Shown here one piece after another: positions 1 through 64,000 of a DNA stretch of 64,000 nucleotides. The notes below the pieces were generated by a model that had not been told where the DNA came from, did no database searches, and saw only the letters and a list, made by a program, of their open reading frames with translations. The stretch covers positions 26,718-90,717 of the forward strand of contig CAYGTV010000003.1 in NCBI GenBank assembly GCA_964353135.1. The letters run 5' to 3'. The position numbers and the translations under genes were made by a program. Origin of the DNA: an uncultured Candidatus Saccharibacteria bacterium. Its GTDB lineage: Bacteria; Patescibacteriota; Minisyncoccia; Phycocordibacterales; UBA918. Position 1 is the stretch's first letter. Each line of letters begins with the position of its first letter.

Positions 1-584
1 GCTGCTAGCAGCAATACCACCATCACAAAAAATGTTGTGCGCTCTACAGCGTTAATGATGTTGGTTAGGGTATCAATCGAATCCTTGTTCCGGGCGTAGT
101 TGACAACATCAATCACTGGTGAGCTCACATCTTCGAGGGCTTTTTGCTCATCAAGGTATCGGGCGACTTCTTCGTATTGTGATGTTTCTTTGGCCTGAAT
201 TGCAATAGTTGCTCCAAGTGGGTTTTCGTTGAGTTCTTCTAAGGCCTGTAGGGCAATTTCGTTACCTTGGTTTCGACCACGGTACTCCTCGAGCGCTTCT
301 TCCCGAGTAGTATAGGTGACCTGCTCTACTTCAGGTAACGCAGCTACCGCAAAGCGAATTCGGTCGATTTCTTCTGCGGAGGCGTCGGGTACGAAATACA
401 CGTTGATATCGACTTTTGACTGAATGGTGTTCAGTGACGTAGTCAAAAGTTGATCAAGGAACATAGTCGCTCCGATCACAAACAGCGCTACAGTCAGCAC
501 AAACACTGATGCTAGCGACACGTATGCATTACGCCAAAAACCAACAAATCCTGCTCGTACTATTCTGCGAAGTCCAGTTAACAT
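1..584 (-). CDS. ftsX: Cell division permease FtsX, N-terminal ~194 codons. The gene runs off the window edge; the ATG is at 582-584.
   Basis: Manual translation of the minus strand from ATG 584 gives MLTGLRRIVRAGFVGFWRNAYVSLASVFVLTVALFVIG... and stays open to position 1. It starts 9 nt downstream of the ftsE stop (ftsE-ftsX order). It is absent from the ORF track because it is truncated. Confidence 0.6.
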   Translation of the reverse strand, partial: MLTGLRRIVRAGFVGFWRNAYVSLASVFVLTVALFVIGATMFLDQLLTTSLNTIQSKVDINVYFVPDASAEEIDRIRFAVAALPEVEQVTYTTREEALEEYRGRNQGNEIALQALEELNENPLGATIAIQAKETSQYEEVARYLDEQKALEDVSSPVIDVVNYARNKDSIDTLTNIINAVERTTFFVMVVLLLA

Positions 585-593
585 ACAAAAATA

Positions 594-1277
594 TTACAAT
601 ACGTATTTACCATCTGCGTCGTCCCTGATAATTCGACCCTCGTCCATTGTGATCACTCGTCGCTCAATCTCATCGACAACCCCTTTGTTGTGGGTAGTCA
701 TGATCACTGTAGTACCAAGGTCGTTGATCTTTCGCAGAATTTGCACCACTTCATAGGTTGCAATCGGATCAAGGTTTCCAGTCGGCTCATCAGCAATAAT
801 AATATCTGGTTGGTTTACAATAGCGCGTGCGATTGCTACTCGTTGCTTCTCTCCCCCTGATAGTTCGTGTGGAAAGTTAAAGGCTTTATCCTCAAGGTCC
901 ACCAGGGCGAGCGCTTGGGGGACGTTTTCTGCGATCTCTGCATCGGTACGGCCATTGGCTTCCATGGCAAACGCAACGTTTTCGTAGGCGGTTTTATGAG
1001 GGAGTAATTTAAAATCCTGAAAAATAGTTCCAATCTTCCGACGGTAGCTTGGTAGCTTTGATCGCGGGATCCGGTGGATATCAAGTGATTCATAAAAGAC
1101 AGACCCGGTTGATGGTTTGTCTTCAGCAATGATCATTTTAAGCAGAGTTGTTTTTCCAGCTCCAGAATGTCCAACGATAGATACAAATTCCTTAGGAGCT
1201 ACCTGAAACGTAATTTCTTCTAAACCTGATGCACGACCATCGTTGTAGTGCTTTGAAACGTTATCAAAATAGATCAT
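594..1277 (-). CDS. ftsE: Cell division ATP-binding protein FtsE (ABC ATPase).
   Basis: Walker [13 protein letters not shown] signature [14 protein letters not shown], Walker B IIIADEP; 227 aa; followed by ftsX. Confidence 0.9.
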
Positions 1278-1298
1278 GCGAAACAGTATATCACGCTA

Positions 1299-2177
1299 TT
1301 AGGCAGAAGCAGAAGCTGCTATAAACTCTTCTATATCTCCTCCTAGCACAGCATCAACATTGCGTACCTCGGTGTTGGTACGATGGTCTTTCACCAGTTG
1401 ATATGGCTGTAGTACGTAGGAACGAATCTGACTTCCCCACTCAATTTTTACGCTCTTTTCGACTGATAAACCTTCCATGTCCCGTTTGCGTTGAGCCTCT
1501 TCAAACGCAAATATTTTTCCAGCCAATAGTTTCATACCCTCCTCACGGTTTTGTAGCTGCGAACGACCGGTCGAGCAGTTCACTGAAATGTTGGTTGGTG
1601 TGTGTACAATCCGCACGGCTGTTTCTCGCTTGTTTACGTTTTGACCACCAGCGCCACCAGAGCGGGCAAAACTAATTTCTAGATCATCTTCGTTCAAAGC
1701 AAAATCAGTAATATCATCAATGTGTGGCGAGACTTCTACCAACACAAATGAGGTCTGCCGTTTGCCATTACTGTTAAACGGGGAAATCCGGACTAACCGA
1801 TGTACACCAGATTCATGTTGCAGTGTCCCATAGGCACCTTTACCTTGAATTTCAAAGGTAATATTGCGGTAGCCATTGTGATCATTGGTGTTACTATCAA
1901 GCACCACGGCCGACCACCCTTTATTCTCAGCGTACTTCTGGTACATCTCGACTAGCATCCGGGCGAAATCTTCGGCGTCATCACCGCCAGCTCCGGCCAC
2001 AATCGTAAATACAGCGTCGTTACGGTCATACTTCCCTTTCCCTGCAGCGGCGTCTTTGAGGACTTCTAGCTCCTTGTACATTGCCTGTGCCGCTTTTGGG
2101 TCGTTCCAAAAATCAGGCCGCAGCATAGCGGCTTCGATTTCAATGATACGGGCTTGGATGTCGGTTTGGTTAGTCAT
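1299..2177 (-). CDS. prfB: Peptide chain release factor 2. It is short (292 aa) and lacks part of domain 1.
   Basis: SPF tripeptide motif ([10 protein letters not shown]2-type), GGQ motif [11 protein letters not shown], and C-terminal [22 protein letters not shown]. Confidence 0.85.
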
Positions 2178-2541
2178 GTGTTACTAGAAGCTCCAGCTGA
2201 TCTCTAATCTGTCTAGCCTCATCAGTAAGATCTACTGTGGTTTGTGAACCCATTTCTGTGTCTGACGCAAGTCTCGTGGCGATTTCGCTAAGTCGCATCA
2301 AAGGATCATATAAACTCCTCAGATCATCGAATTCATCTGTTAGGGCAGCCAGTTCACGAGCTGTCATATCTTCACTTTCAGCTTCGATCATCTTCTTCAA
2401 CTCATTATATTTCAGTGCTGCTAGTCTAAGTGCCTCCTTATAGTCATGTGCTGCAATTTTATTTTTAACATCATGTAGGAAAATTTCATGACCATACTCT
2501 TGTCGATCTGCAGCCTGTTTCTCTGGTGTGTACTCTTCCAT
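2170..2541 (-). CDS. Hypothetical coiled-coil protein whose 3' end overlaps the prfB start by 8 nt. Its C-terminal ~20 aa resemble the N-terminal helix of RF2 (see finding).
   Basis: ORF of 123 aa ending ...[23 protein letters not shown]. The prfB ATG is in the +1 frame inside the last codons (CAT GAC TAA / c ATG ACT AAC). Confidence 0.4.
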
Positions 2542-2564
2542 ATTTCAAGTATAGCTAAAAAATC

Positions 2565-3047
2565 CTAAATCGTCTTGACCCACATCACTGTTGGATTAGT
2601 AGAATCATGACTACGACTCGTCCAACCGAGCTTTTCGTAAAATCCGCCGTTCCCTTTTTGGGGGCTGTTTGAAAGCAACAAATTAACCGATCGCTTACCA
2701 TTATTTCCCCATTCTGCTTTCGCTACTCCTTCCAGTTCCTCCATGACAAGTCTTCCTAAACCACGACCACCAAAATCTGGATGTGTCACTACGTTGTTTA
2801 TATATGCTTGCAGTTGTGGAGGTGTCCAAAGCAGCGTTGCCTGCGCTGTCGCAACCAGCTGGCCATCAATCAACGCAAACGCAACCAATTCTTTTGGATC
2901 ATCAAGCAACACCTGGAACTCTTCTGGAGTGACATCAAACTGGTCTCCATGCAGTCGTTTTGAAACAGCAACATACTCATCACGTAATTCAGACACTTCT
3001 TTTACTGAACTGACTGTTCGGCTAGTATACAAAGCTGGCTTACTCAT
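2565..3047 (-). CDS. GNAT family N-acetyltransferase.
   Basis: Acetyl-CoA-binding motif region ...GGRGLGRLVMEELEGVAKAEWGNNGKRSVNLLL...; 160 aa. Confidence 0.75.
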   Translation of the reverse strand: MSKPALYTSRTVSSVKEVSELRDEYVAVSKRLHGDQFDVTPEEFQVLLDDPKELVAFALIDGQLVATAQATLLWTPPQLQAYINNVVTHPDFGGRGLGRLVMEELEGVAKAEWGNNGKRSVNLLLSNSPQKGNGGFYEKLGWTSRSHDSTNPTVMWVKTI

Positions 3048-3091
3048 ATATATAAAATACCACGTAATTTTGTAAATGGTATGATTAATTC

Positions 3092-3676
3092 ATGATTAAA
3101 GTACTGACCAACTTATCCAACAGACATATCCACCTGACTGACTGTGACATAGAAGTACTGTTTGGTGCTGGACATTCACTAACTAAAAAAGTTGATTTAC
3201 TGCAGCCCGGAGCATTTGCCGCAGAAGAATGTGTCGACATTGCTGGACCAGGTGGCACGATAGAACGAGTGCGGGTAGTTGGACCAACCAGGTCAGCTAC
3301 CCAATGTGAAATCCTGACTGGCGATACATATAAACTAGGCTACAAACCCGACGATGTGCCAGTTCGACTTTCGGGCGACGTAGCAGACAGTGCAGCATTT
3401 ACCATTAGTGGACCAGCTGGCAGCATTGAAAAGACTGAAGGATTAATCGTTGCCCGGCGGCACATCCACATTAATCCAGAACAAGCCACCGAACTCAATA
3501 TGACTGACAGACAATCTGTGACAGTACAAACCAAAAGCGACAAAGGGCAGACTGACTTCCACCACACTATCGTTCGTATCCAGCCAGGTGCTATCCTTGA
3601 GTGCCACATCGACACCGAAGAAGGTAACGCTGCCGGAATTAGTAATGGCTATACGGCGGAGGTGGTACGTAACTAG
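3092..3676 (+). CDS. PduL/EutD-family phosphate propanoyl-/acetyl-transferase.
   Basis: Two repeats of the PduL signature (SNRHIHL ... ARRHIHI) in a 194-aa protein. Confidence 0.7.
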   Translation: MIKVLTNLSNRHIHLTDCDIEVLFGAGHSLTKKVDLLQPGAFAAEECVDIAGPGGTIERVRVVGPTRSATQCEILTGDTYKLGYKPDDVPVRLSGDVADSAAFTISGPAGSIEKTEGLIVARRHIHINPEQATELNMTDRQSVTVQTKSDKGQTDFHHTIVRIQPGAILECHIDTEEGNAAGISNGYTAEVVRN

Positions 3677-3684
3677 ACGTGCGA

Positions 3685-3738
3685 AACCCCTGCAAGCAAT
3701 ATTCACGATGTACGTGAATATGGCATGCAGGGGTCTTG
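3685..3738. terminator. Long nested palindrome (cccctgca...tgcagggg) between the convergent pduL-like gene and the small minus-strand ORF.
   Basis: 8-bp GC-rich outer stem enclosing the inner hairpin attcacg/cgtgaat. Confidence 0.4.
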
Positions 3739-3747
3739 GTTAGTGCG

Positions 3748-3936
3748 CTAGACCAAACTGGGTCTGACAAAGCGTCCGTGGACTCTTCTTCGCTTAGGCT
3801 GTTCGACGGGCTGGTAGCAATAGCTGCAGACATGTCGCTTCTCCTTATGAGATTGGTTCCTGTTTCGGTCAAACACCACTACCACATATACATGTGACTT
3901 GTGGGGTTTATTTCTACAATAAGCATAATTACACAC
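3748..3936 (-). CDS. Possible small basic Cys4 (zinc-ribbon-like) protein of ~62 aa starting at GTG.
   Basis: Perfect Shine-Dalgarno AAAGGAGGTGA lies 7 nt upstream of GTG (3934-3936). Product contains CNYAYC ... CSYC and is Lys/Arg-rich. An alternative overlapping frame (3639..3872) also has an AAGGAG, so the call is uncertain. Confidence 0.3.
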   Translation of the reverse strand: MCNYAYCRNKPHKSHVYVVVVFDRNRNQSHKEKRHVCSYCYQPVEQPKRRRVHGRFVRPSLV

Positions 3937-4002
3937 TAGACGTTCACCTCCTTTCTGGAATGAGCTTACATTTATAATGTAGCACAACATCTAAAAAACA
4001 AA

Positions 4003-4028
4003 AAACTCCCTTGGGGAGTTTTTTGTTT
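4003..4028. terminator. Rho-independent terminator (bidirectional) downstream of tRNA-Thr.
   Basis: aaaaaactccc-ttgg-ggagtttttt, with A/T runs on both sides. Confidence 0.7.
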
Positions 4029-4031
4029 TTG

Positions 4032-4104
4032 AGCCAACACACAGAATCGAACTGTGGACCTCATCCTTACCATGGATGCGCTCTACCGACTGAGCTATGT
4101 TGGC
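4032..4104 (-). tRNA. tRNA-Thr (anticodon GGT).
   Basis: Reverse complement GCCAACA-TA-GCTCAGTCGGTAGAGC-G-CATCC-ATGGTAA-GGATG-AGGTC-CACAG-TTCGATT-CTGTG-TGTTGGC-U. Cloverleaf folds; CCA is not encoded. Confidence 0.85.
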
Positions 4105-4270
4105 AATATTTGGACCGTCGGTGGTACGGTCGCTATTTGGCTCAAGAACATGCGCAGCCGCGCAAACATGTCCAGGAATCACCGGCGGCCCACACTTGAG
4201 CGCAACGCGCATACATTCAACTCAAGTTGGGCTAGCATACCAAACACAGCGAAATAAATCCACAATTCTA

Positions 4271-4299
4271 TTGCAAAAAAGTTTCAAACTGGGTATACT
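4271..4299 (+). promoter_or_regulatory. Sigma-70-type promoter (TTGCAA-17 nt-TATACT) pointing at the tRNA-Asp leader.
   Basis: -35 at 4271-4276, -10 at 4294-4299, exact 17-nt spacer; ~210 nt upstream of tRNA-Asp. Confidence 0.55.
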
Positions 4300-4358
4300 C
4301 TTGCCACTTACTTTTGTAGGTAAACCAGAGTAAGCCTTCGGGTGTATGCGGACTGAAA

Positions 4359-4456
4359 AAAGTCTTTCCTTTCGACCGCTGCGTTCGAAAGAATTAAAAC
4401 AGGAGCATGGTGACAATGTATTGCGGAAAGAAAGGAAAAGTCTTTCCTTTCGACCA
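4359..4456 (+). repeat. Two direct copies of aaaagtctttcctttcgacc(g/a)c in the tRNA-Asp leader.
   Basis: Copies at 4359-4378 and 4437-4456, each next to ttcgaa-type short palindromes. Confidence 0.5.
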
Positions 4457-4507
4457 CTTCATTCGAGCCAAGGATTGAAAAGTAAACTTTTCGATCCGTC
4501 TCTCATT

Positions 4508-4581
4508 CGCGGTCGTAGCTCAGTTGGTTAGAGCGCCCGCCTGTCACGCGGGAGGTCGAGGGTTCAAATCCCTTCGACCGC
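4508..4581 (+). tRNA. tRNA-Asp (anticodon GTC).
   Basis: GCGGTCG-TA-GCTCAGTTGGTTAGAGC-G-CCCGC-CTGTCAC-GCGGG-AGGTC-GAGGG-TTCAAAT-CCCTT-CGACCGC-G. Confidence 0.9.
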
Positions 4582-4594
4582 GCAAAAAAGAAAA

Positions 4595-4628
4595 ACAAAA
4601 CGCTTCCTTTCGGAAGCGTTTTGTTTTT
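4595..4628 (+). terminator. Rho-independent terminator after tRNA-Asp.
   Basis: caaaacgcttcc-tttc-ggaagcgttttg followed by ttttt. Confidence 0.75.
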
Positions 4629-4629
4629 C

Positions 4630-4648
4630 TGCGGTCGAAGGGATTTGA
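4630..4648. repeat. Inverted copy of the tRNA-Asp 3' end (gcggtcgaagggatttgaa).
   Basis: Exact reverse complement of 4562-4580, placed just past the terminator. Confidence 0.7.
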
Positions 4649-4755
4649 AGGACGGAAGCTTTGCCTGGGAGGCAAAATAAGCTGAGTCAGGGTCGTGAGC
4701 GTATTGTTTTAATGAACAAAGTGAATATAAAACAAACGACTCCTGACCAAATTCC

Positions 4756-4986
4756 CTACCTCCTCCTAAACACATCATTGACCGAAAACAACAACCACAC
4801 GACATTCAATGCAACAAATGGCCAACTTTCAATAATCACCGAATACACGACCAACACACCACTTCCAATTGCATTGATAAAAAGATATACACCTTCGTCT
4901 GCTCGCCAGTAACGCAGCCGATTTCCAACAAAGCCTATCAGCACCAAAGAGGCACCAATAATCCCGAGTATCGTAATAAAATTCAT
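4756..4986 (-). CDS. Small hydrophobic membrane protein (76 aa), hypothetical.
   Basis: Two predicted transmembrane helices. It lies between the tRNA-Asp terminator and tRNA-Met; no homology recognised. Confidence 0.3.
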   Translation of the reverse strand: MNFITILGIIGASLVLIGFVGNRLRYWRADEGVYLFINAIGSGVLVVYSVIIESWPFVALNVVWLLFSVNDVFRRR

Positions 4987-5007
4987 GTGAGTAGTATAAC
5001 AACAAAG

Positions 5008-5028
5008 AAAACCGCTTTAGGCGGTTTT
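5008..5028. terminator. Terminator hairpin downstream of tRNA-Met and of ORF 4756..4986.
   Basis: aaaaccgc-ttta-ggcggtttt. Confidence 0.65.
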
Positions 5029-5037
5029 CTTAAATTG

Positions 5038-5111
5038 TGTCGACGGGAAGAATTGAACTTCCGACCTCAACTTTATGAGTGTTGCGCTCTAACCAACTGA
5101 GCTACGCCGAC
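5038..5111 (-). tRNA. tRNA-Met (anticodon CAT), elongator type, or possibly tRNA-Ile2 (lysidine).
   Basis: Reverse complement GTCGGCG-TA-GCTCAGTTGGTTAGAGC-G-CAACA-CTCATAA-AGTTG-AGGTC-GGAAG-TTCAATT-CTTCC-CGTCGAC-A. Py11:Pu24 marks an elongator-type D-stem; there is no GGG/CCC anticodon stem. Confidence 0.85.
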
Positions 5112-5247
5112 GAGTGAGTAAGCAAAGCCAAACTCGCTTGGACTTTGTTCTTACGAACGAAGTCGGCGCAAGGTGTACTGTTCAAATGCTTTGCTTTTGG
5201 ACAGTACACCTTTCAGCGACAAGTGGCTTTGTGCCGACCACAATACA

Positions 5248-5940
5248 CTATTTCCCCCCACTCTTCAATATCTCTTCTGCCCGTGCAATATCTTCTGGAT
5301 ACCCAACCGGAATCCACATTTCTTGCTCGACTACTCGGATTGGATATTTCTTTGCATACTCTTTTGTCATATCGGTATGATAAAACTCACCGTTTGTTTG
5401 AACAGTCGGCTCGTATTCAAAAATATGCTCATCAAATACAAACACTCCAGTCGACGCCAAATTAGAAGGCGGATGTTCGGGTTTTTCAACAAATTCAGCC
5501 ATCGTGCCATCTGGATGCTTGGTAACGATACCAAACCGCTCTGGAGTATCGGTCTGCAATACCAGCATTCCTCGGTCAAACGAAGTCACTCGCGCTAAGT
5601 CATTTTTCCCATGAATATCATCGGCGAACATAAAAAGAAAACGGCCTTTGATCAAATCTTTACATAGCCACAGTGCATGACCAGTCCCCTTTTGCTCCTC
5701 TTGATGAACGTAGGTGATTTTTCGACCAGCATATTCTGAACCACAGTGCTCTCTGATTTGTTCTTCTAAGTAGCCTGTTACCATGATAATTTCTTCTACC
5801 GCACTTGGTAGTGCATCGATAATATGATCGAGTAGCGCTTTGCCGTTTACTTTAACTAATGGCTTTGGAGTATGCTCTGTTAATGGTCGTAGTCTGCTCC
5901 CTTTACCTGCGGCGAGAATGATACATTGCATAGTACTCAT
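5248..5940 (-). CDS. Sugar-phosphate nucleotidyltransferase (NTP_transferase family).
   Basis: N-terminal LAAGKGSRLRPLT signature; 230 aa. Confidence 0.8.
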   Translation of the reverse strand: MSTMQCIILAAGKGSRLRPLTEHTPKPLVKVNGKALLDHIIDALPSAVEEIIMVTGYLEEQIREHCGSEYAGRKITYVHQEEQKGTGHALWLCKDLIKGRFLFMFADDIHGKNDLARVTSFDRGMLVLQTDTPERFGIVTKHPDGTMAEFVEKPEHPPSNLASTGVFVFDEHIFEYEPTVQTNGEFYHTDMTKEYAKKYPIRVVEQEMWIPVGYPEDIARAEEILKSGGK

Positions 5941-5974
5941 TTATACCATTCTCGACAGAAAAAGGTTATAACTA

Positions 5975-6301
5975 GTGTGTATGCAGCCATCTTTTAGCCA
6001 ACGTGTCTACGACCTTGTACTGACAATTCCACCAGGATATGTCACCACCTACGGAATACTGGCCAAGGCAGCCGGTGGAGGGGCGATGGCCGCGCGCAGC
6101 ATCACTAGCATTTTAGGAAAGGCACCAAACCAATCCAGTATCCCCTATCACCGGATAGTGTACAGTAACGGCACAGCCTGGCTTCCCACTGGAAACAAAG
6201 ACAAAAGAGAAAGGATAGACATGTACTCGGTTGAAGACATCACCGTCGACGACTCCGGACGCATCTATGACTTTGAAGAAAAACTCTGGCACTTTGTCTA
6301 A
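5975..6301 (+). CDS. MGMT-family DNA-binding domain protein, alkyltransferase-like. Tyr replaces the active-site Cys.
   Basis: TYGILA...IPYHRIV (PCHRV in true MGMT, PWHRV in ATL proteins); 108 aa; no N-terminal domain. Confidence 0.6.
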   Translation: MCMQPSFSQRVYDLVLTIPPGYVTTYGILAKAAGGGAMAARSITSILGKAPNQSSIPYHRIVYSNGTAWLPTGNKDKRERIDMYSVEDITVDDSGRIYDFEEKLWHFV

Positions 6302-6321
6302 AGTGTTTTACAATAAAGCAT

Positions 6322-6885
6322 ATGTCACTTCCAACCCATGCCGAAGCTGGAGTATTACTCGAACAGTACGTTACCGACCCATACCAACGCTTTCATGCGC
6401 TGATGGTTGGTACTGCCATGAAAGGCTATGCCGAAAAACTAGGCGAAGATACCAAGTTATGGTTTATGACCGGCTACTTGCATGACATCGACTACGACCA
6501 GTACCCGACCGAGCACCCAGGACCGTCTCTTGAATGGTTTAAAGACTGGGGTTACCCAACAGAACTAATTCATGCAGTCGAAGCACACGCCAATGGGTTT
6601 AACGGGTTCTCTACCCAGCCGCAATCACAGTTAGCAAAGGCGCTCATTGCTTGTGATGAAATTTGCGGAATCTTTTATGCCTACCAAAAACTAAACCCAA
6701 TTCCGTTTAGGAAAATGAAAGCTACATCAATCAAAAAACGTCTCAAAGAAGAACGGTTTGCCCCCGGAATTGATCGTGCCCATATCTACAACGGTGTAGA
6801 AGATTTTGGCATCACGATTGACGAACATGTAGACAATCTGATTGAGTTCTTTGCAGATTTGGATTCTCCAGTTTTAAATTCTTAG
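6322..6885 (+). CDS. HD-domain phosphohydrolase.
   Basis: HALMVG...YLHDIDY H...HD pattern; 187 aa. Confidence 0.7.
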   Translation: MSLPTHAEAGVLLEQYVTDPYQRFHALMVGTAMKGYAEKLGEDTKLWFMTGYLHDIDYDQYPTEHPGPSLEWFKDWGYPTELIHAVEAHANGFNGFSTQPQSQLAKALIACDEICGIFYAYQKLNPIPFRKMKATSIKKRLKEERFAPGIDRAHIYNGVEDFGITIDEHVDNLIEFFADLDSPVLNS

Positions 6886-7602
6886 TTCTAGCGGAAGCGA
6901 AGTCAGCTGCTTGTATCCATTCTCAGTGATCACAAACAGGTCCTCTAGGCGGACGCCACCGATGTGTTTGTAATACAGACCTGGCTCGACAGTAACAACA
7001 TCCCCTACCTGCAAGACATCCTCGCTGGCTGCGCCAAGCGAAGGTGCTTCGTGGACATGTTTCCCCAAACCATGGCCAACAGTATGAACAAATCCTTCAG
7101 CATATTTAAACAGTGTTCCAGTTCCTGATGTTTTGTATCCCAGCGACTCAAATACCTCTACAGATGCATTGTGAACGTCACTACATTGGACACCCGGACC
7201 AAGCATCGCTACAGATTTTGCATGGGCTTGTTTGACAGCATCATACATAGCGAGCAATTCGGGCGATGGTTCACCTAAACAAACCGTCCTGGTCATATCT
7301 GCATAAAAACCGGATTCTATTGACCTTGGATAGATATCAATGACAATCGGTTGATTCCACTCGATCACACCCGTTCCCATATAGTGTGGTTCATGAGTAC
7401 CGAGTCCACCAGCCACAATCCTACCTTCTGGTGATTCGCAGTTGTGTTCTTCTAGAGTTCGATCGAGCACTGCTTTAGCATCTTCTGAATTAGGACTCTC
7501 TGTTTGTTGCAGATACGAAATAACAGCAGTCATAGCTGACTCAGCCGCAGCAACACTTTGATTAATTGCCGTTATATCTAATTGGGTTTTATTTCGTGAC
7601 AT
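6874..7602 (-). CDS. M24-family metallopeptidase (MetAP / Xaa-Pro aminopeptidase-like catalytic domain).
   Basis: Pita-bread metal-ligand pattern ...DIYPRSIESGFYADMTRT... HTVGHGLGKHVHE ... VEPG; 242 aa. Confidence 0.75.
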   Translation of the reverse strand: MSRNKTQLDITAINQSVAAAESAMTAVISYLQQTESPNSEDAKAVLDRTLEEHNCESPEGRIVAGGLGTHEPHYMGTGVIEWNQPIVIDIYPRSIESGFYADMTRTVCLGEPSPELLAMYDAVKQAHAKSVAMLGPGVQCSDVHNASVEVFESLGYKTSGTGTLFKYAEGFVHTVGHGLGKHVHEAPSLGAASEDVLQVGDVVTVEPGLYYKHIGGVRLEDLFVITENGYKQLTSLPLELRI

Positions 7603-7605
7603 ATT

Positions 7606-8250
7606 TTACTGTGCCTTGGTTGCTAAAATCTCAACCCATTTAACTTCTTCACGCCCATACTTATCTCCTACAAATCGTTGCTCTGTAACTAAAAAACCTG
7701 CTAATTTCAGCATTTCATTTAATCCCTCTTGCGTGTAGTAGCGAAAGAAACGCTCATGGCCTGACAGAGAGTCACTCACTACTTCTGTTTCTTTATCACC
7801 TGTTTGCAACTTCACTTTCACAAACAATAACCCGTTCTGTGGCAAAACTCGATTAAACTCTTTCAATGCCTGAAGCACCTCTTCTTTCGTTTCCAAATGA
7901 ACTAAAGATGCTGTCGCAAACACTCCATCAAAAAACCTGTCTGCAAAGGGTATAGCTAGAAAACTACCTTGTATAAATTCAATCCCAGGGTTCCTCTTCC
8001 TTGCTTCTCCTAGTAAACCAATTGATATATCCAACCCTACTGGTACTGCCCCTCTATCAAGGAATAGTCCAGCATGCTTACCTGGACCACATCCTGCATC
8101 GAGGATTCTTGGGTTATCTGACAATTTTGACATAAACCAATCAACTGAATCAGATGACATGTTTGCATATGTTTTAGATGCATATTCATTAGCATTACTG
8201 TCGTACCACTCAATTGTATCTTTGAAATCCATATTAGTAGAGTATAACAA
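7606..8250 (-). CDS. Class I SAM-dependent methyltransferase.
   Basis: Motif I ILDAGCGPGKH; 214 aa. Confidence 0.8.
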   Translation of the reverse strand: MLYSTNMDFKDTIEWYDSNANEYASKTYANMSSDSVDWFMSKLSDNPRILDAGCGPGKHAGLFLDRGAVPVGLDISIGLLGEARKRNPGIEFIQGSFLAIPFADRFFDGVFATASLVHLETKEEVLQALKEFNRVLPQNGLLFVKVKLQTGDKETEVVSDSLSGHERFFRYYTQEGLNEMLKLAGFLVTEQRFVGDKYGREEVKWVEILATKAQ

Positions 8251-8366
8251 AACTAATCTTCTGAATAGAATTTTCTAAAAAAACGCCCGGAGGCGCTATA
8301 CATGTAGGAGCAAGAACAAATGAAAAAAGAAACCAGAAATGGCCCGCCGAGGCGGACCATTTGTTT

Positions 8367-9554
8367 TTAAGTACTTTTTGGTTTTTGAAGAATTGGCAAA
8401 CTCTCAAACATCGGAACTTGCTCTCCCGTAAACGGAGCAAGCAAACTCCTTGTTTTTTCATGCCTCTTTGTGGCACGAGCGAGTTTGGTGGGTATGATTA
8501 ATGACGGCTTGGTATCATGAATCAGACCCTGCACCAGCGTCTCTGGACTGGTTCGCTCACGCAACCAAAACTGTCCGATGTCATAATAGGTGCCAGCAGG
8601 CACACCATACTTACACCAAGGAGCAATGGCGCAGCCACCACAAGAGCGATCATGTAGTCGGCGATACGCCGGAACGGCCCAATCAACATCGTGCGGCACA
8701 CGCACCTTTTTATCCTTGATAATACGACCGTCGCCCATCTCAACATCCATGTACGTGACACGAGACTTTGTATACGGAGCCTTACGACACAACTTTAGCG
8801 ACCAGAGCCAAATCACATCACCATATTCAACAGCGGTGAGACTAAACTCTCTTTGCAGCCACTTTGCCAACTCAATTCCGAGGTGTTCTACCGCCTCGAA
8901 TCGTATACGCACAGTTCCAAACACAACTATCATCATAGTCGATAGATATACACGTAGATGATGAAAATCAACCGGAGCAGAAAGTTCATTGTGAGGAATC
9001 AGTCCAGTGGCAGCCAAAAAGTAGCTCAGCATACTAGACATTTTCATCTGAAAACCTTTAAACCCACGATATCCGTTACGGCCAATGATCCTGTCATACA
9101 GCTCTTGCTCAGAGACAGTACCTTTGAAGATATTTCTTGGATCTGCATCCCAATCTTCCAACAGAACTATTGAATTGTCGAACCAAAAAACACCAATTTG
9201 ATCAAATCGCCAAGAGATGTACCCATACAAAATCAAACCAATTTCCCAAGGATTACTTTTCGCGACTTGCACAGGATCAAACAACCAACGTTCATTTTTC
9301 CAAAGTCGAATGAGTTGTTTGAAAGCATCACTACTGACAACTGTGCCACGCATATACAAACATGCGTAGAAGAGGAACAAAGCGAATTGCAGTGGTTTTG
9401 ACGCAATTTCTTTTGGAACCAAATTTTGCGGCAAATCAGTCTCTGGCCGATCGTACGGATACTTACCTCTATGATAGAGGTCAAGCATAGGCTCAAACGC
9501 TTCTCGCGCTCTGGCCTTGTCTATTTTTCCTTCTATCATCTTGTTTTCTCCCAA
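8367..9554 (-). CDS. Hypothetical 395-aa protein. A C-terminal CxxCx5C cluster resembles the EndoIII-type Fe-S loop; a DNA-glycosylase-like role is only speculation.
   Basis: ...HDRSCGGCAIAPWCKYG... with no other recognisable domain; intrinsic terminator hairpins at 8283-8300 and 8338-8369 follow the stop. Confidence 0.45.
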   Translation of the reverse strand: MGENKMIEGKIDKARAREAFEPMLDLYHRGKYPYDRPETDLPQNLVPKEIASKPLQFALFLFYACLYMRGTVVSSDAFKQLIRLWKNERWLFDPVQVAKSNPWEIGLILYGYISWRFDQIGVFWFDNSIVLLEDWDADPRNIFKGTVSEQELYDRIIGRNGYRGFKGFQMKMSSMLSYFLAATGLIPHNELSAPVDFHHLRVYLSTMMIVVFGTVRIRFEAVEHLGIELAKWLQREFSLTAVEYGDVIWLWSLKLCRKAPYTKSRVTYMDVEMGDGRIIKDKKVRVPHDVDWAVPAYRRLHDRSCGGCAIAPWCKYGVPAGTYYDIGQFWLRERTSPETLVQGLIHDTKPSLIIPTKLARATKRHEKTRSLLAPFTGEQVPMFESLPILQKPKST

Positions 9555-9772
9555 GTTTTACATTTGACCTTCCGAGTATCTATTCTCCTGATTTACTTAA
9601 TAAAGTCAAGAAAGGCAGCAGCAATGTCGGCTTGGGTTCTTTTATATCTGTAGAGACGACACATTTGACAAAAAGTAAACTAATATGTTTTCCATACTTT
9701 TTGCTAGAGGCACGCGACTGGACATGCGATACTGAGTGTAGACACCTTTACAATTACATAGTGGAGCTACCC

Positions 9773-10543
9773 ATGAACGACTTCCTGAGTGAAGCAGACG
9801 CTTTCGAGCAAGCTAGCAAAGCGTCGCCAACAGACGACTTTTTGCCAGACTACTCAGAGAGCGCAACTGCCCTCTCTGATCCATTCTACGAGTTCAAGCT
9901 TGACCGCTACCAAGTCAGCGAGGATGAGTACGAAAAGTACGGTATCATTCCTCTAACAAGAGGCTACTTTGCCGTTGTGTCCCGCAAAGAATATAAATTC
10001 GCAACAAGTTCCAAGTTGTTTGCAAACGTTCAACTGTGTCGTAAGACTGGTCGCATAGTCAAAATCTACGCCGCCCGCCGTTCAACTTCTCAAGAAATAA
10101 GGAATGGTGCGCCTCAATACATTTATTTGCATCGAGCACTCACCAAGACAGTATTTGCTGGAAAGCGAGTAATCGTTGACCACCAAAATGGCCAGTCTCT
10201 CGATTGCAGAACCAAGAACTTACGCATAACCAACCAAAGTAGCAACGTTGGAAATATCTCTGATGAGGTAGTGAACAAAAGAACTAAATACCACGGTCTT
10301 CCAAGAGGGGTGGAACCCCTCAAAAGATCGTGGGGTACTGCTTATAGGGCAACCGTTCGCATCCGAGGTCAGAGGATTAGATCGAAAACCACGTTCACTT
10401 GTCCAGAGCGGGCAGGTCGCTGGTTCAAGCGCATGAATGCAGTGTTGCGACCAGAGGCTTGTCTGGTGAATCCTAACATGGATCCACCTTCACCAATCAA
10501 GTTTCCACCCTTGGTGGAAGTGCTGACCGATGTTCCGTTTTAA
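9773..10543 (+). CDS. HNH endonuclease with C-terminal AP2 DNA-binding domain (free-standing homing-endonuclease type).
   Basis: HNH core YIYLHRALTKTV...VDHQNGQSLDCRTKNLRITN. AP2 domain GLPRGVEPLKRSWGTAYRATVRIRGQRIRSKTTFTCPERAGRWFKRMN. Start taken at the Met with GGAG 7 nt upstream; the ORF track version starts 47 codons earlier. Confidence 0.7.
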   Translation: MNDFLSEADAFEQASKASPTDDFLPDYSESATALSDPFYEFKLDRYQVSEDEYEKYGIIPLTRGYFAVVSRKEYKFATSSKLFANVQLCRKTGRIVKIYAARRSTSQEIRNGAPQYIYLHRALTKTVFAGKRVIVDHQNGQSLDCRTKNLRITNQSSNVGNISDEVVNKRTKYHGLPRGVEPLKRSWGTAYRATVRIRGQRIRSKTTFTCPERAGRWFKRMNAVLRPEACLVNPNMDPPSPIKFPPLVEVLTDVPF

Positions 10544-10553
10544 CAAGTTCCTT

Positions 10554-10579
10554 GAAGCCGCGGTGTGAACCGCGGCTTC
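10554..10579 (+). terminator. Terminator hairpin after the HNH gene.
   Basis: gaagccgcgg-tgtgaa-ccgcggcttc. Confidence 0.55.
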
Positions 10580-10613
10580 TTCACCCCTTGGTGACAGAAC
10601 TTGTATCAATCAA

Positions 10614-10644
10614 ACAAAAACCGTTAGCTGATTGCAAACGGTTT
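10614..10644 (+). terminator. Second terminator hairpin.
   Basis: aaaaaccgtt-agctgattgca-aacggttttt, then gttta ttttg. Confidence 0.6.
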
Positions 10645-10663
10645 TTGTTTATTTTGTTGTGGG

Positions 10664-10712
10664 GTGAGAAAGTCTGTGAGACTTTTGCAAGACCTTTTGA
10701 GAAATTTATTTT
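10664..10712. repeat. Copy 1 of the hairpin element ggtgagaaagtctgtgagacttttgcaagacc.
   Basis: See 62040..62092. Confidence 0.55.
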
Positions 10713-10916
10713 CCAAAAGATGTATAGGTTCTGTAAGAACCTGAATCGTCCCAGAATAGCGGCTCGTTTATTTCACTTCGTTCATAAACCAGACTCGCTT
10801 TCTTGGACGGCTCCTCGAATTTTTATTCGCCTGAACAGCTCATAAAAATATACTCCGGAGCTTCGATTCCGGAAGAAAACAAAACTATTTGTTTTCTGCC
10901 CCGCACATTAAGCAAA

Positions 10917-10946
10917 GAAAAACACCAATATAAAATCGGTGTTTTT
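10917..10946. terminator. Terminator downstream (minus-strand sense) of the intron-containing tRNA.
   Basis: aaaaacacc-aatataaaatc-ggtgttttt. Confidence 0.6.
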
Positions 10947-10955
10947 CTTTACTTG

Positions 10956-11284
10956 TTGCGGGGCCCGGAATCGAACCGGGGTCTGGAGGTTCTGTTCTTC
11001 CAACACTTTCATGCTGGCATGGACTATCCCATATTCCTTAGCCTAACTAGTAGGAATTTTTCATTATAGTCTCTGAACCTTCCGTCCGCCTAGGCGGAGG
11101 GCTTGGCTGCCGATTGCCGAATCTTGTTTATTTTAAAGCATTCACGCTTACCCTCTCGAGTTACGTTGTAGCTAAACAAGCTCTCACGGTGTTCCAGCAA
11201 TTTCGAAAATTTTTCCACATAATATTTCTACTATGGGTCACAGTTACCCATGAGCCTCCCGAGATACCTCTTCTCTACCCCGCT
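10956..11284 (-). tRNA. tRNA-Met/fMet (anticodon CAT) split by a group I intron. Exon 1 is 11250..11284, exon 2 is 10956..10991.
   Basis: Exons join to AGCGGGG-TA-GAGA-AGAGGTA-TCTC-G-GGAGG-CTCAT|AA-CCTCC-AGAC-CCCGG-TTCGATT-CCGGG-CCCCGCA-A. The anticodon loop CTCATAA is identical to the tRNA-Met at 5038..5111. A11:U24 and a 1:72 mismatch are initiator-like. The intron sits directly 3' of anticodon nucleotide U36. Confidence 0.7.
10992..11249 (-). ncRNA. Group I self-splicing intron (~258 nt) inside the tRNA(CAT) anticodon loop.
   Basis: Follows an exon U and ends in G (..GAACAG|AA). Carries the canonical P7 elements: R GGTTCAGAGACTA (forward 11067-11079) and S GGATAGTCC (11021-11029). A P4/P5-like GGCAATCGGCAGCCAAGCC resembles GGCAATCCTGAGCCAA of cyanobacterial tRNA-Leu introns. 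No internal ORF. Confidence 0.7.
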
Positions 11285-11381
11285 ATATATTTATTCAGTT
11301 GTGACCGAGAGTGTAACACTACCAGATTCTATTGTCTAGCAAATAAACACACATGGTATAATTACCTCCGAACTATAGAGC

Positions 11382-12056
11382 ATGGCAAAAATAAAAGAAA
11401 AAGAATCTGCATTACAACTTCGCAAAGAAGGCACGAGCATAAAGCAGATAGCAAGACTGCTGAGTGTAAGCCCTAGTACAGTTAGCGTATGGTGTCGTGA
11501 TATCCAACTATCAAAAGAGGCTATTAGCAGACTTACCCTGTCAGGAAATGACCAAGCTACTGCTGCTTTGATTGCCTACTCACAAGCAAAACGCGAGACT
11601 AGAGAAAATAATACTAAAAATAATTACGCTGTAGGAGCAAAGTTGATCGGAGGGCTATCTGACAGAGACGTACTCTGTATTGGCCTAGGTTTGTACTGGG
11701 GTGAAGGTTACAAAAATGGTAATCGAGAATTTGGTTTCACTAATAGTGATCCAGCTATGATCCAATTTTATATACATTGGTTACAAACTGTATTTAACAT
11801 ACCTACCACAGATTTAACTTTACGAGTCAGTATTAACGATCAGCACACAAATCGAATAGATATTGTGGAGAAATATTGGGCAAAAATCACTAATGTTCCT
11901 CTGAATCAATTCACAAAATCGAGTTTGATTAAAACGTTATCAAAAAAACACTATTCAAACCATCATAGGCATTATGGCACTCTTAGAATTAAAGTAAAAC
12001 TTGGTAGTGACTACCGAGAGCAAATACTAGGTGCAATTGAGCATATAAAAATTTAG
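11382..12056 (+). CDS. Putative LAGLIDADG-type homing endonuclease with N-terminal HTH domain; moderate confidence.
   Basis: N-terminal HTH (TSIKQIARLLSVSPSTVSVWCRD). Central single motif ...VLCIGLGLYWGEGYKNG (GLxxxGDG-like, Glu in place of Asp) followed by an I-CreI-like helper region. Divergently placed ~100 nt from the 5' end of the intron-bearing tRNA. Confidence 0.4.
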   Translation: MAKIKEKESALQLRKEGTSIKQIARLLSVSPSTVSVWCRDIQLSKEAISRLTLSGNDQATAALIAYSQAKRETRENNTKNNYAVGAKLIGGLSDRDVLCIGLGLYWGEGYKNGNREFGFTNSDPAMIQFYIHWLQTVFNIPTTDLTLRVSINDQHTNRIDIVEKYWAKITNVPLNQFTKSSLIKTLSKKHYSNHHRHYGTLRIKVKLGSDYREQILGAIEHIKI

Positions 12057-12742
12057 TCTACGCCAAATTCTCGAAAAACGCGCATGTAGCGGGCAATGGT
12101 CTCATCCGCAATTCGGCGCGTTACCACAAAATCGGCTCCTTCGTGAGCAATTTTATTTCGTACTCGGTGAGCATCCCATACATCGTCGATACTAGTAAGC
12201 TGACTAGGTGTGATGCTGCGCAATCTTTCTCCAAGTGAGTTTCCAGCATACCCTCGATCTTTTAGGGTTTGATCGAGGATTATGTCAGCCTCAATAATCG
12301 CCAACTTCCAGTCATTGGGATTTTCTGAGAGTGCGTGCTGCTGGATGTCATCAAGTCGGCCATGTTTTTTAGAAGCTCCATACGTTTCGTTCCAAATTTG
12401 ATAGTCATCCTGCATTCGCTGTTCTATTAACCCTTCGTAGTACTCTTTTCGGATGGTCGCATAAATATAGAGAATGATGAAAATCAGCGAGAGCAAGTAA
12501 GCTATAAACGTGTAGATTGACCACAACCAAGCCAATACCCCCAAAATACCACCCCCAAACAACCAGGCCCAAAATTCATTTCCACCGAAAATGGCCGCCC
12601 AGAGATCGCCAAGGAAATTGGAAGACTCGAAACCAACGTCGCCACTAGGTATATTACCCTCAGGCAGGTCACCATCAATTGGCGGCGGACGTGGGATCAG
12701 CTCTTGTCGGGGGTCAATGTTATTTTGTAGAAAGCGTAGCAT
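12053..12742 (-). CDS. Membrane-anchored HEPN-domain protein (DUF4145-like); last gene of the ligA-gatC-gatA transcription unit.
   Basis: Two transmembrane helices (WAAIFGG...ILGVLAWLWSIYTFIAYLLSLIFIILYIY), then a cytoplasmic domain with the HEPN Rx4H motif in ...DVWDAHRVRNKIAHEG... Start taken at MLRFLQ (12742); the track ORF extends into gatA. Confidence 0.5.
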   Translation of the reverse strand: MLRFLQNNIDPRQELIPRPPPIDGDLPEGNIPSGDVGFESSNFLGDLWAAIFGGNEFWAWLFGGGILGVLAWLWSIYTFIAYLLSLIFIILYIYATIRKEYYEGLIEQRMQDDYQIWNETYGASKKHGRLDDIQQHALSENPNDWKLAIIEADIILDQTLKDRGYAGNSLGERLRSITPSQLTSIDDVWDAHRVRNKIAHEGADFVVTRRIADETIARYMRVFREFGVD

Positions 12743-14153
12743 CGTAGATTCGCACTCCAGCGTCGAACAGTCGTTCATCTCCGGCATGTGGTGCTATATA
12801 TTGTACCCCAACCGGGAGTGACTTACCGTCCCGCTGTACAGTACCCATCGGGAAAGAAATTGCTGGTACACCAGTTAGGTTCACTGGAACCGTGAAAACA
12901 TCTTGGCGATACATAGATAATGGATCTTCTTGCTCACCAATTTTAAATGCCGGAGTCGGCGCGGTTGGAGTCAAAATCATATCAACAGTTGCAAACACAC
13001 TAGCTAGCTCTTCTCGCATTTTTCGCCGGGCGATTTCCGCTTTTCCATAGTATGCATCATAGTACCCAGAAGAAAGCACATGGGTTCCAAGCAAGATTCG
13101 TCGTTTAACCTCAGCACCAAAACCTTCAGCTCGTGATTTTTCGTACACTTCAAGTAAATCTTTGGCTTCAGTGGTCGAGTGACCGTACCGAATTCCGTCG
13201 TACCGAGCCAAGTTAGACGATACCTCTGCTGGCATCACGATGTAGTATGCCGCCAGTCCTTTTTCAAATAGCGGTAATTCGATATCGACTACCTTGTGTC
13301 CAGCTACTTTGAGTGACTCAACATGAGTATTGAATGCTTCCAGCACATCAGGATCAATCCCTTCAGCTAGGAATGCTTTTGGTACACCAAACGTATAGGT
13401 TTCTTTTGTCTCGACTACCGGGTACGTATCATCCTCGATGGTTGTCCCGTCCATCGGATCTAACCCAGCCATTGTGTCATGTAGCAATTTTGCATCGGCC
13501 ACACTGTGCGTGAGTGGACCAGCCTGATCGAGACTCGACCCCATTGCCATCAAACCATACCGGGACACCGCACCATAGGTTGGTTTATATCCAACCAAAC
13601 CACAATAGCTGGCAGGCTGCCGGACTGATCCACCAGTGTCAGTTCCAATCGCTGCAGGAACCATGTTGGCAGCCACCGCTGCGGCTGATCCGCCTGATGA
13701 ACCGCCAGGCACCCGATCAGTATCATGTGGGTTTTTAGTTACACCAAACGCTGAATTTTCGGTCGAGCCACCCATTGCAAACTCGTCCATGTTGGCTGAT
13801 CCAATAAAAATTGCCCCTGCATCGCGCAAACGCCCGATAATAGTCGCGTCATAAATCGCAGTGTAATTTTCGAGCATTTTAGAAGCAGCAGTAGCAATAT
13901 GATCTTTGATCAAAATATTGTTTTTGATTGCCAGTGGAATACCAAGAAGCGGCTTACCTTCTGTATCACCAGCTGCATAAGCTGCGGTCGCTGCTTCAGC
14001 TGCTGCAAGTGCTTCTTCTTTATAGGTATGCAAAAAAGCGTGAATATTAGCATCCGTAGATTCGATTGTAGCGAGATAGTCAGTCACCGCCTGCGTTGGT
14101 GTATATGATCCATCTGTGTAACCAGCTATCAATTCTGAGATTGTTTTATACAT
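12720..14153 (-). CDS. gatA: Glutamyl-tRNA(Gln) amidotransferase subunit A (amidase signature family).
   Basis: Amidase signature GGSSGGSAAAVAA; 477 aa; follows gatC. Confidence 0.9.
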   Translation of the reverse strand: MYKTISELIAGYTDGSYTPTQAVTDYLATIESTDANIHAFLHTYKEEALAAAEAATAAYAAGDTEGKPLLGIPLAIKNNILIKDHIATAASKMLENYTAIYDATIIGRLRDAGAIFIGSANMDEFAMGGSTENSAFGVTKNPHDTDRVPGGSSGGSAAAVAANMVPAAIGTDTGGSVRQPASYCGLVGYKPTYGAVSRYGLMAMGSSLDQAGPLTHSVADAKLLHDTMAGLDPMDGTTIEDDTYPVVETKETYTFGVPKAFLAEGIDPDVLEAFNTHVESLKVAGHKVVDIELPLFEKGLAAYYIVMPAEVSSNLARYDGIRYGHSTTEAKDLLEVYEKSRAEGFGAEVKRRILLGTHVLSSGYYDAYYGKAEIARRKMREELASVFATVDMILTPTAPTPAFKIGEQEDPLSMYRQDVFTVPVNLTGVPAISFPMGTVQRDGKSLPVGVQYIAPHAGDERLFDAGVRIYDATLSTK

Positions 14154-14157
14154 AACC

Positions 14158-14457
14158 TTATTTTGCTTTCATGATTTTCTTAACCAGCATGTGTCGCCCA
14201 GATGTCTGAGGCATTTCTCGCAACGCTGCTTCTGTATACTCTTCTGGCTGATTAGTGACCACATCATCGCGTAGTACGTTATAGCGTGCTCCTACCTGAG
14301 GTTCAGCTGCAGCCTCGTCAGCCGCTAATTCAGACACCACACTAACGTAATCAACAATTTGCGCGATCTCATCTGTGTAGGCAGTTACTTCTGCGTCAGT
14401 AAGTTCTATTCGGGCCAAGCTGGCCAAATGTTTAGTATCATCAGCTTTCATGTGCAC
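14158..14457 (-). CDS. gatC: Asp/Glu-tRNA amidotransferase subunit C.
   Basis: 99-aa acidic protein immediately upstream of gatA with GatC-like C-terminus. Confidence 0.7.
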   Translation of the reverse strand: MHMKADDTKHLASLARIELTDAEVTAYTDEIAQIVDYVSVVSELAADEAAAEPQVGARYNVLRDDVVTNQPEEYTEAALREMPQTSGRHMLVKKIMKAK

Positions 14458-14484
14458 TAGCGTAGCATGATTTACATACCGTCG

Positions 14485-17076
<2,592 letters not shown>

Positions 17077-17096
<20 letters not shown>

Positions 17097-17682
17097 ATAA
17101 ATAGGTCACCGCCTGGACTTGCTGAGTACCACGCTGTCCATCGCTACGCCATGTTACCGTCGACACTACTTGCACCTGTCCGGTAGCAGTTTCTTCCATA
17201 GCTACAACCCGAGTGTACCGCGACGGAATATTACCAGCCCCTCCAACATGCGTGTAGGCGGAGCGTTGCTCAGGGGTACTATTAAAATACAATCGGCAGT
17301 TAGGGTGCTCGGCGGTAGGACAGCTATATACTCTCACTGAACCGACCAAATCAGTCGCTTGATCGATACCACATCCACCATTAAAACATTCTTGCAAAAC
17401 CCCAGAACTAGAAATATCTGTAAAATCATTCCACGCATTTCCACTTGGACGAGGGATGGCAAACTTGGGGATCAGGAGGTCATCTCGAACCGACTGAGCC
17501 AGCTCCAAGCCTTCTTGAGCTAAGAAAAATGCCATAACTTGATCGTTAGCAAAATTTGTACTTCGGGCAGAATTAGACACCAGGGTAAGTGGTCCCGTGA
17601 TCACGATTAGTAAAATTGTAATCGCCACCAGTGTTTCCACCAAGCTAAAACCAGATTGACTGTTTGTTTGTAAGTGGATCAT
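17077..17682 (-). CDS. Prepilin-type N-terminal cleavage/methylation domain protein (minor pilin).
   Basis: SQSGFSLVETLVAITILLIV class III signal. Confidence 0.65.
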
Positions 17683-18368
17683 ATGTCTAACGTTCGTTGA
17701 GTGACAGTTGTCTGGATCAGATACATACGATCCCTCGCACTGTCAGCCAAAAAATCTTCTTCTGAATTATAAGCCTCAATCACTATAGACATTTTAGGCT
17801 GCAATTGGTCTCCGGCACTGGTTCGTTCTGAACCAGACACAAAGAAATCAACATCACTAATATAGATACCATCAGATACGATTGACTTGGCATCCTCTCC
17901 ACTAAGCCGTCTATACAGCTTCCCTTCCTCCCGATCATGGAAATACGCAATTCTCGAACTACCTGTACCACCAGTCACACTACTGCCCCCCTCAGAGAAG
18001 GCAACCCCATGAAACCGAAAACCGTTTGGATTGCTAGAGTTCCCCACGTCTCCTGCGGGGCAATCACCCACCAAACTAGCTGTGAGTGACACTCCGTCCG
18101 TAAAAATCTGATTACTTCCCGATGTGGTACCGGCTGCACAATAATAGTTTGTACCCGTTCTGATTTCGCGAGTCATACTATCGAGTGCAAACGAGAGGTT
18201 GGACAAGACGCTTTGTTCGTTCTGTAGCTGACGGTTAGAAGCAATCAGGATGAGCAGTGCACCAACCGCAATAGTGATCACAACCGAAAAAAGTGCGAGT
18301 GATACGATGATCTCGATGAGAGTAAAGCCAGATTGTTTTTTTTGATTTGTACGCATATTTGTTAGCAT
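17679..18368 (-). CDS. Prepilin-type minor pilin.
   Basis: KKQSGFTLIEIIVSLALF. Confidence 0.7.
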   Translation of the reverse strand: MLTNMRTNQKKQSGFTLIEIIVSLALFSVVITIAVGALLILIASNRQLQNEQSVLSNLSFALDSMTREIRTGTNYYCAAGTTSGSNQIFTDGVSLTASLVGDCPAGDVGNSSNPNGFRFHGVAFSEGGSSVTGGTGSSRIAYFHDREEGKLYRRLSGEDAKSIVSDGIYISDVDFFVSGSERTSAGDQLQPKMSIVIEAYNSEEDFLADSARDRMYLIQTTVTQRTLDI

Positions 18369-18997
18369 TCTAGAACTGAGATCTGTCCAGCTGAACTCAC
18401 TTCGATCTGGCGAATATCTTCACCGCAGACAGTTCCGCTACCTCCACGCAACCCAATAGTGATTAGCACAACTGGCACGTTGGATATCGACCCAGGATTG
18501 TTGTTTCTGTTACGCACAAACACGGCGTCAAAGTTAGGGCGCTGAAATACGATCGATAATTCACTGCCGATTGAATTTGGTTCAATGCTGCGTATTTCAA
18601 ACCGTGGATCTAGTAAGCCGGAAAAGCCGATGTCTTCGCCCGGATCCCAAAAATTATTGTTGTTTGGGTCGGCAGCCAGTGTAGTATCACGGAACAAACG
18701 GTATTGCTGATTTTCTCCTTCATTGAAATACACCCCCTGAACCGCCCGAAATTCCCCACTACCATCACTCGCGGAACTAATTGCTCCAAGTTGAATTTCT
18801 CGCATTGCAAGTGCTATCTCATACGCTTGACTGCGAAGTAGCACTGCACCATTAAACGCTTGCTGCCTAGTCACAACCACTGAAAGCACCAGTACAACTA
18901 TGCCGATACTCACCATTAATTCCACCATCGAAAAACCGGCGTTTTTTGGAGTACGACTGTGTTTTTTGTTAAACAAAACTGAAAAGCGATAAAACAT
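18362..18997 (-). CDS. Prepilin-type minor pilin.
   Basis: KNAGFSMVELMVSIGIVVLVL. Confidence 0.65.
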   Translation of the reverse strand: MFYRFSVLFNKKHSRTPKNAGFSMVELMVSIGIVVLVLSVVVTRQQAFNGAVLLRSQAYEIALAMREIQLGAISSASDGSGEFRAVQGVYFNEGENQQYRLFRDTTLAADPNNNNFWDPGEDIGFSGLLDPRFEIRSIEPNSIGSELSIVFQRPNFDAVFVRNRNNNPGSISNVPVVLITIGLRGGSGTVCGEDIRQIEVSSAGQISVLEC

Positions 18998-19811
18998 CGA
19001 ATTGGGTAATATATACGAGCGTCGCGCCAGCGATCATAAATGGAGCAAATGGTACGGCACTTTTCATTGTAAGGGTTTCTGCTGATAAGTGTAAGCGACG
19101 TTTTCCCCGTTCGTACTTTTGCCAGGCTAAAATCAGTAGACTAATTACTGCCCCAATCCAAAAAGAAACTACAATAAACGAAAATATTGAAGTCGCGCCA
19201 ACCCATAAACCTAGTGGAATCGCCAGTTTTACATCACCAAACCCCAGCCACTGACCCCGGGATACAAACCACAAAAAGAAAAAGAACCCAGCTCCAGCAA
19301 CACTTGCTCCAACCAAAACAGTTAAAGAATATAACGTCACTGCTCCTAACCAGTATTGCCAACTCAGCCACAGTCCCATCAGAACAGTAAGCGCCGCAGT
19401 TAGCTCATCCGGGATAATAAAATGATAATAGTCGTACACGGTAATCAAAATCAAGACGACAAACATCCCAGTTAGCCAGGCAAACATTTCGATCGATTGC
19501 GACAAAGATAATGCAACCATAAACAGAACCGCTGTTAAAGATTCGACGACAAAATATCGCACCGGTACAAATGATTTGCAACCACTGCAGCGGCCTCGCA
19601 AAGCTATATACGAAAACAGAGGGAACAATTCAAACCAACGTAGTTGTTTTGCACATGACAAACAATGAGAACTGCCGTTAAGTGACCGGCCAGTATGAAA
19701 ACGATAAATCACGACATTCAAAAAACTCCCGATGATCGCCCCTAAAATAAAAATACTGAGGTAAAAAAACCAGATAGGTATCAGCAGGTCTGTACTTAGT
19801 TGTTCAACCAT
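18969..19811 (-). CDS. pilD: Prepilin peptidase (A24 family).
   Basis: Zn-binding CLSCAKQ...CSGCKS pair, polytopic membrane domain with GDVKL; 280 aa. Confidence 0.85.
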   Translation of the reverse strand: MVEQLSTDLLIPIWFFYLSIFILGAIIGSFLNVVIYRFHTGRSLNGSSHCLSCAKQLRWFELFPLFSYIALRGRCSGCKSFVPVRYFVVESLTAVLFMVALSLSQSIEMFAWLTGMFVVLILITVYDYYHFIIPDELTAALTVLMGLWLSWQYWLGAVTLYSLTVLVGASVAGAGFFFFLWFVSRGQWLGFGDVKLAIPLGLWVGATSIFSFIVVSFWIGAVISLLILAWQKYERGKRRLHLSAETLTMKSAVPFAPFMIAGATLVYITQFDVLSLFSFV

Positions 19812-19817
19812 ACATAA

Positions 19818-20249
19818 TTATGGACACAAGGTCACACCAGCAGGCAACGCTGCTCCAATTTCTTTTTGCTGACCAGAGCTATCTACACACCAATGAGTGA
19901 CCGGGTCCAGCTGAGCCGAAGCAGCAAAGGCGTCTATTGTACTGTTGCACACAAACAGATTTGAATTCGCTTTAATGCTGGTGACAACTTGCAGTAATTT
20001 AGTAGAAGTTGCTATGCCGTTTTGTCCACACACTACATTAAAGTTGGCGGACTGGATTTCTTCTCCCATTCCGTTTTTATAAAAACTATCCATACTTGTA
20101 ACCACACTCGCCTCGATTCCTTTTTCACGAGCCAGATCAACTCGCTGTAGCACCACCGCTGCTAAGAGTCCTACAATCGCAATAACCACGAGTAATTCTA
20201 TCAAGGTAAATCCAAGTCTGCTTTTCATACCCATAACTATAGCAAACAA
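19818..20249 (-). CDS. Type IV pilin (second pilin gene).
   Basis: SRLGFTLIELLVVIAIVGLLAAV. Confidence 0.75.
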   Translation of the reverse strand: MFAIVMGMKSRLGFTLIELLVVIAIVGLLAAVVLQRVDLAREKGIEASVVTSMDSFYKNGMGEEIQSANFNVVCGQNGIATSTKLLQVVTSIKANSNLFVCNSTIDAFAASAQLDPVTHWCVDSSGQQKEIGAALPAGVTLCP

Positions 20250-20273
20250 AAAAGCGCCAAAGGCGCTTTTTTG
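20247..20273. terminator. Strong intrinsic terminator after the major pilin gene.
   Basis: aaaaaagcgcc-aaa-ggcgctttttt. Confidence 0.8.
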
Positions 20274-20290
20274 TTAGATTACTGCCTCTA

Positions 20291-20776
20291 CTAACCACAG
20301 ACGGCGTCTTCTGTCGCGTCTGTCGTGTCTAGAGTGTCAACAGCGGCCGTCTCACCTGAGAACCCTGTACTGTCTACACAGAAGTAGTTTCCAGTTCGAA
20401 GGAGCACGTTGATTCCGTACTCTTCGTCATTGGCAACACAAGTTACAGTTCCACCGGTCTGGGTGTTTGCTGCATCCATAAGTCGGTCTACTTCAGTTGA
20501 GGCACAAATACCGTCAGGAGTACCATCATCATCAGCGGTTTCTGTTCCGTCAGCCGCCATATCTTCATCATCTTCACCATACGTAAATTGGTTTTCAGAG
20601 TAGAAAATCTCAGCTACGTTACGGACGTTGTTGATTGAAGTTTTAGCAGATGCGTCGTTGGCGTTATCTCGAGCGTCGTTGAGTGATCCAAGAACCACTG
20701 CTGCAAGGATACCGATGATCGCGATCACCACGAGGAGCTCGATGAGCGTAAAACCTCGTTGCATTACATTTTTCAT
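20291..20776 (-). CDS. pilA: Major type IV pilin.
   Basis: MKNVMQRGFTLIELLVVIAIIGILAAVVL; own upstream region and own terminator. Confidence 0.75.
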   Translation of the reverse strand: MKNVMQRGFTLIELLVVIAIIGILAAVVLGSLNDARDNANDASAKTSINNVRNVAEIFYSENQFTYGEDDEDMAADGTETADDDGTPDGICASTEVDRLMDAANTQTGGTVTCVANDEEYGINVLLRTGNYFCVDSTGFSGETAAVDTLDTTDATEDAVCG

Positions 20777-20876
20777 AAAATAAATTTATATTGCTTTTAA
20801 GTTTGTTTCAGATGTCAGCTGCACATCTCAAACGTTTTCTCTACGTTGTTGTAGATACTATCTATTATACGAAGAA

Positions 20877-20897
20877 GCGGGCGCCGATGGCGCCCGC
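20877..20897. terminator. Terminator hairpin after pilC.
   Basis: gcgggcgcc-gatg-gcgcccgc. Confidence 0.6.
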
Positions 20898-20921
20898 AGG
20901 TAACAAAGTGTGGACAACTAT

Positions 20922-22130
20922 CTAAAATCCTGATGTAAGGTTATAGATCGGCATGAGCACTGAGGCCAATAGGACACCAACCCCCAACCCGAGCATAACG
21001 ATCATAATTGGTTCAATCAGACCAATCATAGTGTCGATGGCGTTATTGGCTTCTCGGCGATAAAAGTTAGAAAGCGTTTTGAGGATGTTTGATAAACTTC
21101 CCGTTTCTTCACCAACCTTGGCCATCTGTGCTAGCACCCCTGGGATATGCGGATACTCAGCGATTGATTCAGCAAATGATCGCCCTCCCTTTACTTCGAT
21201 GAGGACTTCGGCCATGATTTGCTTGAAGACGGTATTATCAACCACATCACCAGTTACTTCAATCGCTTGCACCATAGATATACCACTACCAAGCATTGTT
21301 GAAAGGTTATCGCAGATACGAGTCAAAAGCAGCTTTCTTTGCAGGTCTCCTACGTACGGTAACGAGAGCATAAACTCATCAATTGTTCTCTTTCCAACAT
21401 CAGTTTGCATAAAGCGCCAAAAGAATGCAGCCCCACCACCTAGAACCAAAACGATATATCCGACATACCCAACTAAAAAGTCAGAAATACCAATTACAAT
21501 TTGGGTATATATTGGCAACTCTTGTCCAGAATCAATCAAAATAGTTGCAATACTTGGCACCACCTGAGTCATCATTAGAGTCATCACAACGACAAAAATA
21601 CCAACCACAAATGCCGGATAAATTAAGGCGTTTTTAGCCTTTGCTTGAATTTCATATTGTCGGTCTAAATAGTCAGCCAGGTAATCAAATGATTTATCCA
21701 GCGACCCCGACTCTTCACCCGCCTTAACCAAGTTTACATAAAATGATGAAAATATTTCTGGGTGTACAGCTAGTGAACGTGAGATCGAATTACCTGCCTG
21801 CAAATCCTCTACGATCTGATTCATAGCGGTAGCAAGTTTTTTATTTTCCACCTCAGCTGACAGTAGGCTGAAAATACGTAATGGTGAAACCTGTGCCTGA
21901 AATAGCGTAGCAATCTGCCGCGACAAAATAACAACATCTTTGTACGACACGCGCCCAAATAGATCGATTTCAATATCAAAAATTCCTGATTTTGCTGAGA
22001 CTTCATCGATTGATACTAGGGTGTAACCACGTTTTTGGACAGCTGTAATTGCAGCGTCTATAGACGGGGCCTCTACTGTCCCCTCGCGCTGAACGCTTGT
22101 TTGGTCGACGGCTACGTAGGAAAATAACAT
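20922..22130 (-). CDS. pilC: Type IV pilus assembly platform protein (GspF/PilC family).
   Basis: 402 aa, two T2SSF repeats, three transmembrane segments. Confidence 0.9.
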   Translation of the reverse strand: MLFSYVAVDQTSVQREGTVEAPSIDAAITAVQKRGYTLVSIDEVSAKSGIFDIEIDLFGRVSYKDVVILSRQIATLFQAQVSPLRIFSLLSAEVENKKLATAMNQIVEDLQAGNSISRSLAVHPEIFSSFYVNLVKAGEESGSLDKSFDYLADYLDRQYEIQAKAKNALIYPAFVVGIFVVVMTLMMTQVVPSIATILIDSGQELPIYTQIVIGISDFLVGYVGYIVLVLGGGAAFFWRFMQTDVGKRTIDEFMLSLPYVGDLQRKLLLTRICDNLSTMLGSGISMVQAIEVTGDVVDNTVFKQIMAEVLIEVKGGRSFAESIAEYPHIPGVLAQMAKVGEETGSLSNILKTLSNFYRREANNAIDTMIGLIEPIMIVMLGLGVGVLLASVLMPIYNLTSGF

Positions 22131-22133
22131 ATG

Positions 22134-23204
22134 CTAAATAAGGCGTTCTAGACCCTTTGGATTACTCGAGTAAGTAAAGGCGTTTTCGGTTGTGATCAAG
22201 CCGTTTTGCACCAGGCGAGCAAGCGATCGATTCATGTCGATCATACCGTGCTCCAGTCCGGTTTCGATCACAGAACCGATCTCGTGGATTCGGTTTTCTC
22301 GGATCAGGTTGGCGACAGCTGTGTTATTGATCAACAACTCGTACGCTGGGACCAACCCACCGTCAATTTTTGGAATCAGTCGCTGAGAGAAAATACCAAG
22401 TAGTGACCCAGCTAACTGCGACCTGATTTGGTTCTGTTGAGAACCTGGAAACACGTCAACAATACGTGTGATCGTTTGGGCGGCGTCATTGGTGTGGAGC
22501 GTAGACAACACTAGGTGTCCAGTTTCAGCAGCGGTAACAGCGGCCTCGATCGTTTCTGCATTTCGCATCTCGCCAACCAGAATCGCATCTACGTCTTGTC
22601 GAAAAGCAGCATTTAAGGCTGACTCAAATGATTTTGAATCAAGTCCGACTTCTCGTTGGTCAATCAATGATTTTTCTTCCTGGTAGATATATTCAATTGG
22701 GTCTTCGATGGTGACGATATGGTCTGCGCGCGTTTTGTTGATCACGTTAACCATAGCGGCTAGGGTGGTTGATTTACCCTGCCCTACTGGACCTACACAG
22801 AGGAAAAATCCCTGGGTGCGTTGAGTAAAACTTTCCAAAATTGGTGGCAAGCTTAGATCCTCAAATGAGCGAATCACATTAGGGATCAGACGCAGCGCAA
22901 TGCCCATTTGGCCTCTTTGGTAAAAAGCGTTTCCTCGAAATCGAATCCCTTCGGCATTCTCATATGAAAAGTCAACTTCATTAAACTCGATATACTTGGC
23001 GTACTGATCCTTTCGCATCAAAATCCGCGCAAAGGCATCTAGGTCGCGCTCATTTAATACCGGTTTTTTGAGCAAAGGAATAAGCGTCCCTGAAACCCGG
23101 ATCAATGGGTGAGACTCAACTGACAAGTGTAAATCAGATGCTTTTTCTTCCAAAATAACACTAACGATGGCATCAAATTCTTTTTTGTAATCCGTACTTG
23201 TCAT
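22134..23204 (-). CDS. pilT: Twitching motility / pilus retraction ATPase.
   Basis: Walker A GPVGQGKST, PilT-type His box; 356 aa. Confidence 0.9.
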   Translation of the reverse strand: MTSTDYKKEFDAIVSVILEEKASDLHLSVESHPLIRVSGTLIPLLKKPVLNERDLDAFARILMRKDQYAKYIEFNEVDFSYENAEGIRFRGNAFYQRGQMGIALRLIPNVIRSFEDLSLPPILESFTQRTQGFFLCVGPVGQGKSTTLAAMVNVINKTRADHIVTIEDPIEYIYQEEKSLIDQREVGLDSKSFESALNAAFRQDVDAILVGEMRNAETIEAAVTAAETGHLVLSTLHTNDAAQTITRIVDVFPGSQQNQIRSQLAGSLLGIFSQRLIPKIDGGLVPAYELLINNTAVANLIRENRIHEIGSVIETGLEHGMIDMNRSLARLVQNGLITTENAFTYSSNPKGLERLI

Positions 23205-23206
23205 AT

Positions 23207-23590
23207 CTAATTTTTACTACCAATAATGTCCGAAACCTGTTTTACTACATCCGAAGGGATCGCTTCTGCCTTTATTATATATCCATCTGCTCCGACTGAT
23301 TCTGCTTCTGCTATGTCTGAGTCTTGTCCTTGATTTGAAAGCACAATGCATTTTGCTTTCATTTTTGGAAAAGATTCTTTGATCTCTTTGATCAGTTCGA
23401 TTCCGCCAATACCAGGCATGACCATATCAAGCAGTATTACATCAAAGTCTGGGGACTGCTGAATCAGCGTTAGTGCCTGATGTCCAGTTTCAGCAACCTG
23501 TACGTCGAAGTTTGAGTCACCGAATTTGATTGCGTACATATCACGCAAAAACGCATCATCATCAACTAGCAAGAGCTTTTTGATCTTCAT
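23207..23590 (-). CDS. Single-domain response regulator (CheY/PilH-like receiver) embedded in the pilus cluster.
   Basis: LLVDDDAFLRDMY...DVILLDMVMPG...K; 127 aa; overlaps the pilB stop. Confidence 0.75.
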   Translation of the reverse strand: MKIKKLLLVDDDAFLRDMYAIKFGDSNFDVQVAETGHQALTLIQQSPDFDVILLDMVMPGIGGIELIKEIKESFPKMKAKCIVLSNQGQDSDIAEAESVGADGYIIKAEAIPSDVVKQVSDIIGSKN

Positions 23591-25406
23591 TACTATCCAT
23601 TATAGCCTGATCTGGCTCTACCAAGGTTTGGTTATCGACACGATCTGGCAGTTCTTCTTCTAGGAGTTCATCAATACCAATCTGCGTACCAAACGTCATC
23701 ATTTCCTCGTGAGGAATCTCGTGGTTTAATGCTTTGATCATTGCGTCTTCTTGGATAGTTGTAAATCCGTTTTTTCTGGCCGCCGCTAGAAAGGCTTCTT
23801 CGGGAGCGCTTTTTAGGATCAGCTCCTGTATTTCTGGTGTAATTTCTAAGACCTCAGTGACCGCCGTACGACCACGGTACCCAGTTGAACAGCTAGGTGT
23901 CGGTTCTGGGTGCAACATTGTTGTCTTGTCTGGAATACGAGCGTGAAACTTTTCTGGTATCAAATTTTTAATATTTTTAATTCGGTCAAGAGTGGCGGAG
24001 TTAATTTCTTTCTCAATACCGGTCCCATCACAAAGTTTTTTAGACAACCGTTGAGCGATCGCCATTTTAAGGGTCGGTGCAATTAAATACGGGTCAACCC
24101 CCATATCAATCAAACGCGGAATCACTCCAATCGAGTTGTTGGTGTGAATAGTAGACAGCACTAAGTGACCTGTTAGAGCGGCCTGGATCGCCAACTGGGC
24201 GGTTTCTTTATCTCGAATCTCTCCCACCATAATGATGTCAGGATCCTGACGCAGAGCAGCTCGCAAGCCAGTTGCGAACGTATACCCAATTTCTGGACGC
24301 ACTTGCGACTGACTTACTCCTTCCAGGTTGTATTCGATCGGGTCCTCAAGCGACATTACATTTTCTGTCAGGGTGTCCACCTCCCCAATCATTCCACGCA
24401 ACGTTGTAGATTTACCAGACCCGGTTGGACCAGAGATGAGGATGATCCCATACGGCTCCTTGACGATCTTTTTGATAACATCAAGGTTATACTTTGATAT
24501 TCCACTATCTTCGAGAGTCAGCACTCCCTTTCCAGTGTCTAAAATACGCATTACTACCTTCTCACCGTGATTAGTTGGAAGTACGGAGACACGAAAGTCG
24601 ATTTTGCGTCCATCAAAGGTTGCCGAAAAACGTCCGTCTTGTGGCTTGCGCCGCTCATCTAGACGCATAGCTGAGAGAATTTTTACCCGGGCCACCACAG
24701 CCATGTGCACATTTTTAGGTAGTTCCAAACTTGTAGCAAGTCCACCATCGACTCTAAACCTGACCCCGACCTTTTGAGGGGTTGGTTCAATGTGAATGTC
24801 AGATGCTTGACCATCAACTGCGTATCGCAAAATAGTTGCCACAATTTTAGTGACCGGAGCATCTTCCTCAATATGGTCTACCGATTCACGATCTGATTCA
24901 CTGACCCCTTCTAGGCTGGCGGCAATTTCGGCGTCTAATTCCGACTCTAGGTTTTCAAGCGCACTGTCCACCTCCCCTTCAAGGTTGGCATAAAACTTGC
25001 TTACTTCTGCTATCTCAGAACTAAGCATAAACACCATGTGATACGGCATGTTGTTTTTAGTACTGATGAAATTGAGTGCTTCTCGCATTCGCAAGTCGTC
25101 AGGATTATTCACCCCGACAACCAGTACATCCTGCTCAATTTTCAGCGGTACAATTTGGTAATGAGTAGCCGCAGTTTCTGGGACCATGTTAAGCACCTGC
25201 TGGGACACCTTGAAGCCTTCCGGCAAAGTGAAGTGTTCAACTTCATAGAAGTTTGCAAAAAATTCTGCAATCTGTGTACCAGGGATACCTTCCGCTATCA
25301 GGAGTTCCTCGAGACTAACTCCCTCTTCTTGAAAACGCACTTGTAAAGCTGCGGCCTGCTCTGCAGTTACCAAAGAAGATTCTTTTAAAGCAGCAAAAGG
25401 ATCCAT
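23562..25406 (-). CDS. pilB: Type IV pilus assembly ATPase (GspE family).
   Basis: Walker A SGPTGSGKSTTL; Asp and His boxes; 614 aa. Confidence 0.9.
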   Translation of the reverse strand: MDPFAALKESSLVTAEQAAALQVRFQEEGVSLEELLIAEGIPGTQIAEFFANFYEVEHFTLPEGFKVSQQVLNMVPETAATHYQIVPLKIEQDVLVVGVNNPDDLRMREALNFISTKNNMPYHMVFMLSSEIAEVSKFYANLEGEVDSALENLESELDAEIAASLEGVSESDRESVDHIEEDAPVTKIVATILRYAVDGQASDIHIEPTPQKVGVRFRVDGGLATSLELPKNVHMAVVARVKILSAMRLDERRKPQDGRFSATFDGRKIDFRVSVLPTNHGEKVVMRILDTGKGVLTLEDSGISKYNLDVIKKIVKEPYGIILISGPTGSGKSTTLRGMIGEVDTLTENVMSLEDPIEYNLEGVSQSQVRPEIGYTFATGLRAALRQDPDIIMVGEIRDKETAQLAIQAALTGHLVLSTIHTNNSIGVIPRLIDMGVDPYLIAPTLKMAIAQRLSKKLCDGTGIEKEINSATLDRIKNIKNLIPEKFHARIPDKTTMLHPEPTPSCSTGYRGRTAVTEVLEITPEIQELILKSAPEEAFLAAARKNGFTTIQEDAMIKALNHEIPHEEMMTFGTQIGIDELLEEELPDRVDNQTLVEPDQAIMDSNEDQKALAS

Positions 25407-25408
25407 AC

Positions 25409-25747
25409 CTATTGTGACACTGGTGTTGAATTAAACGATGGAGCAAACGGATTTGGTCGACCAACCTGGAAATCACTCGGTGGGGGTGAATACGATTTTA
25501 ATGAATTAAAAACTGGGTCATCAAATAACTCAGTATCCATTTGTATCTCAGAGAGAGTTCGGCTACGCTCGACAAACAGCTGGGACGATGACAGTAATTG
25601 CTGCAGCTGCTGATCAGATGGATTGGCGGTTAAAAACGGTGACGAATTCTGGGAAAAAAGAATATACCCAGCCACAGCTGTAATAACGATTCCTACCAAT
25701 ACAATTATGTTCGTGGTTGATTTATTCATATCAAAGTCATTATTCAA
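25409..25747 (-). CDS. Small membrane-anchored pilus assembly protein, possibly PilP-like.
   Basis: N-terminal transmembrane helix; C-terminal RPNPFAP motif; its position between pilO and pilB. Confidence 0.4.
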   Translation of the reverse strand: MNNDFDMNKSTTNIIVLVGIVITAVAGYILFSQNSSPFLTANPSDQQLQQLLSSSQLFVERSRTLSEIQMDTELFDDPVFNSLKSYSPPPSDFQVGRPNPFAPSFNSTPVSQ

Positions 25748-26309
25748 TCTCTATCCCAGTACTGGTAACGTAGGTCACGATAACTGCATCTACTGACAGT
25801 GAGACCCCGTCTGCCCCAGTAACCTCTAGAGTATAAATTTGTAATGGATATTCGTTTTGCTCGAGCATGCTAAAGAAATCCTTTAGGCGGTTATAACTAC
25901 CGTCTACTGATACGGCAAACTCATGTCCCAGAGGGGCTTCATCTGTTTGAGAGAGACGTGCTGCCGGACTGCTGTCTATCTTTTTTCCATTGTATTGGAT
26001 TACTGTATAGTTCACCCCTGCATTTTGTGCGATGATTTCAATATCACGAAGCACAGCAACTTCATCAAGCAAGGCTGGCATGTAGGTCGCAAGTCTCTCA
26101 CGATCATTTACAGAAACTGACTCTAATTCAGACACCCGCGCGGCCAAAATACGGTTTGTTTCTGTAACTCGTTCTCGCTCAACTGTATATTCTTGTACTT
26201 GGGTTTGTAGTTCACCGATTTCTGCAAATGTTGGACGTACAACAAGTGATACGATTGCAATCGCTAAACCTATTGCGCCAATTTGTGAAATTAATCCAAG
26301 CGGTTTCAT
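25740..26309 (-). CDS. pilO: PilO-like pilus assembly protein.
   Basis: Signal anchor plus coiled coil; position after pilN. Confidence 0.55.
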   Translation of the reverse strand: MKPLGLISQIGAIGLAIAIVSLVVRPTFAEIGELQTQVQEYTVERERVTETNRILAARVSELESVSVNDRERLATYMPALLDEVAVLRDIEIIAQNAGVNYTVIQYNGKKIDSSPAARLSQTDEAPLGHEFAVSVDGSYNRLKDFFSMLEQNEYPLQIYTLEVTGADGVSLSVDAVIVTYVTSTGIEIE

Positions 26310-27100
26310 ATAGTAGTTTCGTTATCTTCTAGACGGTCTTCGTCAAGGGGAATAATCTCGTCCGATAGTGAGCTGGTATCTTCAAAATCTGGCTCAGTAT
26401 TTTCTGTTGTATCAACCTCTGGAATGTTTAATATATCAGCCGCGTCGCTTGATTGATACACCCCAATATCTGTCCGACGAGCCTCCAACGGATCATAGAG
26501 CGCAGCTGAAAGTGGAATCGAGAAATCAGCTATAAATGTAACCGCTGGTGGTGTAGCTACTCCTTCAGCCAATACAGCTTCTGCGCCGCTTTGAATATCA
26601 ACCTCTGAGATTGTAACGTCCGAGAATAGAGCGCTGTTTGCAGTCAAAACTTTACGCTGGAACAAAGCAGCATCGAGGGTTTCAGTAGAAAAGTTAATCG
26701 TTAGGATTAAACGTTGGTCTCCTTCTCGTTCTAGTGCAAGGTCGTTAATCTGGATCGGCTGCGCAGTGATCCTATCCATTTCATCTAAGACAGCTACGAT
26801 GGAAACCGTATTGTCGACGCGATCTTTTGCCTTTTCCAACGACTCATTAAACTCTTGGACTTGTTTAAAATCCTGGATACTGAATGTGTTTACGGCACCA
26901 TCAAGTAGGATGGCTTCGTTCTCGAGCTGGGAAATTGTATAGTTTTTGTAGAAATAAGTACCCCCCGCAGCCAGTAATGCTCCAAAGAGCATGCTGTACG
27001 CAACAATCGTAATCAGGAAAATCTTCCGTGTAGGTCTTGAGCTTTGACGCTTGGAGTTGCGCCTTTTTGGTATAAAAGAATTGTTTGAGGAACCTTGCAT
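26306..27100 (-). CDS. pilN: PilN-like pilus assembly protein.
   Basis: Basic N-terminus, single transmembrane helix, periplasmic domain; follows pilM. Confidence 0.55.
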   Translation of the reverse strand: MQGSSNNSFIPKRRNSKRQSSRPTRKIFLITIVAYSMLFGALLAAGGTYFYKNYTISQLENEAILLDGAVNTFSIQDFKQVQEFNESLEKAKDRVDNTVSIVAVLDEMDRITAQPIQINDLALEREGDQRLILTINFSTETLDAALFQRKVLTANSALFSDVTISEVDIQSGAEAVLAEGVATPPAVTFIADFSIPLSAALYDPLEARRTDIGVYQSSDAADILNIPEVDTTENTEPDFEDTSSLSDEIIPLDEDRLEDNETTI

Positions 27101-27162
27101 CGTACTAATAGTATACGCTTTGTTTTGAGGAGAAAATAAAGCAGTGTGGAAAGCTTTTATAG

Positions 27163-28227
27163 CTATTCAAAGTGCCGTAAAGCTGCCCCTAGGGCAGGTA
27201 CAAATGATGGTCCGATTTCTTTCATAGCGTCTTCCATAAAGGCTGGGTATGCAACGTTGGTAAACGGATTAATATACTCAGCCTGAATACCAACTGAATC
27301 TTGGATCATTTTGTTCAGTCCGCTATACAGACTCGCCCCGCCACACACGTGAATCGCGTCAATTTCAATATCGTGGGCTGCCTGATGATGATCAATCACT
27401 TGACGGAATTCGCGTAGTGCCCGTCCATACACTTTGCTATACACCCCCTTGAGGCTACCATACTCTGGACTATCGGCCGTGATTTGTATTTTGTTAAGCT
27501 CTGCAGTTTCAAAATCAGTCTCTTGTAGTTCGGCAAATTGCTGTGTCACTTGTGTTCCGCCTACATTGATACGATGCATCCGGTTAAGTACCCCCTCACT
27601 TGAGATATACATTTTGGCTGAAGATGCCCCAAAATCCATAATGATGGTATGGCCACTAGAAGGGATCGTTCGACTGGTACTAAAACACTCAATTTCGGTT
27701 GGAGAACCCTGCAGACCAACAAACTGCATCAGTACATTTAATCGTTCGATCGCTGTGTTTTGGATTGCCGCAATTAAAACTGGCCGACCAGTTTGTCCGG
27801 GAGGAGCCTCTAACTCTGCCCAATCGAGCGTCACCTCACTGAGTGAGGCTGGGATAATTTTTCGAGCCTCAATACGAACCTGTGCACTGAGGTCAGCATC
27901 AGGTCCGATATCAAGTGACGTAGTACTGATAAAGCTTGCTGATAGAGGCATCGCAAATACTGCCTGCCTGGCTTTGACTGCTGACTCGCGAATGACATCA
28001 ACCAGGGCTTCTTGTTCCTGTTTTGGACCTAGTTGAACTACCGCACCAAGCGCTTTTTCATCATATGGACCCAGTTGGATTTCGCCGTACGTAACCAGTG
28101 TTAACACCCCACCCTTCTCCTCAAGCTCTACCACTTTGATTGAAGATGATCCAATATCAATACCCAGCACGTTTGGTGCTGACTGTGTTGCTTGGACAGA
28201 TTTGATGAGGTTAGATAAAAGTCCCAT
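27163..28227 (-). CDS. pilM: PilM (actin-like ATPase).
   Basis: LGIDIGSSSIKVVEL N-terminal phosphate-1 motif; 354 aa. Confidence 0.8.
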   Translation of the reverse strand: MGLLSNLIKSVQATQSAPNVLGIDIGSSSIKVVELEEKGGVLTLVTYGEIQLGPYDEKALGAVVQLGPKQEQEALVDVIRESAVKARQAVFAMPLSASFISTTSLDIGPDADLSAQVRIEARKIIPASLSEVTLDWAELEAPPGQTGRPVLIAAIQNTAIERLNVLMQFVGLQGSPTEIECFSTSRTIPSSGHTIIMDFGASSAKMYISSEGVLNRMHRINVGGTQVTQQFAELQETDFETAELNKIQITADSPEYGSLKGVYSKVYGRALREFRQVIDHHQAAHDIEIDAIHVCGGASLYSGLNKMIQDSVGIQAEYINPFTNVAYPAFMEDAMKEIGPSFVPALGAALRHFE

Positions 28228-28282
28228 AAAACGATAGCTACCAAAATAGTAGCACGACTCGGTTCACGATATACTAGTAATT

Positions 28283-28855
28283 ATGCGTGACCAGTGGAGA
28301 CTACTCTGTGAAACATTGTGGCCAGAACCACAAATATCAGATCTACCAGCAACCCTACCAGGGCGGTACAAACACACCCATTTCTTACTTCCGTACAAAA
28401 ACCCGATTGTAAAAAATAACATTCGCAATAACAAATTTCATTTTCATTCCAGCTCGGCCAAAGCTCTGGCAACTGTAGTCGACCAATTTCTAAAGCGGTA
28501 TCCTGACGCAACTATCATTCCTATCCCTAGCAGCACCAACCGGGAACGAAAGCGGGGCTACGACCATTTGCTAAACATTTTGCAGCATAGTCAGCACAGA
28601 AACCAAGTTCGCGTTAACATCCTCAAGAAGGAAATCAACACAGCACAACAAAGTCACGTATCTATACAGGTTCGACTGCGCCAGCAGGTAGGATCATTTA
28701 CTTGTGACATCCATAAAATATCTTCGCTACCGGCAACAGTCGTTTTGTTTGATGATGTTGTAACAACGGAAGCAACCATGAGTGCGGCGCGAGAAACACT
28801 CGCATCAACCCTTCCGACTGGAACCAAGATTATCTGCTTTGCGATTGCACATTAA
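28283..28855 (+). CDS. comFC: ComF family competence protein (phosphoribosyltransferase domain).
   Basis: PRT motif VVLFDDVVTTEATM; 190 aa; divergent from pilM. Confidence 0.7.
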   Translation: MRDQWRLLCETLWPEPQISDLPATLPGRYKHTHFLLPYKNPIVKNNIRNNKFHFHSSSAKALATVVDQFLKRYPDATIIPIPSSTNRERKRGYDHLLNILQHSQHRNQVRVNILKKEINTAQQSHVSIQVRLRQQVGSFTCDIHKISSLPATVVLFDDVVTTEATMSAARETLASTLPTGTKIICFAIAH

Positions 28856-28888
28856 AAAACAGGCAGTCCTATCGGACTACCTGTTTTA
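28854..28888. terminator. Bidirectional terminator between comFC and the DUF2853 gene.
   Basis: aaaaaacaggcagtcc-tatc-ggactacctgtttt. Confidence 0.65.
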
Positions 28889-28895
28889 AACCACT

Positions 28896-29216
28896 CTACT
28901 TTCCGTATTTTTTAGCTAGCAGATAGTAAACAACTGCTCGGTATTTTCGGTTGATACCTGACATCTGTTCTAGGACCTCAGCAATTGCTGCCATTCCTTT
29001 TGCTTCGTCAGTTTCAGCCAGCTCGTCTGCCACAAAATTTGTGTAGACTCGCTTTACTTCTGCTGGGTCTGTCGCTGCGACACACTGCCCATCGGCATCA
29101 TAGTTTGCTGGACCACACGCGTCGGTAGCCATTTCTAGCACGTCAGCATCAACCGAGACCTTGAGGTCTTTTAGTTGTGCTGTGTATTTCTCCATCATTT
29201 CAACTTTAGTAGACAT
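28896..29216 (-). CDS. DUF2853-family small protein.
   Basis: MEKYTAQLKDLKV...ACGPANYDADGQCVAATDPAEVKRVYTNF... matches the remembered DUF2853 pattern. Confidence 0.5.
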   Translation of the reverse strand: MSTKVEMMEKYTAQLKDLKVSVDADVLEMATDACGPANYDADGQCVAATDPAEVKRVYTNFVADELAETDEAKGMAAIAEVLEQMSGINRKYRAVVYYLLAKKYGK

Positions 29217-29286
29217 AACTTCTATTATTTTAATGAATAAGTCTGTTCATCATACTCCGGTAGGTGCTGATTAGCAAAATCAAATT

Positions 29287-30426
29287 TTAATGGTGATGTC
29301 CGTGCCCGTGTGAATGACCATGATGGTGGTGACCATGTTTTGGCGTATAGTCCCGCAAGAAGTACACCGCCAAACCGGTTACAATCGGAACCGTCATAAT
29401 CAATCCAATACTTCCAACAATTGCGCGAATGATTTCGGTCGCGAATAGTTCGGAGTTCACCAGCGACCAAAACGAAAGTGGTGACAAGTGAAAATACATT
29501 AGTAGCGGCAACGATGCGCCAACGTAGGCCAAAACGAGCGTGTTCACCAAAGCGCCCACATGTTCTCGTCCGACTCGGATAGCCTTTTGGTATACCTCGC
29601 GCGCCTTGAGAGTTTTGTTGCTGTTAAACAACTCGGTTACCACTGCTGCCTGAGTGACGGCAATATCATCGAGCACTCCAAGCACACCGATAATAATCGC
29701 CCCCAGTAGCAACCCGGTAAAATCAAGCGATCCGTTGGTGGCAAAATTAAGGAACACTGACTCATCAGTCACAAACCCACTTAACTTGGCTTGTGTTACA
29801 GCCACAAACGCCAGTATCCCCGTCAAAAACACCGCCAGCATTGTCCCTCCATACGCTACCGCTGATTCACGGTTAAATCCGTGAGTAAAGAAAATCGCTG
29901 CGAACAGAACCCCTGACGCAACCAGCGTACTGAGCACCAAGGGGTTGTATCCAGCCACCAACCCTGGAAGCAGAACATAGAAAATCGCTAGAAAGCTCCC
30001 ACCGAGCGCAACCAGTGATCGTAACCCCTGCCAACCACCGAACAGAATAATGGTTAGTACAAATAAACCAAAGAAAAACAAAAGTGAATCTCGCCGATCG
30101 ATGTTTACGACAAAATAAGACTCAGTCCCATCAATGTAAATATTGTGATTGAAATAAAATTTATCTCCCGGCTCTAGCTTCAGATACTCGTTTTCGATAG
30201 TTAGCGTCTGCCCTACTTTTGGACCATCAAGTACCTGAACCGAAATGGTTTGCAGCAGTGTGTCGGTACCCGTCCCTGGCACTTCTCGCAATTGCTGTTC
30301 CAGAACTGACAACACTTCCCCACGATAGGTTCCTTGGTATTCGTTGTAGACTTCTTGGGCATTACCAGCAAACGGAGTAACGAGCAAACAGACGACAAAC
30401 GCGCAGCGAATCAATTGAGCAAACAT
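29287..30426 (-). CDS. YibE/F-family membrane protein with C-terminal His-rich tail.
   Basis: Signal peptide, soluble N-domain, multi-transmembrane C-domain; ends KHGHHHHGHSHGHGHHH. Confidence 0.7.
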   Translation of the reverse strand: MFAQLIRCAFVVCLLVTPFAGNAQEVYNEYQGTYRGEVLSVLEQQLREVPGTGTDTLLQTISVQVLDGPKVGQTLTIENEYLKLEPGDKFYFNHNIYIDGTESYFVVNIDRRDSLLFFFGLFVLTIILFGGWQGLRSLVALGGSFLAIFYVLLPGLVAGYNPLVLSTLVASGVLFAAIFFTHGFNRESAVAYGGTMLAVFLTGILAFVAVTQAKLSGFVTDESVFLNFATNGSLDFTGLLLGAIIIGVLGVLDDIAVTQAAVVTELFNSNKTLKAREVYQKAIRVGREHVGALVNTLVLAYVGASLPLLMYFHLSPLSFWSLVNSELFATEIIRAIVGSIGLIMTVPIVTGLAVYFLRDYTPKHGHHHHGHSHGHGHHH

Positions 30427-30446
30427 TACGGTAATACTACCAAATC

Positions 30447-31277
30447 TTAATGATCATGCTCGTCGACGTATTCGTCTGCATGGTGGTCATGTAATTCAGC
30501 TTCATGGTCATCGTGACCATCATGATTGTGTCCATATTGCGCATGAGACCAGTCGAGAATAAACGTCATCACCGTAAACCCGATAACAATTGCCAGTGTG
30601 GCATACCAAATGTTGCCGTAGCTTTTCAGGTTCCCATGAATTCGCGGCAACATATCGCTCGCAGCAAGGAACAAGAGTGCTCCAGCTGCAATTCCAGTCA
30701 GCACCCACACCCATTCCCCACCTTCACTTGACACAACCATAATCAAAATCGTTCCAACGATAATAGAAGAAGCTGAAAGCAAGTTACGTGCGGCCGCTTG
30801 CCACCGGGTATACCCCGCTCGGATAAATACTCCGAACTCTACGATCTCTTGAGGGATTTCATGTAGTGCGAGTCCAATAGCAGTGGCAAACCCTACACTT
30901 GGATCAATTAGAAATGCACCACCAAGGATAATACCGTCAGCGAGGTTATGAAACGCGTCACCAACCAGCAGCAACCCGGCTGAGGTTTTTCGATTACAGT
31001 CGTCGGCATCAAGCGAATGAAATCGTTTATGTAAAAATTGTGCAAACACGTAGAACCCGAGGAACCCAAATGCAACTGCGACCCCTCCCCAGGTTGGTGC
31101 TGCCGCCAGTGTTTCTGGAATTAATTCAAACAATACTAGACTGAGGAACACCCCAACCGCCACCGGTATAACAAACCGTTCAATTCCAACTAAACCTTTG
31201 TGGTTACCAAAAACCAGCGCTCCGATAAGTGACACACCAGCCAGTGCAGCGGCTGTGATAATAGCTTCAATATACAT
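30447..31277 (-). CDS. zupT: ZIP-family divalent metal transporter (ZupT-like) with His/Asp-rich C-terminal tail.
   Basis: HNLADGI and HEIPQEIVEFGV ZIP signatures; C-terminal HNHDGHDDHEAELHDHHADEYVDEHDH. Start taken at MYIEAII (31277) rather than the longer track ORF. Confidence 0.8.
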   Translation of the reverse strand: MYIEAIITAAALAGVSLIGALVFGNHKGLVGIERFVIPVAVGVFLSLVLFELIPETLAAAPTWGGVAVAFGFLGFYVFAQFLHKRFHSLDADDCNRKTSAGLLLVGDAFHNLADGIILGGAFLIDPSVGFATAIGLALHEIPQEIVEFGVFIRAGYTRWQAAARNLLSASSIIVGTILIMVVSSEGGEWVWVLTGIAAGALLFLAASDMLPRIHGNLKSYGNIWYATLAIVIGFTVMTFILDWSHAQYGHNHDGHDDHEAELHDHHADEYVDEHDH

Positions 31278-31297
31278 ATAAAAATTAAAATAGATTA

Positions 31298-31357
31298 TGC
31301 AAGTAATTTGCAATTGCGAGTATAACAAGTATCTGCTATAATGCAAACTACTTGCAA
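31298..31357. promoter_or_regulatory. Divergent promoter region with two TGCAA-N5-TTGCAA inverted-repeat boxes overlapping -35 and -10 (putative Zur/Fur operators).
   Basis: Box 1 tgcaagtaatttgcaa (31298-31313); -35 TTGCGA (31314-31319), 17-nt spacer, -10 TATAAT (31337-31342); box 2 tgcaaactacttgcaa (31342-31357); zur ATG at 31366. Confidence 0.5.
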
Positions 31358-31365
31358 AATAAACT

Positions 31366-31722
31366 ATGACTTTTCGAATGACAACCAAGCGTCAAGAGAT
31401 CCTCGACGTTCTCAAGAAAAGACACGGTACGATGAGTGCGGCTGATTTGCATGCGTCACTTCCCCATACGGACCTAGTGACAATCTACCGTTCACTAGAA
31501 TTATTTGTAAATGAAAAGATAATTAAACAATTTCATCTGCAAAGCGGTGAAGCTCAGTACGAATACCAAACCGAGCCACACCACCATGCGGTGTGTACCA
31601 CTTGTGAACGTGTGATTCACTTTACCGCTCCTGATCAAAAACTAAAAAAGTTCCTAGGGATCGAGGATTTCGATGTCGATGAAATCGAAGTCACCGTTAA
31701 AGGCATCTGTCACAAACACTAA
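31366..31722 (+). CDS. zur: Fur-family metalloregulator, probably Zur.
   Basis: HTH then HHHAVCTTCERV...C..H metal sites; 118 aa; divergent from the ZIP transporter. Confidence 0.8.
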   Translation: MTFRMTTKRQEILDVLKKRHGTMSAADLHASLPHTDLVTIYRSLELFVNEKIIKQFHLQSGEAQYEYQTEPHHHAVCTTCERVIHFTAPDQKLKKFLGIEDFDVDEIEVTVKGICHKH

Positions 31723-31763
31723 CAACCAATGAGGTATACTAGTTTCCATAAGTACAAAAATTT

Positions 31764-32198
31764 ATGGAACAAGCACAACTACGAAATACGATTATTGAGT
31801 TTTTAAACAATCATCGTAAAGCCGTTTTTTCTATTTTAGACGAACAAGGCCTCCCAACAACGTCACTCATGCTCTATGTTATCGACGACGAGATGAATGT
31901 CTTTTTTGGCACCAGACGTGCATTTTCAAAATATGGGCACCTCAAAACCAATCCAGTAGTATCGCTTTCTGTGATCGAAGAAGTAATCGATCCACTTAAA
32001 GTAGTCGACATGCGCGGGGACGTCGAAGAACTGTCGGTCGACGATTGTAACAACGTACATGCTTGGTTTAAATCAAAAAACGATTCCAAATACTACGTCG
32101 AAGGAGCTGAAGATTTCACCATGTTTAAACTAGTCCCCCACTTTGTCCGTTGGCTTGACGCAGAGAGTGGGCAGCTTTCGATCGTTGACTTAAAATAA
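31764..32198 (+). CDS. Pyridoxamine 5'-phosphate oxidase-like FMN-binding split-barrel protein.
   Basis: 144 aa; PNPOx-like pattern (weak). Confidence 0.5.
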   Translation: MEQAQLRNTIIEFLNNHRKAVFSILDEQGLPTTSLMLYVIDDEMNVFFGTRRAFSKYGHLKTNPVVSLSVIEEVIDPLKVVDMRGDVEELSVDDCNNVHAWFKSKNDSKYYVEGAEDFTMFKLVPHFVRWLDAESGQLSIVDLK

Positions 32199-32214
32199 CT
32201 GTAGCAACCACATA

Positions 32215-32252
32215 TAAAAAATCAGACCAGCATTTGCTGGTCTGATTTTTTA
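32215..32252. terminator. Bidirectional terminator.
   Basis: aaaaaatcagaccagc-attt-gctggtctgatttttt. Confidence 0.75.
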
Positions 32253-32510
32253 TTTTTTGTAATACAAAATCACTAAGAATAGATACAGCGTAAACGTTAA
32301 GGTCAGCAAAAGTTGCCCAAGGATCAATGGTAGTTCACCCAACGTCCAGAACTTGTACAAAATAATTAAAATCGCTACATATCTGATACCTAGTCCGGTA
32401 ATCGATACATCGTGGGACGATTTATGCCTGTATACACAACGAATTTGAAACAACACATCAGCTGTAAGAGCAATGTAAGAAGCAAAGGTAATAATATCTA
32501 AAAATGCCAT
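32250..32510 (-). CDS. Small membrane protein (86 aa), hypothetical.
   Basis: Two or three hydrophobic helices; follows the terminator. Confidence 0.3.
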   Translation of the reverse strand: MAFLDIITFASYIALTADVLFQIRCVYRHKSSHDVSITGLGIRYVAILIILYKFWTLGELPLILGQLLLTLTFTLYLFLVILYYKK

Positions 32511-32551
32511 AGCGATATTTTACCCCAGACATAAAAACTGCCGAGGTGTTT

Positions 32552-32896
32552 TCAACCCTTGCTGCCCTGCAGCAATACTTCGTAGGCTAGTGCAACTAGC
32601 TCACCTCGATCTTCGAGAATCTCTTCTGGCACTGACCACCACGAACGAATCCTGACTGGACTCTCGCGATCTTTGCGGTCGTATTCAAAGGGATCAGAGT
32701 CCATCTGCGAGAATTTTTTATGAAGCTCAGGTTCTTTTACCTTGAAATATAAAGTGTCTTCGATAATTACCCCGAGTTGTTTATTCTCGACTTTCAGTAA
32801 TACCCCACTAAACATGCGAGATGTTTGAATCACACCCACTGTAGACAGTTGGTCGAGCACGTAATCAACGAATTCCGGTGAGGTTGCCATAGCCAC
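32552..32896 (-). CDS. TfoX/Sxy N-terminal-domain protein (competence regulator family).
   Basis: EFVDYVLDQL...SRMFSGVLLKVENKQLGVIIEDTLYFKV...YY..PEEILED pattern; 114 aa. Confidence 0.55.
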   Translation of the reverse strand: MAMATSPEFVDYVLDQLSTVGVIQTSRMFSGVLLKVENKQLGVIIEDTLYFKVKEPELHKKFSQMDSDPFEYDRKDRESPVRIRSWWSVPEEILEDRGELVALAYEVLLQGSKG

Positions 32897-32897
32897 C

Positions 32898-33662
32898 CTA
32901 TCGTTTCTTTTTCTCTCCGACTACACACAGACCAACCACCGCAACGATAAGCGCTCCTGCTAGTCCGACAAAAATCATACTGCCTCCGTCCAGGTTGGCT
33001 GAAATAACACCGATGCCAGCCCACACTAGCACTCCTCCATACCAAGCACTATAGCCAGACTTTTTAAAGTAGAACAATGTAAACGCTGCAATACAAGCAA
33101 ATAGAATCCCATTTGAAACCAGGTTAATTGTTTCGTCAGTAATGACTAGCTGGTCATTTAAGAGCGCCTGAACATTTAACCAACTGGCGATCCCTGTCCA
33201 CGCTGCATACGGTAGCAGAAATTTCTTTGATAGTAGCGTCTGAGTTTTCGCACCCGAGTCAGGAGTGTTGACCACATAGGTAAATGCTCCCGCCATCAGA
33301 AATAGAATCGGGATTGTCAGCCAAACCGTCCAGTCAGTCTGACCAGCGAAATACAACCAAGCAATCGAGCTAGAAAACCCAACTAAGGCGGGTAACCTAG
33401 TAGCGCGCAGGATTTTATTGTCGTTCTTCGGGATCACCTGGTACACCGCGTAGACAAACGACAACGTGTAAATCAGCCCCCAAATACTAAATGCCCACCC
33501 AGCTGGCTGGATAAAGACCGGCAGCGCTCGATCAGTGTTTTCAAACGCCCCGATGTTGATGAAGGCAGCTGCAGCAACTTGAGCAATCGCAGCCACCAGA
33601 AGAAATACTTTTAAAATCATACGGGTCAAAGTTACAGTAATAAGATCTATCAAGCGTACCAT
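32898..33662 (-). CDS. Polytopic Trp-rich membrane protein (possibly TspO/MBR-like).
   Basis: About six transmembrane helices; no firm homology. Confidence 0.4.
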   Translation of the reverse strand: MVRLIDLITVTLTRMILKVFLLVAAIAQVAAAAFINIGAFENTDRALPVFIQPAGWAFSIWGLIYTLSFVYAVYQVIPKNDNKILRATRLPALVGFSSSIAWLYFAGQTDWTVWLTIPILFLMAGAFTYVVNTPDSGAKTQTLLSKKFLLPYAAWTGIASWLNVQALLNDQLVITDETINLVSNGILFACIAAFTLFYFKKSGYSAWYGGVLVWAGIGVISANLDGGSMIFVGLAGALIVAVVGLCVVGEKKKR

Positions 33663-33726
33663 ATTATACGTTCACACACTGAAAAACACTAAAACCAGGA
33701 TCAAGTACATACTATAATATACAGAT

Positions 33727-34317
33727 ATGAACAACAAAAACATTATTATTGCACTTATCATTATCACTGTATCAGCCGGATTTGTGTTTCTCATTAACAA
33801 CGAACCAGCTGGAGAAACTAACGTTTCGTATATCGACCCTAACCCACCAGTTGAAAATACTGACTACATTGGAATGACAATATTTGACGCAGAAGCTTGG
33901 GCAGCAGCTAACGCTGAGATGTTCCGGGTCGTAGAAATCGACGGAGAACCGCAGCCAACCACCAGAGACTATCGACCAGGGCGGATAAACGCCACGGTAG
34001 AAAACGATGTGGTGGTTAGCTACACAGTTGAAGGATCTGAATCAGCAGCTATGGACAATCCTTATTTTCAAGACAACCAACTAGACGGCGACATGATTGA
34101 CCCCCAAACCCCACCTAACGGAACTGACTCAGATACAAACGACACAATCATTGGTATGACCACTGCAGAAGTAGAATCGTACGCTGAGGCAAATGATGTT
34201 ATGTTCCGAATCGGTGCCATCGACGGAGAGTTCCTTCCGGTTACCATGGACTATCGACCGGGTCGAATCACCGCTGAGATAGAAGATGACATCGTGACAG
34301 GTTATACAGTTGAATAA
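33727..34317 (+). CDS. Secreted protein with two tandem peptidase-inhibitor I78-like domains.
   Basis: Signal anchor; internal duplication IGMT..E.(W/Y)A.AN..MFR(V/I)..IDGE..P.T.DYRPGRI(N/T)A..E.D.V..YTVE. Confidence 0.5.
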   Translation: MNNKNIIIALIIITVSAGFVFLINNEPAGETNVSYIDPNPPVENTDYIGMTIFDAEAWAAANAEMFRVVEIDGEPQPTTRDYRPGRINATVENDVVVSYTVEGSESAAMDNPYFQDNQLDGDMIDPQTPPNGTDSDTNDTIIGMTTAEVESYAEANDVMFRIGAIDGEFLPVTMDYRPGRITAEIEDDIVTGYTVE

Positions 34318-34335
34318 TAGTCACCGACTGTATAC

Positions 34336-34365
34336 AAAACCACCACCCTTGAGGGAGGTGGTTTT
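34336..34365. terminator. Bidirectional terminator.
   Basis: aaaaccaccaccc-ttga-gggaggtggtttt. Confidence 0.7.
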
Positions 34366-34367
34366 GT

Positions 34368-35534
34368 TTATTTTTCTTTGCGTTCTTGCAACAGATTGGC
34401 CTGCCGTCGGATGAGAATCGGACTCAGCAACACCGTCACCACACTAAGCACCACGAGCGACGTCAGCAACGTCTGGTCAATCAAACCCAGGTTATACACC
34501 ACAAAAGCGGTAGCTAGTGTCGTCGATAACTGCGGTAGCGATGTCGCCGCAAAGAAATTGGATTCGGTGGTATCAAACCCGACCAAACGAGCAGCAGCAT
34601 ACCCACTGACGTACTTAGACACAACCAACGCCAGTACTAGTGAACACATCACTAGCAACACATCAGACACATCATCTAGCATGCTCAAGTCAGTCTGCAA
34701 TCCAACCACTACGAAAAACACCGGGATAAATATTCCGTAACTGATGGTTTTGATTTTATCTTTCAGTACCTTGCTCTTGATCGAGTCGGCGAGCACTAGT
34801 CCCGAGAAAAACCCAGCCACGATTGGATGCAAGCCCAACAGCTCAAAAGTGATCACTGTCCCAATCAGGATTAAAAATGTGGATCGAAACTCGAGTTGAA
34901 ACAAATCAGGCGCATCAGTTGTCATCCTAACCACCCATTCACGCAGTTTCGGGATCCCTAACCGCATCGCAATCAACACCCCAAGCAGTACCGGATAAAA
35001 TACGTATAGCGGCACCTCGGTCACCGGGTCAACGTTTTGTAGCAGTAGCGACAGCAACACCAAACTAGTGATGTCTTGCAGCACAGTAGTCACCACCACT
35101 GATTGACCCAGTTTCGTACGTAGCATGCCCGTCACCTCGAGAGTTGGAATTACCACCGCAATTGATGATGAGATAAATATAATTCCCACAATTAACGCAG
35201 TCAGTGCATCGTACCCTAGGGCATACACGGCTCCGGCTCCCACCAGAAAAGGAACAAATCCATTAATAAACGCCAGCGAAACCAGATTTGTCTTGTATTC
35301 ACTAAAGTGCGAGAACCTGGTTTCGAGCCCCGCCATAAACATGAGGAACACGAGACCAATTTGTCCCATAAACTCAATCGTTGGGTTGAGCGAGATTAGG
35401 TCGAGCAAACTTGGACCGACCACAATTCCACCAATAATCAACATCACCGCCCACGGGATATGAGTCCGGATTGAAAGCATCGAGAAAAATACTCCCGAAA
35501 AGACAATCAAGAAAAAAGTGTAAAATTCTTCCAT
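34368..35534 (-). CDS. Monovalent cation:proton antiporter (CPA family Na+/H+ exchanger).
   Basis: 388 aa, about 11 transmembrane helices, Na_H_Exchanger-like layout. Confidence 0.75.
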   Translation of the reverse strand: MEEFYTFFLIVFSGVFFSMLSIRTHIPWAVMLIIGGIVVGPSLLDLISLNPTIEFMGQIGLVFLMFMAGLETRFSHFSEYKTNLVSLAFINGFVPFLVGAGAVYALGYDALTALIVGIIFISSSIAVVIPTLEVTGMLRTKLGQSVVVTTVLQDITSLVLLSLLLQNVDPVTEVPLYVFYPVLLGVLIAMRLGIPKLREWVVRMTTDAPDLFQLEFRSTFLILIGTVITFELLGLHPIVAGFFSGLVLADSIKSKVLKDKIKTISYGIFIPVFFVVVGLQTDLSMLDDVSDVLLVMCSLVLALVVSKYVSGYAAARLVGFDTTESNFFAATSLPQLSTTLATAFVVYNLGLIDQTLLTSLVVLSVVTVLLSPILIRRQANLLQERKEK

Positions 35535-35540
35535 TACTAA

Positions 35541-35993
35541 TTAGTATACAGGCTCTTCTTCTGGATATAGATAGTCTTCGATTGATTCGATCAACCCTTC
35601 AATTGCATCTACCAGTGCCTGCCCACCTTCGGCAATTGCGCCGTTAATTTCAGCTGCTGCTGCGCGCATCGCTTCGTCGCGGGCGATAATCCCTTCCCCG
35701 GTCACCGCATGACTTTGCTCTAGCACCGACATCACTCGGTCAAAGTCACTCTGTAGTTCTTCTGCTTCTTTTTGCTCATTGATCACGTCCACCTTCATTT
35801 CTACCAACTGCACTTTGCTATATAAAAGAATTTGCTCTTCTTGATACTGAGCAGCCTGCTCATACGACTGCTGACTACCCTGTTGCTGACCAGCATAAAA
35901 CGCTAGACCAAACATAACACTAGTAAGCAGTCCGAGGATAAACGCTGTGCAAAATGACTTCCGGCAGATGTTGAGATGTAAGTTGAGACTCAT
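35541..35993 (-). CDS. Membrane-anchored coiled-coil protein, hypothetical.
   Basis: One transmembrane helix then Gln/Glu-rich helix; no homology. Confidence 0.35.
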   Translation of the reverse strand: MSLNLHLNICRKSFCTAFILGLLTSVMFGLAFYAGQQQGSQQSYEQAAQYQEEQILLYSKVQLVEMKVDVINEQKEAEELQSDFDRVMSVLEQSHAVTGEGIIARDEAMRAAAAEINGAIAEGGQALVDAIEGLIESIEDYLYPEEEPVY

Positions 35994-36078
35994 ATATATA
36001 AACGGTACCACCACCTATACCACTTGGCAATCAAATAATTCCCTCCACAACTCAATCATGAGATACTAGGGATTCACT

Positions 36079-37611
36079 ATGATGTACGAGACCCTCAAAA
36101 CCCACTTCGGCTACGACAAATTCCGCCCGTTGCAGGAGGAAATTGTGACACGGGTGCTCGAGAAAGAAGACTGTCTGGTACTGATGCCCACCGGTGGCGG
36201 CAAGTCCCTGTGTTTTCAGCTGCCGACCCTGATGCAAGACGGCCTGACGATTGTTATTTCACCGCTTATTTCCCTGATGAAGGACCAGGTCGATGCGCTG
36301 CGCCAGAACGGTGTCAACGCCGCGTACCTCAATAGTTCACTCACCACCGACGAGAAAGTACAAATCCTACGCGACGTCACCGACGGCACCACCAAACTGT
36401 TGTACATCGCCCCCGAGCGACTGGGTGTCCCACAGTTTGCTGCCCTCCTGCACAAACTGCCGATTAGTTTATTTGCCATCGACGAGGCACACTGTATTTC
36501 CGAATGGGGTCATGACTTTCGACCTGACTACCGCAACCTGAACCAGCTACGGACCAACTTCCCCTCCATTCCCATCATTGCGCTGACCGCGACCGCTACC
36601 CAAAAAGTGCGCGACGACATCGTCAAACAGCTCGACCTCCCCAAGCCACACATTTTCACCTCCAGCTTTAACCGCGATAACCTCAGCTACGAAGTGTTAC
36701 CGAAAAAAGAATCGTTTGGGACTATCCTGTCTTTGATCGAATTACACAGAGAAGAAAGCGTCATCATCTACTGCTTCTCCCGCAAAGATACCGAGAGCTT
36801 GGCTAAGAAATTAAATGACCAGGGACACAACGCCGGCACGTACCACGCCGGACTGACCGCCGATCAGCGCCGCGAGAACCAGGACAAATTCATCCGGGAC
36901 GAGATCCACATCATGGTCGCGACGATCGCGTTTGGCATGGGGATCGACAAACCCGACGTGCGCCTGGTGATCCACCACAGCCTCCCCAAATCAATCGAAG
37001 GCTACTACCAGGAAACCGGCCGCGCTGGCCGAGACGGACTCCCCTCCCGTTGTGTGTTGCTGTTTTCAGTCGCGGACAAATTCAAACAAGACTTCTTCAT
37101 CAGCCAAATCAGCGACCCCGAAGAAAAACGCCAAGCGCAACACAACCTCGACCAAACCCTCGACTATGGCCGACTCGATTCCTGCCGCCGCAAATTCCTC
37201 TTGCAGTATTTCAACGAAGACTACACCACCGATAACTGCCAAAATTGCGACCGGTGTATAGAATTCGAGGCCGTGGTGCCAGCCAAAACCACCACAAAAA
37301 CTCAGGCGTCCCACGCCGTCAGCACTCCCGGTTATTCGTACCTCGCTGAACGTGACGGACACACCAACAACGCCTCGGATACAGACTATGACACCGACCT
37401 CTTCGACATCCTCAAGCAACTCCGCCTCCGCGAAGCCAAACGCCTAGGCGTCGCCCCCTACATCGTCTTTGGCGACAAAGCCCTGCGCGGCATGTGTGTC
37501 ACCAAACCAACGACCAAAGCAGCCTTCCTAAAAATCAACGGCGTCGGCGACAAAAAGCTAAAGAAATTCGGCAAGAAGTTTATGGACGCGATTAAGGAGT
37601 ATGAGGGGTAA
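36079..37611 (+). CDS. recQ: ATP-dependent DNA helicase RecQ (helicase + RQC zinc module + HRDC).
   Basis: Walker A MPTGGGKS, DEAH (AIDEAHCISEWGHDFR), Zn module CRRKFLLQYF...CQNCDRC, HRDC tail (LFDILKQLRLREAKRLGVAPYIVF); 510 aa. Confidence 0.9.
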   Translation: MMYETLKTHFGYDKFRPLQEEIVTRVLEKEDCLVLMPTGGGKSLCFQLPTLMQDGLTIVISPLISLMKDQVDALRQNGVNAAYLNSSLTTDEKVQILRDVTDGTTKLLYIAPERLGVPQFAALLHKLPISLFAIDEAHCISEWGHDFRPDYRNLNQLRTNFPSIPIIALTATATQKVRDDIVKQLDLPKPHIFTSSFNRDNLSYEVLPKKESFGTILSLIELHREESVIIYCFSRKDTESLAKKLNDQGHNAGTYHAGLTADQRRENQDKFIRDEIHIMVATIAFGMGIDKPDVRLVIHHSLPKSIEGYYQETGRAGRDGLPSRCVLLFSVADKFKQDFFISQISDPEEKRQAQHNLDQTLDYGRLDSCRRKFLLQYFNEDYTTDNCQNCDRCIEFEAVVPAKTTTKTQASHAVSTPGYSYLAERDGHTNNASDTDYDTDLFDILKQLRLREAKRLGVAPYIVFGDKALRGMCVTKPTTKAAFLKINGVGDKKLKKFGKKFMDAIKEYEG

Positions 37612-37656
37612 CTATGACTCCAAATTAATACAACAAAAAATAATTTATCAACGTCT

Positions 37657-39384
37657 CTATTCGAGAAAATCTATAATTTCTTTGAAATTGTCTTTTGTCT
37701 CCTGGTCAATGAAATTTTCATCTTGGTTACATTTATCATAAAAATGCTTCGCAAAAATAAATTTACTGATCTGCTCAACATTTGCAACCATATTTTTATC
37801 AGGTAGAAATTCTTTCTCATAATCTGAAAGAATCGAAGTCACAATATTTACAGACAAGAAATCCTCTATACCCTTTTTTCCATCTGGCTTTAAGACTGTG
37901 TTCTTATACAAAAGATCTTCTGCATCACCAAAAAAGTTTTTCTTTATTTTATTTGCAGCCTTAGTTCCTTGAGAATCATCATCAACTAACACTTTTGCAT
38001 CAATACCCCAGCCATAAAGAATAGCGAATATATTCGGACACTGATCAACACCATTTGACGGAATCACTGAACACCCCTCTTCCAAAATAGGTTTCAAATA
38101 AAAATATTCTGTTATTCCTTCTACAATTAATGTCTTTTTGCTATTAAAAGGATCTGTTAAGGTCACAAGACCTAGTGCTGATTTAATTGGAGCGAGTGAA
38201 TCAAGAGATCCATTAGATGTAACTAGTGCAGAAATTGATTTGAACAGTGAACCTTTGTCATTTCTGTCAACAAGTAGCAGACGCGAAAAATCAACATTTT
38301 CTTTTCCCAATAAAATAGGTTGGTGTGTACTATAGATAATTTGTATACCAGAGTTTTTTGCCAATTCTTCTATAACATCTTTAACGTCTTGCTGTGCGAT
38401 CTCATGAAGACCTTGACCAGGTTCATCAATTAACAAAATTAAACCTCTAGAATCGAGCTCAACCTCATGTGCGCGTAATCTCAAATTAAAACCAGTAAAC
38501 CAGCGAAAACCTTGAGATTTTTGTGATATACGTAGCGGTTTTTCCTCCCCCTGACTTATGAAAAAATTTACTGTTGAGTTTTCACTATTACCCTCCTGGT
38601 GATTTATTTTTATATTATATTTATAATCAACTTGCTCATTTGATATAACCTGGTTCCAATATCCATTCAACGACTCAGCCGCCTGCCTCTCGACTCTCTG
38701 CTCTTCACTAGCTCTTTTTTGGTCGGATGTACTTGGACTCATCAACTCGGCAAAATCGATCTTGTACACTGTTTCAAAATCTCGAATCGCCTGATTGGTG
38801 TTTACTTCACTCTTAGTTGCCTTGCCGGGAAGATTATTTTCGGTAAATGAAGAATAAAAAACCATGGTTGGTCTCATTTTAGAAAAATACGTGTATGGCG
38901 AAAAAGCTTCAATTTCCACCATCTCTCCCTCTGAAGCTTCCTCACCTTCTGGTAACTCATTTAGCGACTTGTCATATTCTGCAACCAACTTTTTTAGTTC
39001 TTGAAAATTTATCCAGCTAAAACTATCAAAATCATCTTCGTCAGTTTCGCCCCTGACGAAAGTGAATCCATTTTTTCTTACACAGTCTGCAATATCGTTA
39101 TTGGTATCCTCCTTTAGTTTTTGGTATTCAGAGTCATTTAGGTAAAAAGTGCAATCAACCCTTGGATGCTCATCCATTCTCCTATCTTCATCTTCAAATG
39201 AGTCATATGACCCCTCTTCAAAGAATTTTAATGCGCTTAAAAAAGAAGTTTTTCCGGACTCATTCTGTCCAGCCAAAACAGTAATCAAATCACCTTTCGA
39301 TAAGTGAACCCATCCTGTATCTTGAATTGATTTAAAATTTTGTATTCTGACCTTGCCGAGTACCATAAACCAAAGTATACCCAC
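37657..39384 (-). CDS. OLD-family nuclease (N-terminal ABC/AAA_15 ATPase + C-terminal Toprim).
   Basis: Walker A LAGQNESGKTSFLSAL; Walker B/D-loop LLIDEPGQGLHE; Toprim TLIVEGITEYFYL ... VLVDDDSQG; 575 aa. Confidence 0.8.
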   Translation of the reverse strand: MGILWFMVLGKVRIQNFKSIQDTGWVHLSKGDLITVLAGQNESGKTSFLSALKFFEEGSYDSFEDEDRRMDEHPRVDCTFYLNDSEYQKLKEDTNNDIADCVRKNGFTFVRGETDEDDFDSFSWINFQELKKLVAEYDKSLNELPEGEEASEGEMVEIEAFSPYTYFSKMRPTMVFYSSFTENNLPGKATKSEVNTNQAIRDFETVYKIDFAELMSPSTSDQKRASEEQRVERQAAESLNGYWNQVISNEQVDYKYNIKINHQEGNSENSTVNFFISQGEEKPLRISQKSQGFRWFTGFNLRLRAHEVELDSRGLILLIDEPGQGLHEIAQQDVKDVIEELAKNSGIQIIYSTHQPILLGKENVDFSRLLLVDRNDKGSLFKSISALVTSNGSLDSLAPIKSALGLVTLTDPFNSKKTLIVEGITEYFYLKPILEEGCSVIPSNGVDQCPNIFAILYGWGIDAKVLVDDDSQGTKAANKIKKNFFGDAEDLLYKNTVLKPDGKKGIEDFLSVNIVTSILSDYEKEFLPDKNMVANVEQISKFIFAKHFYDKCNQDENFIDQETKDNFKEIIDFLE

Positions 39385-39401
39385 AATGTCATGTTTTTCA
39401 A

Positions 39402-39710
39402 TTAGAAATCAAGCATCTTCTTAAAAGCTCTAGCAATTTTAATTGCATCAGTCTCTACAATTCTGTTTGGAATATGGATAGTATGGAAGCCATCTTCAGT
39501 GGAGTAAGCGTCTCTTTTAAAATCATCGGCCATCTGTATATGATCAGTGTAGTGGTTTGGCCCATCTACTTCTATATAAATTTTTCCCTTGGGAATATAG
39601 ATGTCAATATGCTTATGTTTGTCATAATACTCAAGCTTTGTTTCAACACCAACTGAATTCAGAGCCTCATTAAGCATGGCTGCATGCTTGGTTGGTTTTG
39701 ATTTATACAT
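39402..39710 (-). CDS. DUF559 / Vsr-like (PD-(D/E)xK fold) small protein, 17 nt upstream of the OLD gene and co-directional with it.
   Basis: IDIYIPKGKIYIEVDGPNHY...DDFKRDAYSTEDGFHTIHI matches the DUF559 core (E.DG..H ... R...L...G). Confidence 0.55.
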   Translation of the reverse strand: MYKSKPTKHAAMLNEALNSVGVETKLEYYDKHKHIDIYIPKGKIYIEVDGPNHYTDHIQMADDFKRDAYSTEDGFHTIHIPNRIVETDAIKIARAFKKMLDF

Positions 39711-39760
39711 CCAAACATTGTATCAAAAACTAGTATCATCCTGACTTAGATTGTCATCAC

Positions 39761-39835
39761 CGAATTTAAACACCCAAAAATAACCAAAAAAGCCCAAGGT
39801 CAGTACCTCGAACTTTTGAATGAGTTTATTGCAAC
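39761..39835 (+). repeat. Conserved intergenic element, copy 1 of 6.
   Basis: cacccaaaaataaccaaaaaagcccaaggtcagtacctcgaacttttgaatgagtttattg. Confidence 0.8.
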
Positions 39836-39907
39836 AGATTGATTTTCTGACATAAATATGGCTTTATACAGTTAGAAAAGTAACCAATTCGGCTAAAAGG
39901 ATTCGCC

Positions 39908-40336
39908 ATGAACCGTGAACTTGAAACGAGCGACCCAACTAAAGACGTTCCGCAAAAACCGAAACCAGATTTGTTTTGTACATTTTGCGGCAAAAGCCGG
40001 CACGAAGTAGATAAGCTCATCGCTGGACCTGTGTGCTACATCTGTGACGAATGCGTTGATTTGTGTAGATCAATCTTGTACAAGCCACCTGAGACACCCA
40101 GTATAGCGATGGACTTTGACTTGCTCCATGCGTTTCCTGAGAGCTTTCGTTTCTCTGGCGCAGTCACAATTCTCAAGCGCGATTCTCTTGATACGAAGAT
40201 TAGTGAGAGGTATGTGAATTTTTATAACCTGACTGCAGCAGAACTTACTGTGTTTGTCTCAAATCATTCAGTCGGGTTTAACACCCACGCCACAAAAATA
40301 AACCTCTGTGATATACATCCAGAGACGACAAGATAA
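39908..40336 (+). CDS. Orphan protein with N-terminal ClpX-type C4 zinc ribbon and an unknown C-terminal domain.
   Basis: [32 protein letters not shown] matches the ClpX Zn-binding domain; no AAA+ domain. Confidence 0.55.
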
Positions 40337-40413
40337 CTGTGGTAATCAAAACAAAAAACCGGACCTTGAAACAGGCCCGGTTTTTGCATTATCAAAAACA
40401 AAGGCGTCATCAG

Positions 40414-40487
40414 TGAATTCGCCCACCCAAAATAACCAAAAAAGCCCAAGGTCAGTACCTGGGACTTTTGCATGGGTTTATTATGCC
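40414..40487 (+). repeat. Conserved intergenic element, copy 2.
   Basis: cccacccaaaataaccaaaaaagcccaaggtcagtacctgggacttttgcatgggtttattatg. Confidence 0.8.
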
Positions 40488-40503
40488 TAGTTAGAGAAAC
40501 TGA

Positions 40504-41424
40504 CTAAGCTACAAAATTGTCGATGTTGGCTTTGGTAAGTTTTAGTGCTCGTCCACGGTTTTCTTTGGTAAAGAAACCGGTGTGGGGAGTTACGTAAAAG
40601 TTTGGTAAGGCTAGAAATTTTTCTTTGCACTCTTTCCATTCTTCTGACTGATTTACGTCTGACCAACATTTTACGTCTACCCTCTCAACCAGAAAATCAT
40701 ACAGCTCGTTAATTTTTAGGACTTCAAATGTTCCCGGAATAAGAATTACACCGTCCTGGTTGAGGTTGACTAGATAGTCTTTCCCAAAACTATCTCGGGT
40801 TTCCAGTGTAATAGCAGACGTAATTGCCAACACATCTGTGTCTGTAGTTAGTTCTGCAACCGGTACAGATTGATACTCCACGTCTTTCTCATTTTGGCTG
40901 GCGTATTTTATAGACGCTCCAAAGAAGCTGCAAATTTCTGCAAACCTAGTACCGATTGAACCAAGTCCAAAGATCCCTACATTTTTAGAAGCAATTTCAC
41001 TTCCTTTAAAACCAGCAAAACTTTCACCACCTTCTTTTGCATACGTCATTGCTTCTGGAGTTTGGCGGATAAGGTTCAGGAGCATGTTGAGCATCAGTTC
41101 GCTAACACCATCGGTTGCCTGACCGTTGATGTTATCGATTGTAATATTGTTTTCTTTCAAAAATTCAAGATCAATCATCGACATACCAGTCCAATCGATA
41201 GCAATGTATTTTAATGTGTCCAAATCATAGTATTCGTTTTTGAAATCATCAAACACTCCTACTAGAAAGAAATCGACCCCCTTGAGATGATCAGCTGTGA
41301 GAACATTCTGATAATCGTCAGTTGCAGTGATAGTCGTCACCTCTTCGGCGTATTGTTGTGCCATTGTGGTCAGATCGTCAGACCCTTCAAATTCGTATAC
41401 CAACGCTTTCTTAAATGGTTTCAT
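40504..41424 (-). CDS. D-isomer-specific 2-hydroxyacid dehydrogenase family protein.
   Basis: NAD-binding GIFGLGSIGTRFAE; start moved to MKPFKK (41424) so the gene does not overlap element copy 3. Confidence 0.75.
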   Translation of the reverse strand: MKPFKKALVYEFEGSDDLTTMAQQYAEEVTTITATDDYQNVLTADHLKGVDFFLVGVFDDFKNEYYDLDTLKYIAIDWTGMSMIDLEFLKENNITIDNINGQATDGVSELMLNMLLNLIRQTPEAMTYAKEGGESFAGFKGSEIASKNVGIFGLGSIGTRFAEICSFFGASIKYASQNEKDVEYQSVPVAELTTDTDVLAITSAITLETRDSFGKDYLVNLNQDGVILIPGTFEVLKINELYDFLVERVDVKCWSDVNQSEEWKECKEKFLALPNFYVTPHTGFFTKENRGRALKLTKANIDNFVA

Positions 41425-41430
41425 ATTTTC

Positions 41431-41490
41431 CAGTATACCAAAAAAGCCCAAGGTCAGTACCTCGAACTTTTGAATGAGTTTATTGTGATG
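41431..41490 (+). repeat. Conserved intergenic element, copy 3.
   Basis: accaaaaaagcccaaggtcagtacctcgaacttttgaatgagtttattgtgatgg. Confidence 0.8.
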
Positions 41491-41496
41491 GAGTAA

Positions 41497-41922
41497 TTAT
41501 GACCAATCTGACAACTCAATTGGTTCACCTGACAAAATCAGCGGGAGTTTCTCATCTGGGATGATGCGGACTTTAAACTCGTTTGCACCTGCACTATGCA
41601 GTTTTACCAACCGGTGAAGACCATCGAGAATCATGTATTTACCGTGATTAAAATAAACGTCAATCGGATACGAAGTATCCGCCTGATCTACAGCCAACTG
41701 CTCTTTGCTGGTTCCCTCTTCTTTTTCTAGTACTTCGCGTGGAGTTACGGTATATCGCTCGCCATTGTCATGCTCCCAAAACGGACAATCCAAGTGCCAT
41801 TCTAGGTCAGCGAATGTAAGTGTGGTTACCGGCAGATCAACCGCCCACAATTTCTCCTCCTCCCAGTTACCGAAGTCAAGACCAACGGTGTTCCAATCAA
41901 ACTCTTTCGGGTCTTGTTTCAT
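41497..41922 (-). CDS. ParB/sulfiredoxin-like nuclease domain protein.
   Basis: KYMILDGLHRLVKL matches the ParB-N (DGxHR) core; 141 aa. Confidence 0.45.
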   Translation of the reverse strand: MKQDPKEFDWNTVGLDFGNWEEEKLWAVDLPVTTLTFADLEWHLDCPFWEHDNGERYTVTPREVLEKEEGTSKEQLAVDQADTSYPIDVYFNHGKYMILDGLHRLVKLHSAGANEFKVRIIPDEKLPLILSGEPIELSDWS

Positions 41923-41928
41923 ACAATT

Positions 41929-42483
41929 TTAATTAGCTGACAGCTCCCAAACTTTCTCAGGAACCCACTTACCATCTACTTTCTTTAGGACTGCAATATT
42001 GTCGAATTGCAGTTTCATATCTAGCTCCGGCAGTGTATGCAGGTAGTCCCACGTTTCTTTGAAATCAAACGGTTTGAGTGCTGCCATTGCGACAGTAGCG
42101 TGCAAGTCTCCTTCTATTTCATCATACTCGTCGAACGTCATTCCTTCTATATCGCGCATTGCGGTCATCACCGCACTAACTGTATCCAGCATTTTCTGCG
42201 ACGGTTCAACATCTACAAAAATAACCCCTTCACCAAAGTGGTTGTATCCGTGCAAACGATACGGACTTTGTTTATGCGTTTCAATAATTTTTTCTATTGC
42301 TGCATAAACAGCCTGTACCCCAACTTCATCAAGTTCAAACCAACGTTTGATAGTTAGATGTGGAACAACACGATCATGCACCGGAAACGCATCAAGTTTT
42401 TCTACCAGACTGCGAGTGATATTTTCATGTGCTTCTTTTGCTTCACCACGTATGAGGTGAACAATAATTCTTCGGTTATCCAT
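41929..42483 (-). CDS. 2H phosphoesterase superfamily protein (LigT / 2'-5' RNA ligase-like).
   Basis: Two H-x-T/S-x motifs (PHLTIK ... LHATVAM) at the expected spacing; 184 aa. Confidence 0.6.
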   Translation of the reverse strand: MDNRRIIVHLIRGEAKEAHENITRSLVEKLDAFPVHDRVVPHLTIKRWFELDEVGVQAVYAAIEKIIETHKQSPYRLHGYNHFGEGVIFVDVEPSQKMLDTVSAVMTAMRDIEGMTFDEYDEIEGDLHATVAMAALKPFDFKETWDYLHTLPELDMKLQFDNIAVLKKVDGKWVPEKVWELSAN

Positions 42484-42506
42484 TGTCTATGAGTATAGCA
42501 ATGATT

Positions 42507-42577
42507 CAACCACCCAAAAATCACAGCGAAAGTCTAATGTCAGTACTTCGGGCTTTTGCATGAGTTTTTTATTGCGG
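42507..42577 (+). repeat. Conserved intergenic element, copy 4 (diverged).
   Basis: caaccacccaaaaatcacagcgaaagtctaatgtcagtacttcgggcttttgcatgagttttttattgcgg. Confidence 0.7.
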
Positions 42578-42610
42578 TTAAGTAATAAACTCTTGCGATA
42601 TAATACAGAC

Positions 42611-43210
42611 ATGATGAGTAAACTATACAAAGGAGAAAAATCTTCTATTTTGTCGGCTTTGACATTTAATGATGGTGCATTTTGGGGTGCGGATATGTTT
42701 GCCGGAGTAGTGTTTGCACTTTATATAACCCAAAATATTCCCGGCGGGTCTGCCATCCATGTTGGTCTTGTATTTGGACTATATCGACTAATTCGTGCAA
42801 TTACTGCAATTCCTATTGGTCGTTTTTTAGACAAACATCGTGGACACTTGGATGAATACTACACCCTAATGACCGCTGGCGGTATTACCGGATTGGTATA
42901 CATTACACTTTTCTTTGCAACCGAATTGTGGCATGTGTACCTTGGTATCAGCTTTATCGCAATTGGTCACGCGTTAAATATTGGAGCGTGGAATGTATTA
43001 TTTTATGGAAATGTTTCAGAAGAAATACGCGGGCAAGCAATTGGTACGTACCAAATGTTTACGCAAATTATTTATGGATTAGCAATCATAATCGCCGGTT
43101 TCGTCGGAGAAATATTTGGATTTGAATGGACATTACTTTTTGCTGGCATAGTCACTCTGTTGAGCAGCCTCATTATGTGGTTTATATACGGAAGCAGAAA
43201 TAAGATGTAA
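42611..43210 (+). CDS. Half-size MFS-like membrane protein (six transmembrane helices); possibly a fragment.
   Basis: Resembles the C-terminal six-helix half of an MFS permease; start at ATGATG (42611) preceded by TATAAT. Confidence 0.45.
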   Translation: MMSKLYKGEKSSILSALTFNDGAFWGADMFAGVVFALYITQNIPGGSAIHVGLVFGLYRLIRAITAIPIGRFLDKHRGHLDEYYTLMTAGGITGLVYITLFFATELWHVYLGISFIAIGHALNIGAWNVLFYGNVSEEIRGQAIGTYQMFTQIIYGLAIIIAGFVGEIFGFEWTLLFAGIVTLLSSLIMWFIYGSRNKM

Positions 43211-43220
43211 ATATAGGATC

Positions 43221-43279
43221 ACCACACCAAAAAGCCCCGGGTCAGTACTTAGGGCTTTTACATGTGTTTATTGCGAGGA
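43221..43279 (+). repeat. Conserved intergenic element, copy 5 (best hairpin).
   Basis: caccacaccaaaaagccccgggtcagtacttagggcttttacatgtgtttattgcgagg; stem aaaagccc/gggctttt. Confidence 0.8.
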
Positions 43280-43290
43280 ATCAATTCTAG

Positions 43291-44628
43291 CTACACTAGA
43301 TGTTTTCGATATGCAAACACCAGCAACACTCCAAACCCAAAAACAAGAAAGCCAAATATAAGCGGTGCGGTCACCCCAAAACTAGCTGCAATTAGCCCAG
43401 CAAAAATTGATGGCAGGGCTTGACCAAGTGACTGCACACTAGCGTCGACTCCAAGTGCAGCTCCCTGGCTTTCTTTGTTGGCTTTGGCTGATACTACCGC
43501 TGTGACCGCTGTCCTCCCTACTGCGTTTGCGGCCGCAAAGAACACTATGATGAGCAGCAGCTCCCAGGTATTAGTACTCAGTGCAATCAAGAGCAAGGTG
43601 ACAGCTAGTGTGGCAAACGAAATATACAAAAGATTTACTTTTTGTACGAATTTATCGGCAAGTGGAACTAAGAGAACCTGAAACGGGATAATCAGAAAGC
43701 CAACATAGAAAAAGAAGAAACCAATTTGACTTTGACTATATCCCAGCCGACTGACCAAATATACTCCCAAGAAACTGGTAAACAAAGTAAAGCCAAAAGA
43801 GTAGACAAACGATAGTGAATATATACCTCTGGTTGCTGTGTTTGAAAACGCTCGCCCAATATTTCGCACCGCTCGAGCTGGCCTGATTTCGATAGTTGTG
43901 TCCATTGGTGATGTCTCGGGAAGAAACATATAAATAAACACCACATTCAAAAGAGATAAGATTCCTGAAATAACAAACACAAATGGCGCGCCAAAGAATG
44001 GCAGAATACTTGGATCAGAAAGTACCCCACCCAGCAACGGACCAAACATAAATCCAAACCCGAGTGAAGCACCAACTAAACCAAAGTTCTTGGCCCGGTC
44101 TTTTGGTTCAGAGATATCAGCCGCTACGGCTTGAGCAATCGCAATCGAACCACCGGTAATTCCGTCAAACAGACGAGCACCAAACAAGATACCTAAGCTA
44201 GCCACGAGAGCACCAAACGCAAATACAAAATTAGAAAGTCCTGTGCCTAAAATCGCTAGTCCTAAAATTAACCGCCGACCGTACCGGTCAGACAATTGTC
44301 CAAAAATTGGATTGGCAAAAAATTGACCAAAGGTATAAATAGCGAACAGCAACCCAAGCAAAATATATTGCATCTGTTGCGTCGTGTCTGGCGAGAGCAC
44401 ATAGATACTTGAATTTGGTTCGGTAAACATCAGCGGCAGTATAGGTATCACCAACGAAAAACCGATTACTTCAATAAAGACCGTCGCGCAAATCAGGTAG
44501 ATCGTATTGTTAGTTTTTCTCAAGACTGCAGTATAGCAAAATAGACAGAAAACGTACTGTTTTGAATCAGCAGTAACGGGTTTGACTAGCAAACACACTC
44601 TTTCACAACCGATATATACAAAAACCAA
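43291..44628 (-). CDS. MFS transporter (drug:H+ antiporter-like).
   Basis: Motif A GQLSDRYGRRLIL; about 12 transmembrane helices; 445 aa. Confidence 0.8.
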   Translation of the reverse strand: MVFVYIGCERVCLLVKPVTADSKQYVFCLFCYTAVLRKTNNTIYLICATVFIEVIGFSLVIPILPLMFTEPNSSIYVLSPDTTQQMQYILLGLLFAIYTFGQFFANPIFGQLSDRYGRRLILGLAILGTGLSNFVFAFGALVASLGILFGARLFDGITGGSIAIAQAVAADISEPKDRAKNFGLVGASLGFGFMFGPLLGGVLSDPSILPFFGAPFVFVISGILSLLNVVFIYMFLPETSPMDTTIEIRPARAVRNIGRAFSNTATRGIYSLSFVYSFGFTLFTSFLGVYLVSRLGYSQSQIGFFFFYVGFLIIPFQVLLVPLADKFVQKVNLLYISFATLAVTLLLIALSTNTWELLLIIVFFAAANAVGRTAVTAVVSAKANKESQGAALGVDASVQSLGQALPSIFAGLIAASFGVTAPLIFGFLVFGFGVLLVFAYRKHLV

Positions 44629-44668
44629 AAGTCAGCACCTTGAGCTTTTATATAGATTTATTGCGGTT
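44621..44668 (+). repeat. Conserved intergenic element, copy 6.
   Basis: caaaaaccaaaagtcagcaccttgagcttttatatagatttattgcgg. Confidence 0.7.
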
Positions 44669-44676
44669 ACATCATC

Positions 44677-45075
44677 CTACAAACAGCCTCTTCCGCGGAA
44701 TATTTCAGTGGCACTTGGTGTGTCACCGGCTTTGATTTCTTCTACCCGCGCGGCGCCGATGGCTTCGATAAAGCAGGCTTCTTGATCAGGGGTAATTTGC
44801 GAGGGCAAGCTAGCTGGATCAATCCCAAACGTTTCAAGTGCGGCTTCCTGACCAGCGTTTAACATTGGGTTGCTGTCAGCCGGTGCGCTAGCTGACTGAT
44901 TGGCAGGTTCACCAATTGCTGCTTCCCCGCTAGTAACAGTGCTTATAGTTTCTTGCATCGTTGTACCCGAACCACCTTGGAACGAGACATATAGCAGTAC
45001 TCCACCCAGGGCAATTAAAATACACAGGAAGATAACCCCGAGTCCGACGAAAAATATAGTTAGCGTTTTTTTCAT
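44677..45075 (-). CDS. Small secreted/anchored protein, hypothetical.
   Basis: Signal anchor MKKTLTIFFVGLGVIFLCILIALGG; 132 aa. Confidence 0.35.
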   Translation of the reverse strand: MKKTLTIFFVGLGVIFLCILIALGGVLLYVSFQGGSGTTMQETISTVTSGEAAIGEPANQSASAPADSNPMLNAGQEAALETFGIDPASLPSQITPDQEACFIEAIGAARVEEIKAGDTPSATEIFRGRGCL

Positions 45076-45109
45076 ATAGTCAGTATAGCAATATTACCTA
45101 TGCAGCACA

Positions 45110-45409
45110 CTATTTGAAAAATTCCCACACCACGTACACCGTCGCGAGGTTTTGCAAAATCAGTAGTGGAATCCCGATTTTGAAATACCATTTTTTGGTT
45201 TTGTGTCGAAAGGCCAGCATGCCAAGGTATACCCCAACACTACCAAACACCGTTGCCATAAAAAACATTCTCCCTTCGGAAATGCGCTGGACATTGTGCC
45301 CGCGAGTAGACCGACGTTTGTCATTCCACATGACTAGAAACGCCCAGAGGTTGACTAGTGCTAGAACTGCAACTAGTACCTGCCCAGTTGGTGTAGCTAG
45401 TAGCTGCAT
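45110..45409 (-). CDS. DUF1294 membrane protein.
   Basis: ...WNDKRRSTRGHNVQRISEGRMFFMATVFGSVGVYLGMLAFRHKTKKWYF matches the DUF1294 pattern. Confidence 0.55.
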   Translation of the reverse strand: MQLLATPTGQVLVAVLALVNLWAFLVMWNDKRRSTRGHNVQRISEGRMFFMATVFGSVGVYLGMLAFRHKTKKWYFKIGIPLLILQNLATVYVVWEFFK

Positions 45410-45411
45410 GA

Positions 45412-46659
45412 CTAGAGCACGAGTAGACTAGGAGCAAATACCAGTAGCGCACCAAGGGCTGCCATCAGCACCCCACCGATCAGTAACGACAGTTGGGCGT
45501 ATTTTTGTCCACTTGCTTCTAGCTTGCTGTAGCCCCAAATTGCTAGCCCAAAGACAATGACGTCATCAACCATGTATCCCAGCGTATACACCAAGATGTA
45601 CCACTGCCGTTCCATAAAGCTCAACATATTGAGTTCAAGGATTTTGGTATAGGCCTGTGGAATCCCAATTGAACATGCAAACTCGATCACGTTAACCGAA
45701 AACGCAATCAAAATAATCGCGCCAATAGTACCCAATGTCAGTGGCTGATTAACAATCGCTTTGAACCGGTTGATAGTTTTTGATTGTTGCTCGATATTAC
45801 TAATGTCACACACTAGTGCGGCGTCACGGTTTTTGTACCACCGGTACAGGAAAAATAGTCCCCCACCAAGAGCCAAGAACCCAACCAGTGGAGTCACAAT
45901 CTGATCGAGTGCTACAAAGTCCCAGGTTTTGTACCAAACGTTGAGGATCAAATTGTACATAATCCCCTCAGCCAAGATAAATAGTCCTGCTAGGAAAATC
46001 ATTTTCTTGCGACTCCCCGCCTGCGAGAGCAAAACCAAGAACGTGATCAGTACCCACATCGCACATGGGTTAAATCCATCTATTACACCCAATAAGGCTG
46101 ACAGTGTGAAAAGTGAAAATGATTTGAGGTCAACCACTCCGACAAAGGGCAGATCAAATATATACCCGGTCTCTTCCCCAGCGTCACACATCATATCGGT
46201 ACACCCACCACCTAGCTGTACGTCTTGCACGGGTGCCCGATCGAGATGCTCTTGGGGCGTACGGATGTCGGTATTAGCGGCGGCTGCTATCGCGGCTTTG
46301 ATACTGGCACCTGTGGTTTCTGGACCATTGAACCCCAGGATCACTCGCTCCCCAATGACTGTCAATGGAGTCACTTTTGACGTACCGTGTTTTTCTGCAA
46401 TAGCTGAAAACAGTCGTGCCGCCTCGTCGTCAGTGATTATATTTAAGTACTCGTACGCAATTCCTTCCTCTTGTAGCCACTCATGCTGTTTTTGACAAAA
46501 CCCACAGTCATCTCGACCCAGCATATATACAACCGCTGTATCAGTCGCACCTATCGCTTCTGGCTCTTGAGCGACAACTGTCGGTGTCACCATTACACTT
46601 GAAAAAATAACAGCACCAAACAGTAAGACCAACGAGGTGGCACGTAACAATGTATTCAT
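45412..46659 (-). CDS. Membrane protein with N-terminal glutaredoxin/thioredoxin-like domain (CGFC) fused to a CcdA/DsbD-like transmembrane thiol-disulfide domain.
   Basis: DCGFCQKQHEWLQEEGIAYEY (Grx CxxC); transmembrane domain with conserved Cys in GFNPCAMWVL. Confidence 0.55.
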   Translation of the reverse strand: MNTLLRATSLVLLFGAVIFSSVMVTPTVVAQEPEAIGATDTAVVYMLGRDDCGFCQKQHEWLQEEGIAYEYLNIITDDEAARLFSAIAEKHGTSKVTPLTVIGERVILGFNGPETTGASIKAAIAAAANTDIRTPQEHLDRAPVQDVQLGGGCTDMMCDAGEETGYIFDLPFVGVVDLKSFSLFTLSALLGVIDGFNPCAMWVLITFLVLLSQAGSRKKMIFLAGLFILAEGIMYNLILNVWYKTWDFVALDQIVTPLVGFLALGGGLFFLYRWYKNRDAALVCDISNIEQQSKTINRFKAIVNQPLTLGTIGAIILIAFSVNVIEFACSIGIPQAYTKILELNMLSFMERQWYILVYTLGYMVDDVIVFGLAIWGYSKLEASGQKYAQLSLLIGGVLMAALGALLVFAPSLLVL

Positions 46660-46701
46660 ACCAAATATAATACCAGATTTAAGTTATTGATGATATTATA
46701 C

Positions 46702-46725
46702 ATACCCCCTAGGGTATGCTATACT
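46702..46725 (+). promoter_or_regulatory. GC-cored palindrome ATACCC-cctA-GGGTAT abutting a TATACT -10; putative CsoR/CstR-type operator.
   Basis: Inverted repeat at 46702-46717; TATACT at 46720-46725; about 10 nt upstream of the CsoR-like ATG. Confidence 0.45.
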
Positions 46726-46734
46726 GTTGAACGT

Positions 46735-46986
46735 ATGCAAGATAAACAAACTAAACTTATTCACCATATTAGTCGCCTCGAAGGCCAGCTAGCGTCAGTC
46801 AAACGTGAACTACAACAAACCGAACCAAACTGTGAGAAAGCTGCTTTAACGCTCAAGGCTGCTTCCAGGTCATTCTCTACCCTGCGCATGTCATTTGTCA
46901 CCTGTTTCCTGGAGACTAAATATCTTTCCAAAAAACAAGAAACTGATGAAACCTACAAAGCGCTATTACAAGTAATCAACTCTTAA
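46735..46986 (+). CDS. CsoR/RcnR/CstR-family metal- or persulfide-sensing repressor.
   Basis: LIHHISRLEGQLASVKREL...C...H...C four-helix-bundle pattern (DUF156). Confidence 0.7.
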   Translation: MQDKQTKLIHHISRLEGQLASVKRELQQTEPNCEKAALTLKAASRSFSTLRMSFVTCFLETKYLSKKQETDETYKALLQVINS

Positions 46987-46988
46987 TT

Positions 46989-47510
46989 ATGAAACACATC
47001 AGCATCAACACGTTTAAAGAGGTAATCGAAAGTGAAGCCAGCAATCACACGGTTGCATTCATCAACGTCTGCACACCCGCAGAATACAAAGAAAAACACA
47101 TTGCAGGTGTACGCAACATCCCGCTCGACACACTCGAACAACACGCAAACGAACTTAACAATAAATCGACGGTGTATATCCACTGCCGATCAGGAAACCG
47201 TGGCCGACAAGCAATCGAAAAACTAGAAAAGCTTGGTGTCACCGCTGAACTAGTCAATGTAGAAGGTGGCCTAATGGCATGGCAAGAAGCGGGTTTTGCT
47301 ACCAAGTCTCTGACCAACCGACTACCAATCATGCGACAGGTGTTTATCGGTGCTGGAAGTATTGTGCTAGTTGGAACTGTGTTGACGTATCTGTTTGGTG
47401 AAATGTATCTACTCATTCCCCTCTTTGTATCACTAGGACTATTAGTTTCAGGACTAACCGGCTGGTGTGGAATGGCTCTATTACTTAGCAAGATGCCATG
47501 GAATAAATAA
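46989..47510 (+). CDS. Rhodanese-domain sulfurtransferase with C-terminal membrane (DUF2892-like) segment.
   Basis: Active-site loop YIHCRSGNRGRQA. Confidence 0.7.
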   Translation: MKHISINTFKEVIESEASNHTVAFINVCTPAEYKEKHIAGVRNIPLDTLEQHANELNNKSTVYIHCRSGNRGRQAIEKLEKLGVTAELVNVEGGLMAWQEAGFATKSLTNRLPIMRQVFIGAGSIVLVGTVLTYLFGEMYLLIPLFVSLGLLVSGLTGWCGMALLLSKMPWNK

Positions 47511-47519
47511 ATATAACTT

Positions 47520-48383
47520 ATGGAAAATAAACTACATATTCACCCTATTTTTGACCACGACTCACATACAGTGACGTACGTGGTGTGGGACCCTGCTACC
47601 AAAAAATCAGCTGTGATTGACTCGGTACTAGATTACAACCACAAAAACGTTGAGACTGACACAACGTTAGCTGACGAGGTTATTGCGTTTGTGAAAGAAA
47701 ATGGACTCGAGAATGAATGGCTCCTTGAGACCCACATGCACGCTGACCATATTTCTGCTTCTACCTACCTCAAAGAAAAAATTGGCGGCAAGAAAGCGAT
47801 CGGCAACCAAATCGTCGCTGTACAGAGTTACCTCAAAGAAGCCTTCGACCTCAACGATAACTTTAAAACCGATGGTTCACAATTTGACCACGTGTTTGCT
47901 GATGGTGAAGAATTTACCATCGGCACCATTCAGGCCAAAGCGGTACACTCCCCTGGCCACACCCCAGCGGACATGGTTTATGAAATCGACGGCATACTAT
48001 TTTCTGGCGACACCCTACTGGCACCTGACATGGGTACCGCTCGGTGTGACTTCCCTGGAGGCAGTGCAGAAACTATGTACGACTCAGTGAGAAATATCCT
48101 AGAGTCATACCCAAACGAAACAGTAGTTTACCTGTGTCATGACTACCCAGAAGGAAAAGATCGGGAACTACTCTATAAAACAACCATTGGTGAACAACGT
48201 GAGACCAACATTCATGTCAAAGACGGCATCACCAAAGAGGAATTTGTCACCTTGCGAGAAACCCGGGATGCCACCCTTGATTTACCAACCTATATCTTTC
48301 CTGCTGTACAAATTAACGGAAACGCTGGAAGTTTAACTCCAGGAGAATTTGTAAAACTGAGCTATAACAAAAAAGTCTTATAA
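47520..48383 (+). CDS. MBL-fold metallo-hydrolase, persulfide dioxygenase (ETHE1/CstB-like) candidate.
   Basis: HMHADH metal motif; 287 aa; operon context with the CsoR-like and rhodanese genes. Confidence 0.65.
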   Translation: MENKLHIHPIFDHDSHTVTYVVWDPATKKSAVIDSVLDYNHKNVETDTTLADEVIAFVKENGLENEWLLETHMHADHISASTYLKEKIGGKKAIGNQIVAVQSYLKEAFDLNDNFKTDGSQFDHVFADGEEFTIGTIQAKAVHSPGHTPADMVYEIDGILFSGDTLLAPDMGTARCDFPGGSAETMYDSVRNILESYPNETVVYLCHDYPEGKDRELLYKTTIGEQRETNIHVKDGITKEEFVTLRETRDATLDLPTYIFPAVQINGNAGSLTPGEFVKLSYNKKVL

Positions 48384-48400
48384 GACACAACTACTACAGT

Positions 48401-49165
48401 ATGAAATCACTCATTGCACTTATTGCCATCCTTATTATTGGCTGCGTTGGCGGATGGTCACTTGGCAACCAGCCAGGTCCACAAAACCAACAAGCTAACC
48501 AGATGGAACAGACGGACAACCGTAACGATATGCCGGCCGCTGCAGACTTTGTTTCACTGCGGCCAGCTCTAGAATCCTTACCAGCTGAAACGTTATCAGC
48601 TGATGAACGAGCCGGACTACTCTGGATGCGCGAAGAGGAAAAACTAGCCCGAGATGTATACACCACACTATACGAAGCGTGGGGTCTACAGATCTTTGCT
48701 AACATCGCGCAGAGTGAACAAACCCATACCGAAGCTGTTCGAGACCTGCTAGAAAAATATGAGTTAGCTGACCCAGTCACTGATGACACAGTTGGTGTCT
48801 TTACAGACCTAGAGCTGCAGCAACTCTATGACGACCTCACAGCCCGGGGACTAACTTCTGTTGGAGAAGCATTACAAGTCGGAGCATTGATCGAGGACCT
48901 CGACATCAACGACCTGAATCAAGAAATCGCAAAAACTGACAATCAAGATATTGTGCTGGTGTATGAAAACCTGACCCGAGGTTCTCGCAACCACCTGCGA
49001 TCATTCACCTCACAACTCAATCAACGTGGGGAAAGCTACACACCACAATACATAAGCCAAGCAGAATATGACGCCATCATTTCTGCAGAACAAGAACGAG
49101 GTGGTGGACACTCTTCTGGAGGTAACAGTGGTGGTGGTAATGGGCGCGGCTGGGGCAATCGATAA
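48401..49165 (+). CDS. Lipoprotein with ferritin-like DUF2202 domain and Gly-rich tail.
   Basis: Signal with ...LIIGC; DUF2202-like E...H..E pattern; ends GGGHSSGGNSGGGNGRGWGNR. Confidence 0.55.
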   Translation: MKSLIALIAILIIGCVGGWSLGNQPGPQNQQANQMEQTDNRNDMPAAADFVSLRPALESLPAETLSADERAGLLWMREEEKLARDVYTTLYEAWGLQIFANIAQSEQTHTEAVRDLLEKYELADPVTDDTVGVFTDLELQQLYDDLTARGLTSVGEALQVGALIEDLDINDLNQEIAKTDNQDIVLVYENLTRGSRNHLRSFTSQLNQRGESYTPQYISQAEYDAIISAEQERGGGHSSGGNSGGGNGRGWGNR

Positions 49166-49181
49166 GCTCATACCTGCCTTC

Positions 49182-49208
49182 AAAAAAGCACCTAGTAGGT
49201 GCTTTTTT
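49182..49208. terminator. Bidirectional terminator.
   Basis: aaaaaagcacct-agta-ggtgctttttt. Confidence 0.75.
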
Positions 49209-49231
49209 GATGTCGGATTGACTGGTTAGCT

Positions 49232-49630
49232 CTAGTCTTCAGTCGTCACTCCGTCAAACTCTTCTTCTACTTCGTCGGCCTTGGTGGTGTGAATTGTTTG
49301 ATCCTTGTGGTGAGCTGGTGAGTAGATAGTGTACAAGTTAAGTGTTTCACTATCTGAAACGTTAATCACGTTGTGTTGTGCTCCAGCTGGAACAATGACC
49401 GCGTCACCATCACCTACTTCGTAGGTAGTTTCGTTAATGACTACTTTCCCTGTTCCTGCTTCAAACCGGAAAAACTGGTCGGTATCTTCGTGTACTTCTA
49501 AACCAATCTCTTCCCCAGGCTGTAATGTCATGAGTACTAATTGGCTATGCTCCCCGGTATAGAGGACCTTTCGGAAGTTATCATTAGCGGTTGTGTCTGC
49601 TTCGATGTTTGTTTTGAATCCTTGTTTCAT
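49232..49630 (-). CDS. Cupin-domain protein.
   Basis: G(X)5HXH-like ...EVHEDTDQFFRFEAGTGKV... and second motif VPAGAQHNV. Confidence 0.6.
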   Translation of the reverse strand: MKQGFKTNIEADTTANDNFRKVLYTGEHSQLVLMTLQPGEEIGLEVHEDTDQFFRFEAGTGKVVINETTYEVGDGDAVIVPAGAQHNVINVSDSETLNLYTIYSPAHHKDQTIHTTKADEVEEEFDGVTTED

Positions 49631-49683
49631 AATCTAATTTTAACATGGTTACGTCTTTTGAATAAATAACGACATGATAGCCT

Positions 49684-50223
49684 TTAGCTGGCACGAGAAC
49701 TCCGAGCTTTCTTTTTGGCAGCTGCTTCTGCTGCTGCTAGTTCAGCAGCTTTTTTTGCAGCTTTTTTTGCAGCTTTCTCTGCCGCTAATTTTGTGGCAGC
49801 CAGCTCATCTGCTTGCTGTTTAGCTTTTAGAGTTGCAGCTTGTGCTGCTGCTACCCGGGCCGTCTCAGCGTCAGCCGCAGCTTGTTTAATTGCTTGTTGC
49901 TCAGCTACTGTGTGTGCGGCAGCAATCGCTTTTGCTTGTGCTGCTGCAGCAACTTCTTGCGCCACTTTTTCATCAGCCGCTTTGCGCTCTGCTTCGGCAT
50001 CCTGTAACATCTGCTCTTTTGCCGCTACTTGTTGATCCGACAACTCTTCGCGCTTTGCAAGAATCTCTTGCAGTATTTCATTACTAGCGACTAAAGCCTC
50101 TTCATAAATTACCTCAGCTTCTGATGCAGCTTCCGTTTGATAGCCATACCCAGCATAACTACCCAGTAGGACTATGATTACTAACCCAAATGTATATACG
50201 ACATTTCTAATTTCTGATTTCAT
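49684..50223 (-). CDS. Membrane-anchored Ala/Lys/Glu-rich low-complexity protein (TolA-/histone H1-like repeats).
   Basis: Transmembrane helix then AAEKAAKKAAKKAAELAAAEAAAKKKA-type repeats. Confidence 0.4.
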   Translation of the reverse strand: MKSEIRNVVYTFGLVIIVLLGSYAGYGYQTEAASEAEVIYEEALVASNEILQEILAKREELSDQQVAAKEQMLQDAEAERKAADEKVAQEVAAAAQAKAIAAAHTVAEQQAIKQAAADAETARVAAAQAATLKAKQQADELAATKLAAEKAAKKAAKKAAELAAAEAAAKKKARSSRAS

Positions 50224-50226
50224 ATG

Positions 50227-50397
50227 TTATCCAAGCTTTTGCCACATATGAGTGTCGCTCTTTTTCACCTCACAATCAGCACATTGAAAATCATCAGGCA
50301 GTGATTCCCAGGTAGTACCAGGTGCAATCCCTCGATCAGGGTCACCAATTGCTTCATCATAAATCCATCCACACTCCAAACATACATATTGCGCCAT
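50227..50397 (-). CDS. Rubredoxin (56 aa). Not in the ORF track because it is under 60 aa.
   Basis: Manual translation MAQYVCLECGWIYDEAIGDPDRGIAPGTTWESLPDDFQCADCEVKKSDTHMWQKLG. Classic CxxCG...CxxC(E) rubredoxin with the conserved Y, DP, G.PGT, W, DD residues. 4 nt upstream of the A/K-rich gene. Confidence 0.8.
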   Translation of the reverse strand: MAQYVCLECGWIYDEAIGDPDRGIAPGTTWESLPDDFQCADCEVKKSDTHMWQKLG

Positions 50398-50452
50398 ATA
50401 AATAATTCGTTAGTTACTATGACGCTAACTGTATACCCGTTAGATGAAGATT

Positions 50453-51478
50453 CTATGAAGGCAGTATTGGGAGAGAGACGGTAATAGTGGTACCGCTACC
50501 TGGTGTACTTGCCATAGCAACTGTGCCGCTATGAGCCTCGATTATTTCTTTAACAATACTAAGCCCTAGCCCTGCTCCTGTATCTACTCCTTGAGTCCTA
50601 GCAGCATCAAGTGTTTCGAATCGCTCAAAGACTGCTACATGTTTATCTGCCGGAATACCTACTCCGGTATCTTGTACGATTATTTGCACCTCATGGGAAT
50701 CGAGCTGCTTGAGAATAACTCTCACCCGCCCTTCTGCCCGATTATAGTCGATCGCATTTTTTAGTAGATTCTGCAATACTTGGACTAACCCATCACGATC
50801 TGCAGTAAGAGTGATGTGTGGCTGCACGTCAGTGTGTAGTTCAACATTGCGAGTCCTGGCGTAGGACTGCATCCAAGACACCTCTTTTTCAACTAGCTGT
50901 GAGATGTCACACACCACTCGTTCTTTGTGTGTCGAAACCCCCTTTAGCAGCTGCAACAATTGATTTGACAGTCTGGTCAGGCGCTCTGATTCTTCGTTAA
51001 CATCATGTATAAAATCTTTGTAGTCTGCTGCACTTCGGTCTTTGCGCAGCATCGTATCGCTCCCTGCTCGCATAACCGACAGTGGTGTACGCAGCTCATG
51101 CGCAACCGTACCCATAAAAGCCAACTGTCGTTCTTGATTATGTTTGATTGGCTGGAGCGTTCGTCGAGCAAGCATATATGCAAATCCAGACACTACTAGC
51201 AAGATCATGAGATCAATAACAACAATCACACCTAGCAAGTGCTCTCGAAATTCTTCCATACTCCACTCATCGTGTTCTTGTTCAAATTCTTGACCATCGA
51301 TAACCATAGCCACTGGTTCGGCGGGAGTATAGAGAAATAATAATGCAGCGCTCGACACGACCAAAATCAAGAACGTACCAGCGACGTAATACAGAGTCAG
51401 TTTAATAGCTGCGCGCTCAAATTCACTCTGTTGTAAATTTGTAGCCCACGCCACGAATGGTTGAAATATATGTTTCAT
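50453..51478 (-). CDS. Sensor histidine kinase.
   Basis: Two transmembrane helices, HisKA H-box AHELRTPL, HATPase_c G-boxes (DTGVGI, GLGLSIV). Confidence 0.85.
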   Translation of the reverse strand: MKHIFQPFVAWATNLQQSEFERAAIKLTLYYVAGTFLILVVSSAALLFLYTPAEPVAMVIDGQEFEQEHDEWSMEEFREHLLGVIVVIDLMILLVVSGFAYMLARRTLQPIKHNQERQLAFMGTVAHELRTPLSVMRAGSDTMLRKDRSAADYKDFIHDVNEESERLTRLSNQLLQLLKGVSTHKERVVCDISQLVEKEVSWMQSYARTRNVELHTDVQPHITLTADRDGLVQVLQNLLKNAIDYNRAEGRVRVILKQLDSHEVQIIVQDTGVGIPADKHVAVFERFETLDAARTQGVDTGAGLGLSIVKEIIEAHSGTVAMASTPGSGTTITVSLPILPS

Positions 51479-52091
51479 GAGTACCTCCTAATTTATGCCT
51501 TAATTGTTTGATATACACATCAGTTATATTACTAAATGCACTATACGCGAAATCCCAACAGTGGTCGATCAATTGCTCCCTGGTCACAACCGTACCAGCG
51601 TTACGCATCAAGTACTCCAAAATGGCATACTCTTTGAGTGTCAATGCAACAGGAGTTCCAGCGACCGTGACACTGTGGGATACACAATCCAACACCACAT
51701 CACGAATCACAATCTCATCACTCAGCCTGGTTGCCGGCCGTCGCAGCAACGACCGTAATCGCGCGAGTAACTCCTGCATCTCAAATGGTTTAACCAAATA
51801 ATCGTCAGCACCGCTATCGAGACCTTCTATCCTGTCTTCAACTTCACCCCTAGCAGTCAACATTAGAATCGGAGTAACATTTCCTTCTGCTCGGATGTCT
51901 CTACAGATACTGATACCATCTTTTTCTGGCAACATAATATCGAGTACAATAGCATCGTACGAATTACTCAAAATCCGTCGCTCACCAGTAGCACCATCGC
52001 TTACAACATCTACTGCATACGCTTCTTCTTCCAAGGTTTGCTTGATGTATTTAGCAAGTTTTTCATTGTCTTCTACGACTAGTATCTTCAT
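51423..52091 (-). CDS. OmpR-family response regulator.
   Basis: Receiver MKILVVEDNEKL...D, winged-helix output domain (GYKF at the end); start at MKILVV. Confidence 0.85.
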   Translation of the reverse strand: MKILVVEDNEKLAKYIKQTLEEEAYAVDVVSDGATGERRILSNSYDAIVLDIMLPEKDGISICRDIRAEGNVTPILMLTARGEVEDRIEGLDSGADDYLVKPFEMQELLARLRSLLRRPATRLSDEIVIRDVVLDCVSHSVTVAGTPVALTLKEYAILEYLMRNAGTVVTREQLIDHCWDFAYSAFSNITDVYIKQLRHKLGGTHETYISTIRGVGYKFTTE

Positions 52092-52128
52092 ACGATATTC
52101 ATAGTAGCACTGTATACATGAATAGAAC

Positions 52129-53025
52129 ATGAATGAATTTTCTTACCAAGAACGACACATGGGGACCGATGTTTCCCTGTCTTTTGTGTGCCCAGAGCGA
52201 ACCTACGCTGACCAGATCGCCAAAGCGGTGTACGACATTGTCACTCAGTATGAGCAAGAATTTTCCCGGTTTTTACCCCACAGCGCGCTCTCGACCCTTA
52301 ATAAAACCGGTCAGCTTACAATCAGTGACCGGTTTGATTCAGTACTCAAAACCAGCCTCGCTTTACACAGACAAACCAACGGTGTGTTTAACCCACTAGT
52401 GCAAGTAGCTACGCTTGGTTACGACACCACATTTGTAGACATTAGTAATCGCACCCTTAGCAACCCACCGCCCTACAACACAGACATAGACCAACTTCAG
52501 TTTAGTGACAACGCTAAAACCTTACAACTTGCACCAGGCCAACAGCTCGATTTTGGCGGTATTCTCAAGGGCTACTTGGCTACCGAGCTAGCAAACAAGG
52601 TCATGAATACGTACCCCAAATGTACTGGCTGCATCATCAACATCGGCGGTGACCTGGCAACCAGGGGCACTGACCCGCTTCATGAACCCTTCATTTTTAT
52701 GCTCTACAATCCGGTCACTGGTAGCGAAGTGCCAGTAGCACTTACCGACACAAGCTTGGCCACCAGCGGTACATACGCCAGGCAGTGGCAGACAAATGCT
52801 GGTATACGCAACCATATTGTAGACGTTACCAGCCAGCAAAATCCAACCAGTGATGTAACTGCAGTCAGCATCATTCACCCAGACGGCGCTACAGCTGAAG
52901 CCTTAACTAAACTATTTATCATCACCGGAATCGACAAGGCAACAAAACTCACCCCGCCAAAACAGCACGAGTACCAGTACTTTTGCATTACAAAGAACGG
53001 ACTAACTCACACCAATATCGTATGA
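52129..53025 (+). CDS. apbE: FAD:protein FMN transferase (ApbE family).
   Basis: ApbE-like HMGT start and DFGGILKGY...GD fold; 298 aa. Confidence 0.75.
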   Translation: MNEFSYQERHMGTDVSLSFVCPERTYADQIAKAVYDIVTQYEQEFSRFLPHSALSTLNKTGQLTISDRFDSVLKTSLALHRQTNGVFNPLVQVATLGYDTTFVDISNRTLSNPPPYNTDIDQLQFSDNAKTLQLAPGQQLDFGGILKGYLATELANKVMNTYPKCTGCIINIGGDLATRGTDPLHEPFIFMLYNPVTGSEVPVALTDTSLATSGTYARQWQTNAGIRNHIVDVTSQQNPTSDVTAVSIIHPDGATAEALTKLFIITGIDKATKLTPPKQHEYQYFCITKNGLTHTNIV

Positions 53026-53648
53026 AATTATATTTCTCAATTATCAAAATCAGTCAAGAATTACTACTAGCAGTTTCAGTAGTTATTCTGGCAGTGTTAC
53101 CGGGTGCTCTACTACTCACTCCAGATTGGTTTAGCGGACAGCGAATTACCCTGCTTTATTTTGCCGCGCACCTGTCACTTTTTTTTGTAATGCTTATTCG
53201 ACCACTAGCAGATTTATTCAAAGAAATTACCTGGATTCGCCCACTAGTGATTTTACGTAAAGGAATGGGAGTATTTTCCGCAGCAATCATTGTTTCTTTC
53301 ATCCTAGAAAAAAATATGATCGATGGCGTAGGCTACTTTACCAGCATGTTTGAAGCCAGCTACTGGTCGCTCAGTACCCTCGCGTTATTTGCCCATGCAG
53401 CCGACATTTCTGCCATCCTGCTTTTAATCACCTCCAACAACCTATCTAAAAAACTGCTCGGTAAAAATTGGAAGCGGATCCAACGATTATCCTACGTCTA
53501 TTTTTACGGCAGCGGTATCTATGTCTGGCTGATACTCGACGAAGTCTACGTCTTTTACTTCCTCGCTATTGTGACTGTAGCTACCAGCCTGGCTTGGCTA
53601 CGTAATCACAACTATCTTTTTATCATAACTAAACCTCAAACATCATGA
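53022..53648 (+). CDS. Ferric-reductase-like transmembrane protein (YedZ/MsrQ-like haem-binding membrane subunit).
   Basis: About six transmembrane helices with spaced His pairs; ATGA overlap with apbE. Confidence 0.45.
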   Translation: MKLYFSIIKISQELLLAVSVVILAVLPGALLLTPDWFSGQRITLLYFAAHLSLFFVMLIRPLADLFKEITWIRPLVILRKGMGVFSAAIIVSFILEKNMIDGVGYFTSMFEASYWSLSTLALFAHAADISAILLLITSNNLSKKLLGKNWKRIQRLSYVYFYGSGIYVWLILDEVYVFYFLAIVTVATSLAWLRNHNYLFIITKPQTS

Positions 53649-54343
53649 ACAAAATCATCCAAACTACCGGTGTAATCAGCCACTCTCACGACCTCTCACC
53701 AACCGCCCGTGAATACACTATACAACCGTCAGAGCCGATGCCGTTTGTCGCCGGAAGTTTTGTAAACATGTTTGTCGAAGATGGTGGAGAAAATATCAGA
53801 CGAGCGTTCTCAATGTCATCAAGCGATACTAGTACTGATGCATTCACCCTCACCATCCGACTGAGCCCTGGTGGCAAGCTCACGCCACTGATGTGGAACA
53901 AAGATTTTACCGGACGTGAGGTTAAACTCATGGGACCACTAGGGCTCAACACTGCCAACAAAATGACGAGTCGAAAAGTCTTCCTCTTTGGATTTGGGGT
54001 CGGAGCAGGTGTAGTTAAATCCTTGGCAGATCATTTTATCCGACGTTCAAACAAACCAGCCCTGACCATAGTTACAGGGAACCGTAGTGTGGAAGAAATT
54101 CTGCACCAAGACTACTTTGATAGCATTGCAGAAAATGACAACGTCACAGTCCAGTACGTCGTTTCAGACAAAAACCAAAATCAATATCCAGTTGGATACA
54201 TTCAAGACCACCTAACAGACTACGATTTCTCAGACAGCGATGTGTACGTCTGTGGTCAGACAGTTGCCTGCGACGCACTGGTTGCAACTGTAACTACCAC
54301 CAATCCAACCAACTGTAATTTCTTTGTCGAAGATTTCCATTAG
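53645..54343 (+). CDS. FNR-like FAD/NAD(P)-binding oxidoreductase.
   Basis: RAFSMSS (RxYS FAD motif), GxGxxP-type NAD fold; 4-nt overlap with the upstream gene. Confidence 0.65.
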   Translation: MNKIIQTTGVISHSHDLSPTAREYTIQPSEPMPFVAGSFVNMFVEDGGENIRRAFSMSSSDTSTDAFTLTIRLSPGGKLTPLMWNKDFTGREVKLMGPLGLNTANKMTSRKVFLFGFGVGAGVVKSLADHFIRRSNKPALTIVTGNRSVEEILHQDYFDSIAENDNVTVQYVVSDKNQNQYPVGYIQDHLTDYDFSDSDVYVCGQTVACDALVATVTTTNPTNCNFFVEDFH

Positions 54344-54352
54344 AAGCTATCG

Positions 54353-55252
54353 CTATCGAAATACCACAACTCTGTTTGAACTTTCAAGTAGCAGTTCACC
54401 CTTAGTTGTAAAAGAAAATGACTGCACCTCGGCTAAGTCAGCCGCAAACTTTTGTTCTTGTGAATCTTCGCAAAACATCTCTGTTGCGAACATTGGACCA
54501 AAGGTAAGAGTACTTCCCTGCACCGTATAAGAACCACCCATGGTGTTGCAGTCGGTCGTAATCGAGACACTATCGTCAGTACCAAACGTCACTGTAAAAG
54601 CATCAGCTTGGTTTGGAGTGAGTGTTTCTTGATCGTTGTACGTAGTTTCAACCCATGTCCAAGTCTGCATATCGAGTGTCATGATGTCCGGATTTGCTTC
54701 ACCCTCAAAATCTGTCATCACTTCCCCAAACTGCATCGTCTCTGGATCGAGGAGCAGCCGCAGCGAAGTACCAACAGAAGGCGGCGTTGTCATTGGTTCG
54801 TCCAGTGCTCTAGTTGCGTAATTAACAATCACCTGATTTCCTGGACCAGATTCAGTTGTTTGCGGTGCAATCCGATCTCCTAGAAAGAGCGCTTGTGAAC
54901 CAACATAACCGCTATCGCTAGCCAGTGCCGCCACGACGTAAAAGAATGTCCCACTACCGCCAGGATTTTGCGTTAGTAGAAACACCACGTCATCAACCCC
55001 ATCACCGTTTAAATCTTTGACTAATTCGTTACCAAAATAACTGGTCGTTACCTGGACCCCATCAACATCAGTCTCGGCCACACCATCAACCAAAGCGACC
55101 ACCTGCCCGTCGATCACGTAGGTCGCATTTTTATAATCAGTAACCACCACTGGATCAGCTTGTTTTTCGTTGTAGATGTAGGAATTAAACACAAAGAAAC
55201 CTACAACCAGAACCGCAACGCTTGCCAGAACACCAAAAGCTATTTTATTCAT
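54353..55252 (-). CDS. Secreted protein with C-terminal META/HslJ-like (DUF306) domain.
   Basis: ...WTWVETTYNDQ...FTVTFGTDDSVSITTDCNTMGGSYTVQGSTLTFGPMFATEMFC... Confidence 0.55.
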   Translation of the reverse strand: MNKIAFGVLASVAVLVVGFFVFNSYIYNEKQADPVVVTDYKNATYVIDGQVVALVDGVAETDVDGVQVTTSYFGNELVKDLNGDGVDDVVFLLTQNPGGSGTFFYVVAALASDSGYVGSQALFLGDRIAPQTTESGPGNQVIVNYATRALDEPMTTPPSVGTSLRLLLDPETMQFGEVMTDFEGEANPDIMTLDMQTWTWVETTYNDQETLTPNQADAFTVTFGTDDSVSITTDCNTMGGSYTVQGSTLTFGPMFATEMFCEDSQEQKFAADLAEVQSFSFTTKGELLLESSNRVVVFR

Positions 55253-55317
55253 ATCTATAGTATAGACCATATAGTTGAAATCAGTATCACGGTTGATTAC
55301 ACTGTAGAATACATAGT

Positions 55318-56274
55318 ATGCATCCAACCCAAACAAACGGCATCCACCACATCACCGCAATTACGACTGACCCACAGGCAAACCTCGATTTCTACGAGGG
55401 ATTTTTAGGACAAAAGTTGGTTAAGAAAACCGTCAACTTTGACGACCCTACCGCATATCACCTCTATTATGGTGATGCAGTTGGTACTCCTGGAACCCTC
55501 ATTACCTTTTTCTACTGGAAAGGTATGCCCCAAGGTATGCGTGGTTGTGGTGAGGTAGAAAGTATTTACTACACCATTAAACCAAACTCTCTCACCTACT
55601 GGAAAGACCGGGCGCTCGAGTTTGACGTAAGTTGTGAAGAAAAAGTACTACCGTTTGGTGAAGCAGTACTGATGATTAGTGACCCTGATGGTTTGAAAAT
55701 TGGGTTAGTAGCCAGCGATGTTGAAACCAATATTGTACCGTGGGAAGCGGGACCAGTACCAGCAGAACACGTACTGTATGGATTTTACGGTGCATTACTC
55801 AACCTACCTGAACACCGACCAATCGAACCAATTCTCGAAGAAGGACTCGGATACACCCTAGTTGACACCAAATCAGACATTACCCGGTACGAAGCAACCA
55901 GCTGGCCCGGAAAATACCTCGCAACCCAGGTGCGAGCCGACCTGCCGCAAGCGCGCCAAGGAGCTGGTTCGGTGCACCATATCGCATTTCAAGCAGATGA
56001 CGACAGTGTCCGCGAGGGACTGGAATTCCAAGTCAATGAATTAGGGATTGCTTCAACCGGACTAGTCGACCGATTTTACTTTCACGCGACATATTTCATG
56101 ACTCCAGCCGGAATATTGTTTGAACTTTCGACCAACGACATTGGAATGACCATCGACGAGCCCGCAGAAGAACTAGGTGAACATCTGCTCATCCCTAGAC
56201 ATCACGAAGCCAACCGAGCAGCGATCGAAGCATCACTGACGACGCTCGTGCTTCCTCGTAACAAAAATAGATAA
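55318..56274 (+). CDS. Two-domain VOC-family ring-cleaving dioxygenase (MhqE/MhqO-like).
   Basis: GIHHITAITTDPQANLDFYEGFLGQKLVKKTVNFDD; tandem glyoxalase folds; 318 aa. Confidence 0.7.
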   Translation: MHPTQTNGIHHITAITTDPQANLDFYEGFLGQKLVKKTVNFDDPTAYHLYYGDAVGTPGTLITFFYWKGMPQGMRGCGEVESIYYTIKPNSLTYWKDRALEFDVSCEEKVLPFGEAVLMISDPDGLKIGLVASDVETNIVPWEAGPVPAEHVLYGFYGALLNLPEHRPIEPILEEGLGYTLVDTKSDITRYEATSWPGKYLATQVRADLPQARQGAGSVHHIAFQADDDSVREGLEFQVNELGIASTGLVDRFYFHATYFMTPAGILFELSTNDIGMTIDEPAEELGEHLLIPRHHEANRAAIEASLTTLVLPRNKNR

Positions 56275-56278
56275 ATCT

Positions 56279-56926
56279 ATGAATATCCCTCACAGCTCAC
56301 TTCCCCATGGAGATCAAAACGTAGCGATCACTGGTAATACCAGCGATCCAAAGAAAGCTATCGTGCTAATCCACGGTCGCGGTGCCAGTGCTGACAGCAT
56401 CATGCAGCTAGCAGATGAACTTTCTATACCTGATGATTATATCGTACTCGCTCCGCAGGCTGCAGAACACGTCTGGTACCCAGAACGTTTCATTGTTCCC
56501 CAGGCCGATAACCAACCATCTCTCGACTCTGCTCTGAATCGGATTCATAGTATTATTAATTTTCTTGAAACTGAATATAGCATTCAAACAGAGAACATCG
56601 TCCTGTCCGGTTTCTCACAAGGGGCGTGTCTGGTGTCTGAATACCTCAAACAACATCCAGACAAATACCAAGGGGCAGCTATTTTTAGTGGTGGCCTAAT
56701 AGGAGGTGATATAGAAATTATCGGTGGTGATTTGGGCGACTTGCAACAAACACCGATCTATATCGGCTGTGACGTCACAGACTTTCACATCCCAAAAGAG
56801 CGAGTGGTCGCAACCAAAGAAGTCCTAACAGCAATGGGAGCAACCATTGACTTGCAACTCTACCAAGGGCTCGGTCACACCATTCACAAAGATGGACTAG
56901 AAGCCTTGCAAGATTTTATTGGCTAA
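56279..56926 (+). CDS. Phospholipase/carboxylesterase-family alpha/beta hydrolase (MhqD-like).
   Basis: Nucleophile elbow GFSQGA; His near the C-terminus; 215 aa; directly after the VOC gene. Confidence 0.7.
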   Translation: MNIPHSSLPHGDQNVAITGNTSDPKKAIVLIHGRGASADSIMQLADELSIPDDYIVLAPQAAEHVWYPERFIVPQADNQPSLDSALNRIHSIINFLETEYSIQTENIVLSGFSQGACLVSEYLKQHPDKYQGAAIFSGGLIGGDIEIIGGDLGDLQQTPIYIGCDVTDFHIPKERVVATKEVLTAMGATIDLQLYQGLGHTIHKDGLEALQDFIG

Positions 56927-56974
56927 GTCACTAGGGCTAAAATCAGTGGTGATGCTGCTGGGGCTATTGAAAAT

Positions 56975-57277
56975 TTAAGCACTTTCATTATCTTTTGGTT
57001 CTCCCCACTGCCACTTTGGTTTTTCTCCCTTGGTGTAACAAATTCTTATCAATGTAATAGTCAGCAGAACTACCGGCAATGCAAAAGTGAACATAACCTC
57101 GTTTATTGGTGATTGATCATCAAGTGTCAATACAAACCCTATCACCAAGGCCAAGTACAGTCCTGTAACTAACCAACCCTGCCAGGTGGCCGGTGTCCAA
57201 CCCCAGCCGTATAGTTTTCGCTTAAACCAGTATCCGTTTGGATTATCTTGCAGATAGGCGATGTATTCTTTAATCAT
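56975..57277 (-). CDS. Small membrane protein, hypothetical.
   Basis: Two transmembrane helices, Trp-rich. Confidence 0.3.
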   Translation of the reverse strand: MIKEYIAYLQDNPNGYWFKRKLYGWGWTPATWQGWLVTGLYLALVIGFVLTLDDQSPINEVMFTFALPVVLLTITLIRICYTKGEKPKWQWGEPKDNESA

Positions 57278-57315
57278 AGTTGTATTATACGCGAACTACA
57301 GCTTATGTAATGGAA

Positions 57316-57936
57316 CTACTGTCTATCGACTAACAATGGGTACGGGTTGATTGCCCCACCTGGACGCTGATACATCCCCATATGCAAGTGTGGTGGTGTC
57401 GTTTCTGCATTACCAGTAGTACCAACAAACCCGAGTACAGTGTCGGTCGTTACAGCCGTCCCCACACGCATACCATCAGCCACCCGATCAAAGTGTGCGT
57501 AGTAGTACCGCATATTGCCTGGACCAGTCACAAATACAAAATTACCTCCTCGTTCACCAAACCCAACTCGTGTCACATACCCAACGGTAGAAGAAAACAC
57601 AGGCGTGCCCCTACCGGCAAAAATATCTACCCCTTCGTGGGTGCGCCCCTCACTCCGAGCTGCTCCCCAGGTGTCAGCAATCTGACTAAGCGGGACCCCG
57701 TAGACAGGCACTGGTAATTCCGATACTGGTTCCAGATCAGCCAACTGTGACAACCTGAACGGCAAGCTGGCCAACTCGACCATCTGTTGCAACTGACCCG
57801 AAACGGATGTTGTTTGTTTGTTGAATTGGTCAATCACATAGAGTGATAACCACCCACAACTAGCTATTACGGATAATATAATTGTCCATCGCACCAACAC
57901 TGCTACACCCCTGCTTCTAGAATTATCTACCAACAT
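57316..57936 (-). CDS. M23 (LytM-type) peptidoglycan endopeptidase.
   Basis: HEGVDIFAGRGTPV ... HLHMGM metal ligands. Confidence 0.8.
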   Translation of the reverse strand: MLVDNSRSRGVAVLVRWTIILSVIASCGWLSLYVIDQFNKQTTSVSGQLQQMVELASLPFRLSQLADLEPVSELPVPVYGVPLSQIADTWGAARSEGRTHEGVDIFAGRGTPVFSSTVGYVTRVGFGERGGNFVFVTGPGNMRYYYAHFDRVADGMRVGTAVTTDTVLGFVGTTGNAETTPPHLHMGMYQRPGGAINPYPLLVDRQ

Positions 57937-58000
57937 ATTATAAGTACTACACGATCTTTTGAAAAAAATTTCAATTTTGAAGAGAAAATTTATATTTGAT

Positions 58001-58035
58001 GCAGGCAGTGTGGGACAAAATCAGAACTATTTTAT
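58001..58035. repeat. 35-bp motif gcaggcagtgtgggacaaaatcagaactatttt, copy 1.
   Basis: Matches 60641-60675 at 30 of 35 positions. Confidence 0.6.
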
Positions 58036-58123
58036 CTAGGTACTTCTTCATGAAAATAATTGGTCTCACTCTACTTCAAAATCTTTCATTTCACGTACTT
58101 GCTCTATGGCTGCGGCTGCGACG

Positions 58124-58963
58124 CTACTCAAATATCGAAGAACCACTATCAAATTCAAGGTTAAACACTACTTGTCCTTCGTCATTTATAAAATAAGATT
58201 GCACCTGATCAAGCATTGCGGAGAACGCTTGTTCGTATGAATCTACACAGTACATTTGCGTCGCAAATAATCCACTAAAGGTTAGTCGATTTTCGTCTAC
58301 TACATAACTACCTCCCATTGCGTTGCAGTCGGTACTGATACTAAGTGAACCATCGTCACTGAAAGTCATAATGAACGCTTGATCAGTAGAAGTGGCTGGC
58401 GTGATAGATGTGCCGTCGCTGTAGATGGTCTGCACCCACGTCCAGCTCTGACTGGTAAGAGTCGGTGTGCTGGTGGCCCTATCATCGGTCTCCCCCATAG
58501 GGGTTGTAGTGGCGGTGCCATCAATTACGTCAGGTATACCGACGACATCTTGAATAGAAGAAATAGTAGCAGTCAGCGCGGCAATAGTTTCGCTTGAAGG
58601 TGCATTGTCTGCCGGTCCTTCATCTTGGTCGAGTGCTAGTAAGGTTGCCTGGTACTCAGTCAACATGCGTTCGAGTCCAACTAGCCCGTCATCCAACATC
58701 TTGGCTTGAGCTGCTGTTAGATTTCGCTCTTTACTCGCGTCAAGCGAAGCGTTGATTGTGTCCAACCTGGCAGCGATTTTAGTTCGGGCAGCAGCAACGT
58801 CTGCTGGCGAGAGCTCGGTTGTGTCCAAGTTTGCCAATTCTGATTCTAGTTTGGCCAGCTCATCGTCAACGGTAGCCACGTAATCAATCGAACTTTCATG
58901 CACCACAAACCACCCGATAGCACACAGTCCGATAACCCCGACCAATATCCCTAGCTTTTTCAT
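58124..58963 (-). CDS. Secreted protein with C-terminal META/HslJ-like domain; paralogue of 54353..55252.
   Basis: ...SWTWVQTIYSDG...FIMTFSDDGSLSISTDCNAMGGSYVVDENRLTFSGLFATQMYC... Confidence 0.55.
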   Translation of the reverse strand: MKKLGILVGVIGLCAIGWFVVHESSIDYVATVDDELAKLESELANLDTTELSPADVAAARTKIAARLDTINASLDASKERNLTAAQAKMLDDGLVGLERMLTEYQATLLALDQDEGPADNAPSSETIAALTATISSIQDVVGIPDVIDGTATTTPMGETDDRATSTPTLTSQSWTWVQTIYSDGTSITPATSTDQAFIMTFSDDGSLSISTDCNAMGGSYVVDENRLTFSGLFATQMYCVDSYEQAFSAMLDQVQSYFINDEGQVVFNLEFDSGSSIFE

Positions 58964-59000
58964 ACAGTATGTCTGTCCCCCAAGTGTAGCAAACTATTGT

Positions 59001-59465
59001 ATGATTGAGAAAGCCATTATGAGACTCACCCGCAAACTACAACAAGAATGGAGCCAACTATTGTTGGGTGAATTTACCCCACACAGTATCGCGCTTGGGC
59101 TCGCCATTGGGACACTAGTGTCGCTCCTGCCGACGTTTGGGTTTAGTGCTCTGTTAGCTTTGCTGCTTATCTTTATTTTTCCTAGTATCAACCGCCCAGC
59201 AATTTTTGTCTCTTTGATTATTTGGAACCCTCTGATTCAAATTCCGATCTACGCCGCTAGTTTTCAATTGGGTTCAATCCTCTTTGCCGACGCAACGCTG
59301 GTTAAATACGACATCGAAATCCTCAACCAGCTATACAGTTTCACCAGACGATTCCTGGTTGCTCATCTGATTATTGTTTCAATAATCACTATGCTGACAT
59401 ACGTAATAGCGAGAGTGACACTTACATACCGCAACACCAAACAGGCTATATTAACGCAAGACTAG
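59001..59465 (+). CDS. DUF2062 membrane protein.
   Basis: ...FTPHSIALGLAIGTLVSLLPTFGFSALLALLLIFIF... typical of DUF2062. Confidence 0.5.
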   Translation: MIEKAIMRLTRKLQQEWSQLLLGEFTPHSIALGLAIGTLVSLLPTFGFSALLALLLIFIFPSINRPAIFVSLIIWNPLIQIPIYAASFQLGSILFADATLVKYDIEILNQLYSFTRRFLVAHLIIVSIITMLTYVIARVTLTYRNTKQAILTQD

Positions 59466-59526
59466 ATTGTAAAGGAGTGTACAAGCAGTATGGGTCATCC
59501 AATGCTAAGCATTTAGTCCTGCCGCT

Positions 59527-60558
59527 CTAAAGGGTTGCAAACACTCGCCTTTCTTTTGAATCGAATCGGATATTGTTACCGTACGGCATTGGAATTTGTG
59601 GTTCAGTATGACCAAAATCCATATTCTGTACTACAGGTATAGTCTTGTTGTAGTTACGAACTGTTTTGAGTATCGCTTCTTGCTGGTCTTTCCTATACCT
59701 CACCCTCTCTTCTGATGTTCTTACCACATCAAACTCACGCGCTTTTGCTCTACCGACACAAACTCCTTGTATGCGTTCTAAAATACCTCTTTCTCCAAAG
59801 GCACGAAATACTCTACTAACGTAATCTGCTGAAGGAATCTCTTCTGAAGTTTCCATCATCAGTACAATATTTGCAAATTGTTCTAGTGATGGAATCTGTA
59901 CTCCATGTCGTAACATTTCGTCGACCGACTCTACACACCCTCCCCATAATAAACCTTCAGTATCTTTGTCTCCATCCCAGCTCCAGCCTTCATTGGTTTC
60001 ATACTCACGCTCCTTGTCGAGCTGTGATTCATCACCCCAATCCAAACCAATATCATTGAAAGATTCACTCGGCAGTAATTCAAATTCACCTTCGTCAAAA
60101 AGAGCATGTTTTATATATTTAACAGTGTACGGATTCATTTCTTTTTGATGCGCGAACTGAGTAAAAAGTGCAGCTCCATAAAATGATGGAATTTCCTTTA
60201 AAAACAAAAAGTTTGAGAAGTGTGAGTTGTCACTAAAACCAAAGAAAGGTTTTGAATTATTGATAAACGGCTCACTCGGTAGATTCTTTATGTATGTAAC
60301 CTGAATGTCTCCTCCTAGAGTTGATATGACTCCCTTAATATCTGGGTCAGAAAATGCAGCAATTAAATCATTTGCTTTTTCTTCTACTGTAGCATCAAGC
60401 TTATCTGCTGCCGGATACACAACCGGTTCAAGTTCAAATTCTTCGCGGAGTCTTTTTAACCCTAGTTCATGTACATGTGGCCACACAGCGGACGCAGCGA
60501 AGCTGGGTGAAACTATCGCAACTTTGTCTCCTTTGGATAATTTAGACAACTTTTTCAT
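59527..60558 (-). CDS. LD-carboxypeptidase (peptidase S66, MccF/LdcA-like).
   Basis: LSKGDKVAIVSPS N-terminus; nucleophile motif FFGFSDNSHF; 343 aa. Confidence 0.6.
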   Translation of the reverse strand: MKKLSKLSKGDKVAIVSPSFAASAVWPHVHELGLKRLREEFELEPVVYPAADKLDATVEEKANDLIAAFSDPDIKGVISTLGGDIQVTYIKNLPSEPFINNSKPFFGFSDNSHFSNFLFLKEIPSFYGAALFTQFAHQKEMNPYTVKYIKHALFDEGEFELLPSESFNDIGLDWGDESQLDKEREYETNEGWSWDGDKDTEGLLWGGCVESVDEMLRHGVQIPSLEQFANIVLMMETSEEIPSADYVSRVFRAFGERGILERIQGVCVGRAKAREFDVVRTSEERVRYRKDQQEAILKTVRNYNKTIPVVQNMDFGHTEPQIPMPYGNNIRFDSKERRVFATL

Positions 60559-60640
60559 AGTCTGAGTATATCAAAGTTCGAATCTCTTACTCTCGCGCTC
60601 GCACAAACGAAAAAAGTCTTTCGGACTTGTTTCGGTGCTC

Positions 60641-60675
60641 GCGGGCAGTGTGGGACGAAATACGAACTATTTTGA
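60641..60675. repeat. 35-bp motif gcgggcagtgtgggacgaaatacgaactatttt, copy 2.
   Basis: See 58001..58035. Confidence 0.6.
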
Positions 60676-60678
60676 CAT

Positions 60679-60710
60679 AAAAAACCCCGAACCATTGCTG
60701 ATTCGGGGCG
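60679..60710 (-). terminator. Terminator for the tRNA-Ser transcript, about 165 nt past the tRNA 3' end.
   Basis: Minus strand cgccccgaa-tcagcaatgg-ttcggggtttttt. Confidence 0.6.
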
Positions 60711-60877
60711 TGTCGTCTTATTTCTACTCATGCTATCGCCTTCTGACACATCTGGGCTATAGTTAACTGCATGAGGGGCAATATCAAGATGTCGCACGTT
60801 ACGACATACCGCGCTGCTACCACACGTTTACTCGGCTACCAATAAGATAGCACATTTAATTAAATTGTCAATAGATG

Positions 60878-60964
60878 CGGAGAGTAAGGGATTCGAACCC
60901 TTGGAACCCGTAAAGGCTCGGCAGTTTAGTAAACTGCTGCTTTCGACCACTCAGCCAACTCTCC
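60878..60964 (-). tRNA. Class II tRNA, Ser-like (discriminator G, long variable arm) with apparent anticodon ACT (unusual).
   Basis: Reverse complement GGAGAGT-TG-GCT-GAGTGGTCGAA-AGC-A-GCAGT-TTACTAA-ACTGC-CGAGCCTTTACGGGTTCC-AAGGG-TTCGAAT-CCCTT-ACTCTCC-G. The anticodon arm is a perfect 17-nt palindrome. Confidence 0.6.
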
Positions 60965-61300
60965 ATAATATTGTTTTGTAAGAACGCTTTGTTTTTGCCA
61001 GGCGTTCGACCTGGTTTCCTCCTTCGCTCTGTTCAGCTTCGCTTCACAACGAGCGATCTTTCCGCTACGCTCCAAGACCGGATGAAAAGTGAAATTGTTC
61101 ACTTTTCATCCACTCAGCCAACTCTCCAATTATTTATCTCTGTAAGAACGCGTTATTTCTGTCAGGCGTTCGGCTTGGTTTCCTCCTTTGTCCTGTTCGC
61201 TTCGCTTCACAACGGCCAATTCTGACTTTTGTCAGAACCGGATAGATTGAGACGAAAGTCTCAATCTATCCAAAATGGTGCGCCCATCATTGTAAACTAA
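60965..61300. repeat. Tandem ~170-bp structured repeat (two units) upstream of tRNA-Ser. The second unit carries a duplicate of the first 18 nt of the tRNA.
   Basis: Units of about 60965-61131 and 61132-61300 share tgtaagaacgc...caggcgttcg.c.tggtttcctcct...cttcgcttcacaacg. Copies of cactcagccaactctcc lie at 60948-60964 and 61115-61131. Contains AAGGAGG and several perfect hairpins (e.g. 61248-61283). Confidence 0.7.
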
Positions 61301-61318
61301 ATTTGAAATTAAAAAAGT

Positions 61319-62071
61319 CTATTCTTGCAGCACTACAGCTGTAAGAAACCGAGCTTCTGGTTCACCAGTCCGAACCGACCGGTAGTGTGAGAAACGATCG
61401 GCCGAGGTCGCTGTATCGATCAAACTGGTGGTAATGTTTTTCAGCAGCACCCCTTCCCCTGTCAGTTGCTCCTGGATGTACGCAGCTAGATCTATCGAGA
61501 TTTCGCCACTAGGCAAATCGGTTATAAATGGCTGCCACTCTGGCTTTTCTTTTTGCACTGCGGTTTCAAACACGTATGAATCAGGTCCAATACCTGAACC
61601 GATGTACACCTCGATGTCAGATGGGTTTGATCCGTACACCTCCGCCATTTGTTGCACTACCTTTGCAGCTAGTTGACGATCAACTGGCTTCCAGCCCAGG
61701 TGTGCCAGAGCTACCACACCAGCAACCGGATCATGGTACGAAACTGGAAAGCAATCACCGGTAAGAAGCAGTAGAACAACACCGGGTGTATTTGTGATTA
61801 ACGCTTCGGTTGCAAACGTCATAGCCTTTTGTGCTTCACCAACATGAGTGACTTTGTCTGCATGCTCACACGCAATCAATACACAATTAGATAATGACAA
61901 TCCCTGCGAATCCAGAAATGCACGAGTGTGCTTTAAAACAACGTTCGGTTTGCCATGTTGAATAGCCAGGTTTCCATCAGCTACAGTGGATTCGGTGTGG
62001 AAGAAAGTGGTCATATGGTGAGTATAGCAAAATGGAGACGAGAGGTGAGAAAGTCTGGGAGACTTTTGCAA
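61319..62071 (-). CDS. YfiH/PgeF-family (DUF152) purine-nucleoside phosphorylase / polyphenol-oxidase-like protein.
   Basis: TGDCFPV and ALAHLGWKP motifs; the true start may be the internal MTTFF (62014). Confidence 0.65.
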   Translation of the reverse strand: MQKSPRLSHLSSPFCYTHHMTTFFHTESTVADGNLAIQHGKPNVVLKHTRAFLDSQGLSLSNCVLIACEHADKVTHVGEAQKAMTFATEALITNTPGVVLLLLTGDCFPVSYHDPVAGVVALAHLGWKPVDRQLAAKVVQQMAEVYGSNPSDIEVYIGSGIGPDSYVFETAVQKEKPEWQPFITDLPSGEISIDLAAYIQEQLTGEGVLLKNITTSLIDTATSADRFSHYRSVRTGEPEARFLTAVVLQE

Positions 62072-62092
62072 GACTCATTGAGAATTATTGTG
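62040..62092. repeat. Copy 2 of the hairpin element gagaggtgagaaagtctgggagacttttgcaagac.
   Basis: About 85% identical to 10664-10712; inner palindrome aaagtct/agacttt. Confidence 0.55.
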
Positions 62093-62261
62093 AGTGAATA
62101 CGAAACAATAAGTCCAATGAGTGGACAGGTCCTGTAAGGATTCGGTCGCCTCCGCATCAATATATTCTGCGACTACGTCTTGAATCTATTATGCTACCCG
62201 ACCCCGTCGCTTCTGTGTGGACAAAAATTCTTTTGTCCGGCTTCGCCAGAAGCTTTTTTCG

Positions 62262-62279
62262 AATCCTCTCGTCTCGCGC
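62262..62279. repeat. Inverted copy of the tRNA-Ser(GCT) 3' end (ttcgaatcctctcgtctc) just beyond its terminator.
   Basis: Reverse complement of 62327-62344; terminator aaaacctaaag-acatg-ctttaggtttt lies between them. Confidence 0.7.
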
Positions 62280-62324
62280 AAAATGCAACAAAACCTAAAG
62301 ACATGCTTTAGGTTTTGGCATTTG

Positions 62325-62409
62325 CGGAGACGAGAGGATTCGAACCTCCGGGGGCGTGAACCCCACTTCCTTAGCAAGGAAGCACGATAGACCACTCTGA
62401 CACGTCTCC
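62325..62409 (-). tRNA. tRNA-Ser (anticodon GCT), class II.
   Basis: Reverse complement GGAGACG-TG-...-CTTCC-TTGCTAA-GGAAG-TGGGGTTCACGCCCCC-GGAGG-TTCGAAT-CCTCT-CGTCTCC-G. Confidence 0.85.
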
Positions 62410-62462
62410 GTAATTATGCTTCTGTGCGAGACAGAATAGCACAATTGGCAGTTGAGAAAAAG

Positions 62463-63611
62463 TTATTTGATTGCACTTGCTACCGCTTTTACCAACCCTG
62501 GTTCGTTGTTGGTTGGGACGATTTTGTCGGCCGTTGGTTTTTTAACCAGACCAGCTATTTTTTTCGCTGCCGCTAGTTTCATATCGTCAGTAATATCACG
62601 CACCCCTTTATCTAGAGCACCACGGAAAATCCCTGGGAACGCCAGCGAGTTGTTGATCTGGTTTGGCATATCACTACGGCCAGTGGCACAGATGAGAGCT
62701 CCTGCCCGTTTGGCATCTTCGGGCATGATCTCTGGGATCGGGTTAGCTAAGGCAAACACGATCGCGTTGTCTGCCATCTTTTGGATATGGGCTGGTGCAA
62801 TGGTACCCGGACCAGACACTCCAACCACCACATCCGCACCAGCAATCACCTGCATCAAGTCACCGGTCACCTGGTCTTTGTTGGTCAGCTTGGCCAACTC
62901 TTGCTTATACGCAGATAGACCCGACCGTCCCTGGGCAATTGCCCCCTGACTATCAGTCACAATCACATTGGAAATCCCCGCCTTTACCAGCAGCAGAGTG
63001 ATTGCCCGCCCGGCTGCCCCCGCACCAACTACCACCACTTTCATTTCGTCTAGTCGTTTTTTGACGACTTTGGAAGCGTTGATTAGACCAGCCAGTACCA
63101 CAATCGCCGTTCCGTGTTGGTCGTCGTGCATAACCGGGATGTCGAGCTCCGCTTTGAGTCTTTCTTCGATCTGGAAACACTTTGGAGCCGAGATGTCCTC
63201 GAGGTTGATCCCACCAAACCCCGGCGCGATGGCCTTTACTACCGCGATGATTTCTTCTGGCTCATGTACATCGAGCACAATCGGAAATGCATCCACGTCA
63301 GCCATGGCTTTAAAAATCGCACACTTTCCCTCCATCACCGGTAGCGCTGGAATCGGACCTAGGTTGCCAAGGCCCAGGATTGCCGAACCGTCGCTAATGA
63401 CCGCAACCATATTTCGCTTCATGGTGTATTCGCGAGCGTCCTTTGGGTTTTTAGCTAAATGAGCAGATACCGCCCCAACTCCTGGTGAATACATCGTACT
63501 CCAGTCAGTTTTTGTCTGAAGCTTGCCTTTGGGAGCAATTGAAATTTTACCCTTTAGCTTTTTATGTAGTTCAAGGGCAAGGCGATTATAGTCTGGTTTT
63601 TTAGCTGGCAT
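62463..63611 (-). CDS. NAD(P)-dependent malic enzyme (short ~380-aa form).
   Basis: Malic enzyme N-domain (..YSPGVG..) and NAD-binding VVVGAGAAGRAI; 382 aa. Confidence 0.85.
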   Translation of the reverse strand: MPAKKPDYNRLALELHKKLKGKISIAPKGKLQTKTDWSTMYSPGVGAVSAHLAKNPKDAREYTMKRNMVAVISDGSAILGLGNLGPIPALPVMEGKCAIFKAMADVDAFPIVLDVHEPEEIIAVVKAIAPGFGGINLEDISAPKCFQIEERLKAELDIPVMHDDQHGTAIVVLAGLINASKVVKKRLDEMKVVVVGAGAAGRAITLLLVKAGISNVIVTDSQGAIAQGRSGLSAYKQELAKLTNKDQVTGDLMQVIAGADVVVGVSGPGTIAPAHIQKMADNAIVFALANPIPEIMPEDAKRAGALICATGRSDMPNQINNSLAFPGIFRGALDKGVRDITDDMKLAAAKKIAGLVKKPTADKIVPTNNEPGLVKAVASAIK

Positions 63612-63661
63612 GGGATATATGTGGATTTAAAATAATAGTCCTAGTATATCGTACGTGAAAA

Positions 63662-63709
63662 GGCCGGCAACATTTCATTCGAAGACTATCGAAATAAATG
63701 TTGCCGGCC
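63662..63709. terminator. Long perfect hairpin (14-bp stem) between the small ORF and the malic enzyme gene.
   Basis: ggccggcaacattt-(20-nt loop)-aaatgttgccggcc. Confidence 0.55.
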
Positions 63710-63734
63710 TCCTCGCCCTGCTCGACGGTTATAT

Positions 63735-63854
63735 CTAGCGTTCTGCATACTGTTGATACGCTTTTTTGGAAGCTTCAAGCATAGCAGCTCGATCATTCGA
63801 GCCCGAAATCATAACAGCGGCAATGACGAGGACGATGAAGGGAATGAATTTCAT
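63735..63854 (-). CDS. Possible 39-aa secreted or membrane peptide.
   Basis: AGGAGG 6 nt upstream of ATG; MKFIPFIVLVIAAVMISGSNDRAAMLEASKKAYQQYAER. Confidence 0.3.
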   Translation of the reverse strand: MKFIPFIVLVIAAVMISGSNDRAAMLEASKKAYQQYAER

Positions 63855-64000
63855 CGTATCCTCCTGGTTGTGAGCACCGGTAAACTCAAGGTATGTACAA
63901 AATATGCCCCGGTTAACCATGTTATAACCCATGACCTATAATTTTGGCAAAGGATAACTTTTTTCAGACATATAAAACAAAACGACCTACGCGCTTTGCG

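Follow-up and report, generated by a model that had tools for sequence, protein, structure and literature searches.

Relics of a nuclease gene's 3′ end as probable joints of a strain-variable cassette array in a Patescibacteria bacterium

Sedentary chromosomal integrons and CALINs consist mostly of single-gene cassettes that lack a recombinase of their own and are bounded by palindromic repeats of 50–130 bp, all on the same strand. Xer-dependent modules (IMEX at dif; pdif modules on Acinetobacter plasmids) have no integrase either and are moved by a housekeeping recombinase encoded elsewhere; Xer sites are made of two inverted arms of ~11 bp and a centre of 6–8 bp. In Streptococcus thermophilus, ICESt1/ICESt3-related elements at fda exemplify tandem accretion of ICEs and CIMEs at the 3′ end of the target gene (PMC5704250). 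In Prochlorococcus tycheposon islands, successive integrations at one site displace older elements inward; tycheposons, which target tRNA or tmRNA genes, encode tyrosine recombinases and modules for replication (bioRxiv 10.1101/2020.12.28.424599).

The array described here is best read as a new form of tandem att-site accretion, in a tiny-genome Patescibacteria bacterium. Within the window (the whole 64-kb stretch of DNA that was analyzed), a repeat-family search and alignment revealed six copies of one repeat, all on the plus strand and in direct orientation, at the positions where an earlier note on this DNA had placed them. The core pattern GTCAGYACYTNNRNCTTTT, allowing up to two mismatches, matched six times in the 64 kb against 0.26 matches expected from shuffles; the six copies are not attributable to chance. 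An HMM built from them recovered all six at E-values of 7e-15 to 2e-21 and found no further significant match anywhere in the 64 kb, bearing out the claim that no other copies exist there.

We consider it highly probable that the six repeats are relic copies of the last ~50–108 nt of a conserved 159-aa gene, hereafter gene X, and that they form the joints of a strain-variable cassette array at its 3′ end. The product of gene X is an Hjc-like PD-(D/E)xK nuclease. Most of its 295 homologues come from metagenomic sequences, and the few with a named source are labelled as Patescibacteria group bacteria or are JGI entries described as 'Holliday junction resolvase-like'. The plus-strand reading frame of the copies runs ...KKAQGQYLELLNEFIAVK* with a stop codon (TAA or TAG) at a conserved position, and full-length gene X ends in one copy as its true C-terminus in L021/L025, L028, L050, L054 and L061. 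When copy spans were defined by alignment to gene X of relatives (Table 1), the window copies mapped to gene X nt 372–480 only; the length of 50–75 bp proposed earlier holds apart from two copies that are longer by this alignment. Identity to gene X declines along the array, from 82–96% in proximal copies 1–3 to 73–82% in distal copies 4–6. Copies 1 and 3 share 49 identical nt, copy 2 is the longest relic in the window and has its frame broken by a frameshift, copy 4 is decayed and carries a TTT insertion, and copy 6 (GTCAGCAC) is the most diverged. Synonymous-codon identity within gene X rises from ~0.55 in mid-gene to 0.74–0.81 in the last 20 codons, and relics are 87–93% conserved compared with 74% in adjoining cassette genes; together, these values indicate an extra DNA-level constraint on the gene X end. 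That the repeat is the relic coding end of a gene, its frame and stop codon still recognizable, had escaped the earlier note.

Table 1. Features of the array and its flanks in the window
Feature	Position	Strand	Details
recQ helicase gene, conserved left flank	36079..37611	+	Pfam DEAD, Helicase_C, RecQ_Zn_bind, HRDC
OLD-family ATPase/TOPRIM nuclease gene, at expected site of gene X body	37657..39384	-	Pfam AAA_15, OLD-like TOPRIM; PADLOC Old/AriA/GajA-like
Small DUF559 gene (Vsr-like endonuclease fold), inserted together with OLD	39402..39710	-	Pfam DUF559 E 3e-4
Copy 1	39752..39836	+	gene X nt ~390-474 of 480; hairpin 39788-39817; frame reads IVITEFKHPKITKKAQGQYLELLNEFIATD*
Cassette 1, orphan ClpX-type zinc-finger protein	39908..40336	+	Pfam zf-C4_ClpX E 1e-15
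Copy 2	40387..40482	+	gene X nt ~372-468; 82-87% identity; hairpin 40440-40469
Cassette 2, D-2-hydroxyacid dehydrogenase	40504..41424	-	Pfam 2-Hacid_dh_C, 2-Hacid_dh; NCBIfam D-2-hydroxyacid dehydrogenase
Copy 3	41434..41496	+	gene X nt ~421-480 including stop codon; 92-96% identity; hairpin 41442-41471
Cassette 3, 141-aa protein and 2H (LigT-like) phosphoesterase	41497..42483	-	NCBIfam SbnI E 8e-5; Pfam 2_5_RNA_ligase2
Copy 4	42504..42585	+	gene X nt ~402-480; 75-82% identity; hairpin 42528-42557
Cassette 4, half-size MFS transporter	42560..43210	+	Pfam MFS_1, profile positions 13-171 of 347
Copy 5	43226..43275	+	gene X nt ~422-470; hairpin 43230-43259
Cassette 5, full-length MFS (Tet-like) transporter	43291..44628	-	Pfam MFS_1 E 2e-51
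Copy 6	44602..44667	+	gene X nt ~417-473; 75-82% identity; hairpin 44620-44649
132-aa gene, last unit before conserved right flank	44677..45075	-	
DUF1294 gene, conserved right flank	45110..45409	-	Pfam DUF1294

The origin of the repeat bears directly on two other readings of the array. In the first, the element is a free-standing RNA or DNA unit that spreads alone (a generic terminator, a REP or MITE, or a small RNA), as its minus-strand hairpin with a U-run might suggest, along with the better conservation of relics than of some flanking genes. It is very improbable, since copies lie at a single locus and on a single strand, share homology with a gene end down to frame and stop codon, match no Rfam family and show no covariation beyond chance; the REP-like interpretation offered earlier falls on the same confinement. 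Nor is the element a free-standing intergenic hairpin: on the plus strand, every copy represents a conserved gene's decayed 3′ terminus. The second reading, an integron cassette array without integrase (CALIN) whose repeats are attC sites, we regard as equally hard to credit. The locus does resemble integrons and CALINs in having same-strand, imperfectly palindromic repeats of 50–100 bp, closely similar within the array, between mostly single-gene units, with no integrase nearby. However, the repeats originate in the 3′ coding part of a host gene, neither strand shows RYYYAAC ... GTTRRRY (R''/R') boxes when the consensus is inspected, gene orientation is mixed, and cassettes have apparent promoters and terminators of their own. 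Moreover, the first site of the array is homologous to all others, unlike attI with respect to attC, and no IntI was found in the window. The arrangement is integron-like without being an integron, and integron, REP and MITE were all rejected as the class of the array.

In relatives, gene X lies between recQ and a convergent DUF1294 gene, and an intact gene X, placed after recQ, forms the head of such arrays. The window recQ is 84–90% identical to recQ of L025, L028 and L076, where gene X comes next or nearly so. In the window, the body of gene X has been replaced by the OLD nuclease gene and the DUF559 gene (the latter weakly matched by PADLOC as a methyl-directed restriction enzyme), so that the array is orphaned, without its head. 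GC content is low across the island, with 0.37–0.41 at the OLD gene compared with ~0.45 elsewhere. Copy 1 shares 88–94% identity with the 3′ ends of gene X in relatives and probably represents what is left, in place, of the resident gene X.

The cassettes themselves are diverse. Cassette 1 has its own terminator at 40354–40385 according to the terminator scan. The open reading frame of cassette 2 is listed as 40504–41451, but by reading, the ATG at 41424 is the likely start. The 141-aa protein of cassette 3 has a weak ParB/SbnI-like match. For cassette 5, the match to the Tet(A/B/C) family of NCBIfam stays under the curated cutoff, and the true start of the gene is probably near 44522. No family match was found for the 132-aa gene in Pfam, PADLOC or NCBIfam; its homologue in L029 likewise stands next after a copy. 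Every intergenic space had been said to hold one copy, which is true throughout with one exception, the 6-nt gap separating the 141-aa gene from the 2H-phosphoesterase gene, a pair already counted as a single cassette. Genes for a type IV pilus (PilM, PilB-like ATPases, PilC, prepilin peptidase and pilins) are also clustered in the window.

Comparison of relatives revealed both empty and occupied sites. In L079 and L081, the site is empty: gene X lies directly opposite DUF1294, with the stop codons 4–10 nt apart. recQ and gene X adjoin in L028, L076 and L089. Arrays headed by an intact gene X contain three relics in L025, one in L061 and, in L076, a single 24-nt relic consisting of the core only; other relatives have different cassettes at the same place. 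L061 corresponds to L025 minus two cassettes, and the switch point falls within a copy. In L020, L025 and L061, a DUF2726 cassette has different right neighbors but retains the arms on both sides. The 141-aa gene stands next after a copy in the window and also in L020, its left neighbors differing between the two; in L093–L098, this gene belongs to an array of another repeat. In L020, the 141-aa gene directly adjoins DUF1294, indicating that some indels are not bounded by copies. The core is present in every one of ~20 relics, and no detached left or right parts of the repeat without it were found. Relics never exceed ~108 nt, and their left and right extents vary. Genome and metagenome collections yielded genuine copies, told from chance matches by HMM score, in only about a dozen contigs, all at the recQ/gene X/DUF1294 locus wherever flanking sequence suffices. 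Our search for near-identical genome pairs that differ in a cassette at the gene X repeat came up empty, and thus no recent event there was seen. The suspected hotspot of serial gene insertion with a recombination site therefore fits the empty sites, the differing cassettes and the one cassette indel with breakpoints within copies.

As the best explanation of the whole, we lean toward gene X 3′-end relics being the joints of cassettes exchanged at an att-like core, a view we hold somewhat more readily than its negation. The core, a 30-bp imperfect palindrome, comprises an 8-bp centre between two imperfect inverted 11-bp arms. Each cassette would bring its own copy of the site, and cassettes would be inserted and swapped serially; entry, loss or swap would proceed by reciprocal recombination over the shared ~30–45 bp core, AAAAGCCCAAG-GTCAGTAC-CTCGAACTTTT, possibly through circular cassette intermediates. 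Each insertion would thereby restore the gene end and add one partial copy, and older copies would be displaced distally and decay there. The recombinase would be encoded away from the array and act in trans, resembling the situation of integron cassettes or cis-mobilizable elements. That the exchange is site-specific and carried out by a recombinase we rate at just short of an even chance. Xer-dependent modules offer a parallel in site architecture, as they too are integrase-less units with short sites of two ~11-bp inverted arms and a centre. Yet the core is unlike the dif consensus (by eye), the GC skew does not switch at this locus, and all sites have one orientation, whereas pdif modules alternate.

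In line with the earlier claim that the window lacks an integrase, no integrase or recombinase was seen among the 60 open reading frames scanned there, nor was any seen in L025 or in the gene lists of L091 and L093–L098. About ten arrays or array fragments yielded neither an integrase gene nor a recognizable fragment of one, and a donor search found the core on no phage, plasmid or viral contig. These results weigh against classical tandem accretion and decay, in which cassettes would be stumps of integrase-bearing elements (phages, islands or mobilizable elements) that targeted the gene X 3′ end and of which only one or two cargo genes were eventually left. Such a history would account for direct repeats of the target 3′ end, the intact gene at the array head, empty sites and the stronger decay of distal copies, a pattern documented for both CIME/ICE accretion (PMC5704250) and tycheposon islands (bioRxiv 10.1101/2020.12.28.424599). 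The likeness to ICEs and CIMEs extends to integrase-less units bounded by att sites in tandem, and that to tycheposon islands to a streamlined genome, displacement of older elements and partial target copies as relics (partial tRNAs there). Nevertheless, the units here are cassettes of just 0.6–1.4 kb with one or two intact genes, no integrase-bearing partner element was seen in the arrays, and single-gene units recur with different neighbors, as though the small unit itself were moving. In addition, the host belongs to Patescibacteria, the target is a protein-coding, Hjc-like nuclease gene, and the site doubles as a putative antisense terminator. Accretion and decay of larger elements is thus an improbable account of this array.

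A serious rival, though one we judge unlikely, needs no dedicated system and attributes the array to ordinary recombination, both homologous and illegitimate, in the course of natural transformation. The conserved 3′ ends of gene X, and of recQ, would serve as one-sided homology anchors; DNA from the locus of other strains would join illegitimately upstream of the gene end, duplicating 50–140 nt; RecA exchange between direct repeats would delete or swap cassettes; and selection would retain only terminator-bearing relics. The 3′ end of recQ, an unrelated gene, indeed leaves partial copies as well: a duplicate flanks a GNAT cassette in L025/L021, a 45-nt relic is present in L054/L050 and a 141-nt relic in L091. 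These sequences have no palindrome and no evident terminator, and therefore argue for a less sequence-specific process. The variable extents of copies, the lack of a recombinase near the arrays and the pilus cluster in the window point the same way; type IV pili have been linked to the uptake of DNA in this group. Relic lengths of 45–141 nt are sufficient substrates for homologous exchange. On the other hand, all ~20 gene X relics share the same palindromic core, the core-only relic of L076 is too short for RecA, and random illegitimate joints should sometimes have given stumps longer than those observed. Moreover, arrays are always headed by a gene X whose reading frame has been made complete again.

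A second repeat family, also present in the window, provides a further argument. It forms similar arrays beside tRNA-Gln, a linkage that recalls tycheposons and sets it apart from the gene X array. L093 and L094 share 99.99% identity along 8.4 kb, with the breakpoint exactly at the end of the second repeat and only a few bases common to both sides of the joint. This breakpoint represents a recent, nucleotide-precise exchange, and sharing so few bases makes it impossible for homologous recombination. By analogy, the tRNA-linked array may lend support to a site-specific step in the gene X array.

The centre of the repeat is identical in five of the six window copies, with a T>C change in the remaining one. 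This invariance is genuine within the window; its constancy outside is partly an ascertainment effect, because the wider sample was gathered from sequence collections by searching with the centre pattern itself. Recognition of the conserved loop in a sequence-specific manner is plausible. Part of GTCAGTAC, earlier described as the loop, belongs to the stem, the hairpin having 13 bp and a 4-nt loop (CAGT), and the right arm of the family consensus is CTCGAAC rather than GGGC. Pairing is better on the minus strand (207/234) than on the plus strand (181/234), and the G·U-tolerant minus-strand hairpin is followed by a U-run; it therefore resembles an antisense terminator within the gene X coding end. 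A covariation test on the aligned copies gave no signal (88.8% pairing observed vs 88.3% in shuffles), and an Rfam search with the repeat returned no matching family.

The terminator scan and RNA folds gave minus-strand matches among the copies, including copies 1 and 2 in the former and copy 6 in the latter (z = -3.2). The hairpin lies 25–34 nt past four minus-strand cassette genes; for three of these, copy 2 is 34 nt past the stop codon of the dehydrogenase gene, copy 3 is 25 nt past that of the 141-aa gene and copy 6 is 27 nt past that of the 132-aa gene. Copy 4, with no minus-strand gene to its right, pairs at only 9/13 positions on the minus strand, and copy 5, located between convergent genes, pairs at 12/13 on the plus and 11/13 on the minus strand. 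Copies may thus persist as antisense intrinsic terminators for convergent minus-strand cassette genes. That the hairpin would perform better as a terminator on the minus strand had previously gone unnoticed.

The six repeats described in the earlier note belong to one family of direct copies on the plus strand, spaced 652, 1002, 1086, 702 and 1390 nt apart in a repeat search of the window and alignable across ~60–100 columns. The core pattern GTCAGYACYTNNRNCTTTT had 6 matches at ≤2 mismatches in the window, compared with 0.26 expected, and an HMM built from the copies recovered all six (E-values from 7e-15 to 2e-21) with no further significant match elsewhere in the 64 kb. Repeat, pattern and HMM searches thus confirm that there are six same-strand copies and none elsewhere in the window. 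The genes between them also proved to be those originally listed, namely a ClpX zinc-finger orphan, a 2-hydroxyacid dehydrogenase, a 141-aa protein together with a 2H phosphoesterase, a half MFS and a full MFS transporter. The array is preceded by recQ, an OLD-family nuclease gene and a DUF559 gene, and followed by a 132-aa gene and then a DUF1294 gene. GC content is 0.37–0.42 over 37–44 kb versus ~0.45 elsewhere in the window. The repeat finding is real, and it is of more interest than a terminator repeat.

Two pattern scans were run, one of a species-genome collection (185,579 genomes) and one of a metagenome collection; related loci and contigs are numbered with the prefix L. The species-genome scan yielded one true match, a Candidatus Pacebacteria MAG (L020), the other 19 loci being single chance matches. 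Two genuine copies are present in L020, four on one strand in L025, and two each in L056, L061 and L062; seven more contigs from the two scans have one genuine copy each. The alignment of all copies revealed a longer unit of ~105 nt which, translated on the plus strand, is an open frame ending in IKNKGVISEFKHPKITKKAQGQYLELLNEFIAVK at a positionally conserved stop codon that alternates between TAA and TAG. In L021/L025, L028, L050, L054 and L061 the copy is the true C-terminus of a full-length gene of ~159 aa, coding for an Hjc-like PD-(D/E)xK nuclease and referred to here as gene X. Its 295 homologues are mostly metagenomic, and the few named ones are from Patescibacteria group bacteria or carry the JGI name 'Holliday junction resolvase-like'; no family in Pfam, NCBIfam or PADLOC corresponds to it.

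In all copies, homology to gene X is limited to its final 108 nt, frame and stop codon included, and the window has only such 3′-end pieces, the rest of the gene being absent. In relatives, copies further downstream are cut back so that 1–24 codons remain before the QY motif. The repeats are therefore very probably relic gene ends at the joints between cassettes, the one- or two-gene units of a variable hotspot. If the joints are read in this way, both insertion order and relative age become visible in the sequence. An origin from tandem full-length copies of gene X that were truncated later does not fit, all relics being ~108 nt or shorter, and was rejected. We also rejected the element as a minus-strand small protein: indels between copies break the frame and most copies have no start codon.

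Coordinates of the repeats and of other features, in the window unless a related locus is named
Feature	Locus	Position	Strand	Remark
Copy 1	window	39752-39836	plus	gene X nt 390-474 of 480
Copy 2	window	40387-40482	plus	gene X nt 372-468
Copy 3	window	41434-41496	plus	gene X nt 421-480
Copy 4	window	42504-42585	plus	gene X nt 402-480
Copy 5	window	43226-43275	plus	gene X nt ~422-470
Copy 6	window	44602-44667	plus	gene X nt ~417-473
Gene X core	window	39788-39817	minus	begins AAAAGTTCGAGG
OLD and DUF559 genes	window	37657-39710	minus
recQ 3′-end partial copy	L025	5497-5675		also in L021
recQ 3′-end partial copy	L054	about 770-815		45 nt, gene X orientation; also in L050
recQ 3′-end partial copy	L091	7227-7367		141 nt
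tRNA-linked repeat	L093	4548-8081		AAAAGTTCGAACATCGTCCCATACAGCCAGC
tRNA-linked repeat	L094	2635-3314
tRNA-linked repeat, segment compared with gene X core	L093	4552-4563		begins AAAAGTTCGAAC
tRNA-linked repeat	window	57992-58037, 60634-60678	minus	AAAATAGTTCGTATTTCGTCCCACACTGCC form
~170-nt element	window	60680-60850	minus
~170-nt element	L093	5730-5915
tRNA-Ser	window	60877-60964
58-nt repeat pair	window	60977-61034, 61141-61198		164-nt spacing
Duplicated tRNA-Ser 5′ start	window	about 61125		GGAGAGTTGGCTGAGTGG, then unrelated sequence
Type IV pilus cluster	window	17077-28227
Group I intron	window	11000-11262	minus	60 bits
ORF beside intron	window	11382-12056
31-nt direct repeat	window	4358-4388, 4436-4466		78 nt apart, 90% identical

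The ancestral order at this locus is recQ, gene X and a convergent DUF1294 gene. recQ adjoins gene X in L028, L076 and L089, and in L079 and L081 the stop codon of gene X lies 4–10 nt from that of DUF1294, making these unoccupied sites; the core sequence of L081 is identical to that of the window copies. An intact gene X heads the array in L025, L061 and L076. In L025 four cassettes come after it (DUF2726, 287-aa, 172-aa and one more, in that order), with a copy at each of the three joints between them; in L076 it is followed by a single methyltransferase cassette and then a 24-nt relic that consists of AAAAGCCCAAGGTCAGTACCTCGA only. In the window, a 2.1-kb segment with the OLD and DUF559 genes stands between the end of recQ and nt 390 of gene X. 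The body of the resident gene X is thus gone, copy 1 probably being the remaining stump. About 105 nt of gene X are left in L064, and in L091/L092 both recQ and gene X are gone, two gene X relics and a recQ relic remaining.

Partial copies of the recQ 3′ end persist at three places among these loci. In L025 a GNAT cassette is flanked by a duplicate of ~110 nt with an 80-nt interruption, and in L054 recQ itself is gone. The distant gene X loci L070, L082, L085 and L087 have neither a palindrome nor a relic copy, four loci being too few to test for an association. In L070–L072 and L082, where gene X is without the palindrome and the loci are without relic copies, a block ~6 kb upstream of gene X contains a large serine recombinase gene together with DUF2779, N6/N4 methylase and ZorA/MotA-like genes.

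Comparison of the occupied loci reveals that cassettes change at the copies. L061 and L025 align across gene X, the DUF2726 cassette and the next copy's left arm, beyond which L061 switches to the right side of the fourth L025 copy and the cassette that follows it. Because the two alignments overlap solely in the shared core, L061 and L025 differ by a two-cassette indel whose breakpoints lie inside copies. This switch is indirect evidence for putative excision as circles and precise reintegration. On both sides of the DUF2726 cassette the arms are the same in L020, L025 and L061, whereas its right-hand neighbor differs in all three. The 141-aa gene comes after a copy in both L020 and the window, where the left cassettes differ, and a homolog of the 132-aa gene also follows a copy in L029. 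Thus, each copy is a chimera, its left arm moving with the left cassette and its right arm with the right cassette. Some differences are not bounded by copies: the 141-aa gene abuts DUF1294 in L020, versus 3.2 kb between the two in the window. Among the loci compared, there was no near-identical genome pair with a one-cassette difference in a gene X-type array. The locus is not perfectly syntenic across relatives, gene content differing and some sites being empty. Of the readings proposed in the earlier note, the one that fits is a hotspot of serial insertion with a recombination site, given the empty sites, the other cassettes and the breakpoints inside copies in relatives.

We see a nearly even chance that cassettes are exchanged by site-specific recombination acting in trans. 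The core has the 11-8-11 layout of a recombinase site, with 11-bp imperfect inverted arms around an 8-bp center, GTCAGTAC, which is unchanged in five of the window copies, the sixth having a single substitution. The core is common to all relics found, the wider sample of copies having itself been collected with the core pattern; the shortest relic (L076) is the core alone, and no detached left or right pieces were found among the relics. Moreover, synonymous-site conservation in intact gene X climbs toward the 3′ end, from ~0.55 to 0.74–0.81, and the non-coding relics are up to 87–93% conserved versus 74% for neighboring genes. Against site-specific exchange, arm lengths vary among copies, and the recQ 3′ end, in which we sought but did not find a palindrome or an evident antisense terminator that would explain its relics alike, also leaves partial copies beside inserted genes. 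In addition, no recombinase was found in related loci or among the window ORFs (no Phage_integrase or Resolvase match in 60 ORFs against Pfam), and neither the 107-nt consensus nor the 20-nt core had a match in phage, plasmid and viral collections. Homology-driven or illegitimate exchange, which would accommodate the recQ copies and the variable arms, is the less probable explanation. It is improbable that the cassettes are decayed full elements; no cognate integrase occurs in elements at the gene X site in any locus examined.

The palindrome lies inside coding sequence (KKAQGQYLELL), and its C·A mismatches in DNA become G·U pairs in minus-strand RNA. In the 18 distinct copies, minus-strand pairing holds at 207 of 234 positions and plus-strand pairing at 181 of 234. 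The minus-strand consensus folds into a perfect 13-bp stem, G·U-compatible throughout, with a 4-nt loop, and then continues as UUUUUUGGUUAUUUUU (UUUUUUGG after the consensus stem). A terminator scan detected copies 1 and 2 on this strand. Hairpin and U-run, the features of a Rho-independent terminator, stand 25–34 nt after the stops of four minus-strand genes: dehydrogenase and copy 2 (34 nt), 141-aa gene and copy 3 (25 nt), MFS and copy 5 (31 nt), and 132-aa gene and copy 6 (27 nt). For copies 1 and 4 there is no minus-strand gene to be terminated, and pairing on this strand is poorest in copy 4; copy 5, located between convergent genes, pairs well on both strands. At the empty sites the ends of DUF1294 and gene X are separated by only a few bases, which must place the DUF1294 terminator inside gene X. 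Taken together, this geometry leads us to predict that the copies act as minus-strand terminators. The locus would then illustrate clearly how a coding sequence can also serve as an antisense terminator and, once its gene is lost, survive as a terminator module. Covariation in the aligned copies, proposed earlier as a check, gave no signal (88.8% paired versus 88.3% in shuffles, no better than chance). Rfam 15 produced no match at gathering thresholds, only chance-level sub-threshold matches when an E-value threshold was used, and a promoter scan found nothing convincing as a sigma-70 promoter inside the copies.

We also considered how the array relates to known systems. It is like an integron in unit size and in the absence of cassette-borne recombinases, but differs in its host-gene-derived site, mixed gene orientation and lack of a detected IntI, and its head in relatives is the Hjc-like nuclease gene rather than IntI/attI. 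IntI and attI are absent by definition in CALIN. Inspection of the consensus on both strands found no attC boxes (R″ RYYYAAC, R′ GTTRRRY); the nearest strings, AAATAAC/GTTTATT on the plus and AATAAAC/GTTATTT on the minus strand, fit neither box. The reading as an integron is accordingly not sustained, on account of the missing attC boxes, the host-gene-end site, the mixed orientation and the missing IntI. Nor is the REP-like one: REP, BIME and MITE copies are numerous and dispersed at unrelated loci in both orientations, MITEs having terminal inverted repeats and target-site duplications besides, whereas here six occupy one 5-kb stretch on one strand with none elsewhere in the 64 kb, and collection copies with readable flanks lie at the recQ/gene X/DUF1294 locus. 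In its 11-8-11 layout the core can be compared with dif, the 11-6/8-11 site of XerC/D, which in chromosomes is located at the replication terminus; by eye no likeness to dif consensus sequences is apparent, and the window has no GC-skew switch and no Xer gene. As in the accretion of CIMEs and islands at att sites, direct repeats of a target-gene 3′ end flank the units (window, L020, L025, L056/L091, L061 and L062), an intact target gene stands at one array end and the site is unoccupied in relatives. Such accretion also has a cognate integrase in some inserted elements, and none was found in the loci examined here. The array therefore belongs to no named family and resembles known att-site accretion. 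Functional parallels are the tandem accretion of CIMEs and ICEs at an att site in a gene 3′ end (PMC5704250) and tycheposon islands (bioRxiv 10.1101/2020.12.28.424599).

Homologs of the 141-aa cassette gene led to loci L093–L098, which have a different array. It begins at tRNA-Gln and comprises about nine small genes on one strand (NUDIX, ASCH, GNAT, the 140-aa homolog, CutA1-like, DUF1653, RelB-YafQ and others), each with a 31–45-nt repeat, AAAAGTTCGAACATCGTCCCATACAGCC, at or just after its stop codon. The repeats are 65–88% identical to a reference copy and match the tRNA-Gln 3′ end loosely (63–65%). L093 and L094 are 99.99% identical over 8,434 nt, unrelated upstream, and switch precisely at the end of the repeat, where intact tRNA-Gln in one (CCCTGTCTGG followed by CAGCAAGC) corresponds to a repeat behind another cassette in the other (CCCACACAGC followed by CAGCAAGC). 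Little sequence is common across the joint, so homologous recombination is an unlikely cause, and the joint has the appearance of a recent event, site-specific or driven by microhomology. The window itself has two copies of this tRNA-linked repeat, unrelated to that of gene X, which bracket LD-carboxypeptidase, 154-aa and META-domain genes downstream of tRNA-Ser. With this second array type in both L093–L098 and the window, integrase-less single-gene cassette arrays with att-like repeats seem to recur in these genomes. By analogy with the tRNA-linked arrays, an unlinked recombinase would be favored for the gene X array as well.

Several smaller observations concern these tRNA-linked regions. 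The minus-strand gene X core and the tRNA-linked repeat of L093 have their first 10 bases in common, which may be chance or a shared recognition motif. A non-coding element of ~170 nt, conserved between the window and L093, has a strong terminator hairpin at its end (fold −55 kcal/mol, z about −2), matched no Rfam family and in L093 lies cassette-like between two array repeats; it is a candidate undescribed structured RNA. On the minus strand, a pair of 58-nt repeats containing an AAGGAGG-like stretch lies upstream of tRNA-Ser, the 5′ start of which is duplicated nearby.

CPR/Patescibacteria have tiny genomes with few recognizable mobile elements, and their gain of accessory genes for defense, transport and metabolism is poorly understood. 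The present locus is a compact repeat-delimited cassette array for which relatives supply both empty and differently filled sites. If exchange is site-specific, it would represent an integron-like capture platform with another type of site and another enzyme, and the site is defined to a 30-bp core, enough for a direct test. A broader proposal, to which we assign a rather low probability, is that CPR possess a dedicated integron-like gene-capture system. Single-gene integrase-less cassettes would move between arrays whose sites derive from host gene 3′ ends (the Hjc-like nuclease gene end here, a tRNA-like site in the second array type), driven by an unlinked recombinase; as members of one 141-aa gene family are found in both array types, the cassettes would form a shared pool. 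More speculatively, the Hjc-like nuclease at the array head may cut the palindrome in its own gene end. The window also encodes a type IV pilus cluster with three N-methyl pilin-like genes, a prepilin peptidase, PilC (T2SSF), two T2SSE ATPases and PilM. It fits the DNA-uptake machinery reported for CPR bacteria and bears on how cassettes might arrive.

Two features lie outside the arrays. One is a group I intron that scores high enough for the Rfam gathering threshold; the ORF next to it, with resolvase-type HTH domains only, is possibly an intron-associated or homing-endonuclease-like gene. Finally, a 31-nt direct repeat is located between tRNA-Thr and tRNA-Asp.
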